A DNA stretch of 64,000 bases from Mobula hypostoma (Eukaryota): NCBI RefSeq assembly GCF_963921235.1, contig NC_086108.1, positions 3,348,001 to 3,412,000 of the forward strand. Reading direction: 5' to 3'. The notes beneath the pieces are model-generated. The model worked only from the letters and a program-made list of their open reading frames with translations. It made no database searches and was not told the origin of the DNA. Made by a program: the position numbers and the translations under genes. Each line of letters starts with the position of its first letter. Within the stretch, counting starts at the first letter, position 1. This document shows positions 1 to 64,000 of the stretch, one piece after another.

Positions 1-1320
1 AGCACTCAAATCTACAGTGGTGAAATGCTTTTTGAAGTTGGTCTTGACTAGACTGAACTTCAACCTCAGAAAGGACCTGGACCCATTGCAATTTGCCTAT
101 CGCCACAATAGGTCAACGGCAGACGCAATCTCAGTGGCTCTCCACATGGCTTTAGACCACCTGGACAACACAAACACCTATGTCAGGATGCTGTTCATCG
201 ACTATAGTTCAACATTTAACACCTTCGTTCCCACAGTCCTGATTGAGAAGTTACAGAACTTGGGCCTTTGTACCTCCCTCTGAAATTGGATCCTTGACTT
301 CCTAACTGGAAGACCACAATCTATGTGAATTGGTGATAACATCTCCTCCTCGCTGATGATCAACACTGGCGCACCTCAGGGGTGTGTGCTTAGCCCACTG
401 CTCTACTCTCTCTATACCCATCACTGTGTGGCTAGGCATAGCTCAAACATCATCTACAAATTTGCTGATCTGTTGGTAGAATCTCAGGTGGTGACGAGAG
501 GGCGTACAGGAGTGAGGTATGCCAAGTAGAGGAGTGGTGTCGCAGCAACAACAGTAAGACGAAAGAGCTGATTGTGGACTTTGGGAAGGGTAAGACGAAG
601 GAACACATACCAATCCTCATAGAGGGATCAGAGGTGGAGAGAATGAGCAGTTTCAAGTTCCTGGGTGTCAAGATCTCTGAGGACCTAACCTGGTCCCAAC
701 ATATTGATGAAACTATAAAGAAGGCAAGACAGCGGCTATACTTCATTAGGAGTTTGAAAGATTTGGCATGTCAACAAATACATTCCAAAACTTCTATAGA
801 TGTACCGAGGAGAGCATTCTGACAGGCTGCATCACTGTCTGGTTTTGGGGGGGGGGGGCTGCTACTGCACAGGACCAAAAGAAGCTGCAGAGGGTTGTAA
901 ATTTGGCTGGCTCCATCTCGGGAACTAGCCTACAAAGTACTCAGGACATCTTTAGGGAGTGGTGTCTCAGAAATACAGCATCTATTATTAAAGACCCCCA
1001 GCACCCAGGGCATGTCCTTTTCTCATTGTTACCATCAGTTAGGAGGTACAGAAGCCTGAAGGCACACACTCAGTGATACAGGAACAGCTTCTTCCCCTCT
1101 GCCATCCAATTCCTAAATGGACATTGAACTCATGAACACTACCTCACTTTTTTATATACATGATTTTTTTGGCACAATTTTTAATCTTTCAATATGTGTA
1201 TTCTGTAATTGATTTACTTATTTATTTTCTACTTTTTTTCTTTTATATTATGTACTGCATTGAACCGCTGCTGCTAAGTTAACACATTTCACGACACATA
1301 CCGGTGATAATAAACCGGTC
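1..1320 (+). mobile_element. Rex1/Babar-type LINE 3' portion, decayed
   Basis: RT peptides [58 protein letters not shown]; stops and frameshifts. Confidence 0.9.
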
Positions 1321-2788
1321 TCTTGTCCCTCTTCCTTCCCTTTCTCCCATAGTCCCCTCTCCTCTCCTATCAGGTTCCATCTTCTTCAACTCTTTATTAT
1401 TTAGTTCTTTCTTTATTAAGATACAACACTTAATGCCCCAGTTTCACAGGACAATTACAATGACCATTAGCCCACCAACCTGTATGTTTTCGGACAGTGG
1501 AAGTGGAAACCAATGTGGTCATGGGGAGAATGTACAAACTCCTTACAGGCAGCAGTGAGGATTGAACCTGTGTCGCCTGGACTGTAAAGTGTTGATATAA
1601 CTCCTGCCCTACTGTTCCACCCCATCTCTTCCATCTACCCCCTCCCAGCTTCTTACTGCATTCCTATCCCCCACCCATCCATCTTCCCCCTCACCTGGTC
1701 TCACCTAAAAGCTGCCTTCCCCTCTCCCTACCTTCTTATTCTGGCTGTTTCCCCCTGCTTTTCCTGTCTTGATGAAGCGTCTCGACCCAAAACATCGACT
1801 GTTTATTCATTTCCATAGATGTTGCCTGACCTGCCGAGCTCCTCGAGCATTTTGTGTATGTGCTCAAGATTTCCAGCACCTGCAGAATCACTTGGGATGA
1901 AACGTCTCTCAAACACCGTTACAGCTGCTACCTTAACAGTGTGGTGCAGTTCATTTTTCTACTCATCATTTAGGTTACAAAAGAAATTGCTGGGGATATT
2001 TTTTGTAACTGTGCAGAATCTTTGCTTTACTCCCTGGAGATATGGAGTGTGAATGTGAATAATGCACTGGGCAACATAGTGGTTGGTGTCAGAGACCAGA
2101 CGGGCTTTACCGGTGCCATGGTAGTGTAGTGGTCATCACGACGTTTTACAGTACAGGCGACCCAGGTACATTTCCCGCTGCTGGCTGTAAGGAGCTTTAC
2201 TTTCTTGCCATGATTGCGTGGGTATCCTCCAGGTGGGTATACTCTGGATCCCTCTCACAGTAGGTTAATTGCTCATTGTGAATTGTCCCATGATTAGGCG
2301 AGGGTTCAGTTGGGGGATTGTTAAGGGCCAGAAGAGCCAACTCTGTGCTGTCCCTCAATACAGAAAATACAAATTACCATCTTCTGGGCAGTGTCCACTC
2401 CCCCCAACAGCCATTATCAATACCCTTCAGAGATTGTCTTGCCTGGTGTCAGTGGTCGCATAACCAGGACTTGTGATCTACACCAGCTGCTCACATGGCT
2501 TCATGTCATCGTGATCAGGTGAGGGGCGTTGGGGGGGTGGAGCTAAGCAGCTGCTAAAGCTGGCCCAGGGGTGACCTGCAGGCTAGCGGAGGTAAGGAGC
2601 AACGATGGTACAGATGTCCTTCCACCCTGCCAGCCAACTTGTTTATATGCCACTTCTGTACCTATTACAAAGATCTACGTGCGTCAATTTAAAATATCTC
2701 ATTTTGATTTCTTCCATTTCACCTCTTCAAATATCAGTACCTTTCATGAGGAAATGGAAAGAAGTATAAGACCAACAATGACATCAGT

Positions 2789-4975
2789 GTGGAAGAGGAG
2801 ATGACGGTGTTGGACAGGAGGTGTCGGTGTTGGAGGGGACATGTCGGTGTTGGAGAGGACATGTTGGTGTTGGAGAGATGTCGGTGTTGGAGGGGACATG
2901 TCGGTGTCGGAGAGGAGATGTCGGTGTTGGAGAGATGTCGGTGTCGGAGAGGAGATGTCGGCGTTGGAGAGGAGATGTCGGTGTTGCAGAGGGACATGTC
3001 GGTGTTGGAGAGGGACATGTCGGTGTTGGAGAGGGACATGTCGGTGTTGGAGAGATGTCAGTGTTGGAGAGGAGATGTCGGTGTTGGAGAGATGTCGGTG
3101 TTGGAGAGATGTCGGTGTCGGAGAGGAGATGTCGGTGTTGGAGAGGACGTGTCGGTGTTGGAGAGAGACATGTCAGTGTTGGAGAGATGTCGGTGTCGGA
3201 GAGGAGATGTCGGCGTTGGAGAGGAGATGTCAGTGTTGCAGAGGGACATGTCGGTGTTGGAGAGGGACATGTCAGTGTTGGAGAGGAGATGTCGGTGTTG
3301 GAGAGATGTCGGTGTTGGAGAGATGTCGGTGTCGGAGAGGAGATGTCGGTGTTGGAGAGGACGTGTCGGTGTTGGAGAGAGACATGTCAGTGTTGGAGAG
3401 ATGTCGGTGTCGGAGAGGAGATGTCGGTGTTGGAGAGGGACATGTCAGTGTTGGAGAGATGTCGGTGTCAGTGTCGGTGAGATGTCGGCGTTGGAGAGGA
3501 CGTGTCGGTGTTGGAGAGAGACATGTCGGTGTTGGAGAGGATATGTCGGTGTTGGAGTGGACATGTTGGTGTTGGAGAGATGTCGGTCTTGGAGGGGACA
3601 TGTCGGTGTTGGACAGGAGATGTCGGCGTTGGACAGGAGATGTTGGTGTTGGAGAGATGTCGGTGTCAGTGAGGTGATGTCGGTGTTGGAGAGGAGATGT
3701 CGGTGTTGGAGAGGAGATGTCAGTGTTGGAGAGATGTCGGTGTCGGAGAGGAGATGTCGGTGTTGGAGAGATGTCGGTGTCGGAGAGGAGATGTCGGCGT
3801 TGGAGAGGAGATGTCGGTGTTGGAGAGGGACATGTTGGTGTTGGAGAGATGTCAATGTTGGAGAGGAGATGTCGGTGTTGGAGAGGGACATGTCGGTGTT
3901 GGAGAGATGTCGGTGTCGGTGAGGAGATGTCGGCGTTGGAGAGGACGTGTCGGTGTTGGAGAGAGACATGTCGGTGTTGGAGAGAGACATGTCGGTGTTG
4001 GAGACATGTCGGTGTTGGAGAGATGTCGGTGTCGGTGAGGAGATGTCGGTGTTGGAGAGGGAGATGTCGGTGTTGGAGAGGGACGTGTCGGTGTTGGAGA
4101 GAGACATGTCGGTGTTGGAGAGATGTCGGTGTCGGTGAGGAGATGTCAGTGTTGGAGAGGAGATGTCGGTGTTGGAGAGGAGATGTCGGTGTTGGAGAGG
4201 GACATGTCGGTGTTGGAGAGATGTCGGTGTCGGTGTCGGAGAGGAGATGTCGGTGTCGGAGAGGAGATGTCGGTGTCGGAGAGGAGATGTCTGTGTTGAA
4301 GAGGAGATGTCGGTGTTGGATAGATGTCGGTGTCGGTGAGGAGATGTCGGTGTTGGAGAGGAGATGTCGGTGTTGGAGAGGAGATGTCGGTGTTGGAGAG
4401 GAGATGTCGGTGTTGGAGAGGGACATGTCGGTGTTGGAGAGATGTCGGTGTCGGTGAGGAGATGTCGGTGTCGGAGAGGAGATGTCGGTGTCGGAGAGGA
4501 GATGTCGGTGTCGGAGAGGAGGTGTTGGTGTTGGAGAGGAGATGTCTGTGTTGAAGAGGAGATGTCGGTGTTGGATAGATGTCGGTGTCGGTGAGGAGAT
4601 GTCGGTGTCGGAGAGGAGATGTCGGTGTTGGAGAGGAGATGTCGGCGTTGGAGAGGAGATGTCGGTGTTGGAGAGGGACATGTCGGTGTTGGAGAGATGT
4701 CGGTGTCGGTGTCGGCGAGGAGATGTTGGTGTTGGAGAGGAGATGTCTGTGTTGGAGAGGGACATGTCGGTGTTGGAGAGGAGATGTCAGTGTTGGATAG
4801 ATGTCGGTGTCGGTGAGGAGATGTCGATGTCGGAGAGATGTCGGCGTTGGAGAGGAGATGTCGGTGTTGGAGAGGGACATGTCAGTGTTGGAGTGGAGAT
4901 ACCAGCGTTGGCTGGAGATATCTGTGTGGGACAGGGGATGCGGGTGTTGGAGAGGAGATGTCAGTGTTGGAGAAG
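2789..4975. repeat. ~2.2 kb minisatellite, 17/20/21-bp variants of GAGATGTCGGTGTTGGAGAG
   Basis: Directly visible tandem array in SIRT2 intron 8. It explains the many repetitive ORFs in the track. Confidence 0.97.
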
Positions 4976-5143
4976 GGAAGTGTATCTCAGAGTAGTTTAT
5001 GGTGATATTTGCATTTTGATAAATTTATTTTGAATTTTGAACTTTGAACCTTGACTCCCAACTCCTTTGGTAGCTCCCATTTCTGAATTTATTCCATATT
5101 TAGAAAATAGCATGCACTATATAAATAGTAACGGGGAGCTTAC

Positions 5144-5212
5144 CTGTGTGTAACAGCGTAACAGCAGTCCCTTGTCTCGTAGCATCCGTATAAAGTAATG
5201 GGAGACTGTGGG
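5144..5212 (-). CDS. SIRT2: SIRT2 coding exon 8 (PTVSHYFIRMLRDKGLLLRCYTQ)
   Basis: cccttacag|CCC...CAG|gtaagc; 69 nt, ending at YTQ of the YTQNID motif. The next exon was not found in 1-5100, so it is presumably outside the window. Confidence 0.98.
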
Positions 5213-6654
5213 CTGTAAGGGACACAGATTCATCATTAAAGGGACTGGAATGTGAAGAAGATGCTTGAAGTTCACATCCAAAACCCCTAACAAATCTCAA
5301 GGGCACTTGGCACTTCTATAGCACCTCACTACCTCAAAATACTGTCATAGGAAAGCAACATCCGTAATCAGAGATCCTCACCACCCAGGCCATGCTCTCT
5401 TCTCACTGCTACCATCAGGCAGAAGGTAGAGGAGCCTCAGGACTTGCCCCACCAGCTTCAAGAACAGTTACTGCTCCTCAACCATCAGGCTCTGGAGCAA
5501 AAGGGGATAACTACACTCACTTCTCCATCCACTGAGATGTTCCCAGAACTAATGATCTCACTTTAAGGACTCTTTATGTCATTATCTCATGTTTTTGTTA
5601 TTTATTGCTATTTATTGATATTTGCATTAACACAGTTTGTTGTCTTCTGCACTCTGGTTGATCTTTCATTGATCCTGTTATAGTTACTGTTCCATAGATT
5701 TGTTGAGTATACCCACAGGAAATTGAATCTCAGGGTTGTATATGGTGACGTATATATGTACACTCATAATAACATTTACTTTGAAGTTTTTACACTATTT
5801 ATTTATATTTGTAATTTATTTTAATTTAATGTCTTTGCACCACTCTGTTGCCCCAAACTACCAATGCCAGTGTCAGTGATAATTATCGTGACTCTGATCT
5901 TTTCTGGACCGAAATGTTATAAGCACTTTATGACCAATGAAGGTCTGGTTTAGCACAGGAGCAGGCCTTCAGCCCACCCAACTTCCTTCCCCCTGCTCCT
6001 GTGTCACATTACACCAAACCAATCTGCCCATACATAATCCATATCCCTCTATTCCCTGTCTGATTAAATGCCTGTTAATGTGTTAATGGCAGTCAAGGTA
6101 CATTTAAACAGCCTCAGGAGCAGACAGGATGCCGGCATGACAGTAGAATGCATAGTTGTCGGAACTGGAAGCATGCTGAGACTTGCAGGCTGCCCCCAGC
6201 ACTTCCTCGGACTGTGCTGGCTATTGACACAAATGGTGCATTTCATGGTATGATTCAACAAGCATATGTGACAAATAAAACCACCACCACCCTGGCAGCA
6301 GATTCCAGGTATCCAGTATTCTCTGTGTAAAGGACTTGCCTGGCATATCTCCTTTCAACTTTGTACTTCACACCTTAAAGCTACGGCCTCTAGTATTAGG
6401 CATTTCTACACCTGAAAATTCTATCAACCCTATCTATCCCTCTCACGTCTTCCTCCAGTTTCTGGTGCTCTGGAGAAAATGATCCAAGTTTGTCCAGTGA
6501 TTCAGGAACAGCTCCTTCCTCTCCTTGGCCACTACCTCATATTATTCCTTTCCTCCTCCTCCTCTCTCTATTTACTTATTTACAGTCATTTTATGTCTTT
6601 GCACTACGTTGGTGCTTCAATATAACAAAGTTCACATCATATACTGTAAGACAA

Positions 6655-7090
6655 GGGTGTTGGGATGGAGATACGTCTCTACCAAAGGAGGTATAAGGAG
6701 CTCTTCTCTCCACTAACCTGCAGGTCACCCTCGGGCGAGGTGTAGCACCTGTTTAGGGCCCTCTCCCCACCTACCCCGATCAGGGTCACGTGAAGCCATG
6801 GGAGCAGATGGTGGATGGTCGTATGAGCAGCTGTTACATATGACAAGTCCTGGTTATGTGACCATGGACGCCAGGCAGACAACCTCTGAAGAGTATTGAT
6901 AATGCCTGGGGAGGGGAGGGTCACCCGTCTTGTAAAGGCACTGCCCAGAAGAAGGCAATGGCAAACCACTTCTGTAGAAAAATTTGCCAAGAACAATCAC
7001 GGTCATGGATAAGCCCATGATCGCTCATGTCATGCAACATGGCACATAACGATGATGTCATACAACACCGCACATAACAGTGATGATGAG
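6655..7090 (+). mobile_element. Non-autonomous RTE-related short retroposon (other copies ~2375-2630, ~17140-17255, ~44550-44850 on minus)
   Basis: Dispersed repeat containing gaaggcaatggcaaaccac (RTE/BovB-like motif) and a (gat)n-like tail. Confidence 0.55.
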
Positions 7091-7337
7091 TGTGTGAGTG
7101 AGGAGTGCAATATGGGGGTTAGTTGATGGGAACAACAAAGACTGACCTGAGACCCTGGGAGGTGAAAGGGGGGAAGAAATGAAAGGCTAGGGAAGAAGGG
7201 ATTTTGCTCCTTAGTATTTTGCGCGTGGTGCTCACACTCTTGAATGTTCCTCTGCCCAAGCAGGGATGATGGTTTAAGAAGAAGAAGAGTGCAGAGGAAC
7301 CAATGTTTTATACAACTCCTTTTGTGTCATTTCTTAC

Positions 7338-7394
7338 CTTAAACTGTCCCGGGTACAGTTCTTTAGCCAGTGCAAAAAACGGCTCGGGGTTTTG
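7338..7394 (-). CDS. SIRT2: SIRT2 coding exon 7 (QNPEPFFALAKELYPGQFK)
   Basis: tttcag|CAA...AAG|gtaaga; 57 nt. Near identical to mammalian PEPFFALAKELYPGQFK. Confidence 0.98.
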
Positions 7395-7639
7395 CTGAAA
7401 GTCAACAACAAAAGGTCAATCTTTCTAAATTAATGATGTGGCACAGAGGCATTTAATGACATGACATGCTGAATACTGTGAATTGTAAACGGAACCTTGG
7501 TCCTAGTCATGAGAAACTAAAGAATTATAAAGGGAAGTGGCTAATTTAAAAGATTAGTGATCCTTCTAATTAGACGGTGGTTAATTGGGAGTCTGATTCA
7601 TTATAAAGGGAACTTTGGTCCCAGTAACAAGAAACTTAA

Positions 7640-9105
7640 GACCATAAGATATAGGAGCAGAAGTAGGCCATTTGGCCCATCAAGGCTGCTCCGCCATTCA
7701 ATCATGGGCTGATCCAACTCTTCCAGTCAACCCCACTTCTCTGCTTTCACCCCACACCCTTTGATGCCCTGGCTAATCAAGAACCCATCTAGCTCTGCCT
7801 TAATTACACCCAATGACTTGGCCTCCACAGTTGCTTGTGGGAACAAATTCCACAGATTTACCACTCTCAGACTAAAGTAATTTCTCCACATCTCTGTTCA
7901 AAATGGACGTCCTTCAATCCTGAAGTCATGCCCTCTTGTCCCAGATTCCCCTACCATGGGAAGTAACTTTGCCGTATCTAATCTGTTCAGCCTTTTAACA
8001 TTTGGAATGTTTCTATGAGATCCCCCCTCATTCTCCTGAACTCCAGGGAATACAGCCCAAGAGCTGCCAGATGTTCCTCATACGGTAACCCTTTCATTCC
8101 TGGAATCATTCTCGTGAATCTTCTCTGAACCCTCTCCAATGTCAGTATATCCTTTCTAAAATAAGGAGCCCAAAACTGCACACAATACTCCATGTGTGGT
8201 CTCACGAGTGCCTCATAGAGCCTCAAAATCACATCCCTGCTCTTATATTCTGTACCTCTAGAAATGAATGCCAACATTGCATTCGCCTTCTTCACAACCG
8301 ACTCAACCTGTTGGTTAACCTTTAGTGTATCTTGCACAAGGACTCCCAAGTCCCTTTGCATCTCTGCATTTTGAATTCTCTCCCCATCTAAATAATAGTC
8401 TGCCTGTTTATTTCTTCCCCCAAAGTGCATGACCATACACTTTCCAACATTGTATTTCATTTGCCACTTCTTTACCCATTCTCCTAAACTATCCAAGTCT
8501 CTCTGCAGGCTCTGTTTCCTCAACACTACCTGCTTCTCCACCTATCTTTGTATCATCGTCAAATTTAGCCACAAAGCTATTAATCCCATAGTCCAAATCA
8601 TTGACATACATCATAAAAAGCAGCGGTCCCAACAGCAACCCCAGTGGAACTCCACTGGTAACCGGCAGCCAGCCAGAATAGGATCCCTTTATTCCCACTC
8701 TCCGTTTTCTGATGATCAGCCAATGCTCCACCCATGCTAGTAACTTCCCTGTAATTCCATGGGCTCTTATCTTGCTAAGCAGCCTCATGTATGGCACCTT
8801 GTCAAAGGCCTTCTGAAAATCCAAGTACACCACGTCTACTGCATCTCCTTTGTCTACCCTATTTGTAATTTCCTCAAAAAATTGCAGAAGGTTTGTCAGG
8901 CAGGATTTTCCTTTCAGGAGACCATGCTGGCTTTGGCCTATCTTGTCATGTGCTTTCAGGTACTCTGAAATCTCATCCCTAACAAGCGATTCCAACAACT
9001 TCCCAACCACTGACGTCAGGTTAACAGGTCTATAGTTTCCTTTCTGCTGCCTCCCACCCTTCTTGAAATAGTGAAGCAATATTTGCAATTCTCCAGTCAT
9101 CCGTT
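7640..9105 (-). mobile_element. CR1 LINE 3' part (RT)
   Basis: NYRPVNLTSVVGKLLE, VYLDFQKAFDKVP, KFDDDTK, LVRPHMEYCVQFW; CR1 3' tail. Confidence 0.95.
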
Positions 9106-9867
9106 ACATCGTGTGGTGCAACTTGTGGCGCAACGAGTGTTGTTTTTGCCATTTCCTTCATATGTGATCGTTTTTTTTACGAGGCCGAGTCACTAGCTCG
9201 ACACTCAAGCCAGCACTTGGTAGAGTCACCCATGACAAGCAGGTCAAAGGGTAGAGGCCAGACTAAGAGTGGTCCACTGGTCCTGCAGGTTCAGGGGTTC
9301 AGCTCAGGGTAAACAACTGGTAAAACTAAATTGTTATGGAAACAGCAATGAAGAATACTTCCATATCTGAGTGCAACGGTATTCCTGAGTCTCTATGGGG
9401 GACTTGCATAACCTACAGAGAGGAAGCTACTGACATGATGCACACTGCCATAGATGGCGAACCTTCGTTGCTGTTCTAAACACCAGAGGCACAATAGGCA
9501 GTAAGTAAGTATTCCCCCCATATTCCCATCAACTTGCCCCACAGACACCACCCACCTACTCACAGTGGCAATTCACCCACTGGCCTGCACTTGTTCGCTA
9601 TGTGGGAGGAAACGGTAAATCCACACAGTCACAGGGAGATCAGGGGAGGAAAATGCAGGGAAGTAGAGATGAGTCCGAGATCACATTAGTCACCATCTTG
9701 TCCAATGCTAGGGCTGACTGAAAGAAATGGAACACATTTTGCACATTGAGCACATCTACGAGAAGCACTGCCCCAGGAAAGCAGCGTCCAAATTCAAGGA
9801 CACCCTCCATCCAGTCCATGCTCTGTTCTCACTGCTGCCATCCAGAAAAATGTACAGGAGCCAACAG

Positions 9868-10327
9868 GACCCACCCCACCAGGTCCAGGAACAGTTATTA
9901 CCCCTCAATCATCAAGGCTCCTGAACCAGTGTGAATAACTTCACTCACCACAATGAGCCTCAGGTCCCACACCACCAGGTTCAGGAACAGTTATCACCCC
10001 ACAACCATCAGGCCCCTGAACCAGTGTGGATAACTTCACTCACCACAATGAGCCTCAGATCCCACACCACCAGGTTCAGGAACAGTTATTACCCCACAAC
10101 CATCAGGCTCCTGAACCAGTGTGGATAACTTCACTCACCACAATGAGCCTCAGGTCCCACACCAGCAGGTTCAGGAACAGTTATCACCCCACAACCATCA
10201 GGCCCCTGCACCAGTGTGGATAACTTCACTCACCACAATGAGCCTCAGATCCCACACCACCAGGTTCAGGAACAGTTATCACCCCACAACCATCAGGCTC
10301 CTGAACCAGTGTGGATAACTTCACTCA
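9868..10327 (+). repeat. 95-bp tandem repeat (~5 copies) derived from a LINE 3' end
   Basis: Unit ...caccaggttcaggaacagttatcaccccacaaccatcaggctcctgaaccagtgtggataacttcactcaccacaatgagcctca; ORF starts are spaced exactly 95 nt apart. Confidence 0.95.
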
Positions 10328-11311
10328 ACTCAACTCTGAAATGATTCTACAACCTACAGATTCACTTTCAAAGACTCTACAGCTCATGTCCTCAGTTGTC
10401 GTTAATTATTTATCTAGCTATCTATTTCCTATGGTGGGGTAGTCTAAGCCTCAGAATAGAGGGGTATCCTTTTAGAATGGAGATGAAGAGGAATTTCATT
10501 AGCCAAAGAGTGGTGAATCTGTGGAATTCATTGCCACGTGCAGCTGTGGAGGCCTGGCCATTGATATATTTGAGGCTGAGGTTGATAGATTCTTGATTAG
10601 TCAGGGCATGAAGGGATATGGGAAGAAGGCAGGAGATTGGGGCTGAGAGGGTAAGTGGATCAACCATGATGAAATGCAGAACAGACTTGATGGGCCAAAT
10701 GGCCTAACTCTGCTCCAATATCTTATGGCCTTTTGGTCTTTTTTATTTTATTTGCACTTTGTCTTCATGTGCACATTGGTTGTTTGTCTTTGAGTCTATG
10801 ATTTTTAAAATTTATTTTATTGTATTTCTCTGTTCTACTGTGAGTGCCTGCATGAAAATGAATCTCAGAGTTGTATATGGTGACACATACATATTTTGAT
10901 AATAAATTTACTTTGAACTTTGAATTTTGACCCATGGAGCCAGGACACTAATCATTTTGAACTCCTGAACTCTTGATCTCCTGACCATATATCTTTTCAT
11001 TTATTCATTGGCTAAGTATTAGCATATTACACCTGTGCTATGACTGCAACTGTTGATTGGTTTATCCTTATCTATGTAATTTTTGTTAGCTGGAATAAAG
11101 GTGATCGATTTTTCAAAGGCACCATCTTTTTAGTGAGTATATTGAACCTCTACTTTGCTCTTACCTCCTCACTCAGTTTCAAATGCTCTGCATCTTTGTT
11201 TAAACTTTAAAATAAACGATTGTGAAGAATAAATGAATCAACATTTCTTGCCCATTCCTAAATTCCTAAACGAACCGAGGGATCGAAAATTATTAAGATC
11301 CAACAACATCA

Positions 11312-11467
<156 letters not shown>

Positions 11468-11602
11468 TTAGGGGACAAACGTCAGAGGTAAAGTTAGGAA
11501 GATGCTAGGTGGTGGCGGATCATGCCAGCTATCTCTTAACAATAATCTGATTTTGAAGTTCAGGAAATTAAAATAAACTGCCAGTACTGTAAATCTGATA
11601 TA

Positions 11603-13177
11603 CAATGGCATGCAAAAGTTTGGGCACCCCTGGTCAAAATTTCTGTTACTGTGAATAGCTAATCGAGTAAAAGATTACCTGATTTCCAAAAGGCATAAAG
11701 TTAAAGATGACACATTTCTTTAATATTTTAAGCAAGTTACTTTTTCATTTCCATCTTTTACAGTTTCAAAATAACAAAAAGGGAAAAGGGCCCAAAGCAA
11801 AGGTTTGGGCACCCTCCATGGTCAGTACTTAGTAACACAGTAACACCCCCTTTGGCAAGTATCACAGTCTGTAAATGCTTTCTGTAGCCAGCTAAGAGTC
11901 TATCAATTCTTGTTTGGGGAATTTTTGCCCATTCTTCCTTGCAAAAGACTTCTAGTTCTGCCAGATTCTTGGACCGTCTTGCATGCACTGCTCTTTTGAG
12001 GTCTATCCACAGATTTTCGATAATGTTTAGGTCGGGGGACTGTGAGCGCCATGGCAAAACCTTCAGCTTGCACCTCTTGAGGTAGTCCATTGTGGATTTT
12101 GAGGTGTGTTTAGGATCATTATCCTATTGTAGAAGCCATCCTCTTTTCATCTTCAGCTTTTTTTACAGACAGTGTGATGTTTGCTTCCAGAATTTGCTGG
12201 TATTTAATTGAATTCATTCTTTCCTCTACCAGTGAAATGTTCCCCGTGCCATTGGCTGTAACACAAGCCCAAAGCATGATCGATCCACCCCCGTGCTTAA
12301 CAGTTGGAGAGGTGTTCTTTTCATGAAATTCTGCACCCTTTTTTCTCCAAACATACCTTTGCTCATTGTGGCCAAAAAGTTCTATTTTAACTTCATCAGT
12401 CCACATGACTTGTTTCCTAGATGCGTCAGGCTTGTTTAGACGTTCCTTTGCAAAACTTCTGAAGCTGAATTTTGTGGTGAGGACGCAGGAAAGGTTTTCT
12501 TCTGATGACTCTTCCATGAAGGTCATATTTGTGCAGGTGTCGTTGCACAGTAGAACAGTGCACCACCACTCCAGAGTCTGCTAAATCTTCCTGAAGGTCT
12601 TTTGCAGTCAAACGGAGGTTTTGATTTGCCTTTCTAGCAATCCTACAAGCAGTTCTCTCGGAAAGTTTTCTTGGTCTTCCAGACCTCAACTCAGACCTGA
12701 AAACGCTTTGCTATCTTCTTATAGCCTTCTCCTGCTTTGTGGGCATCATTTATTTTAATTTTCAGAATGCTAGGCAGCTGCTTAGAGGAGCCCATGGATG
12801 CTGATTGTTGGAACAAGGTTTGAGGAGTCAGGGTATTTATAAAGCTTTGAAATTTGGATCACCTGGCCTTTCCTAATGATGACTGTGAACAAGCCATAGC
12901 CCTAACAAGCTAATTAATGTCTGAGACCTTGGTAAACGTTATCTGAGAGCTCAAATCTCTTGGGGTGCCCAAACTTTTGCATGGTGCTCCTTTCCTTTTT
13001 TTCCCACTCTAAAATTGTACAAAACAAAAATAATACACTAATCTTGCTTAAAATGTTGAAAAGAATGTTTCATCTTTAACTTTATGACTTTTGGAGATCA
13101 GTTCATCTTCTACTCACTTAACTATTCACAGTAACAGAAATTTTGACCAGGAGTGCCCAAACTTTTGCATACTACTG
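11603..13177 (-). mobile_element. Full-length Tc1 transposon with frameshifted transposase
   Basis: TA-flanked TIRs caatggcatgcaaaagtttgggcacccctggtc / gaccaggagtgcccaaacttttgcatactactg; peptides SGRPRKLS, WTDEVKIELFG, KHGGGSIMLW, SQSPDLNIIENLW. Confidence 0.95.
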
Positions 13178-14175
13178 TAAGAACAGAAAGTGCAACAGGT
13201 CAGGCTGCATCTGTGGGAAGGAAAAAGCTAATGTTTGAAATCCTTTTATGGTAGAGACCAGTCTGACCAAGGGTAATTGATGAAATAGTTGCTCTGTTTC
13301 CCTTCCCCCATGGATGCTGCCTGACCTGAGGAGCATTTCAAGCATCCTCTGGTTTTGTTCCAAGTTCATGATGTGCTGTTATATCAAAAACCCCTGCTTC
13401 CAGTAACATTAGCTTTGTTCTGTGGACAGGCCAGGGTGATGGCCATGCAGAAGAATGGAACATATTCAAACAACACCTTCATCTCAACTTTCTTGTGTTT
13501 GTTCCTGTTCTTGTGCTTAGATATGTTTATCTAAGAAATTTATGTTATCTGGATTATAGAAATCCACATTCTGTGCTTGTTTACCAATCTCATCAGTCCT
13601 TACCCTTCTATTTCTGCAGCCTTTTTCCCACCACCTCCCCAATCCAGTCTCACTCAATTCCAGTTTTCTTCCGTTCCAGCTCTGGCTCTGGGAGGGAAGG
13701 AGGGAGGGAGGGAGGATAGAGAGGGAGAGAGACAGAGAGAGACAGGAAGGAAGGAAGCGAAGAAAGGAAGGAAGGATGGGATGAAGAATCTCTCCTTCTG
13801 CCCCTTTCTCTCTTTCTCTGCAAAAATCTAGGCTGGCACCCCAGTGTACTACTGAAGGAGTGCTGCACTGTCAAACCCGCTTAGACATTGAACTGAGGCC
13901 ATGTCTGCTCTCTGAAGTGGAAGTAAAAGATCCCCATGAAACTCTTTCCAAGAAGACAATGGGAATTTTTCGTGGCACTTGGGGGACAACTTCACAAAGA
14001 ATGTTTATTTTGTCATTTGCATACTGCTGTTTAATCACTGCTCTGAAACCCGTCTTTAGCTGTAAAGTGATTCAGGACATCCTCACATGGATGTGAAAAG
14101 CAAAATCAAGTGCAGACTACAGTGGGAATAATTCCCTCAGTGAAAATAATGGTAAACCGAAGATCAAACACTTAC

Positions 14176-14217
14176 ACGTTGATATGCCTGCTCCAACCAT
14201 GCAGATTATGTTCTCAC
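14176..14217 (-). CDS. SIRT2: SIRT2 coding exon 5 (CENIICMVGAGISTS)
   Basis: tttgcag|GT GAG...ACG T|gtaagt; 42 nt. Contains the sirtuin NAD-binding GAGISTS motif. Confidence 0.97.
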
Positions 14218-16036
14218 CTGCAAAAACAAACATGTTAACACAATGAACATTCAAGAGTTGCTGAGCAAAGAAGGGAAAGGAAGAGGAGAGGGAGGGGAGG
14301 GGAAGGGGGAGGGAAGGGGAAGGGAAGGAAAAGGAAGAGAAGATAAGAGAAGAGAAGAGAAGAGAAATGAGAGAGAAGAGAAGAAGCCTGAAGACCCACA
14401 AACAATGATTTAGGAACAGCTTCCTCCCCTCCACCATCAGATTTCTGAATGGTCCATTAACTCACAAACACTACCGTGTTCTTCCTTTACTTTGCACTGT
14501 TTATGTATTTTGTCATGTATAGTCATTTGAATGTCTTTGTCTCACTCTGCTGCCACAAAACAACAAATTTCGTGTCACTTAAAGACAGCAGGCAACGTAG
14601 CGCTATTACAGTGCCAGTGACCTGGATACAATTCCAACGCTTCCTATAAGGTGTTTTTACGTTCTTGCCATGTGGTTTCCCTCGGGTGCTCCAGTTCCCT
14701 CCCACATTCCAAAGATGTACAGGTTAGTAGGTTAATTGGTCACATTGGGTAGCACAGGATCATAGGGCCACTAAAGAAAAAGCTTGATAATAAAGCTGAT
14801 TCTGATTCAGATCTAAAGTAACTAGGAATAAAGGTATATGATTAACACCAGATATCACTCTCTGTGAGGCTCTGTGTTAAATTGTGTGTGTTATCTACTG
14901 CTTTGCTGTGCCAGGTCCCTCTGCCAACAGAGGAAGATATCGCTGTTCCACTTCTCCCACTAACATTCTTTTACTTCTTCTTTCAAATATGATTTCTGCT
15001 GCTAAGCATGGAACCTGTGACTTACATTTTGATGGTGTGTTTTTGGGCTGATTGGAGTACGATGACATTTCAAGAAGAATATGTGCTCTGGAGGCCAAGA
15101 AGCCTGGAGACGAGTGCAAGCCCATGATCAACTGGATTTCTCAACAATCTCACTGATTAAAGTGTTGAGCAAGATTGAAACTAACAAGGACAAAAGCTGA
15201 AGGCGAGCAGGTGCTTAGGGCTGTCTACCTGCATCTGACTGGTCTCTCTCTCTCCCTTTCTCTTGCTACTGCCAGAGGAATGTGTCTGCGTTTGACTGGT
15301 GTCTCCTTCTCCCTCTCTCTTGATGTTGCCAGAAGATGGTGCTAGAGTCTTGGATCTTGGGCCAGGTTTAATGGATGCAGCTTGTGGATTGGACACTGTA
15401 GTTCATGTTATGATGTGTCCCTGGTTTCCAGTTGCTCCTTTTTTTAATTGCTATGTTGTGTGAGTTTGATTGGGGTGGACTGTCTCTGCGGCCTGCAGTC
15501 GACAAACAACACAGCACTGAACTGAACTGAACATTCCTAGACTGTTTCAATGGCTCTGGGGTTTGATGTCTTATATTGTGTGTTTTTGGCTTGTTTTGGC
15601 TGCCTCTGAGAAGGCAAGTCTCAGGGTTGTATACCACATACATACTTTGATAATAAATGTACTTTGAATCTTTGAAATTCCTCAGAGTGATGAATTTCAA
15701 CATCGCTCACTTGCAGTAATGTCATTGTATTTATATTTGTTTACTATGTCATGCAAGTTATCCATAACTTATCTTAATTTATGTTTGTCACGTTTACAAT
15801 GTCCTGTACTACTGCTGCATTGCAGACTCAGTGGGCTGAATGGCCACATGCTGTTCCTAATGTCTATGGTCTGATGACATTTATACCCTGGCTATGTCTG
15901 CCCATGACAATAAACTTGAACTCAAAGAGAAACTATGAGCTTCAAGTAAATCAATATTCTAGACTTGAGCAGAGCAGTGCATAGGGTAGATATAATATAC
16001 TGCACTTCAGTAATTGTTGAATGATTGGACACTTAC

Positions 16037-16153
16037 ATTTCTTGTTGAGGATGTACCTGGCGATCCCTTTGAGGCTCCGTTCCTCCAGTACCTGCTCGGG
16101 CACTGCCTGCTGCAGATCCAGGGAGCGTGACAGCAAGTTCCTCAGGAAGTCCA
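16037..16153 (-). CDS. SIRT2: SIRT2 coding exon 4 (MDFLRNLLSRSLDLQQAVPEQVLEERSLKGIARYILNKKC)
   Basis: tccacag|TG GAC...AAA T|gtaagt; 117 nt. Matches mammalian MDFLRNLFSQTLSL...LEGVARYM, including the nuclear export signal region. Confidence 0.95.
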
Positions 16154-16179
16154 CTGTGGAGGGAAGTCTGGACAGTCAG

Positions 16180-16592
16180 CAGTGATTAATGCCCCACCTC
16201 CCCCTCGTACCCCATCCGTTATTTATTTATATACACACATTCTTTCTCTCTCTCTCCTTTTTCTCCCTCTGTCCCTCTCACTATACCCCTTGCCCATCCT
16301 CTGGGCTTCCCCCCTCCCCCTTTTCCTTCTTCCCAGACCTCCTGTCCCATGATCCTCTCGTATCCCTTTTGCCAATCAACTGTCCAGCTCTTGGCTCCAT
16401 CCCTCCCCCTCCTGTCTTCTCCTATCATTTTGGATCTCCCCCTCCCCCTCCCCCTCCCACTTTCAAATCTCTTACTAACTCTTCCTTCAGTTCGTCCTGA
16501 CGAAGGGTCTCGGCCTGAAACGTCGACTGTACCTCTTCCTAGAGATGCTGCCTGGCCTGCTGCGTTCACCAGCAACTTTGATGTGTGTTGCT
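16180..16592 (+). mobile_element. Penelope-like element terminal repeat fragment
   Basis: Same repeat that adjoins GIY-YIG fragments elsewhere in the window; contains a hammerhead motif. Confidence 0.7.
16494..16529 (+). ncRNA. Minimal hammerhead ribozyme motif (CUGACGA variant) in a Penelope-like repeat
   Basis: GUC-CUGACGA-A-GGGU(CUCG)GCCU-GAAAC-GUC-GAC; catalytic core intact, short stem I. Confidence 0.65.
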
Positions 16593-18439
16593 TCAAGTCA
16601 TAGCCCACTGCATTAGAAGATAGATTCTCCACCTCCTTCTCCAGCCCTATTATCTTTTAGAGATGCACCCCTTCTGGCCCAAAGAGCCTCCTAATTATAT
16701 CTATGGGACGAATTAACCAACTAAACCATGCACCGTGGGAATGTGGGAGAAGACCATAGCACCCTGAGGAAATCCACACAGTCATGGCAAGGACATACAA
16801 AATCCTGACGAACATGATAGAATTGAACCCAGGTCGCTGACGCTAACTGCTATGTTAATGTACGATGCCAGAAATGGCTGAGGGTGCAATTGAAATAATT
16901 TCACTACCTCATATATTTTTTTTCATATTGTAATTTGTGGTTTTTTTATGCATTGCAACATACTGCTGCCGCAAAACAACACATTTTATGACATATGTCA
17001 GAGATCTTAAACCTGATTTTGATTCTGACTTCGCTAAGCACTGAACTTAAGATTCAAGATTCAAGATTGTTTTATCGTCATTCTTCAGTACAGGAGTGTA
17101 AAGGAGGACAAAATGATTGTTACTCCAGATCTAACACAGTGGGGGTGGGGGGGGGCTAAGCAGGTGCTACTCCTTGCCCAAGGGTGACCTACAGACTAGC
17201 GGAGGGAAGGAGTGCCTTTCACCTCCTTTGGCAGAGATGCATCTCCACCCCACTATCTGATGTACACAACACATATAAAGATAATCTTTGTTTCTTTTTA
17301 ATAGGTTAGCAGAGTGAGCTTTGGTCTAAAGAAAACGAATCAGGGGAATTAATAATAGAACAAAAAGAAACGGCAGATGAATTAAACAAATACCTTGCAC
17401 CAGTCTTCAATTAATAATGTTTGGGAAACAGTTATAAATCCGAACACTGGAGGGAACTCAGGAAAGTTACAACCACAAGGGCATGCCACTGAACTTCAGA
17501 TCCTTTCAGACTTCATCCTGGGGAAACTCAGGTGAGGTGGTTCAAGTGTTGGGTTTAATTTTCCACGATTCAGTCAAGGTTTCATTTGAATATAATTTAA
17601 CAAATGTCACTATATTATTCAAACATGGGGGAGACAGAAAATAAAGAAAGGGCAGCAAATCTTAAACACAAGAGATTCTGCAGATGCTAGAAGTCCAGCG
17701 AAACACACACAAAATGCCAGAGGAACTCAGCAGGTCAGGCAGCATCTACGGAGGAGAATAAACTATTGACGCATTGGGCTGAAGCCCTTCATTAGGACTG
17801 ATCATGAAATCATCAAGATCTAATGAAGCACCTCCACACGAAACATCTACTGTTTATTTCGCTCCATAGACACTGCCTGACCTGCTGAGTTCCTCCAGCA
17901 TTTTGTGTGTGTTGCAGGAAATGATCTAAAATTTAGCTGAATCTACATTGGGAGAGTGCTAGAAACAACTATTAAATACATAATATTTAGAAAAAAATAA
18001 GGTAATCATGCAAATTCAAGGTGGTTTTGTGAGAGGTCAGCGATTTATTGGAGATCTTTGAAGAAGGAAAATATGCTGTGTATAAGATACTTTATTGATC
18101 CCAAAGGAAATTACAGTGTCACAGTAGCATTACAAGTGCACGGATATGCAAATATACAATAAGTATATTTGTATATTGGACAAGTAAGAAAGAATTAAAA
18201 TAAGTTACCTCAAACAGTCTGACTGGAGGGGTTCATCACTTCCCCAGCTACAGGTTGACTCATTATAGAGCCTAATGGCCGAGGGTGATGGCGAAACTAC
18301 ATAGATTTTCAGAAGGCATTTGATAAGGGACAGCATCAAAGCTTACTGCAGACAATGAAAACCCGTGCAGGTTGATGTGTTGATGTGAATAGAAAAATGC
18401 TGGTTAACAGGAAACAAACAGTAGGTGAAGAGCATAGAC

Positions 18440-19530
18440 AGTATGCTGGGGGAGCTCAGCAGGTGAGGCAGCATCCATGGAAATGAACCAACAGTCAATG
18501 TTTCAGGCGGAGACCCTTCTTCAGGACTAGAAAGGAAGGGAGAGGATGCCGGAATAACAAAAATGTGAGGGGGAGGGAAAGGAGGATCGCTAGGTGATTG
18601 GTGAAGCCAGGTGGGTAGGAAATGTACAGGGCTGGAGAGGAAGGAATCTGATAGGAGAGGAGAGTGATCTTAGGAGAAAGGGAAGGGGGAGGGGACCCAG
18701 GTGGTGAGAGGCAGGCGAGAAGAGGTAAGAGGTCAGAGTTGGGAAAAGAAGAAGAGGGGAGGGGGAAGGGGACATCTCCAAAGTGCCGATTGCACAACCT
18801 CCAACTCTGACTCTGGCCTTGACCTCCAGGCCGGTTCTTCACCGACTGCCACTGGAACCCCCGTCTCCTCTTCGCTAACCACCACTCCGCTATCTCGTCT
18901 CTCTCAGGTCCCATGCCAGCTCTTGGGCCCTTGGAGACTCCATCTTCCTCTCACCCCACCATCCCTGAACACTCAAAATAAAAGCCTTCGACGGGAGGGG
19001 GAAGGGAATTTTTTTTTACCGGAAGGAGAAATCAATATTCATGTCATCAGGTTGGGGGCTACCCAAACGGAATATAAGGTGTTGCTCCTCCACCCTGAGG
19101 GTGGACTCATCATGGTACAAGAGGAGGTTATGGATTGACATGTTGGAATGGGAATAGGAATTGTAATTAAAACTTTGGGAAGTTCCGCTTTTAGCGGATG
19201 GAGCAGAGGTGCTCGAAGAAATGGTCCCCCAATTTATTGTAGGTCTCACCAATGTAGAGGAGACTGCCTCGGGAGCACCGGATACAATAGACCGCCCTAG
19301 CAAATTTGCAGATGAAGTGTTACCTCAGCTGGAAGGACAGTTTGGGGCCCCGAATGGAGGGGAGGGAGGAGGTGAATGAGCAGCTGTAGCACTTTGGCCA
19401 GCTGAAAGAGATAAGTGCTGAGAGGGACAAATGGACAAGGGGATCACGGAGGGAGCGATGAAGAGTCACAGCACAAAACATTGACCATATATGTCCCTCC
19501 ATAGATGCTGCCTGACTTGCTGAGTTCCTC
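18440..19530 (-). mobile_element. Penelope-like element fragment (GIY-YIG endonuclease + terminal repeat)
   Basis: Minus strand encodes CSRGSLLYIGET..KLGDHFFEHL and ..RVEEQHLIFRLGS.QPD.MNIDFS; degenerate hammerhead near 18490-18530. Confidence 0.8.
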
Positions 19531-20409
19531 CAACATCTTGCTCAGAAGGTGTAAATGTTTTTTATACAGATTATGAGTGGAGTGTAATAGAAATCAGTGC
19601 TGGGGACTTGTCTGTGATGTTGGCTGCATCACAGCCTGGTATGGAGGCTTCAATACACTGGATCTCGCGAGGACGAGTGTAGACTCAGCCAACTCCATCA
19701 CAGGCAACCACCTCCCCACCAGTGAGGACATCTACAAGAGGCAGTGCCTCAAGAAGGGGACATGCATCATAAGGACCCCCACCACTGGGACATAGCCTCT
19801 CCTTGTTACTACAATCAGGGAGGAGGAACAAGAGCCTAAAGGTAGACACTCCGTGATTCAGTAACAGCTTTCTACTTTGCCATCATATATCTGCATGATC
19901 CATGAACCCATGAACACGATCAGAATCAGGTTTAAGATCACTAGCATATGTTGTGAAATTTGATATCTTTGCAGCAGCAGTGCAATGCAATACATGATAA
20001 TAGAGGGAAAAAACTGAATTACAGTATGTACACACACACATATATATATAGCAAATTGTTAAAAGTAAATTAGTGCAAAAACATAAATTAGTCAATTCAT
20101 GTTCATGAGTTCAGTGTCCATTCAGAAATTAGATGGCAGAGGGGAAGAAGCTGTTCCTGAATCATTGAGTTTGTGCCTTCAGGCTCCTGTACCTCCTCCC
20201 TGATGGTAGCAATGAGTAGGGGGCATGTCCTGGGTGAGGGGGGTCCTTAATGTTGGACACCACCTTTTTAAGGCTTCACTCCTTGCAGATGTCCTGGATA
20301 CTACAGAGTCTAGTGCTCATGATGGAGCTGATAAGACTATAAAACTCACTGCAGTTTATTTTGATCCTGTGCAGTAGCTCCCCCACACAGAAAGTGAGGC
20401 AGCCAGTCA

Positions 20410-22802
20410 GAATATTTGCATTTTTATACGGAGATAGCTTGGGGATGGGACCCAAGTCTAAACACGAACTCTATTTACATTACACATACAGCTTATACAT
20501 GTACCCTGAAGGTAGTTTTTTACAATACTTTCAATAATTTTGTTCATGAAGCAATAATATGCATGGTACTGTGCAAAAGTCTCAGGCACAGATAGATAGT
20601 TCGAGTGCCTAACTCATTTGCACAGTACTGTAGTAATTTTATTACTGCTGCAAAAAAAAACAAATTCCATGACACGTGAGTGATAGAAACATAGATGAAC
20701 CTGATTCTGGTATGATCTCTACTGTGGACTGAGTGGGAAGGGGGCAGGGAGAGGGGAAGGGAGCTGGGAGAGGAAGGGGGCTGGGAGAGAGGAAGGGGTG
20801 AGGGAAAAGGGTAGGAGGCAGGGAGAGGAGATGGGGGCAAAGAGAGAGGAAGGAGACCAGGAAAAGGGTAGGGGGGACAGGGAGAGGGGAAGGGAGCTGG
20901 GAGAGAGGAAGGAGTGAGGGAAAAGTGTAGGGGCAGGGAGAGGTGGTGGGGGCAAAGAGAAAGGTAGGTGACTGGGAAAAGGGTAGGGGGCAAGGAAAGG
21001 GGAAGGGGCTGGAAGGGGGGTTGGCATTGTGAGGAGGAACACCAGACTTGAGAGATTGGAGACATCATTGTTGACATGGTGAGGTAGAACATCTAAGGGA
21101 GAGAGTACATCATTGTGAGGTGGAACATTAGACTTGAGAGAGAGAGAACATCATTGTTGGCATCATTGTGAGAAGGAGCATCAGACTTGTTCTGTTGTCA
21201 AGATTTTCATCAGCAACAATTTGGCAAACACATTCATCAATGAATTTCTTTGCTGCTTCGTGTTCAGTGACGTGTTTTTGCCACAAATATCTAATAATTT
21301 AATGCCATGCCTTTTCTTAAAGTTTTACAATAACCTTTGATTTTCAGTTTATCGTGATAGATTTTGCTTATTTCAGGATCAGCATACTGTTAAGTGACAT
21401 ACAGTTGCAAGAACAAGTTTGTGAACCCTTTGCAATTACCTGTTTTTCTGCATTAATTATTCATGAAATGCGGTCTGATCTTCATCTAAGTCACAGTAAC
21501 AGATAAACACAATCTGCCTAAACTGGCACCACATGAACAATTGTACTTTTCATGTCTTTATTGAACACATTGTTTAATCATTCACAGCCCAGGCTGAAAA
21601 AAGTATGTGAATCTTTGTGATTAATAACTGGTAGAAACTCCTTCAGCAGCAATGACCTCCACCAAACGTTTCCTGTAGCTGCTGATCAAACTTGCACAAT
21701 GGCAAGGAAGAATTTTAGACCATTCCTCCATGCAAAACTGTTTCAAATAATTAATATTTCTGGGATACCTTGCATGAACAGCCCTCTTCAGGTTATGCCA
21801 CAGCATCTGAATTGGGTAAAAGTCTGGACTCTGACTTGGCCATTGCAAAACATGAAATTTCTTCTTTTTAAACCATTCTGTTGTTGATTTAATTTTGTCC
21901 TTTTTATAGGGCAGGGCACCTCTACAACCCATATCTCCAAACCCATCTCATTGATTGGGACACCTGACTCCAAATAACTTTTGTAGAAGGCATAACCCCA
22001 GAGGTTCACACACTTTTTTGAACCTAGACTGTGAATGTTTAAAAAGTGTACTTGGTACTGATGAGAAGTACAATTGTTTGTGTGTTATTAGTTTAGGCAG
22101 ATTGTGTTTGTCTATTGCAGTGACTTAGATGAAGATCAGGCCACATTTTATGAGTAAATATTGCAGAAAACCAGGTAATAGCAAAGCATTCACAAACTTT
22201 TTCTAACAACTGCATGTTCACTCCAACGCTGACAAATCCACCCTTTCAATACATGATCGAGATCTTCATTTTTCGTTTTATGCAGTGTTTTTCTATTTTT
22301 CATCTTCTGGTCATTACTCTCAGGCTATAACTTTAACAGTTTGTCCTCTGCTTCCTCAGGTTATAGATGCTGGTTGTCCCAGCATCATAGTCAGATGCTT
22401 CACATTTAACACCGCTGTCAAGTTTTTCTAACAACTTGACTTTCTCTGCTATAGATAAACGTAAATGCTTCCTCTTTTTCTTTTCACTATTACCCCTAGG
22501 GGTAACTGCAGGCTCTTTTTAATATTTTCAGAGCACAGAGCAGAGGATAAATGTAAAACACGTGGTATTCGCTGTGTGTAATGCACAAAGGTCTGGTTGT
22601 AATGACTGCTGTAAGCAAACTGATGCCAGCAGAGCCCCACTCTCGGTAAGTGAGGTCACTTCTCAGAAATTGGTGCGCAGAGACCTACATATCACCCGGG
22701 AACCTTCCCAGCACCTTGAAGAATTTTCCATTTGTGGCGTCATGTCAGCATTTAAAAAAAAATCAGATTTCTGGATTTTTTTGGATAAGGGGTGCTCAAC
22801 CA
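20410..22802 (-). mobile_element. Tigger4/Zombi-like pogo transposon, fragmented by nested insertions
   Basis: End ...ttttccatttgtggcgtcatgtc...ggataaggggtgctcaacc; subterminal cttggggatgggacccaagtctaaacacgaa; minus-strand peptides KKRKHLRLSIAEKVKLLEKLDSGV, KNEDLDHVLKGWI, FKKRHGIK. Confidence 0.75.
21402..22212 (-). mobile_element. Internally deleted Tc1 element with long TIRs, nested in the Tigger
   Basis: TIRs cagttgcaagaacaagtttgtgaaccc / ttcacaaacttttttctaacaactg; peptide WPSQSPDFYPIQMLW. Confidence 0.9.
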
Positions 22803-22814
22803 AAATCAAAATAA

Positions 22815-23900
22815 AGTCCAAGTAAATTTTATTATCAGAGTACATATAGGTCACCATATACAACCCTGAGATTCATTTTCCTGTGGGCATACTCAGCAAA
22901 TTTAGAGAATAGGATCAATAAAGATCAGCCAGAGTGCAGAAGACAACAAACTGTGTAAATGAAAATAAAAATAAATAGCAATAAATAGCGAAAACCTGAA
23001 ATGACAAGATAAAGAGTCTTTAAAGTGAAATTGTTGGTTGTGGGAACGTGTCAGTGGATGGGCAAGTGAGTCTAGTTAACCCCTTTGTTCACGAGCCTGA
23101 TGGCTGTGTGGTAGTAAAGGTTCATGAACCTGGTGGTGCGAGTCCAGAGGCTCTTGTACCTTCTACCTAATGGCGGCAGCAAGGAGACAGCATGGCCTGG
23201 ATGGTGATAATCTTTGATGATGGATGCTGCTTTCCTGTGCTTGTGTTTCATTTAATGTGTTTTATGGTTGGGAGGGTTTTACCTGTGATGTACTGGGCCA
23301 AATCCACTACCTGTTGTAGGATTTTCTGTTTAAGGGCAATGGTGTTTCCATACTAGGCTATAATGCAGCCAGTTAATACACTCTCCACTAAACATCTATA
23401 GAAGTTTGTCAGTTTTAGATGTCATGTCGAATCTCCAGACTCCGAAGGAAGTAGAGGTTCTGCTGTGCTTTCTTCACAATTGCACTTATGTGCTGGGTCC
23501 GGGCAGGTCCGCTGAAATAGTAACACCCGGGAATTTAAAGTTGATAACTCTCTCCATCTCTGATCCTCCGATGAGGACTGGTTCATGAATCTCTGGTTTC
23601 CCTCTCCTGAAGTCTATAAATTGAGTGAGAGGTTGTTGTGGCCACCACTCTGCCAGATTTTCGTCTCTCTCCTGTATGCTGATTTGTCACCATCTTTGAT
23701 TCAGCCCCCAACAGTGGTGTCATCAGCAAACTCGAGTGTGGCACTGGAGCTGTGCTTAGCCACACAGTCATAGGTGTAAAGAGAGTACAGAGCAGGGGGC
23801 TAAGCACTCAGTTTGTGGTGCATCTGTGCTGATAGAGATCATGGAGGAGATGTTGTCACCAATCCAGACTGACTGGAGTCTACAAGTGAGGAAATCTGCA
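22815..23900 (-). mobile_element. Rex1/Babar-type LINE 3' fragment
   Basis: Decayed RT (LSPLL..L.T.DCVA, FADD-like) and the 3' UTR shared with other copies. Confidence 0.8.
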
Positions 23901-24739
23901 CAATTAATCTGATCCTAATTCAAGAGGGGCAAAAGTTACCAAGGATAGATGGGAATGTAGAATTGAGATTACAATCATATTGGACATGAGCTTATGAAAT
24001 GGCAAATGGAGCAACTCTTAGTACCAATTTGTACATGGAATCAGCATCCCAACCCTAGGAGAACTAACGATAGTGGGAGGCCTCCCATAGCACTGCTCAC
24101 ATTGATGCAACAAATAATAGAGCAGGGAGGGATTGTGAGTGTACGTACAACACTTGGGAGGCCACAACCTGAGGACTATATAGGAAGAAACTGCGCTGTA
24201 GAGTTGCAGAGGAAAGTTACATACTGCTGGGACTGTTAGATATGTCCAAGTAGAAATACACACAATGTACTGGAGGAGCTCAGCAGGTCAGGCAGCACCC
24301 ATTGACGGGATTAAACAGTCGGCCTTTCGGGCCGAGACCCTTCATCGGGACCGGAAAGGAAGGGGGAAGAAGTCAGACTATGAAGATGTGGGGGAGGGAA
24401 GGAAGAAGTACCAGGTGGCAGGCGATAGGTGCAACCGGGAGAAGGTGAGGGGAGTGGGGTGAAGTGAAGAGCTGAGAAGTTGACTGGTGGAAGAGATAAA
24501 GGGCTGGAGAAGGGGGAATCTGATAGGAGAGGACAGAAGACCATGGAAGGATGGAAAGGGGGAGGAGCACCAGAGGGAGGCGATGGGCAGGTAAGAAGGT
24601 GTGAGAGGAAACAAGAATGCGCAATGGTGAAGGGGGGGGAACTATGGGAAGTTCCAGAAATTGATGCCATTTCTAAGTAGAAAAACTAGCAGAAATAAGG
24701 TTACATTGTTTGGAAAATTGAGGAGGTGGAGCTAAGTAG

Positions 24740-25547
24740 TTATGTTGCCCAACAGCCACTCCTCTGCTTGCATTTTTCAGAAACAGCTCTATTTCCATCT
24801 TTAATATCTCTATTTTTTTCCCTTTCAGGGTTCTTTTGAAAACCCTGACCTGGAGTTACACACTGACTTCGGTTCTTTGCGGGAATGGGACCTGCTCTCG
24901 GGGTTCCACAATCGGCCACTATTCGGCACGCCAAAGGCTTGGCCGAAGATTTCAGCACGGATTCAGAAGCCTGGGATCTCGAGGAACTGGAGACGGGCAG
25001 ATGAAGGGTTGGTGTCGCCACAGAAGACCCGTGTGTCGTTGGGGGAGTCGGAACATCTGCTGTGTGCCTGGGGACCCAGGATTCTTGCGACCTTCAGGCA
25101 CAGAGCTCGAGAAAAGCAACGTAATGGATTTTTAACATCGTAAACCAGCGAGTTGTTTGTTATGTCTCCCCGCTTGTTGGAAAACAGAGTCATCTCTTTC
25201 TCCCTTATTAGGAGAGAGAGAGCCTGCAGCATGTTGAATTACCGGGTGAACAATGTAGTCTTTGGGGTAACTGCAAGTCTGTGTCTTTGCTATTGCTTTG
25301 CTCACACTTGAGTGCTGGTAGCGGGTGCATTCTATTTTTGCCGGTGGAGGGAGGGGGACTGTTGCTCTCTGCAGCTTGCACGTGGGAGGGAGGGGAACTT
25401 GGGGGGGACTTTGGGGTTCTAACATTTAACTGTCGCTCATTCTTTGGGGCACTCCTCTGTTTTCGCGGATGGTTGTGAAGAAAAAGCATTTCAGGATGTA
25501 TATTGTATACATTTCTCTGACATTAAATTATACCTTTGAACCTTTGA
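24740..25547 (+). mobile_element. Non-autonomous LINE-derived retroposon, CpG-retaining
   Basis: Ends in attaaa...(cctttgaa)2 tail; no coding similarity recognised. Confidence 0.5.
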
Positions 25548-25609
25548 AGAAGAGATTGACAGGAGGCTTATTTTAAGTGCTTAAAGTTATGATAGAACAT
25601 AGGAATTGC

Positions 25610-26243
25610 TCTATGTCCTACACCTGTACCTAATAAAGTGGCTACTGAGTGTATATTTGTGGTCTTCTGCCTCTGTAGACCATCCACCTCAAGGTTTGAC
25701 ACGTTGTGCATTCAGAGATGATTTTCTGCACACCACTGTTGTAAAGTGTGGCCATTTGAGTTACTGTTGCCTTCCTGTCTGCTTGAACCAGTCTGGCCAT
25801 TCTCCTCTGACTTTCGCCCACAGAACTGCTGCTCACTGGTTGTTTTTTGTTTGTCACACCATTCCCTGTAAACGCTAAAGCAGGGGTTCCCAATCTTTTT
25901 TATGCCATTATTCAACAGCATTAAATAAGAGGTCTACAGACCCCAGATTGGGAACCCCTGCTCCAAAGATTGTAGTGGTTGAAAATCCTAGGAGATCAGC
26001 AGTTTCTGAGATACTCAAACCATACTGTCTGGAACCAACAATCATTCCACAATCAAACTCACTTAGATCACATTCCTTTCTTGTTCTGATGTCTGGTCTG
26101 AGCAACTCAACCTCATGACCATGTCTTCATATTCTTACCCATAGAGTTGTTCCCATGTGATTGGCTGATTCGATATTTGTATTAATGAGTAAATGTACAA
26201 AAGTACATCTTTTGTACTGTAATAAGGTGACCACTGAGTGTAT
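25610..26243 (-). mobile_element. Tc1-derived non-autonomous element
   Basis: HTH peptides DLSEFDCGMIVG..GLSISETADLLGFS and RRMARLVQADRKATVTQ; end ccactgagtg-ta. Confidence 0.85.
25881..25960. mobile_element. 80-bp hAT (Charlie-like) MITE nested in the Tc1
   Basis: 16-bp TIRs caggggttcccaatct / agattgggaacccctg; degenerate 8-bp TSD cgctaaag / ctccaaag. Confidence 0.8.
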
Positions 26244-26509
26244 ATTAAAGTTATGATGTATTTACAGATTGTATGTTTTTTACTTACTGTATTTTAGATT
26301 CATTCAAGTGAAACATTACACTGAACACTCACAAGGGCAAAGGCAGAGGCTGCTTACTTGGTAAGTAACATGTGGCTAACTTCTAGAGAGTCTCTCATCG
26401 GAGTTGTAGGGGTAAGCCATATATTTCAAACAGGCAATAAAAGGAGGCAGAGGAAGTAAGATTGGAAATGTGGATAAATGTGTCAGTAAATATCAATGAC
26501 TGTACGTAC

Positions 26510-26558
26510 TTTCAGAAACATCCAATGCTTCACTTGCTTCCCCTTGGGAATCCGGGCT
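26510..26558 (-). CDS. SIRT2: SIRT2 coding exon 3 (SPDSQGEASEALDVSE + A of ATG)
   Basis: ttgttttgtttcag|AGC...GAA A|gtacgt; 49 nt. The last A completes the ATG of MDFLRN with exon 4. Confidence 0.85.
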
Positions 26559-27354
26559 CTGAAACAAAACAAGCAGAACTAGTTTCAGCTGTTGACACAA
26601 TGACTCAACCCACAAAGACCCCCTCTACATTGTGATATTGTGGATGTTGTAGATTCTGCAAGTAATTGGATATACCTAAGGCAAAGGTTGATAGATTCTT
26701 CATTAGTCAGGGAATGAAGGAATATGGGGAGAAGGCAGGAACTTGGGGCTGGGAGGGAAATGGATCAGCCATGATGAAGTTTTGGAGGAGACTCAATGGG
26801 CAGTGGCCTAATTCTGCTCCCAGGTCTAATGGTCTTACATTTGGGCTCTCAAAGGGGCGCCAAGGGAGCGTCGTGGTTAGCACATCACTTTGCAGCACCA
26901 GTAACCCAGGTTCAGTCCCCACCTCCATCTGTAAGGAGGTGGGACATTTTCCCCATGACTGCATGGGTTTCCTCCCACACTCCAAAAACACATGGGTTAT
27001 CAGGTTAATTGGTCACACGGGTGTAATTGGGCAGGGTGGGCTCGTTGGGCCAGGAGTGCCTGTTACCGTGCTATATCTCAAAATAAAAGGTATTAAACAT
27101 TATACTCTCCCCAGCAAAGAAGATAACTGATGATTTTTACAAATTACAAATATTACTTAGAAGTATATCATTATTGCACAATGTAAGCCATCAGTAGGGG
27201 ACTAGAGCAATACAATAGTGTAGCAGTTAGTGTCACACGATTACAATGCCAGCCACCCAGGTTCAGTTCCCCTAGTTGTCTGGCAGGAGTTTATACATCT
27301 TCCTTGTGACCACATGGGTTTACTCCAGGTGCTGCAGTTTCCTCCCACGTTCCA

Positions 27355-28386
27355 GTGAGGGCACTAGTGAGGGAGGCCACCAAGAGACCTATGTCAACAC
27401 TGGCCGAGTTACAAGCTTCAGTGGCTGAGATGGGAGAGACTGTGCATACAACAACTGTTGCCCGGGTGCTTCACCAGTCACAGCTTTATGAGAGAGTGGC
27501 AAAGAGAAACCCACTGTTGAAAAATCTCACATGAAATTTTGACTTGGAGTTTGCCAAAGGCATGTAGGACACTCTGAAGTCAGCTGGAAGACGGTTCTAT
27601 GTTTTGATGAAACTAAAATTGAGCTTTTTGGCCATCAGACTAAGTGTTATGTTTGACTTATGCACATCATCAAAATACACACAATCCCTACTGTGAAGCA
27701 TGGTGGTGGCTGCATCATGCTGTGAAGATGTTTCACCACAGCAGCCCCTAAAAGGCTTGTGAAGGTAAGAGGGTAAAATGAATACAGCAAAATACAGGGA
27801 AATCCTGGAGGAAAACCTGATGCAGTCTGCAAAAGAACTGCAACTTGGGAGAAGATTTGTTTTCCACCAAGACAATGACCTCAAGCATAAAGCCAAAGCT
27901 ACACAGGAATGGCTTAAAAACAACAAAGTTAATGTCCCGGAGTGGCCAAGTCAGAGTCCAGACCTCAATCCAATTGAGAATTTGTGGCTGGACTTGAAAA
28001 GGGCTGTTCACTCATGATCCCCATGCAATCTGACAGAGATTGAGCAGTTTTGTAAAGAAGAATGGGGAAAAATTGCAGTGTCCAGATGTGCAAAGCTGAT
28101 AGAGACCTATCCACACAGACTCAAGGCTGTAATTGTTGCCAAAGGTGTGTCTACTAAATACTGACTTGAAGGGAGTGAATACTTATGCAATCACTTATTT
28201 TGTGTTTTATATTTGTAATTAATGTAGATCACTTTGTAGAGATCTGTTTTCACTTTGACACAAAAGAGTCTTTTTCTGTTGATCAGTGTCAAAAAAAGTC
28301 AAATTAAATCCACTATGATGCAATGTTGTAAAACAATAAAACATGAAAACTTCCAGGTGGGGAGTGAATACTTCTTATCGACAGTG
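27355..28386 (+). mobile_element. 5'-truncated Tc1 transposon (same family as 45552-48591)
   Basis: [26 protein letters not shown]; right TIR present. Confidence 0.9.
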
Positions 28387-28699
28387 TACAAGAGACAAAT
28401 AAAGTTAATCTTTAGATCTTTTGTTATCCCGCCCCCACAACATCTGGTTGCATCTACAACCTACCAGCCCCTCACTCACCATTCCCACTCACTTCTTTAT
28501 AATGGATAGAGAGTTCTCTCTCACACCTGACACTGGGTCTTAAAATGAAATATTGTCCAGCCCTTCATCTCTACAGATGGTGCTTAACCTGCTGAGTTCC
28601 TCCAGCAGTTTGTTTTTACTCATTACCATGGCATCATAAACCCATCAAATGAATGATACCGCAGATACAGATCATTTTGAATACTAGTACTACACTCCA

Positions 28700-29195
28700 G
28701 GACAAAACAAACACACATACACAAAATGCTGGAGGAACTCAGCATCTACGACCAGAGTAACACACACAAAACACTGGAAGAATCAGCCGGTCAGGCAGCA
28801 TCTGTGGAGGAAGGAGGATAGCTAGAAGGTGATAGGTGAAGCCAGGTGGGTGGGAAATGAAAAAGGGCTGGAGAGGAGAGTTGACCATAGGAGATAGGGA
28901 AGGAGGAGGGGACCCAGGGGGCGATGATAGGCAAGTGAGAAGAGGTAAGGGGACAGAGTGGAAGCTACTCAGACAGAATATATGGTGCTGCTCCTCCACC
29001 CTGCGGTTGGCACAAAAGGAGGCCGTGGGCCGACACATCAGAACAGGAATTGGAAAAGGAATTAAAATGTTTGGCCACCAAGAAGTCCCACTTGTGGAGC
29101 AGAGGTGCTCGATGAAGCAGTCCCCCAACGTTTGATGGGTCTCACCAACATAGAGGAGGCTGCATCAGGAGCACCGGACTCAACAGATGACCCCA
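28700..29195 (-). mobile_element. Penelope-like GIY-YIG fragment
   Basis: GDCFIEHL..RVEEQHHIFCL plus terminal repeat sequence. Confidence 0.7.
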
Positions 29196-29241
29196 GTCAT
29201 GTAACATATTTTTCTTATTAATTAACAGAATTACTTAGTAC

Positions 29242-29279
29242 CTCACTGTCAGAGTCTGCACCAGTCTTCACGTCTGAAG
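29242..29279 (-). CDS. SIRT2: SIRT2 coding exon 2 ((A)SDVKTGADSDSE)
   Basis: ttcttttctttcattag|CT...GAG|gtacta; 38 nt, phase 1 to 0. Carries the acidic DSDSE motif typical of the SIRT2 N-terminus. Confidence 0.75.
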
Positions 29280-29966
29280 CTAATGAAAGAAAAGAAATTT
29301 GTTTAAGGATAGCTCCTGAAAGTTCAAAGCTCAAAGTACATTTATTATCAAAGTGTGTATACATTATACAACTTTGAGATTCATCTCCTTACAGGCAGCC
29401 ACAAAGCAAAGAAACCCAAAAGATGAACCCATAAAAAGACCGTCACACACCCGTTATGCAGAGAGAAAAAAAGCAAATTGTGCAGACAATAAAAGTAAGC
29501 AAATAGCATTCAGAACTGACATTTTCTGAAAGACATGAAGCCAGGTGTCACTGCGGCCGAAGCAAGCCACAGTGCCAGTTTATTCCAGAGCCAAGTAAAC
29601 ACCATGAAGCAGCAAGCAGAACCAATCCAGACCTGAGACACTAACTTCTTCAATCTGGCCTGGCACTTAAATTGTCCAAACATCAGGCATCGGGTTTACA
29701 CCCGTGAAGTCTTACCACAACAAAGGTTAATTTAGCCTTGTTGACGTAAGTGTCATTGTGTTAAAGGCACATGTTGCTATGTAAATACAAACTCCTTGTA
29801 TTACAAGTAAGATCTGCAGCTATTTAGAATACAAAACAAAATCAGAAAACACTGGAAACTCTCAACAATTCAGGCAGCATCAGTAGGAGAGGAATAGACC
29901 AACATATTGGGTCAAGGTTCTTTATCACAACTGGAAAAGTGAGAAGACAAAATTGTTTTCAGTTGC

Positions 29967-30190
29967 ACAGCAGGGCGGAGTTCCCTCTATGCTGCGTGGG
30001 TGTACAGCTGCACAGTGACTGAAATGCTTCTGCACACATAGCCTTTGTTGCCTCACTGCCGGAATTTTCTTTTATGGAACGTTAAGTTAAAGTGCCACAG
30101 GGTTTTCAAGCTGTGGAAAAATTTCCTCCTGAGAGCAAAGCTTGTTCCCCCCACTGACCCGGCTGTTAAAAAAAATTAGGAGTAACATTG
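29967..30190. mobile_element. Small hAT-type MITE
   Basis: Degenerate TIRs gagttccctctatg / ttaggagtaacattg resembling CAATGTTCCCTCTAA. Confidence 0.5.
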
Positions 30191-30752
30191 CAGAAAGGTA
30201 AGGGTGAAGATTGCGAGAGAAAATATCTGTGATAGCATGTAAATTGAAATAGTCAAATTATTTTAGAAACTGTTAGCTGGAGGCAGAAAAATAAAACCGA
30301 AGCTGAGCGATCTGGACATACCTATGGGAGAGGAGTGTGTGTAAACATTCACTGAGATTGTTAAATTAAAGGGCTCTAATGTACAAAAGAGCCTATGTGG
30401 GGCATTGTTGGAGCAACATTCTGTTGGAGCAGAAATTGAAAATGAAAAGGTTCGAAATTCAATTTCACTGAAGAAGTCTGTGTGCCCGCGAGTGCATTGG
30501 AGGCTGGCAGCTGGAGATGGCCTCTCTTTGGGTTGTTGAACTGTACGTTCGTGGGTGGTTTGGAGAGAAGAATGGGGCTTTTTACTGTTGTTGTTTTGTT
30601 GCTTGTTGCTTTGTCGCTGACGACACTGTTTGAGTCTCAGAATTGTGGGAAATAAAGAGCAAATGGTGCTGTAGAGGAAGAAACTGCGAGAAAGGATAGA
30701 ACCAGTTATGTTTTTTGCAGCCTATCCCTTTAACTGGCCAAACCGGCTCTTT

Positions 30753-31536
30753 CTTCTTCTTCTTCTTCTATTTCCAGCTGTTTAGACACATCTAGGCGTA
30801 TTACAGCCCTCCCACAGGATATATAATTAATTATAGAACTTCAAGGAACTCAAATTCTCGAATACAACCTAGTCTCACACATAAACTGAATGATAGACTC
30901 TTCAATCAGATGTTGATTCTCTTGATGGCCAAACAAAGATTGAATAGAAAACCAAAATAAATATGATCCTCTCATATCCCTTTTGCCAATCACCTGTCCA
31001 GCTCTTGACTCCATCCCTCCCCCTCCTGTCTTCTCCTATCGTTTTAGATCTCCCCCCTCCCCCTACCACTTTCAAATCTCTTACTCACTCTTCCTTCAGT
31101 TAGTCCTGACAAAGGGTCTCGGCCCGAAACGTCGACTGTACCTCTTCCTAGAGATGCTGCCTGGCCTGCTGCGTTCACCAGCAACTTTGATGTGTGTTGC
31201 ATAAATTTAAACTAGATAGCCTGTTGAACGGCATGCTTCTTTCAATTTTGTATCGATTACGCCTCAGCAAAACATGCTGGACAGTCTCTGGGCTACCACA
31301 GTCACATAATCCAGTAGCATGTTTTCCTATTATCTTTAAATAATAGTTTAGCCCACAATGCCCCAACCTGAGTCTTCTAAATTTCACCATATCTCTACGA
31401 CTTAAAAGGTAACCCTTTTAACTCGTGAGTGACTAGAAAAATAATGCCTGCCCCTTAATTCATTTTTTCAATCCTCCTGCCACTTCTTCGCTATACCTTT
31501 TTTAATCCTACTTCTCAATTCTGCTCTGCCTAGGGG
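30753..31536 (-). mobile_element. 5'-truncated Nimb/I-group LINE with 12-bp TSD; Penelope repeat nested at ~30964-31200
   Basis: RLRLGHCGLNYYLKIIGKHATGLCDCGSPETVQHVLL zinc knuckle; (GAA)n tail; TSD aaccggctcttt at 30741-30752 and 31537-31548. Confidence 0.85.
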
Positions 31537-31549
31537 AACCGGCTCTTTA

Positions 31550-31975
31550 AAAACAAAACCCGCCCCTTCTTTGTTCTGATTGGCTGGACCAACATAAACC
31601 TCGATTCTCTTAGGTCAGGCAATTGTCAATCGCATGGCGTCACCATAAAACCGGTCCCACCCCACCCCACCCCACCCCACCGCAAAGCCTCGGTTCCCGA
31701 CCATTTTCGGTCCAGCCGAAAGAGCGGGTTTATGTCACTTCTGATTATAATCAGACGAGAGCGACCGCCGCCTCCTCCCCACCGGCACCACCCCCATGTT
31801 TCACCTTCCTGCCGAGACATCGAGTTGATTTACGGTCACCGGCGCTCCCACCGACACTCCGATCCGCCAGCCCCGTACAACCTGGTATTAACGTCCGGTC
31901 CTGTAACTGAAGGCGCAAAGAAAGGTTCCGGCACGGGAGTCGGCATTGTGGCGCTGAGCCCTGTTACTTAGAGTA
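31550..31975. promoter_or_regulatory. CpG-rich SIRT2 promoter / exon 1 region
   Basis: Locally high CpG density around exon 1. GC box cccgcccc at 31559, ATTGG (CCAAT) at 31579, ETS-like ttccgg at 31926. Confidence 0.65.
31805..31820 (-). CDS. SIRT2: SIRT2 coding exon 1 (MSRQE + G)
   Basis: ATG TCT CGG CAG GAA G|gtgaaa inside the main CpG-rich promoter-like stretch. It is 16 coding nt and its phase-1 end joins the next exon in frame, as recalled for mammalian SIRT2 exon 1. Confidence 0.75.
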
Positions 31976-31984
31976 GATAGTGAG

Positions 31985-32727
31985 ACCATAAAACAGAAGA
32001 GCAGAATTAGGCCATTCAGTCCATCGAATCTGTTCCGGCACTCCATCATGGCTGATTTATTATCCCTTTCAACCCCATTTTTCTGCCTTGCACCAAAAGC
32101 CTCGAATGCCCCTTCTAATCAAAAATTCATCAACCTCTGCTTTAAATATACCCAAAGACTTGGCCTCCACATCCTATATGGCAATGAATTCCACAGTTTA
32201 CCACCCACTGGCTAAAAAATTCCTCCTCATTTTGGTTAATTTGTAGGAAAAGATACTCTCCGTATCCACTCCATCTAGGCCTTTCAATATCTGATAAAAT
32301 GAGATTCTCCCCTTATTCTTCTAAAACTCCAGCAAGAGGGGGGGATCTTATTGAAACATATAAAATTCTAAAGGGATTGGACAGGCTAGATGCAGGAAGA
32401 TTGTTCCCGATGTTGGGGAAGTCCAGAACAAGGGGTCACAGTTTGAGGATAGAGGGGAAGCCTTTTAGGACCGAGATTAGGAAAAACTTCACACAGAGAG
32501 TGGTGAATCTGTGGAATTCTCTGCCACAGGAAACAGTTAAGGCCAGTTCATTGGTTATATTTAAGAAGGAGTTAGATACGGCCCTTGTGGCTAAAGGGAT
32601 CAGGGGGTATGGAGGGAAGGCTGGTACAGGGTTCTGAGTTGGATGATCAGCCATGATCATACCGAATGGCGGTGCAGGCTCGAAGGGCCGAATGGCCTAC
32701 TGCACCTATTTTCTATGTTTCTATGTT
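31985..32727. mobile_element. Two CR1 3' fragments (older minus copy interrupted by a younger plus copy at ~32335-32727)
   Basis: GDLIETYKILKGLD..FTQRVVNLWNSLP; (ttctatg)n tail. Confidence 0.85.
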
Positions 32728-33437
32728 TAAGTATGGGCCAAGAGCTATCAAACACTGACCTACTCACTTATTTGGGCCCTTAGTTCCTCAGTGGAGCATA
32801 GGCCAAGGATGACCTCCTGTCTCTATCATCCAAAGTCAATGGCGTGGTTGGAGTACCAATGGATTTCTGAAATCCATTTGTATCCACTGTACAGGGGATT
32901 GGCCTGTACAGCTTCACCTGAGCCCCGTTGGCCGGCCTTACCCATTTTTCTGTGCGAGGAGTGGCACCCCACACAGACTTCCAATCTGCGCCTTGTGAGG
33001 CATGAAAATGCCCGACACAGGCCTCTCATGGTCTGAGTCGACGGTCCCCTTCGACCCATTTCCACCTTTCATGACAGGGAGGTAGGGTTGGACTTTGAGA
33101 GGCCATCAAGCACTGAGCTGGTGTTCAACATGAAGCTAAATGTACTAAGAGTGGAGTTGAGGTGCTGTTTCCCACAGCTAATGTTGGAGAGCTGGAGAGA
33201 GGAAAAATATGGAAGGGTGGGAAATAAGAAACACAATGTGGTGGAGATAATCTGCAGGTCGGGTATCATCTGAGGAAAGAGAAACAGATTTATCAAATAG
33301 CCTGAAGAAAGGTCTATGATTTGAAATGTTAACACAGGTTTTCCTTCTGCAAATGCCACCTGATGCACTGAATATCCCCAGTACTTTCTGCTGAGGCAGT
33401 GGTAACAAATTTGTATTATTTATTGAATTGAAATGAT

Positions 33438-34735
33438 ACCCATGACTGTGTTGCCACCCACACCTCCAATCTGCTAATTAAATTTGCTGACGATACTACA
33501 CTGATCGGCCTAATCTCAAATAATAATGAGGCAGCCTACAGGGAAGAAGTCATCACCCTGACACAGTGGTGTCAAGAAACAACTTCCACCTCAATGTTGC
33601 AAAAACAAAGGAGCTGTTTTGGATTCAGGAGGAATGGAGACAGGCTAACCCCTATTTACGTCAGTGGATTTGGGGTTGGGAGGGTGAACAGCTTTAAGTT
33701 CCTCGGCATCCACATCACTGAGGATCTCACGTGGTCTGTACCAGCTGTGTGGTGAAAAAGGCACAACAGCACCTCTTTCACTTCAGACGGTTGAAGAAGT
33801 TTGCTGTGGGCCCCAAAATCCTAAGAACTTTCTACAGGGGTGTGATTGGGAGCATCCTGACTGGCTGTATCACTGTCTGGTATGGGAACTGTACTTCCCT
33901 CAATCGCAGGACTCTGCTGACAGCCCAGCGTGTCTGTAGTTGTGAACTTCCCACTATTCAGGACATTTACAAAGACAGGTGTGTAAAAAGGGCCCATAGG
34001 ATCACTGGAGACCCGAGCCATCCCAACCACAATCTATTCCAGCTGTTACCATCCGGGAAACGGTACCGCAGCATGAAAGCCAGGACCAACAGGCTCTGGG
34101 ACAGCTTCTTCCACCAGACATCAGACTGATGAACTCACGCTGACTTGGGTGTACTCTATATTACATTGACTGTTCTATTTATTATAAATTATTATAAATT
34201 ACTACGATTGCACATTGCACTTTTAGATGGAGATGTAACGTGAAGATTTTTACTCATGTATGTGAAGGATGTAAGAAATAAAGTCAATTCAATTCAATTC
34301 ACTACAAGCACAAACCAGAAATCATAGCTGACTGGAGAGTTTCACGTACTGCTTAGGGATTGGGACATTGCCTTCAGATCGGGAGGACAGGATGTCTCTA
34401 AGGTCAGTAAGAGCTGCAATCTCCTGTGCCATTGGGAAGGCAAAGCACAAGTATGCACAGAAAATTCACAGACACCGCGTGTGGCAAGGTATTCAACCCA
34501 TAACAGATGACAAGTCCACCCTGCGAGACAGCTTCTTCCACCAGGCCGTCAGACTGATTAATTCATGCTGATACAATTGTATTTCTATATTACATTGACT
34601 GTCCTGTTGTACATACTATTTATTATAAATTACTAAATTGTGCGTTGCACATTTAGATGCGGACGTAACGTAAAGATTTTTACTCCTCATGTATATGAAG
34701 GATGTAAGAAATAAAGTCAATTCAATTTGATTCAA
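33438..34735 (+). mobile_element. Rex1/Babar LINE fragments
   Basis: KFADDTT, VKKAQQHLFHFRRLKK, SILTGCITVWYG; (caatt)n tails. Confidence 0.85.
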
Positions 34736-34989
34736 TCATATTTCCTCAGGACACAATCAGTGCTGGCTGAGAGAGCCTTTCCTTTCCCCCACTATCTTTC
34801 CACGTAATTTTCCACGACGTTCCTCTCAACTTAATATTAATGCTACAACTAATAATAATTATAGAACATTTTTCACACCGATGATGTAGTTCGAAGTGCT
34901 TTTCAGTGGGGTAAAGTGCAAACATGAAAATAATAAAAAGATGTTAGTTAAAAGCAAGGTTAAATAAATAAATTTGGAGCTGGTATTTA

Positions 34990-35670
34990 GTCATAGTCAT
35001 AGTCATAGTCATACTTTATTGATCCCGGGGGAAATTGGTTTTTGTTACAGTTGCACCATAAATAATAAATAGTAATAGAAAATAGTAATAAATAGTTAAA
35101 TAGTAATATGTAAATTATTCCAGTAAATTATGAAATAAGTCCAGGACCAGCCTATTGGCTCAGGGTGTCTGACCCTCCAAGGGAGGAGTTGTAAAGTTTG
35201 ATGGTCACGGGCAGGAATGACTTCCTATGACACTCTGTGTTGCATCTCGGTGGAATGAGTCTCTGGCTGAATGTACTCCTGTGCCCACCCAATACATTAT
35301 GTAGTGGATGGGAGACATTGTCCAAGATGGCATGCAACTTAGACAGCATCCTCTTTTCAGACACCACCGTCAGAGAGTCCAGTTCCATCCCCACAACATC
35401 ACTGGCCTTATGAATGAGTTTGTTGATTCTGTTGGTGTCTGCTACCCTCAGCCTGCTGCCCCAGCACACAACAGCAAACATGATAGCACTGGCAACCACA
35501 GACTCGTAGAACATCCTCAGCATCGTCTGGCAGATGTTAAAGGACCTCAGTCTCCTCAGGAAATAGAGACGGCTCTGACCCTTCTTGTAGACAGCCTCAG
35601 TGTTCTTTGACGAGTCCAGTTTATTGTCAATTCGTATCCCCAGGTGTTTGTAATCCTCCACCATGTCCAC
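34990..35670 (-). mobile_element. Rex1 LINE 3' fragment, relatively young
   Basis: Open 172-aa RT C-terminus KKGQSRLYFLRRLRSF..FYESVVASAI; (ctatga)n tail. Confidence 0.9.
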
Positions 35671-36024
35671 ACTCAGTTCTCAACATTACATCCTTGCTTT
35701 TATATTCTAATCATTTCCTGTCAGAGTCTCCTAATTTTCAGACTTTCCTGTGCCCTGTGTCACTTTATGGGCATTCAGTCAATCTCTATGTGTATAATAG
35801 ATGTATGTATATTTATTATGTTTTTAATTAATATTGTGTTCTTTATCTTATCGTGTTTTTTTGTGCTTCATTGGATCCAGAGTAACAATTATCTTTTTCT
35901 TCTTTATACATGTATACTGGAAATGACATCAAACAATTTTGAATCATATTGCTGAGAATAATAAGAACGATTTTAAAAACGAACAAGTTTTGCAGGGTTC
36001 TAGCCTTCCTTTCTCTAACCACTT

Positions 36025-36283
36025 TTAGGGGAAGTCATGTGACAAACGAAGGCCAGAGTGCTGTCTCAGATCTATATGAGCACTCAGGCCCGTCGTTAAG
36101 TCAGTGAGCCTCAGTGGCCGCAGGAACCAGCTGCAGAGAAGCTGGACGCTGTGGTTTTCCTGAAGACATGTCAGAGCGCAGATAGAAATAGTTATCAGCT
36201 TCCTGTGCATGAGAGTTCTCCGAACCCCCCCTAATCCTTCACTGGATTTACAGTCTCTACCGTGATGTGCATGACACATCTGC
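36025..36283 (-). other. Candidate terminal exon (3' UTR or short C-terminus) of the unidentified gene; 3' end not defined
   Basis: Acceptor attttatacctccag|GCAGATG followed by non-repeat sequence with no obvious donor. Confidence 0.35.
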
Positions 36284-36304
36284 CTGGAGGTATAAAATAT
36301 GTAT

Positions 36305-37190
36305 CATAGAACATGGAAGAGTACAGCACAGGAACAGGCCATTCAGCCCACAATGTTGTGCTAAAGGTATATTGTGCTAAAGATAGAGGTATATAAAATT
36401 ATGATGGGTATAGATAGAGTGAATGCAAGCAGGCTTTTTCCACTGAGGCAAGGGGAGAAAAAAAACCAGAGGACATGGGTTAAGGGTGAGGGGGGAAAAG
36501 TTTAAAGGGAACATTAGGGGGGGCTTCTTCACACAGAGAGTGGTGGGAGTATGGAATGAGCTGCCAGACGAGGTGGTAAATGCAGGTTCTTTTTTAACAT
36601 TTAAGAATAAATTGGACAGATACATGGATGGGAGGTGTATGGAGGGATATGGTCGGTGTGCAGGTCAGTGGGACTAGGCAGAAAATGGTTCAGCACAGCC
36701 AAGAAGGGCCAAAGGGCCTGTTTTTGTGCTGTAGTTTCTATGGTTCTATGGTTCTAACCCAGCTAAAATGTAAATCAAAAACACCCAAATACTAATCCCT
36801 CCTACCTACATCATGTCTATATCCCTCCATCTTCCTCACATCCATGCGCCTATCCAAATGTCTCTTAAAAACCTCTAATGTATTTGCCTCTACCATCAGA
36901 CCAGGTAACGCATCCACCACTCTCTGAGTAAAAAACTTACCCCTCACATCCCCTTTGAACCTACCCCCACCTCCCTCAATACATGCATTAGACATTTCAG
37001 CCCTGGGAAACAGATACCCTCTGCCTCTTATAATCTTGTAAACCTCTGTCAGATCTCCCCTCAGTCTCCGACGCTCCAGAGAAAACAACCCAAGTTTGTC
37101 CAACCTCTCGTGGTAGCACATGCCCTCGAAACCAGACAGCATCCTGGTAAACCTCTCCTGCACCCTCTCAAAAGCCTCAACATCCTTCCT
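36305..37190. mobile_element. CR1 3' fragments (plus copy ~36378-36756 nested in a minus copy)
   Basis: FFTQRVV..WNELP and ERVQERFTRML peptides. Confidence 0.85.
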
Positions 37191-37329
37191 ATATTTCAAA
37201 CATTGTAATTCTCTCTTATTTCTCTGAAAATATGCAGGATGGGGTTACTAGTCTGATTGGCAAGGATTGTCAAGCTGAGTTGGGCAGAGTTGACGGGTAT
37301 TTCCATTGGCTGGTGACAGGAGATGGATG

Positions 37330-37912
37330 TATTAGCTAATCAATGGCAGAAGTACATCGGGTGATAGAGTTGCCAACTGTCCACCAATCTGAGGCCTCCG
37401 CTGGCCAGGGTCGACCATGGATGTTACATCCCAGCTGTCTAGATACGCAAGCCAGGGCAGTACGATATGGAGAACAAGCTGTTGCCCATGTAGCAAACTC
37501 CCCCTCTCCACCTCCACACATCTGACGAAGCCAGAGTAATGGCAGTGACTGATACAGTTTAACACCAGCAGCATTACCGGAGTTGGTAGTCAGCATTAAA
37601 CTCAATGTAGGACTGCCTTACGGACTCCAGGTCCAGATTTTTCCCTTGGGGTTTAATGCCGAAGCCTTCCCCATGAGTTGGGTTTAGCCACAAGGCAGCG
37701 GAGGTTTGAGATCAGAGTTTTCCTTCTCCTAGATGAGCTGCCAACCACGGCTGGTGAGCCCCATCTGCCCAAAGCGACCGGCTTTAAGGCGCCAGTAACC
37801 CGCCTTTGCTCCTTCTTCTGTCAGTAGAAATGGTTCCGCCGGGCTTAGTAGCTAAGCCACACGTGAAGGCCAGGAGCTGGACTTGGTTGTCAGAGGCTGT
37901 TTGAGATGCATG
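37330..37912 (-). mobile_element. RTE/RTEX-like non-autonomous retroposon
   Basis: Contains ctaggagaaggaaaactctgatctcaaacc, a motif recalled from RTE-group 5' regions; no ORF. Confidence 0.4.
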
Positions 37913-37949
37913 GCAATGGGAGCATTTAATACTGAGTTTGATCGAGGTG

Positions 37950-40900
37950 CGACTGCACAGGCGTGTGGACGTCAGCGGGTTAGACTGGCAGGAAGAATTT
38001 AAAAAGAAGGCAGCTTTATAGAGTAGGAGGGCTTTGGCGATAATGGATCGAGGCGAGGTAAGATACTTGTGAAGGATAGGAACAGGAGGTATGTCTGTGA
38101 GGCCGGTGTTCTGTACTGGGTGTCGGATGTGGGATGTCTGGGAGACTCCCAGCCTCCTGGATGGCCACATCTGTGTCAAGTGCGTCGAGCTGCAGCTCCT
38201 CAGGGACCATGTTAGTGAAATGGAAATGCAGCTTGATGACCTTCGTCTGGTCAGGGAGAGTGAGGAGGTGATAGAGAGGAGCTATAGGCAGGTAGTCACA
38301 CCGGGGCCTGGGGAGACAGATAACTGCGTAACAGACAGGAGAGGGAAGGGCAAGAGTCAGACACTAGAGAGTACCCCTGTGGCTGTACCCGTACCCCTTC
38401 ACAATAAGTACTCCTGTTTGAGTACTGTGGGGGAGATGGCCTACCTGGGGGAAGCAACAGTGGCCGTGCCTCTGGCGTAGAGTCTGGCCTTGTGGCTCAG
38501 AAGGGTAGGGAAAGAAAGAGGATGGCAGCAATGATAGGGGACTCTATAGTTAGGGGGTCAGACAGGCGATTCTGTGGACACAGGAAAGAAACTCGGATGG
38601 TAGTTTGCCTCCCAGGTGCCAGGGTCCGGGATGTTTCTGATCACATCCACGATATCCTGAAGTGCGAAGGAGAACAGCCAGAGGTCGTGGTACATATTGG
38701 TACCAACGACATAGGCAGGAAAAGGGAGGCAGTCCTGAAAACAGACTACAGGGAGTTAGGAAAGAAGTTGAGAAGCAGAACCACAAGGGTAGTAATCTTG
38801 GGATTACTGCCTGTGCCACGTGACGGTGAGTATGGGAACAGAGTGAGGTGGAGGATAAATGCGTGGCTGAGAGATTGGAGCAGGGGCAAGGGTTCAAATT
38901 TCTGGATCATTGGGACCTCTTTTGGGACAGGCATGACCTGTTCAATAAGGATGGGTTGCACTTGAATCCACGCAGGACCAATATCCTGGCGGGGAGGTTT
39001 GCTAAGGCTACTGGGGAGAGTTTAAACTAGAATTGCTGGGGGGGGGGGAACCGAACTGAAGAGACGGAGGAAAGGGAGGTTGGCTCACAAATAGAGAAAG
39101 CTTGAAGGCAGTGTGAGAGGGAGGACAGACATGTAATAAAGAAGAGATACGCTCAGACCAATGGTTTGAGATGTGTCTATTTTAATCCAAGAGATATCAT
39201 AAACAAAGCGGATTAACTTAAAAGCGTGGGTCAGCACTTGGAGCTATGATGTTGTGGCCATTACATAGACCTGGATGGCTCAGGGGCAGGAATGGCTACT
39301 TAGAGTGCCAGGCTTTAGATGTTTCAGGAAGGACAGGGAGGGAGGCAAAAGAGGTGGGGGCATGGCACTGTTAATCAGAGACAGTGTCACGGCTGTAGAA
39401 AAGGAGGATGTCATGGAGGGATTGTCTACTGAGTCTCTGTGGGTAGAAGTTAGAAACAGGAAGGGGTCAATAACTCTACTGGGTGTTTTTTTATAGATCA
39501 CCCAATAGTAACAGGGACATCAAGGAGCAGATTGGGAGACAGATTCTGGAAAGGTGTAATAATAACAGGGTTGTCGTGGTGGGAGATCTTAATTTCCCAA
39601 ATATTGATTGGCATCTCCCTAGAGCAAGGGGATTAGATGGGATGGAGTTTGTTAGGTGTGTTCAGGAAGGTTTCCTGACACAATATGTAGATAAGACTAC
39701 AAACGGAGAGGCTGTACTTGATCTGGTATTGGGAAATGAACCTGGTCAGGTGTCAGGTCTCTCAGTGGGAGAGCGTTTTGGAGATAGTGATCACTAACTC
39801 CTTTACATGTCATTGGAGAGGGATAGGAACAGACAAGTTAGGAAAGCGTTTCATTGGATTAAGGGGAAATATGAAGCAATCAGGCAGGAACTTGAAAGCA
39901 TAAATTGGGAACAGATATTCTGAGGCAAATGTATGGCAGAAATGTGGCAAATGTTCAGGGAATATTTGAGTGGCGTTCTGCATAGGTACGTTCCAATGAG
40001 ACGAAAAGGATAGTAGGGTACATGAACCGTGGTGTACAAAGGCTGTTGAAAATCTAGTCAAGTAGAAAAGAAAAGCTTATGAAAGGTTCAAAAAACTAGG
40101 TAATGAAAGAGATCTAGAAGATTATAAGACTAGCAGGAAGAATGAAATTAAGAGAGCCAGAAGGGGCCATGAGAAGGCTTTGGCGAGCAAGATTAAGGAA
40201 AACCCCAAGGCATTCTACAAGTATGTGAAGAGCAAGAGGATAAGACGTGAGAGAATAGGACCAATCAAGAGAGACAGTGGAAAAGTGTGTATGGAACCAA
40301 AGGAGATTACAGAGATACTTATTGAATATTTTGCTTCAGTATTCACTATGCGAAAGGATCTTGGCAATTATAGGGATGACTTACAGTGGATTAGGCATAT
40401 AGACATTAAGAAAGAGGATGTGCTGGAGCTTTTGGAAAGCATCAGGTTGGATAAGTCTCTGGGACCGGATGAAATGTACCCCAGGCTACTGTGGGAGGTG
40501 AGGGAGGAGATTGCTGAGCCTCTGGCGATGATCTTTGCACCATCAATGGGGATGGGAGAGATTCCGGAGAATTGGGGGGTTGCAGATGTTGTTCCCTTAT
40601 TCAAGATTGTCCAGGAAATTATAGACCCCAGTGAGTCTTACTTCAGTGGTTGGTAAGTTGATAGAAAAGAACCCGAGAGGCAGGATTTATGAACATTTGG
40701 AGAGGCATAATATGATTAGGGGTAGTCAGCATGGCTTTGTCAAAGGCAGGTCGTGCCTTACGAGCCTGATTGAATTTTTTGAGGATGTGACATGGATGAA
40801 GGTAGAGCAGTAGATGTAGTGTATATGGATTTTAGCAAGACATTTGATAAGGTACCCCATGAAAGTAAGGAGGCATGGGATCCAAGGGGACTTTGCCTTG

Positions 40901-41972
40901 TGGGTCCAGAATTGGCTTGCTCACAGAAGGCAAAGAGTGGTTGTAGACGGGTCATATTCTGCATGGAGGTTGGTGACCAGTGGTGTGCCTCAGGGATCTG
41001 TTCTGGGACCCCTACTCTTTGTGATTTTTATAAATGACCTGGATGAGGAGGTGGAGGGATGGGTTCGTAAGTTTGCTAATGACACAAAGGTTGGGGGTGC
41101 TGTGTTTAGTGTGGAGGGCTGTCAGAGGTTACAGTGGAACATCGATAGAATGCAAAACTGGGCTGAGAAGTGGCAGATGGAGTTCAACCCAGATAAGTGT
41201 GAGGTGGTTCATTTTGGTAAGTCAAATGTGATGACAGAATATAGTATTAATGGTAAGACTCTTGGCAGTGTGGAGGATCAGAGGGATCTTGGGGTCCGAG
41301 TCCATAGGACACTCAAAGCTGCTGCGCAGGTTGACTCTGTGGTTAAGAAGGCATATGGTGCATTGGCCTTCATCAACCATAGGATTGAGTTTAAGAGCTG
41401 AGAGATAATGTTACAGCTTTATAGGACCCTGGTCAGACCCCACTTAGAGTACTGTGCTCAGTTCTGGTCACCTCACTACAGGAAGGATGTGGAAACCATA
41501 GAAAGGGTGCAGAGGAGATTTACAAGGATGTTGCCTGGATTGGGGAGCATGCCTTATGAGAATAGGTTGAGTGAACTCGGCCTTTTCTCCTTGGAGCGGC
41601 AGAGGATGAGAGGTGACCTGATAGAAGTGTATAAGACGATGAGAGGCATTGATAATGTGGACCGTCAGAGGCTTTTTCCCAGGGCTGAAATGGATAGTAC
41701 AATTTTAAGGTGCTTGAAAGTAGGTACAGAGGAGATGTCAGGGGTAAGTTTTTTACGCAGAGAGTGGTGAGTGTGTGGAATGGGCTGCCGGCGACGGTGG
41801 TGGAGGCAGATACGATAGGGTCTTTTAAGAGACTCCTGGACAGGTACATGAAGCTTAGAAAAATAGAGGGCTATGGGTAATCCTAGGTAATTTCTAAGTA
41901 AGTACATGTTCGGCTCAGCACTGTGGGCCGAAGGGCCTGTATTGTGCTGTAGGTTTTCTATGTTTCTATATT
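37950..41972 (+). mobile_element. Near full-length CR1 LINE, decayed: ORF1 (Zn finger, coiled coil, SGNH esterase) and ORF2 (APE + RT)
   Basis: CTGCRMW..CVKC; IGDSIVRG, CLPGARV, VHIGTND, DGLHL; VVGDLNFP, LDLVL, GDSDH; SGVPQGSVLGP, KFANDTK; CR1 tail. Multiple stops and frameshifts. Confidence 0.95.
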
Positions 41973-41978
41973 TCATCA

Positions 41979-42240
41979 TTACATGACAGAAACCTTTGTA
42001 ATATTTCTAAAGTGTAGAAATGCTGCTCTGGTCACTTTAAAATTCAAATCTGAATCGAGGATAACACCCAGATTCGTTGCGTCTGATTTTACAAGGGAAG
42101 CCAAGTTCCCAAGTTTATCAAGAAGTTCACCTCCTTTGGCTTTGGGACCAACCAAAAGTATTTCAGTTTTATTTTCATTTAGCTTTAGGAAATTATTGCT
42201 CATCCATTGGTTTATTGCGGTCGTATCAGATGTTTCAGTC
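41979..42240 (-). mobile_element. L2 LINE fragment
   Basis: WMSNNFLKLNENKTEILLVG..NLGVILDSDLNF. Confidence 0.85.
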
Positions 42241-42249
42241 TGGAGCAAT

Positions 42250-42435
42250 ACACCAGTGTCATCGTTAGCACAACACATCAGAGCGCCAGTGACCGGGGTT
42301 CAATTCCTGCCACTGCCTGTAAGGAGTTTGTTCGTTCTCCCCGTGAGTGTGTGGGTTTCCTCCCACAGTCCAAAGATGTAATGGTTGACAGGTTAATTGG
42401 TCATTGTAAATTGTCCGTGATTAGAATAGGGTTGC
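42250..42435 (+). mobile_element. tRNA-derived V-SINE (representative; others ~2110, 14590, 26860, 27210, 61255 and minus ~1440, 16660, 49860)
   Basis: B-box-like ggttcaattcc followed by the core gtaaggagtttg..ttctccccgtg..gtgggtttcctcccacagtccaaaga..ggttaattgg. Confidence 0.75.
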
Positions 42436-44937
42436 TTCACCACAGGGACATGAGAGACGTGATGATGATGTCAGGGCACACCACTATTCTTGTGGCTGGA
42501 AATTCGGTTTGCTGTTAACTGAATTAGACTTGTGGACAATTAAGTGTATTAATCTGTTATGAAAACCTGGTTGTACTTTTAATTAAGCCTGTGTAATGAC
42601 ATAATTGAAGAAATGTATCAATCAAAAGTTAGTTAATTAAGTTTTCTGTTTCACATATGTGGAGAGATGTGTAGGGTGATTGGCTTTGGTCACCCACGTG
42701 AGCACCATTTTTAAATAAATCGCTCATTGCTCAGACACCAGCTGCATGTTGCCTTTTTCATTTGCTCCTACAAATGTAAAATACTCATAGAAAAGTACAG
42801 CACTGACACAGGCACTTTGTCCATGCTGAACCATTTAAACAGCCTACTCCCATCGACCCACCCCAGGACCATAGCCCTCCATATCCTTCCCATCCATCTA
42901 CCTAACAGAGTCATAACAAAGTCAGAAAAAGTTGGAAATACTCAGGAGGCCAGACTGCATCTGTGGGAAGAACAGAGCTAGCATCTCAGGCTAAAGTTCC
43001 TTTGTTAGAACTCGGAAGCAGAGAGAAGTTTGAAGTTCAAAGTAAATTTATTATCAAAGTACGTACAGTATGTCCCCATATACAACCCTGAGATTCATTT
43101 TCCTGCAGGTATTCACAGTAGAACAAAGAAATACAACGGAATCAATGAAAAACTACACACAAAGACTGACAAACACCCAATATGCAAAAGATAGTCAGAT
43201 AGATGATGATGATTATGAAGACACGTAGTCCTCTTTTATTGTCATTTAGTACTGCATGCATTAAGAAATGATACATTATTTCCTCCGGTGTAATATCACA
43301 AAAAACAGGACAGACCAAGACTGAAAAAACTGACAAAACCACATAATTACAACATATAGTTGCAACAGTGCACAATACCATGACTTGATGAAGAAGTCCA
43401 TGAGCACAGTAAAAGTTCAAAGTTTCTCAAATGTCCCACATCTCACGCAGATGGGAGAAGGAAGAAAAACTCTCCCTGCCATGCCCGACCACAATCCGAC
43501 TCTGAGTCATCTGAAAACTTCGAGCTCTGATCAGCTCTCCGACACTGAGTACTGAGCGCCATCTCTGTCCGAACGATTCGACCTCCTTCTCGGTCGCCAA
43601 AAGCAGGCAAGGCCGGGGATTTTGAGGCCTCCCGATAAGACTGAGAATGAGTTGTCGAATTCTCGAAAGTGAGTCCGTAGGTTGCGGGATCAATTCAGTG
43701 TTGGGGTGGGTGACATCGTTCACGCTAGTTCAGGACCCTAATAGTTGAAGGGTACTAACTGTTCCTGAACCTGGTGTCAACGGGCAATTTCCCTCCACAG
43801 ATGCTGTCTAACCCACTGAGTTCCTCTGGCATTTTTTGGGAAGAAGCTCACAGGCAGGCTCCTCGAACCCCGCCATAAGGCTCTTTACCCTCCTGGAGAC
43901 ACAAGAGACTGCAGCTGCTGGAACTGGAACAAAGTCAAACTGCTGGAGGGACTCAGCAGGTCAGACAGCATCTGTGAAGGGATTCAAAGATCCAAAGAAC
44001 ATTTATGATGAAAGTATGCATGTAGTATACAACCCTGAGATTTATCTTCCCCACAGACAGGCACAAAACAAAGAAGGAAGATGGAACCACACCGTTCAAA
44101 GAAAAGCATCAGACATCAGACTGCCACGCACAAAAAAAATTGTGCAAATGGCAACAAAAAAAGCAAGATAAAGCACAGAATATAGAACACAAAATCAAAA
44201 GGCATATTTTAGTACAGCTCAGCTCAGCGATTTTTATCTGCAGGCTGCCCAATTCAAAACGGACATTCAACGTTTTGGGTCGTGACCTTTCACCTGGAAG
44301 TCCTGAAACTCTGATGGTCCATTGCCCTCCACAGACGCTGCCTGACCAGCTAGCTTCCTCCAGCAGATGCTCTTTTGTCCGCTTTCCATTTCTGACTAAG
44401 TATCTTTAACCTGATATGTTAGCTCTGACCCTTTTCCAACAGACACCGCCCAACCTGCTCAGATCTCTCAGCATTTTCTGTTTTTATTTTAGATCTCCAA
44501 CATCCTCAGTTATTTTGCTTCCATGGGTAAACAACCGATGCAGGGATCATCATCGTTATGTGCCGTGCTGTATGGTGTGGGCAATCCTGGCCTTCCGTCT
44601 GTCTTTAACCTGACCGTTGTCTGTGGGGAAGACACCCTTCACGCTGTTGTTCTTACTCCTTTCTCTATCCATGACCAGGGTTGTTCTTGGCAAGTTTTTC
44701 TACAGTACTGGTTTGCCATTTCCTTCTTCTGGGCAGTGTCTTTACAAGATGGGTGACCCCAGACATTATCAATACTCTTCAGAGACTGTTCGCCTGGCAC
44801 TTTGCTCAAGGGTGACCTGTAGGCTAGCAGAGGGAATGAATGCCTTGGGTAGACACTTGTCTCCACCTGGACACCAAAAATGCATGGAGTTCAAAGGCCC
44901 CAACTAAATTTATTAAGAAGATATATAGTATACTTGC

Positions 44938-44995
44938 CTTGAGGATAGCTTCTGGGTGGACTCATTGGACTCTTTCCTGCGTTGAAGCATCTGTC
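44938..44995 (-). CDS. Candidate internal exon of the same unidentified gene, GC-AG donor
   Basis: tctctttctacag|GACAGATG...CTCAAG|gcaagt; 58 nt. Spliced to the TM exon it reads (R)TDASTQERVQ*. Confidence 0.5.
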
Positions 44996-45551
44996 CTGTA
45001 GAAAGAGACTGAGTGAGAATGACTGTGTCAACTAACATGCCACTTTACCATTATGTGAGATGAGGAATTGCTGTGTGCTTGTTCTTGCAGAAACATGGCT
45101 AAAGAACAACATCCATGCACCATCAAACTACAGGCCATGACACCCAGGGACTTAGGCTATATTTTTTGCATCACTGTATGTAACTATATGTGCCTTGTGC
45201 TATGTGTGTTTTGCATCTTAGACCCAAAGTAATGTTGTTTAGTTTGACTGTATTCATACGTAGGTTGAATGACAATCGAACTTGAAATTGAACATCCGCA
45301 TCCACATGGTCCATATCTCTTAATTCCATTGCCCATTGATCTGTCTAAATTCCTCTTAAAATATTGCTATTGCATGGCCTCCTCTTGTGTCAAGATGATA
45401 TTCTGTCTGGGTAGCCTCCAACCTGATGGCATGAACATCGATTTCTCCTTACGGTAAAAAAAATTCTTCATCCTCCTATTCCCCACTCTGGCCTCTTATC
45501 TCTTCTTACCTGACTATTTCCTCCCCTCTGGTCTCCCTTCTGTTTCTCCTA

Positions 45552-48500
45552 AAGTGCCTATAAAAAGTATTCACCCCCTTGGAAGTTCTGATGTTTTATT
45601 GTTTTACAACACTGAATCATGGTGGATTTAATTAGCTTTTTTTGAACTGATCAACAGAAAAAGACTCTTTCGTGTCAAGGTGAAAACAGATCTCTACAAA
45701 GTGATCTAAATTAATTACAACTACAAAACACAAAATAATTGATTGCTTAAGTATTCACACCCTTCAAATCAGTATTTAGTAGATACACCTTTGGCAACAA
45801 TTACAGTCTGTGTGGATAGGTCTCCACCAGCTTTGCACATCTGGACACTGCAATTTTTCCCCATTCTTCTTTACAAAACTGCTCAAGCTCAGATTGCATG
45901 GGGATCATGAGTGAGCAAACCTTTTTAAGTCCAACCACAAATTCTCAATTGAATTGAGGTCTGGACTCTGACTTAGCCATTATAGGACATTAATTTTGTT
46001 ATTTTTAAGCCATTCCTGTGAAGCTTTGGCTTTTTGCTTGGGGTCATTGTCTTGCTGGAAAACAAATCTTCTCCCAATTCGCAGTTCTCTTGCAGACTGA
46101 ATCAGGTTTTCCTCCAGGATTTCCCTGTATTTTACTGCATTCATTTTACCCTCTACCTTCACAAGCCTTCCAGGGCCTGCTGCAGTGAAGCATCCCCACA
46201 GAATGATGCAGCCACCACCATGCTTCATGGTAGGGATGGTGTGTTTTTGATGATATGCAGTGTTTGGCTTACTCCAAACATAGCGTTTAGTCTGATGACC
46301 AAAAAGCTCAATTTTGGTTTCATCAGACCATAGAACCTTCTTCCAGCTGACTTCAGAGTCTCCCCCATGCCTTCTGGCAAACTCTAGCTGAGATTTCATG
46401 TTGAGTTTTTTTCCCAACAGTGGCTTTCTCTTTGCCACCCTCCCATAAAGCTGTGACTGGTGAAGCAACTGGGTAACAATTGTTGTATGCGCAGTCTCTC
46501 CCATCTCAGCCACTGAAGCTTGTAACTCCTTCATAAGCCTCCCTCACTAGTCCCTTCTTGCACGGTCGGTCACTCAGTTTTTGAGGACGGCCTGCTCTAG
46601 GCAGATTTACAGCTGAGCCATATTCTTTCCATTTCTTGATGATTGACTGAACTGTACTCCAAGGGATATTCAGTGACTTGGAAATTTTCTTGTATCCATC
46701 TCCTGACTTGTGCTTTTCAGTAACCTTTCACAGTGTTGCTTGGAGTGTTCTTTTGTCTTTATGGTGTTGTTTTTGCCAGGATACTGACTCACCAGCAGTT
46801 GGATTTTCCAGATACAGGTGTATTTTCACTACTATCAATTGAAACACCTTGACTGCACTCGTTGATCTCTGTTTAACTAATTATGTGACTTCTAAAACCA
46901 ATGGCTGCACCAGTCACAAACAAGAGAAAATCTGCAGATGTTGGAAATGAAGAAATGTACACAAAATGCTGGAGGAACTCAGCATGCTGGGTAGCATCCA
47001 TGGAAAAGAGAACAGTCGATGTTTGGGGCCGAGACCCTTCATCAGGACTGGGGAGAAAAAGATGAGGAGTCTGCATTAGAAGGTGGCGGAGGGGAGGAAG
47101 AAACAGAAGGTGATAGGTGACAGGAGGGGTGAAGTAAAGAGCTGGGAAGTCGATTGGTGAAAGAAATACAGGGCTGGAGAAGGAGGAATCTGATAAGAGA
47201 GGACAGAAGGCCATTGAAGAAAGAAAAAGGGGAGGAGCACCAGAGGGAGGCAATGGGCAGGCAAGACGATAAAGTGAGAGAAGGAAAAGGGGATGAGGAA
47301 TAGAGAGGGGGAGGGCAATTACCAGAAGTTCAAGAAATTGATATTCATGCCATCAGGTTGGAGGCTACCAAAACAGAATATAGTTGTTGTTCCTCCACTC
47401 TGAGTGTGACCTCATCACGACAGTAGAGCAGGTCATGGATGGGCATATGGGAATGGGAAGTTGAATTAAAATAGGGAGATCCCACTTGTTCTGGCAATGG
47501 AGTGTAGGTGCTCAGCAAAGCGGTCTCCCAATCTACGTCAGGTCTCACCGATATACAAGAGGCCACACTGGGAGCATCAGATACAATAGACTCAGAAGTG
47601 ATGTGTTGCCTCACCTGGAATGACTGGGACCCTGAATGGTGGTGAGGGAGGAGGTGTAGGGGCAGGTGTAACACTTGTACTGCTTGCAAGGCTAAGTGCC
47701 AGGACAGAGATCAGTGGGGAAGGATGAATGGTTTAGGGACGATTTGGTGTGTCGTTCTTATTTCAAGGGGAATAGAATATACAAGCAAGGAGATAATGCT
47801 GAGCCTTTATAAGACACTAGTCAGGCTGCACTTGGAGTGTTGTCAACAGTTTTGGGCACCATATCTCAGAAAGGATGTGTTGTCATTGGACAGAGTCCAG
47901 AGGATGATTCCGGGAATGAAGGGGTTAATATATGAGGAGCATTTCACAGCTTTGGGCCTGTACTCACTGGAATTTAGAAGAATGTGGTGGGGGGTGGTGG
48001 AGTCTCATTGATACCCACCAAACGTTGAAAGGAGTAGATACGATGGGTGTGGAAAGGATGTTTCCTCTGGTGGGGGCATCTAGAACTAGAGCGCACAGCC
48101 TCAAAACTGAGGGGCGGCCTTTTAGAACAGAAGTAAGGAGGAATTTTTTTAGCCAGAGTAGTGAATCTGTGGAATGCTCTGCCACAGACTGCGGTGGAGG
48201 TCAACTCCATGGCTATATCTAAGGCAGGAGTTGATAGTTTCCTGATCAGTCAGGGCATCAAAGGACATGGCGAGAAGGCAGGTGTGTGGAGTTGAGAGCG
48301 GGATCTGGGATCAGCCATGATGGACTGGAGGAGCTCACTCAATGGGCTGAATGGCCTACTTCTGCCCCGATGACTTATGGTCTAATTAAAGGGGGTGAAT
48401 ACTTGCGCAATCAATTATTTTGTGTTTTATATTTGTAATAAATTTAGATCGCTTTGTAAAGATTGGTTTTCACTTTGACATGATAGAGCCTTACTCTGTT

Positions 48501-48591
48501 GATCGGTATCAAAAAAGCCAAATTAAATCCACTGTGATTCAATGTTGTAAAACAATAAAACAAGGGGGGTGAACACTTTTTATAGGCACTC
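45552..48591 (-). mobile_element. Full-length Tc1 transposon carrying nested Penelope (~46915-47730) and CR1 (~47760-48385) insertions
   Basis: TA-flanked TIRs (a)agtgcctataaaaagtattcacccc / ggggtgaacactttttataggcact; 184-aa open transposase segment WSDETKIELFG..FQQDNDPK. Confidence 0.93.
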
Positions 48592-48715
48592 TATGGTCCA
48601 CTCTCCTCTCCTATCACACTGCTTCTTCGCCAGTCCTTTCCCTTTCCCTTTCCCACCCATCCACTCCCCCCCCCCCAACCAGCTTTTTATTCTGGCCTCT
48701 TTCCCTCTCCCTTTC

Positions 48716-48753
48716 CAGTCCTGATGAAGGGTCTCGGCCCGAAACGTCGACTG
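48716..48753 (+). ncRNA. Minimal type I hammerhead ribozyme motif in a Penelope-like terminal repeat
   Basis: CAGUC-CUGAUGA-A-GGGU(CUCG)GCCC-GAAAC-GUC^-GACUG: 5-bp stem I, intact core, 4-bp stem II, palindromic ACGU stem III. Predicted cleavage after 48748. Confidence 0.8.
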
Positions 48754-49140
48754 TTTATTCGTCTCCATAGATGCTGCCTGAGCTGCCCAGTGTTTGTGTG
48801 TGTTGCTCCTTACACTGTCCCCCACTTCTCTGAAACCTATTTTCACTCTGGCAAAAAATATTGCGATTGTCTACCTTACCACTGCCTCTCAAATTCTATC
48901 AGGTGTCTCCTCAGATCCTGGTGTTCAGGCAAAAACAATCCAACCTGTCCCAGCTCAGGGGGTCACAACCTGGGGCCTACACACCCCTTGCTTAATGGTA
49001 TTGGTCCAGGACATAAAAAAGGCCTGTTCTAGCCGATACTTTCTGTTCCAGGCAACATCCCAGTGACACAAGCAATCTGCTGGAGGTACGCAGCATGTAG
49101 AGCAATATCTGTGTTTGGAAAGAAATTGTCCACATTTATG

Positions 49141-49783
49141 ATTTATGATTATGAGGACACACAGTCCCTTTTTATTGTCATTTAGTAATGCATGCATTAA
49201 GAAATGATAAAAATGTTTTTCCAGAATGATATCACGAAAACACATGACAAACCGACAAGAACTAACAAAAACCACATAATTATAACATATAGTTACAACA
49301 GTGCAAAGCAATACCGTAATTTGATAAGAACAGACCATAGCACAGTGAAGTCTCAAAGTCTCTCGAAAGTCCCATCATCTCACACAGACGGTGAACCTCC
49401 AGCTCCGCCAACTTGCCGATGCAGCATCCCGGAAGCATCCGACCACAGTCCGACTCCCAGTCAGTCCGAAAAACTCCGAGCCTCCAACCACCTATTCGAC
49501 ACTGAGCACCGAGCACCATCTCTGCCGAGCGCTTCGACCCCGGCCCGGCAACAGGTGATAGGCAAAGCCAAGGATTTGGGCCCTTCGTCTCCAGAGATTC
49601 TCCATCGCACAGTAGCAGCGGCAGCGAAGCGGGCATTTCAGAAGTTACTCCAGATGTTTCTCTGCGCTTCTCACGGCTGTCTCCATCAAATCCGGATTGT
49701 GCACGGCCCCCTAGTTACATATATCGATATTCATTCGGAACAGCCGCGCGCGTTGCGTCACGCCGCCATCTTCTCTTCCCTCC
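49141..49783 (-). mobile_element. Non-autonomous LINE-derived retroposon with AAGATGGCGGCG 5' end (truncated relative at ~43203-43630)
   Basis: Two homologous copies in the window; (atc/atcata)n tail after aataaaa; CpG-rich 5' end. Confidence 0.7.
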
Positions 49784-50559
49784 TTTTGACGTTAAATCGT
49801 ACGTCAGAGAATGGTGAGGGGCAATGACCAATATAAAGTTATTTATTTATTGAGATAGAGTTCGGGCCGATCCTTCCGGCCTTTCGAGCCACTCTGCCCA
49901 GCAATCCCCCAATTTAATCCTGGCCTAATCGTGGGATAATTTACCCGGAGGAAGCCCACAGGGAGAATGTACAAATTCCTTACATACAGAGGCAGGAATT
50001 GAACCCAGGTCACTGTGCTAACACTACACTACCATGCCACCCCTCGGTACAGTAGCATAAAAAGGAGAGGGAGAGGAGTGGGACAGAGGGCAGAGATGCC
50101 AAATCCACCTGCTACTTTCTCCCTGTTCCACCCTTCTCTGCTCCCATAATTGGCATAATTTGCCCATCATCTTTCACCCCTCTGCTCAGGCTCTTGTCTC
50201 ACCACTTCCCTCTCCTTTTTATATAACATATAACCATATAACAATTACAGCATGGAAACAGGCCATCTCAGCCCTTCTAGTCAACTATTATATTGGTCAA
50301 CTCCTCACTGTAGTCTCAGTCTTGGTGCAAGCTTTCATCCTGAAGCAACAACATTTCCTTCCCCCTCGACAGATGCTATTTGACCCACTGAGTTTCCCAA
50401 ACAGCAAGCAGGAGCACAAGAAGCAGCAGCAATTTCATTTAGGTCCACAGCTAGAGTTTGAAAAAGGTAGTGCTTCATGGCAGTTTTTGAAGTTGGACTG
50501 TGCCCAATCAGTGAACAGGATTCATTAGAAAGGGCAGATAAAAGTAAGGCTGGGGAAAG

Positions 50560-53500
50560 TGGAGCGGCCATTGTGTGAGTGGGCCAGTGCTGGAGTGGCT
50601 TTGGCTCATCAGGCTTCAGCAAGATCAGCCTTGGGTGGAGGCAAATAGCTGGTAAATTCCTTCTTCCTCTTTATTTGTCACTCCTGGTCAGTTAGTGCAG
50701 TGAGAATGCCTCCACGGGCTGCGTTTTGTTCTGGGTGCGAGATGTGGGAATTCTGAGAGATCTCCAGTCTCACCAAGTGTGTTGAGTTGCAACTCCTCAG
50801 AGAACATGTTAAGGAACTGCAGGTGTGGCTCAATGATCTTCAGCTCATACGGGAGAATGAGGAGGTGATGGACAGGAGCTACAGGGAAGAAGTCACTCCT
50901 ATGTTACAGGAGGCAGGTAACTGGGTGACTATCATGAGAAGGGAAGTGGGCAGCCAGTGCAGAGTGTCCTCGTGGCCATTCCCCTCAACAATAAGAATAC
51001 CACTTTGGGTATTGTTGTGGGGGATGACCTAGCAAGGGGAACGACAGTGACGGGATTTCTGGCACTGGGTCTGACGACTGCAGTGGTGATAGGAGATTGC
51101 ACAGGGAACCGCAGTGATGGGATTTTTGGCACTGGGTCTGACGACTGCAGTGGTGATAGGAGATTACACAGTCAGAGGAAGAGGCGAGATTCTGTGGCTG
51201 CGATAGAGGCACCTGGATGGTATGTTGCCTCCCTGGTGCTAGGGTCAGGGATGATTCAGGCTGGGTCCATGGCATTCGAAAGTGGGAGGGTGAGCAGCCA
51301 GAAGTCTCAGTACATATTGACACCACTGGCATAGGTAGGAAAGGTGAGGAGGTCCTGAAGAGAGAGTTTAGAGAGCTAGGTAGAAAGTTGAAAAAGCAGG
51401 ACCCCCAGGGTAGTAATCTCTGGTTTGCTGCCTGTGTCACGTGCCAGTGAGACTAAGAATAGGATGATTTGTCAGGTGAAGCATGGCTGAGGAGCTGGTG
51501 CAGGGGGCAGGAGGTTCAGGTTTCTAGATTATTGGGATGTCTTCTGGGTAAGATAAAACCTATACAAAAGGAATGGGTTACACCTGAACCCAAGGGGGAC
51601 CAAAATCCCCGCAGGCAGGTTTGCTGGAGCTTAGGATGGTTTAAACTAATTTGGCAGGGGAATGGGAACTGGAGTGATAATGCTGAGGGTGATCTAATGT
51701 GTTTACAGAGGCAATGTGTAGTGAGACTGCAGGCAAGGAGGGGTTGATGATTGGGCAAGATTGCAGTCAACGGGATGAGTTGCAATGTAAAAGGTGGACA
51801 AAATTGAAAAGGGTGATGAATACAGGACTGAAGGTGTTTTATCTGAATCCACACAGTTTATGGAATAAGGTAGATGAACTTGTATCACAGTTACAAATTG
51901 GCAGGTATGATGTTGTGAGCATTACCGAACAGAGGCTAAAAGAAGATTATAGCTGGGAGCTTAACATCTGAAGGTACACGTTGTATTGAAAGGACAGGCA
52001 GGTAGGGCGAATGGTAGGAGAAGCTGTTGGTAAAAAAAATTAAATCAGATCATTAGAAAGAGGTGACGTAGGATCAGAAGGTGTAGAATTGTGGCTAGAG
52101 CTAAGAAACTGCAAGGGTAAAAAGACCCTGAAGGGAGTTATATACAGACCTTCAAACAAAAGTAAACATGGAGTCTACAAATTATAATGAGAGCTAGTAA
52201 ATGCATGTCAAGGGGGATTTCAATATGCAGGTAGACAGGGAAAATCAGTCTGGTGTTGGATTCCAAGAAGGGGAATTTGTAGAATCCCTACAAGATGGTT
52301 TTTTAGAGCAGCTTGTGGTTGAGCCTACTAGGCGATCAGCTATTCTGGATTTGGTGTTGTGCAATGAACTGGAATTGATTAGAGAGCTTAAGGTAAAGGA
52401 ACCCTTAGGGGAGTGATCATAACATGATAAAATTCACCCTGCAGTTTGAGGAGAAGCTAAAGTCAGATGTATCAATATTACACTTAGCTGAAGGGAATTA
52501 CAGAGGTATGAGAAAAGAGGTGATCAAAATTGAATGGAAGGGAACACTAGTAGGGATAACGGCAGAGCAACAATGGCTGGAATTTCTGGGAGCATTTTGG
52601 AAGACGTAGGGTAGATGCATCCCAAAGAAGAAGTAGTATTCTAAAGGCAGGATGAGGCAACTGTGGCTGACAAGAGAAGTTAAAGACAACATAAACCCAA
52701 AGAGGGGGCGTATAATAGAGCAAAAATTAGTGGGGTGGCAACTAAAAAAGTCATAAAGATGGAATACGAAGGGAAGTTAGCCAATACTATTAAAGAAGAT
52801 AACAAAAGTTTCCTCAGATACATGAAGTGTATAAGAGAGGCAAGAGTAGATATTGGTCCACTGGAAGATGATGCTAGAGAGGTAGTAATGGGGAATAAGG
52901 AAATGGTGGATAAACTGAATAAGTATTTTGCAACAGTGTTCATTGTGGAAGACACTATCAGTATGCTGGAAGTTTGAGAGTGTTGGGAGCAGAAGTGTGT
53001 GAAGTTGCCATTATTGGGGAGAAGGTGCTTGGGAAACTGAAAGGCCTGAAGGTAAGTAGTCACCTGGACCAGATGGGGTACACCCCTGAGATCTGAAAGA
53101 GGTGGCTGAAGAGATCATGGAGGCATTAGTAATGATCTTTCATAAATCAATGGATTCTAACATGGTTTCGGAGAAATGGAAATTTGCAAATAACACCCCT
53201 CTCTTCAAGAAACCAGAGAGGCAGAAGAAAGGAAATTAAAGGTCAGTTAGTCTGACCTCAGTAGCTGGGAAGTTGTTGGAGTCGATTGTTAAGGATGTGG
53301 TCTCAGAGTACTTGGAGGCACATGATAAAATAGGCTGTAGTCAGCATGGTTTCCTTAAAGGAAAATCTTGCCTGACAAATCTGTTGGAATTCTTTGAAGA
53401 AATAACAAGCAGGATAGACAGAGGAGAATCAGTTGACGTTGTGTACTTGGATTTTCAGAAGGCCTTTGACAAAGTGCCACACATGAAGCTGCTTATCAAG

Positions 53501-54606
53501 CAATGAGCCCGTGGTATTACAGAAATGATACTAGCATTGATAGAACATTGGCTGACTGGCAGGAGGCAAAGAGAGGAAATAAAGGGACAAATGAGAAAAT
53601 CTGCAGGTGCTGGAAATCCACAAAATGCTGGAGGAACTCAGCAGGCCAGGCAGTATCTATGAAAAAGTACAGTCAATGTTTTGGGCCCAGACCCTTTGGC
53701 AGGTCTGGAAATAGAGGGTCTTTTCTAGTTGGCTGCAGGTGACTCGTGTTGTTCCACAGGAGTCTGTATTTGGACTGCTTCTTTTTATGTTATATGTCAA
53801 TGATTTGCATGAGGGATTTGATTGCTTTGTAGCTAAGTTTGTAGACGTAAGGATGTAATGCTGAGGCTTTATAAGGCACTGGTGAGGCCTCACTTGGAGT
53901 ATTGTGAACAGTTTTTGGCTCCTTGTCTATGAAAGGACGTGCTGACATTGGAGAGTGTTCAAAGGAGGGTCACAAAAATAATCCTAGGATTGAAAGGCTT
54001 ATCATACGAGGAGCATTTGATGATTCTGGGCCTATACTAACTGGAATTCAGAAGACTGGGAGGAGGGGTCTAATTGAAACCTATAGATTGTTGAAAGGCC
54101 TCGACAGAGTTGAAGTGGAGAGGATGTTTCCTATGGTGGAGGAGCCCAAGGCCAGAGGATGCAGACACAGAATAAAAGGACATCTTTGTAGAATGGAGAG
54201 GAGGTATCTCTTTAACCAGATAGTGGTGAATCTGTGGAATTTGTTGCCACAGGTGGCTGTGAATTCCAAGTCATTAGGTATATTTAAGGAAGAGGTTGAT
54301 TAAGATTCTTGATTAGTCAGGGCATGAAAGGATAGGGGAGATCGGTCTACATCCCTGGGTTCTGAAAGAGATAGTGGAGGCATGAGTAATGATCTTTCAT
54401 GAACCGATAGATTCTAGCATGGTTCTGGAGGGCTGGAAAATTGCAAATGTCACTCCGCTCTTCAAGAAGACATAGAGGCAGAAGAAAGGAAATTAAAGGC
54501 CAGTTAGAGATTGGGCTGAGAGGGAATATGGATCAGCTATAATGAAATGGCAGTGCAGAATCGATGGACAAAAGGGCTTAATTGTGCTCCTATATCTTAT
54601 GGTCTA
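50560..54606 (+). mobile_element. Second long CR1 LINE, heavily decayed
   Basis: ORF1 (CCLPGARV, VHIDT) and ORF2 (KGDFNM, ILDLVLCN, SQHGFLKGKSCLTNL, LDFQKAFDKVPH) fragments; Penelope repeat nested at ~53585-53705. Confidence 0.9.
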
Positions 54607-55050
54607 AATACCAAAACTCACAGTCCCTTGTGTCAATGCTCTTCTGTACCCCCTCTAAAGCCTCCACATCCTTCCTGTAATGTCGCGACCAGAATGACAT
54701 ACCTTTGTTTTGTTCTTATGATTAAGGCAAAAACTTCAATCATTATATTTATAAAAATAACTTCTGTCTAAAGTGCTTAAACATGCAGAAGAGTGTCAAG
54801 CAGTGTGTACAGTATAAAGGGATAGATCTGTTCAAGGTCAAATCCATGCACAAGTCCAGGTCTGCACAGGTGCAGTTAGAAATTACAGCATCATCACAGC
54901 TACATAGCATCAGATACACAACACTCTCAAAAAGACATAAAATAAATTGTACCAAAGAAGGAACACACTTAGAACCACTGTTGACCAAAAGCTGAATAAA
55001 AATTGTTGCATAAACCAACTTAAAAAGAGAGTCTGCAAATTTTCTGATTA

Positions 55051-55542
55051 CACTGGACAAAAAAAAAGATTTTGCTTCCTGAATACTTTTGGTGCATCTT
55101 ATGGTTTTGGGTCGATGAAATTGACCTATCCTGCACCATTGTTTGAAATCACCCCGATTTGTTGTTTCAATTCATAATTCAAGTCAGAATAACTGATGCC
55201 AAGATTAAGGAAGGAATTTTTGTTGGTCCACAGATCAAACAGGTCATCAATGACAGGCAATTCAAAGAACTTCTAGTGGGACCGGAGAAAATCACATGCA
55301 AGGCATTCAAGGATGTTGTTGAAGATTTTCTTAGCAAATACAGAGCACCAAACTACATGCAGCTGGTTGAAAACATGCTCCAACCATATAAAACCATGAA
55401 GTGCAACATGTCACTAAAGATTTACTTTCTGCATTCCCATTTAGACCTCTTCCCTGCAAATCTTGGTGCTGTTAGTGAGGAGCACGGTGAAAGGTTTCAC
55501 CAGGACATTGCGGTCATGGAGAAACGGTATCAGGGCAACTGG
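55051..55542 (+). mobile_element. Chapaev-type (CMC) DNA transposon fragment
   Basis: DAKIKEGIFVGPQI..CNMSLKIYFLHSHLDLFPANLGAVSEEHGERFHQDI..MEKRYQGNW; upstream segment starts with CAC. Confidence 0.75.
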
Positions 55543-55622
55543 GTCCCTAGAATAAATCTTCCCCTTTCAACATTTACCCACCATCTGGCCAGTGAATTGT
55601 AGTCGTCAACAATGGTTCCTAC

Positions 55623-55746
55623 CTTGAATACAGTTCCAATCGCTGCATGGAGGATGGTTGAGAGGCGATTTTTAATCTATCAACAATATACCGGATAAGG
55701 AAGAAGACAATAACGAAAACTATCACCGAAATGGAAAACATGTTTG
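55623..55746 (-). CDS. Candidate transmembrane exon of an unidentified gene (NMFSISVIVFVIVFFLIRYIVDRLKIASQPSSMQRLELYS)
   Basis: Strong acceptor ttttcttccttgttcattgcag| and donor AAG|gtagga; 124 nt open frame with a hydrophobic run followed by R/K. Non-repeat sequence between two TEs. Confidence 0.65.
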
Positions 55747-55975
55747 CTGCAATGAACAAGGAAGAAAACTGAGCCAGAGTCGTAATATGTTATTATTATT
55801 CTATAGATTATTGAGTATACTCACTCCACCAGGTTAAGGAATAGTTATTACCCCTCAACCATCAGGCTCTTGAACCAAAGGAAATAACTTCCCTCATCCA
55901 TTAGTGAAATGTTCCCACGACATAATGAATTTACTTTCAAGCACGCTTCATCTCATGTTCTCAATATTTATTGCT

Positions 55976-58900
55976 TATTATTATTTTATTTTCTCAGCTC
56001 AAGCTAATAAAACCTGAGGTACGGGCATAGCCAAGCACACTCATTTCTCAATTGCTAGGAACCTTTGGACTATTATAGTGGTGCTTAGTATTGTGGTTTT
56101 CTGGAGATTTGCATAGATATTATTATGTAGGACTAATTGTTTAATGCAATTGTGTAGTGCCTTTGTAGATATTACAATTGGGACAATGTATACCCTGTTC
56201 ATGTTCCATTGTCTTTAACCATATAACCATATAACAATTACAGCACAGAAACAGGCCATCTCAGCCCTTCTAGTCCATGCTGAACTCTTACTCTCACCTA
56301 GTCCCACCGACCTGCACTCAGCCCATAATCCTCCATTCCTTTCCTGTCCCTATATCTATCCAATTTAACTTTAAACGACTTTCATTTCCTCTTTTAATTC
56401 AGCATATTTCTGGTGTTTTTCACATTATTGATTACCGTAAGTTATGTGTGCTTGGAATGGCTATATCTATTAAATAAGTTGTTCTTGCTTGTTTATCCTG
56501 TAATATTATATCCAGATGGTTGTTATGGATGTCCTATCTGTAATAACTGATCGGTCATAATATAATTTGTGGTATTCTCACTCTAAAGCTGGAACAGGCT
56601 TGTATTCATTAAAGTATGATTTCATTTATGATATTGTATTTTAAAGCAAGATTTTGGAGAATGAGTTTGCCATTTGATTGTGCCTGTGTAAGTAATCAGA
56701 TTGAGTTAAACTGCTGCAGGATCCTGTAATGTGTTGGATTGTTTCTGTTTTTTCTCTGCATTTTCTACATTTATCACCTTGAATGTGTTGGCCTTTTATC
56801 ATGTATTTCTGATATGTGATTCTGATAATAAGTTCAGTGGTGTGTACTTCTTATCAGAATCACATATGCTTGTGTGGAGTGCTGATTCTTGTTTTTGTTG
56901 GTGGAAGTACATCCTTAGTAGTTTTATCTGACTGTTGTGTAGATTTTTAATATCTGTTATTCCTCTTCCCCCTTCTATCCTAGGTAGTGTTAATCTAAAC
57001 ACATTCAAATCTACATAATGTTTTCTGAAATTTGTCATTTCAGTTCTTAGTTTTCTTTGTAAATTTTCCAGATTGGTTTTGGACCAAGATATTTTGCCAA
57101 AAGAATACGTTGATATAGGTCTAGTGAAAGTGTTCATTGCCTTTGTTGTATTTTTACTGTTAAGCTCTATTTGGCAGATTTTCTTAAGCTTTGAAGCAAA
57201 TTCTGTCAGAAGTTTTTTTTTCCTTTATCATACTATGATCTATTTTCTTGCCTTGTTGATATCCAAGATGTTTATATGTTTCATATTCAACCATCCTGTT
57301 GCTCTGTTTTGCATTGTATTAGCTCAATTGCATCTTTCCTTATGTTTCATGTTCTGTACTTATCCAGTCCAAAGTTCATGTTTATATCTTTTGAAAATAG
57401 TTCTACTACTTGAATTAATTGCTTTAGTTTAACTGATGAAAGGGCGTATAATTTCAAATCTTCCATGTATAGTATGTGTGTTCAGGTATAGCTCATTTTG
57501 TTGTTTCTGATTTGATACTCATATTTTCGTCCGATTCAGTAAATAGGAGAGCGGGTTTTAAGCTAGACAGTCCATAGTAGACTTGGAGAGTTGCCCTGGA
57601 AAATGCCTCAGTTTATTTTGATAACGGTGGTTGTTCTTTTTTGGTTGTTAATAGACAGGGTGATTACTGTACGCCAATCAGATGTTGCAGGAATTTGACA
57701 AGTATTGGGTGTAGTTTATATGTATTAAGAACTTCTATTAACCATGTGTGTGGGACAGAGTCAAATGCCTTTTGAAAGATTTCTGCTTTCCCGCCGGGCT
57801 TGATTTAGAATTACGGAATCTATTATCAGTTGTTCCTTGCATCCTTTCGTACCCTTACAGCGTCCTTTCTGCTCTTCTGTAAGTTTATTGTGGCTATGTA
57901 AGTGAGTGCTGATTAGTTTTGTAGATACATGATGTTACAATTTTATATATAGTTTGTAAGCCAGTTATAGGACAATATTTTGATGGATCTTTATGATTTC
58001 CCCCTAGGTAGAAGATGTGTCTTACCTTCTGTAAATAAATAAATAAATAAATTCGGGCTCTTTTTCAGGATTTAAAAAAATTGTTGATAGGTACAGATGA
58101 AGGCAAGTAAAATTTTTATACCAATAATTATGAATATTATCACTGCCTGTACTTTTCCGGTTGTGGGTATTTTTTATAACCTCTTTCAGCATATCCATTG
58201 TAACTTCAGGCATTTGCATTTCCTCAGTGTGTGTGTACGTTCTTTTTCCCCCCAATCCAGTTTGCTTCACGATTGTGCTTCATCCTGTTTGACCAGCTAG
58301 ACCAAAAGTTCATTATCTCTGTGTTTGCTGGTAATTCTGTGCAGGGGTTGGTGACATTTTGGTGCATCAAATTTAGTTTCAATATCCTATATAAACCTTC
58401 ATCATTGCTTCTGAACTGATCATTCTGTTTTCTTTACCTGTTGCATTTCGTGTATCTATTTTGTATGCACCAAGCTTTTGTTTTCGTGTATCTATAAACT
58501 CTACAGCGCTTGTGTTAGGCTGATTGTATCTTGTATGAATCTTGTATTTCCTTAGTATTTCCTGAGCTTTTCTCTTGACTTTCTTGCTCAGAATATCCAT
58601 CTTATACTCCACTAGGCAGGCCATTTCGGCTCTTAAAGTTAAAATTTTGTTTCTTAATCTCCTTTGCCATTTTGGTGTTCTAATTCCATTACTCAGCCTT
58701 GAGTTTCTATTAATGAGTTCCTCTATTAACCAATTTCCCCTGGGATCAATAAAGTATGACTACTACTACTACTATTTTGGAGCCATTGCACTGTACTGTT
58801 GTTGTTAATGCTGCACAGTATGCAATTGTGTGAAGTTCTTCAAATGGTTCAAGTTTTCCTAAATGTTGTGATAATATAACATTATTGAGAATATTAACAA

Positions 58901-60023
58901 TTTTTGCAAATTTTGATGATATATTTTGTTTTGGTATTTTAAGTTCTTTTTGTTGGGTCAATGTCCATATATTCTGTTAGTGTGAAGTTAAATATTAGGA
59001 TAATTTTGTCTGTAGCTCAGCTTCGTCGTCAAAATTCTGTGGAGGCTCTGGGTCTGCGTTGTTGCTGTTACCATTCAATTGTGAAGCAGTTGAAATAATT
59101 GTATTTTCATCAGTGCTTTGGTGGGTTCCATCTTCAATATTTTCTTGTGTAGTATTGTCGTGCTCCTTAGGTTGGTTTCCTTCTAGCTCTTGTGCAACTT
59201 CATGTTTTATTTGTTTTAACACGTCTACAGGGATTAAGTTATTTTTTTACTATCAGTCTACGTTGATCTGCTATTTGTTGTGCACTTACTTGCGTGGAGG
59301 GATATTGTGCTATAAACTGTTGATGAAGTTTGTCCCTGCATGCTGTCATGTCAGTCTCAAGCTCTGTCACTTGATGATACACGTACATTATAAATGTGTT
59401 TAATTCTAGTGACTATTTTGTGCAGTACGCGTCTATTTTAATTGCCTTAGCGTTCTCAGTAGTAAGCAGACTGCTCCCCTGTAGCAGTCTCAGCCTGTGA
59501 AGTTGGTGGGCTGCTTTGAAAGCTGGCAGTATCTTTTCTGACATTCAACAGTACACCACTAGCGGTTTGCTTACTGTCATGCCCAGTGCTATATCCCAGG
59601 CGTGCCCAGGCAGTGGCCGTATCACTCTATTCTGCAGACACCTCTCCATTTCTAAGGCGAAAGGGTATTGCTTTTTACACCTGCAGCCAGGTTTTAGTCC
59701 CCAGCCACCCCTAACATGGAGAACAGGTGCTGACCAGAGCTCTGCCCAGTCTGGGTATAGACGTATCTGCATTTGTTTCAGGATCTTGGGGGAGGGTCCG
59801 TGGCAGCAGCTGATTATATGCCAATGGATGTCTTTGCCCCAGGTCCCAGACTGTTCCGCAGAGCCCAAAACCAAGCCCCGGTTCCTCACCTGTCCCCCGA
59901 GCACAGGCAGCTCAGTGGCTCACCGTCCGACGGGTTCTCCAAATTCTGCCTCCTGCTGCCGGAGGCCGGTGCTGTTGTCTCATCCCATCCACAGTGGTGC
60001 TGCTGCTGGCGGGGGTTATTATT
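55976..60023 (-). mobile_element. R4/Dong-clade site-specific non-LTR retrotransposon, near full length, decayed
   Basis: KSTGSDNIHNYWYK, GIFQGNS, HILYMEDLKLY, LPRIEGGRG, CRKC zinc knuckle, LDII..DK..LIDIAIP (RLE nuclease), LQKTTILSTTIIVQRFL; TAA repeats at both ends. Confidence 0.85.
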
Positions 60024-60459
60024 AGTATTTTGTATCTACTGTGAATGCCTGCAAGAAAATGAATCTCAGTGTTGTATATGGTGACATTGTACTTTCTTCT
60101 TCTTAAATCTTTTCAAATCTTTTTATTATTATTATTATTATCCAAAATTAACAAGAGTACATCGAAGTAGGCAACACTTACAATGTCTCAAGCAAAAAAA
60201 CATTGTTTTAAAGATTGAAAAAATTTTGGTGACAAAAAAAAGAGAAAAAAAACCCTACTAAGCAAGGAAAAGTGAGAAAAAAAACCCATTAGGTGTTCAA
60301 CCCTGGAGCCATGCCTCCTACAAAAAGCTTCTAAAGATAAACATCAAACCACGACATCGTACTTTGACAATAAATTTACATTAAACTTTATGAACATTAA
60401 TGTGACTATTTATATCCCCATGCGATACTATCAACAAGCTTTTTTTTCTTATTATGCAG

Positions 60460-61222
60460 ACCAAAGAACTGATTGTGGACTTCATAAAGGGTAAGACGAG
60501 GAAACACACACCAGTCCTCATCGAGGGATCGGAGGTGGAAAGTGAGCAACTTTAAGTTCCCGGGTGTCAAGATCTAACCTGGACCCAACATATTGATGCA
60601 GCTGCAAAGGAGGCACGACAGGGGAGATTTCATTAGGAGTTTGAGGAGAGTTGGTTTGTCACCTGAAACACTCACAAATTTCTGCAGATGTACCATGGAG
60701 AGCATTCTGACTGGCTGCACACCGCCTGGTATCAGTGTCAGGAGCTACTGCGCAGAATTAAAATGAGCTGCAGAGAGTTGCAAAATTAGTCAGTTATGTC
60801 ATGAGCAAAAGCCCGCGTGGGACATCTTCATGGAGTGATGCCGCAAGAAGGCAGCATCCATATTAAAGACCTCCATCAGCCAGGACATGCTCTCTTCTCT
60901 CTGTTACCACCAGGGAGGAGGTACAGGAGCCTGAAGACCCACACTCAGCGATTCAGGAACAGCTTCTTCCCCTCTGCCAGCAGATTTCTGAACGGACATT
61001 GAACCCGTGACACTACCTCACTACTTTTTTTTTCTTTTTGCACTATTTATTTAATTTAACATTTTAATATATTCTGTCATTTCTAGTCTTCATTATTTTG
61101 GATTGCAATTTTCTGCTAATTCTGAGAGGAAAGAAGAAAAAGAGAAAACATTGTACAGTGTACTGCTGCAAAAACAACAAATTTCACTGCACAATGCTGG
61201 TGATATTAAACCTGACTGACTC
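60460..61222 (+). mobile_element. Rex1/Babar LINE 3' fragment
   Basis: Homologous to 550-1320; HPGHALFSLLPPGRRYRSLK. Confidence 0.85.
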
Positions 61223-62629
61223 TGAATAATGCAGGTGTGAAGTCAAACGCACAGTGAAAATTCCCACAGCTGTCTGTAAGGTGTTTCCCTGTAACCACAT
61301 GGGTTTCCACCGGGTGCTCTGGTTTCCTCCCACAGTCCAAAGACGTACCGGCTGGGAGGTTAATTGGTCATTGTAAATTATCCCGCAATTAGGCTAGGGG
61401 CAATCAGGGCATTGCTAGACAGTGTGGCTCAAAGGCCCAATTTTGCTCTTAATCTAGATTAAATAAATAAACATCAAATATATATTGACAATGTGTGACT
61501 GTCTGTCAATTATGAACACGATGCACATTCACAGAAGCACAAGTGCCAAGCTTACATAGATTATGCATGTACTTACACACAGCTACACACACAAGTGGAA
61601 AAACTTGTCAGGTCCACAGGCCAATTCGGCCTACTCAGTCAAGTTCACACCAGAATGGGCCAGTCCGAACCAAAGTGGCAGGCAAAAGTGCCAATTCTCA
61701 GAGGGGAAAAAAGAGTGAAAATATTGCATGTGCAATGGCTTATATAGATATCAGGCAAGCATCTGGTAGCACCAGGTTCTTGCAGAGAAACCATAGCAAC
61801 AAAATGCTGAAGCATCACAATTATGGAGTGAGATCATCACCTTGTTTTGTGTGGTCAGCTGCTTAGTATGGTTGCTCTCAGTAACAAAAACTCTGGGACT
61901 GCTCTGTGAGCGAATGGCTATTCTTCAGAGGACAACCATAAGCAGGACACACAATTGGGTTTATTATCACTGAATCATGGCATGAAACATGTCGTTTATT
62001 AATTTTCAATTCAATTAAGTTTAATTGTCATTCAACCATGCATATCCCCTCCAAGAGGACCACAACCTGTCGTAGGGTTTAGAGTCTTGCGTGCCTCAAT
62101 GACCAGAGCACTATGTTGGCTGGAGTCAGGGCTTTATGCTTTGGCTCTTGGTAGGGTCACCCATGCCAAACAGGTCAAAGGGTAGAGGCCAGACTAAGGG
62201 TGGCCCACCGGTCCTCAAGGCTTGGGAGCTTAACTCAGGGCTAACAACAAAACAGTACGGAAACAGCCATAAAGAATCCTATATCTGAGTGTGAGGGTAT
62301 TCCTGAGCCTCTACCCAGGACTTGCATGACTGACAGTAGTGAAAACTGAGAGGAGGCTACTGACATGATGAAGGAAGCCCTGAACACCACCAGAGATGGA
62401 GGACCTTCATTGCTGCCCTAAACGCCAGGAAGTAAGTCACCATACATGAATGCCCATTGGTACACCCAAACGAGACAGTGTTATTCCGGGGTCAAGATGC
62501 CTAACACAGCACCAACACTCACCCACAGCACCAAGCACACACAGCACATGCAAGGTAGCAAGCACATCGAGACGCCGGTAAGACAGAGCCACACAAAAAA
62601 AGTCCAGACTCGAGCCACAGTGGTTGGGG

Positions 62630-63515
62630 GCAGATTTTACAATTAGTTAATACTTCCTCTATTTGTGCTAAACATTCCCTAATTCAATTTAAAGTGGTGC
62701 ATAGAGCACATATGTCCAAAGATAAGTTAGCGCGTTTTTACTCGCATATTAATCCTTTCTGTGATAGATGTTCGGGGCAGATAGCCTCTTTAACTCATAT
62801 GTTTTGGTCTTGCCCTACTTTGGAAACTTTTTGGAGAGATATTTTCAATATTATTTCTAAGGTATTAAATATAGATATCTCTCCTCACCCTATTACTGCT
62901 ATCTTTGGACTACCTAAAATTTCTAGTAATCTTTCCCCTTCAGCCCGTAGAATGATTGCATTTCTTACTTTAATGGCGAAAAGATGTATTTTACAACATT
63001 GGAAAGAGCTTAATGCTCCAACTACCTTTTTTTGGTTTTCTCAGACGATTTTATGTTTGAATCTGGAGAAAATTAGAAGTAACCTTTATGATTCTTCATT
63101 TAAATTTGAACAGATTTGGGGACCTTTTATTCGATATTTTCATTTAATGTAATATTTACCCTTCTTGTTCTTTTTTCACTGTTTTAATGGAGGTCGGGAT
63201 TGAGGACGTGATTTTAAGTTTAACTCTGTTTGGTTTCAAGTTAGCCCATTGCTTTGCTTTGCTTTTAGTTAGTTGCACGGTGGGTTTTTTTTGGGGGTTT
63301 TTTTTTTCTTTTTTTTCCATTGATATATATAAAATCTAGTATACTATTATGTTATCTTGGTTTCTTATGCTTAAATTACATTGTTTGTAGTATTTTCTTT
63401 TTGGTATTGTTATCTTTTGGAATTTTATTATACTTTAACATTGTATTAATGTTTATATGGCTTACCTTTTTTGTATACTTACTCAATAAAAAGATTTAAA
63501 AAGAAAGAAAGAAAG
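62630..63515 (+). mobile_element. L1-clade LINE 3' end, young
   Basis: Open ORF2 C-terminus with CDRC..LTHMFWSC knuckle; T-rich 3' UTR; aataaa + (gaaa)n tail. Confidence 0.92.
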
Positions 63516-64000
63516 ACTAACTTTTTACCATTAATAGACCATATTATTCAACTTTCATCTAAATGGTTTTCTTTATATTTAACTTTGATTGGTCGTATTA
63601 ATACAGTTAAGATGTTTTTTTTGCCAAAATTTTTATATATATTTCAGGCATTACCAATCTTTGTTCCAAAATCTTTTTTTGACAAAGTTGACTCTAAAAT
63701 TGCTTCATTTATTTGGCAGAATAAAAACCCGAGACTGGGTAAAATACATTTACAGAAAGCTAAGAGAGATGGAGGCTTAGCATTACCTAACTTTAGATTT
63801 TATTATTGGGCAATTAATATTCGACATATGAAATTCTGGTTACTTGACCAGGATATACTATCCATTCCCAAATGGGTAGCATTGGAATTACAATCTGTTC
63901 AGGGTTTTACACTTGGCTCTATTTTAGGTTCCTCTCTTCCTTTTGATTTGAAACGCCTTAAACAGGTGTCTAACCCGATAGTTAAATATTCCTTGCGTAT
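63516..64000 (+). mobile_element. Second L1-clade ORF2 fragment, open to the window end
   Basis: LIGRINTVKMFFLPKFLYIFQALP..FIWQNK.PR..DGGLALPNFRFYYWA with no stops. Confidence 0.92.

Follow-up and report, generated by a model that had tools for sequence, protein, structure and literature searches.

A minimal hammerhead motif in a fossil copy of an abundant Penelope-like retroelement family of rays

In metazoan Penelope-like elements, minimal hammerhead ribozymes (min-HHRs) have been described from the pseudo-LTRs (Cervera and de la Pena 2014, PMC4209133). The accessible text of that study reports no cleavage of the minimal motifs as monomers and low cleavage as dimers, and the dimer requirement, a result of Lunse et al., is restated in a review (PMC6765202). 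In the Penelope element of Drosophila virilis, an intron ends at helix I (PMC4209133). Neptune and Nematis are marked by a CX2-5CxxC linker preceding the GIY-YIG endonuclease (Craig et al. 2021, PMC8557442). For Poseidon of Anolis carolinensis, the available text reports that the hammerhead was cleaved in the presence of protein, that core mutants abolished cleavage, that no read ends fell at the cut site, and that catalytic mutants were still inserted in vitro (Frangieh et al. 2024, PMC11167929). Non-LTR retrozymes, in turn, derive from Penelope-related repeats and were found in one chondrichthyan sampled (bioRxiv 10.64898/2026.07.22.740005).

We analyzed a stretch of 64,000 nucleotides from Mobula hypostoma (contig NC_086108.1, positions 3,348,001 to 3,412,000; hereafter, the window), in which a type I hammerhead had been proposed at 48716-48753, as one of a family carried by an abundant Penelope-like repeat. 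Very probably, this motif represents the minimal hammerhead carried by a Neptune-type Penelope-like retroelement that underwent massive expansion in a ray lineage, and the focal copy is a fossil of the decaying family. The motif is the following:

48716..48753, plus strand: intact motif of the minimal type I hammerhead, with cleavage predicted 3' of 48748 (direct reading, base scoring, descriptor, published consensus)

As read directly, stem I pairs 48716-48720 with 48749-48753 and stops at 5 bp, the core CUGAUGA occupies 48721-48727, and GAAA lies at 48741-48744. Stem II (48729-48732 with 48737-48740; 3 G-C pairs and one U-G) encloses a loop at 48733-48736 and is separated from the core by a single unpaired A at 48728. 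Of helix III, only the palindrome ACGU (48744-48747) is present, without a loop, and cleavage is predicted after C48748 (C17). The CUGANGA, GAAA, and UH boxes are thus present in type I order, together with stems I and II. The unpaired base between positions 9 and 10.1 (A48728) is kept in all 12 motif-bearing copies of the window, and the G10.1-C11.1 pair corresponds to G48729-C48740. The original prediction had drawn a perfect hammerhead, and its stems, core, and cut site stand, but it left out A48728, a published mark of the class. The accessible description of min-HHRs (PMC4209133) agrees with the focal motif in the core boxes, the extra base between 9 and 10.1, the G10.1-C11.1 pair, the palindromic 15.2-16.2 without loop 3, and the short helix I, whereas helix II, with 4 bp here, is below most of those listed. 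Judged by its sequence, the focal motif carries every sequence feature of the Penelope min-HHR, a catalytic consensus shared across animals.

The bare core pattern is within chance: it has 1 match in the window against a shuffle mean of 0.44, a count reached by 37 of 100 shuffles. By contrast, the full descriptor, combining the core, both stems, and the palindrome, matches the window twice (16497+ and 48721+) and none of 500 Markov-simulated windows. The proposed type I hammerhead motif is thereby confirmed, with stems, core, and palindrome all read. Sequences resembling the 38-base motif at ≤12 mismatches number 11 in the window and 0 in each of 60 simulated windows, and a profile search recovered 26 family pieces at E<0.001, the best match on the reversed control having E=0.16. 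Rfam yielded 0 window matches at the gathering score, and the 3 chance matches near the motif at E≤10 include no hammerhead. Because Rfam does not detect the motif, annotation misses it, as had been anticipated. We also considered an intronic type I hammerhead of the canonical or ultraconserved kind (Schistosoma Sm-alpha; human RECK type), which has the same type I topology and core. Hammerheads of this kind possess a looped helix III and an extended helix I that makes tertiary contacts; those of amniotes are orthologously conserved. This identity was rejected, the focal motif having no loop 3, a stem I of 5 bp, and no Rfam hammerhead match.

The focal copy is split by a DNA transposon, and its parts and insertions are as follows (copies are designated by a coordinate and strand):

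45392..45551, plus strand: left half of the focal copy, comprising the final GIY-YIG codons, their stop (45455-45457), and the first part of the 3' repeat (tblastn, 74% over 19 aa to protein P0005, E 3e-4)
45552..48591, minus strand: Tc1-type DNA transposon splitting the focal copy (inverted ends 82% alike over 219 columns; Pfam HTH_SB and HTH_Tnp_Tc3_2)
46915..47778, minus strand: younger family copy inside the Tc1, with linker zinc finger, broken GIY-YIG, 3' repeat, motif at 47013-47050 (G12 and palindrome changed), and tail
48594..48807, plus strand: right half of the focal Penelope-like copy, with pyrimidine-rich 3' repeat, hammerhead, and downstream end, without tail (70% to the 18529- copy over 209 columns; profile E 1.5e-27)

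A TA duplication flanks the Tc1 (45550-45551 and 48592-48593), and the two focal halves, 45392-45551 and 48594 onward, are collinear along the 18529- copy. The focal hammerhead seems at first to lack an endonuclease remnant but does have one, the 3-kb Tc1 separating it from its own GIY-YIG stop. A terminal-repeat position behind the RT-GIY-YIG frame was found for the focal copy, across the Tc1, and also for 47050- and 18529-. The Tc1 was itself interrupted later by the 47050- copy and a LINE fragment (47760-48383), giving a four-layer nest at 45392-48807. Since the Tc1 lies inside the focal copy and the younger 47050- copy inside the Tc1, the family was active both before and after the Tc1 insertion, and the focal copy is old. 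Despite being older than a Tc1 with inverted ends of only 82% likeness, it has a motif that matches the consensus throughout.

The carrier can be recognized from its endonuclease. Upstream of 47050-, 18529-, and the motif-less 28809- copy there are broken GIY-YIG frames, and 2 of these 3 remnants (upstream of 47050- and 18529-) match Pfam PF01541 at E 2e-4, slightly under the curated cut-off; the GIY-YIG remnants reported earlier beside copies of the motif are therefore real. Word-indexed protein searches with two short endonuclease pieces gave 4 and 2 candidates and no relatives; an unindexed profile search then succeeded, with a profile of the three window remnants matching 1478 proteins at E≤0.001. 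Three of ten of these proteins scanned are 816-883 aa long with a C-terminal GIY-YIG, 2 of them also with a Pfam RT match. The window remnants match the C termini of these proteins and terminate in a stop codon, after which comes the 3' repeat. The closest protein used, P0005 of the stingray Hypanus sabinus (mis-named "mucin-2"), matches two window pieces, with 67% likeness over 52 aa and 82% over 34 aa, the latter covering a Cys-x4-Cys-x2-Cys linker read ahead of the endonuclease in the 47050- copy. Candidate CCHH Cys/His residues of the endonuclease are scattered over the broken copies, and the window contains neither an intact RT-EN frame nor a tandem repeat-frame-repeat unit.

These features resemble those available for the Neptune clade of EN+ elements (PMC8557442), namely, a C-terminal GIY-YIG after a CX2-5CxxC linker, a terminal-repeat hammerhead, an optional tail of 30-40 bases, and inverted 5'-truncated partners. 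The Neptune placement is putative and rests on the endonuclease and linker, no RT being left in the window copies and the linker being shared by Nematis. The window family is also like Poseidon (PMC11167929) in having a minimal hammerhead near the 3' end and two 3' ends, or a tail; Poseidon, however, belongs to another clade, its reported cleavage is protein-dependent, and its insertion in vitro has no need of the motif, whereas the evidence here is of sequence only. Together, the GIY-YIG link and the fit to the published consensus support the proposal that an abundant Penelope-like element carries a minimal hammerhead motif in its terminal repeat.

The 8 further copies reported earlier all occur in the window (1764+, 16492+, 31101+, 17800-, 18529-, 24353-, 47050-, and 53707-), and 3 motif-bearing pieces had been overlooked (17815+, 19450+, and 44301-), for a total of 12 with motif. 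The pieces outside the focal locus are:

1764..1801, plus strand: decayed motif (C3, G12, and palindrome changed)
16492..16529, plus strand: second intact motif, of a second subfamily (N7=C, G-U closing pair, stem I of 3 bp plus a mismatch; 94% to the 31101 copy over 243 columns)
17664..17915, both strands: back-to-back inverted pair 17800-/17815+, each beginning at the motif and each with a dead core
18430..19457, minus strand: family copy with broken GIY-YIG (19019-19457) and motif at 18492-18529 (core kept, palindrome broken)
19450..19542, plus strand: inverted partner of the 18529- copy, beginning within the motif, with a dead core
24251..24665, minus strand: family copy, motif at 24316-24353 (U4 and U16.1 changed)
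28756..29215, minus strand: family copy (28809-) with broken GIY-YIG, motif deleted
31101..31138, plus strand: second-subfamily motif, G8 changed
44262..44367, both strands: old inverted pair, with the decayed motif of 44301- and the downstream part in 44302+
53593..53717, minus strand: short copy beginning ~10 bases before the motif at 53670-53707 (A6, G8, and G12 changed), tail present

Older, heavily decayed relatives of the repeat were also seen at 13193-13348, 28535-28615, 29852-29940, 33229-33340, 42930-43018, 43776-43985, 44413-44481, 49062-49137, and 50306-50403, several with traces of another stem II. The 18529- copy carries a purine-rich insert of ~260 bases in its 3' repeat (18760-19010).

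The copies form four inverted junctions (17800-/17815+, the 18529- copy with 19450+, 44297-/44302+, and 13236-/13294+), and 4 of 11 aligned copies run ~30-35 bases beyond the end common to 4 others. No head-to-tail arrays of motif units occur in the window, only dispersed single copies and inverted pairs, an arrangement like that described in the available part of PMC4209133, where motifs are mainly single and dispersed, from truncated elements, with some opposite-strand pairs. Non-LTR retrozymes are similar, as far as their accessible description goes (bioRxiv 10.64898/2026.07.22.740005), in combining a type I hammerhead with short repeats resembling Penelope terminal repeats. A retrozyme identity was nonetheless rejected, retrozymes being defined there by tandem motif units, whereas the window copies are dispersed and four of them lie behind GIY-YIG remnants.

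To gauge the family beyond the window, contigs of four public runs, two of DNA (from two organisms) and two guessed to be of RNA, were aligned to 48480-48900 at 80% likeness. The DNA runs gave 71,373 and 62,904 aligned contigs and the guessed-RNA runs 6,653 and 4,053, counts that include the adjacent Tc1 end; the summed depth in one run (X1), which is not a copy number, was ~5 million on the motif versus 11-19 on the unique flank. Even so, these figures show a very large family, as had been claimed earlier. None of the four runs held a contig spanning the focal locus, and its unique flank (48825-48900) was uncovered in the guessed-RNA runs, neither of which we count as evidence; likewise, none of the RNA datasets on record, among the matches listed, contained the 1-kb focal locus. 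A hammerhead pattern scan of viral contigs gave 0 matches. Similar hammerhead-like cores were observed in two metagenome contigs (L001 549-575, minus strand; L002 10-36, plus strand), with unrelated flanks.

The contigs and the window copies bear on the possibility that the short copies starting at the motif are not truncations and represent a SINE- or retrozyme-like non-autonomous element mobilized by the Penelope protein. By eye, 5 of the 12 motif-bearing copies begin within ~10 bases of the 5' edge of the motif (17800-, 17815+, 19450+, 44301-, and 53707-), positions 48716-48719 rank, in each of the four runs, with the highest entries listed for loose ends whose upstream letters do not match (agreement 0.33-0.36), and retrozymes do derive from such repeats, also in one chondrichthyan (bioRxiv 10.64898/2026.07.22.740005). 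However, 4 of these 5 copies belong to inverted junctions, a known Penelope insertion product in the available accounts (PMC4209133, PMC8557442), and the window has no head-to-tail motif array. The starts, moreover, lie at the 5' edge and not at the predicted cut-site position 48749, which is absent among the best 24 of 1138 loose-end rows, no 5' truncation at the cleavage site was seen by eye among 18 anchored copies, and clipping of alignments at the edge of a conserved block can imitate the signal. We regard a non-autonomous element as unlikely. No tRNA genes were found in the window, and therefore no tRNA-headed SINE.

Base-by-base scoring of the 12 motif-bearing copies showed that core and palindrome are both kept in 2 (48716+ and 16492+); 18529- keeps the core and has lost the palindrome, and the remaining 9 have one to four core changes. 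Of the 12 copies, 5 preserve the palindrome, and 6 of the 11 non-focal ones have lost G12. Differences affect 28 of 99 cells at CpG sites and 49 of 308 elsewhere; essential non-CpG sites are changed in 12 of 99 cells, which is not significantly fewer than the 37 of 209 at other non-CpG sites (p=0.25). There is no covariation among 11 aligned window copies: 1 of 11 stem pairs has a two-sided change, a result equalled in 291 of 500 shuffles. The description of the copies as a family of ribozymes is consequently not borne out (core or palindrome is broken in 10 of 12, with no covariation among 11), most of the copies in the window being decayed remnants and not functional ribozymes. The focal motif, by comparison, equals the alignment consensus at 38 of 38 positions, which could reflect selection; the copy was singled out for being perfect, and the rest of the family bears no sign of selection.

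The fractions of the contig variants are depth-weighted, biased to query-like copies, and taken among the variants listed. Of these, only N7 T>C (45% and 46%) and C11.1>T (44% and 42%) exceed 20% within the motif; the latter is a one-sided change from G-C to G-U that retains the closing pair. Transitions at the four motif CpGs amount to 9-15% each, in loop and core alike, and G12>A to 14%, while several variants at 14-57% fall just 3' of the motif, at 48758-48763. The pattern reads as two master variants that respect the putative ribozyme (N7 free, G-U tolerated), over neutral CpG decay that does not spare catalytic bases, and suggests that the motif is maintained in source elements and decays in inserted copies.

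Folding favors an inactive rod. In the best predicted monomer fold (-13.7 kcal/mol, ensemble frequency 0.74), G5-G8 pair with 15.2-17, and the folding z-scores are not significant (-1.10 over 51 bases, +0.53 over 217 bases). With nearest-neighbor energies, which ignore core and tertiary contacts, the active dimer (4-bp helix III, swapped stem I strands) is predicted at -19.9 kcal/mol versus -25.4 for two inactive monomers and -33.7 for the inactive dimer, and the active heterodimer of 16492+ and 48716+ at -14.5 versus -22.5 for two monomers. These predictions accord with the published absence of monomer cleavage and low dimer cleavage (PMC4209133), with the dimer requirement restated in PMC6765202, and with the protein-assisted anole motif (PMC11167929). 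A dimer design, as originally proposed, fits the sequence of the focal motif, which has no helix III of its own, only the palindrome.

The motif also coincides with sequences resembling splice sites:

48690-48718; 16470-16491; 31080-31100; 45454-45459; 19015-19020: splice-like features

An acceptor-like YAG begins the 5' strand of stem I after a pyrimidine tract (pyrimidine 0.76-0.92 in 7 of 8 scored copies). In the second subfamily, a branch-point-like word lies just upstream of the motif, and in all 3 copies keeping the endonuclease stop, this stop is overlapped by a GT donor-like site. An intron of ~270-300 bases in the terminal repeat is possible from these features, its junction not being placeable from protein sequence alone. 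The motif might accordingly be retained as a 3' splice site, a start codon, or a protein-binding hairpin of the element and never cleave. The YAG after the pyrimidine tract, the branch-point-like word, and the donor-like site on the stop codon would fit such a role, as would the Drosophila virilis intron ending at helix I (PMC4209133), the inactive rod of the monomer at its frequency of 0.74, and the in vitro insertion of anole catalytic mutants (PMC11167929). Yet the entire 3' repeat is pyrimidine-rich, so that the tract is not specific to the acceptor-like site; the core, extra base, G-C closing pair, and palindrome fit a catalytic consensus across animals; the two abundant variants avoid essential bases; and the anole motif does cleave, core mutants stopping it (PMC11167929). 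A motif that never cleaves is, in our assessment, quite improbable.

Under the preferred reading, that of a minimal hammerhead of a Neptune-type element, the motif of the source element would lie in the terminal repeat, ~270-300 bases 3' of the stop codon that closes the frame for RT and GIY-YIG. Two motifs on a tandem transcript would pair via the four-base palindrome and exchange stem I strands, each core being built from two motifs, and the dimeric core would cut after C17, probably slowly and only with help of the element's protein. Reverse transcription would begin ~55-90 bases 3' of the motif, the two 3' ends giving the tail, and would in most cases end prematurely and leave behind short 3' pieces, frequently accompanied by an inverted partner. 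Inserted copies, being unselected, would lose their CpGs, and the focal copy would be a fossil, split by the Tc1, whose 38 bases have so far stayed unmutated. The motif, family, GIY-YIG link, two 3' ends, inverted pairs, and decay are direct observations; dimer cleavage, protein help, and the insertion route are extrapolated from published work on other elements. By that analogy, the most likely role of the motif is the protein-assisted processing of tandem transcripts from active elements, single genomic fragments being silent.

No host domains were found in the 423 stop-free frames of at least 55 codons in the window (complexity-filtered, with the tandem repeat at 2700-5050 excluded). Pfam matches in 19 of these frames are all to transposon-type domains, including ALKBH8_N and GDSL/OSK, which we take to be marks of LINE frames. 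The window could lie between genes or within a long intron, and the earlier placement of many copies inside introns is conjectural here. Two decayed long LINE copies were noted at 37800-41900 and 50700-54300, the first with esterase (GDSL), endonuclease, and RT in order on the plus strand, as well as ~five tandem 95-base units (9865-10333) resembling a LINE 3' end elsewhere in the window and a long G-rich tandem array of short units (2784-5004), open in several frames on both strands. Among 25 candidates, 2 are Mobula gene models that contain a peptide derived from the repeat (P0151 and P0152; STARD3NL isoform X3 and coenzyme A synthase), which suggests that some copies lie within genes. The element peptides in these two models and in P0005 reflect either exonisation or annotation error.

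Intact sense copies in introns or untranslated regions could then pair in cis or trans and cut host pre-mRNA, some of them, perhaps the focal one, under selection. This would account for a perfect motif in a copy older than its internal Tc1 and is compatible with both intact copies (16492+ and 48716+) lying on the plus strand, 32 kb apart, with family sequence in the two guessed-RNA runs (6,653 and 4,053 contigs), and with the two ray gene models carrying repeat-derived peptide. Nevertheless, essential bases decay as fast as others, one copy of 12 is perfect and was chosen for its perfection, the heterodimer is unfavorable (-14.5 versus -22.5 kcal/mol for the monomers), and the window has no host exon among its 423 frames. 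The accessible reports further describe minimal motifs without monomer cleavage and low as dimers (PMC4209133) and an anole motif that depends on protein and leaves no read ends at the cut site (PMC11167929). Cutting of host RNA by the copies is very unlikely. The window's 2 intact motifs in 64 kb correspond to ~31,000 per Gb, with a Poisson range of ~4,000-110,000. In its strongest form, the idea holds that rays carry tens of thousands of intact Penelope hammerheads per Gb, each over a usable 3' splice site in stem I, with sense copies cutting and re-splicing host pre-mRNAs and some, such as 48716, selected; we consider this extremely unlikely. Were pairing sense copies to process host pre-mRNA, a transposon fossil would be a genome-wide RNA processing signal.

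The accessible part of supplementary file 2 of the 2014 study (PMC4209133) names no cartilaginous fish, and a literature search without most subscription papers, Repbase, and Dfam found no published account of a ray hammerhead family. With the link of minimal hammerheads to Penelope-like elements known since 2014, the present finding is correct but ordinary. The motif density here may exceed that behind the ~4,000 motifs of coelacanth and ~9,000 of Xenopus given in the available text of PMC4209133. Rays thus extend the list of hosts, at a density possibly much higher than reported for frog or coelacanth. The family is, moreover, a natural data set on the role of the motif, which may be approached through selection confined to source elements, as the data here suggest, through avoidance of the sense strand in introns, and through RNA ends.
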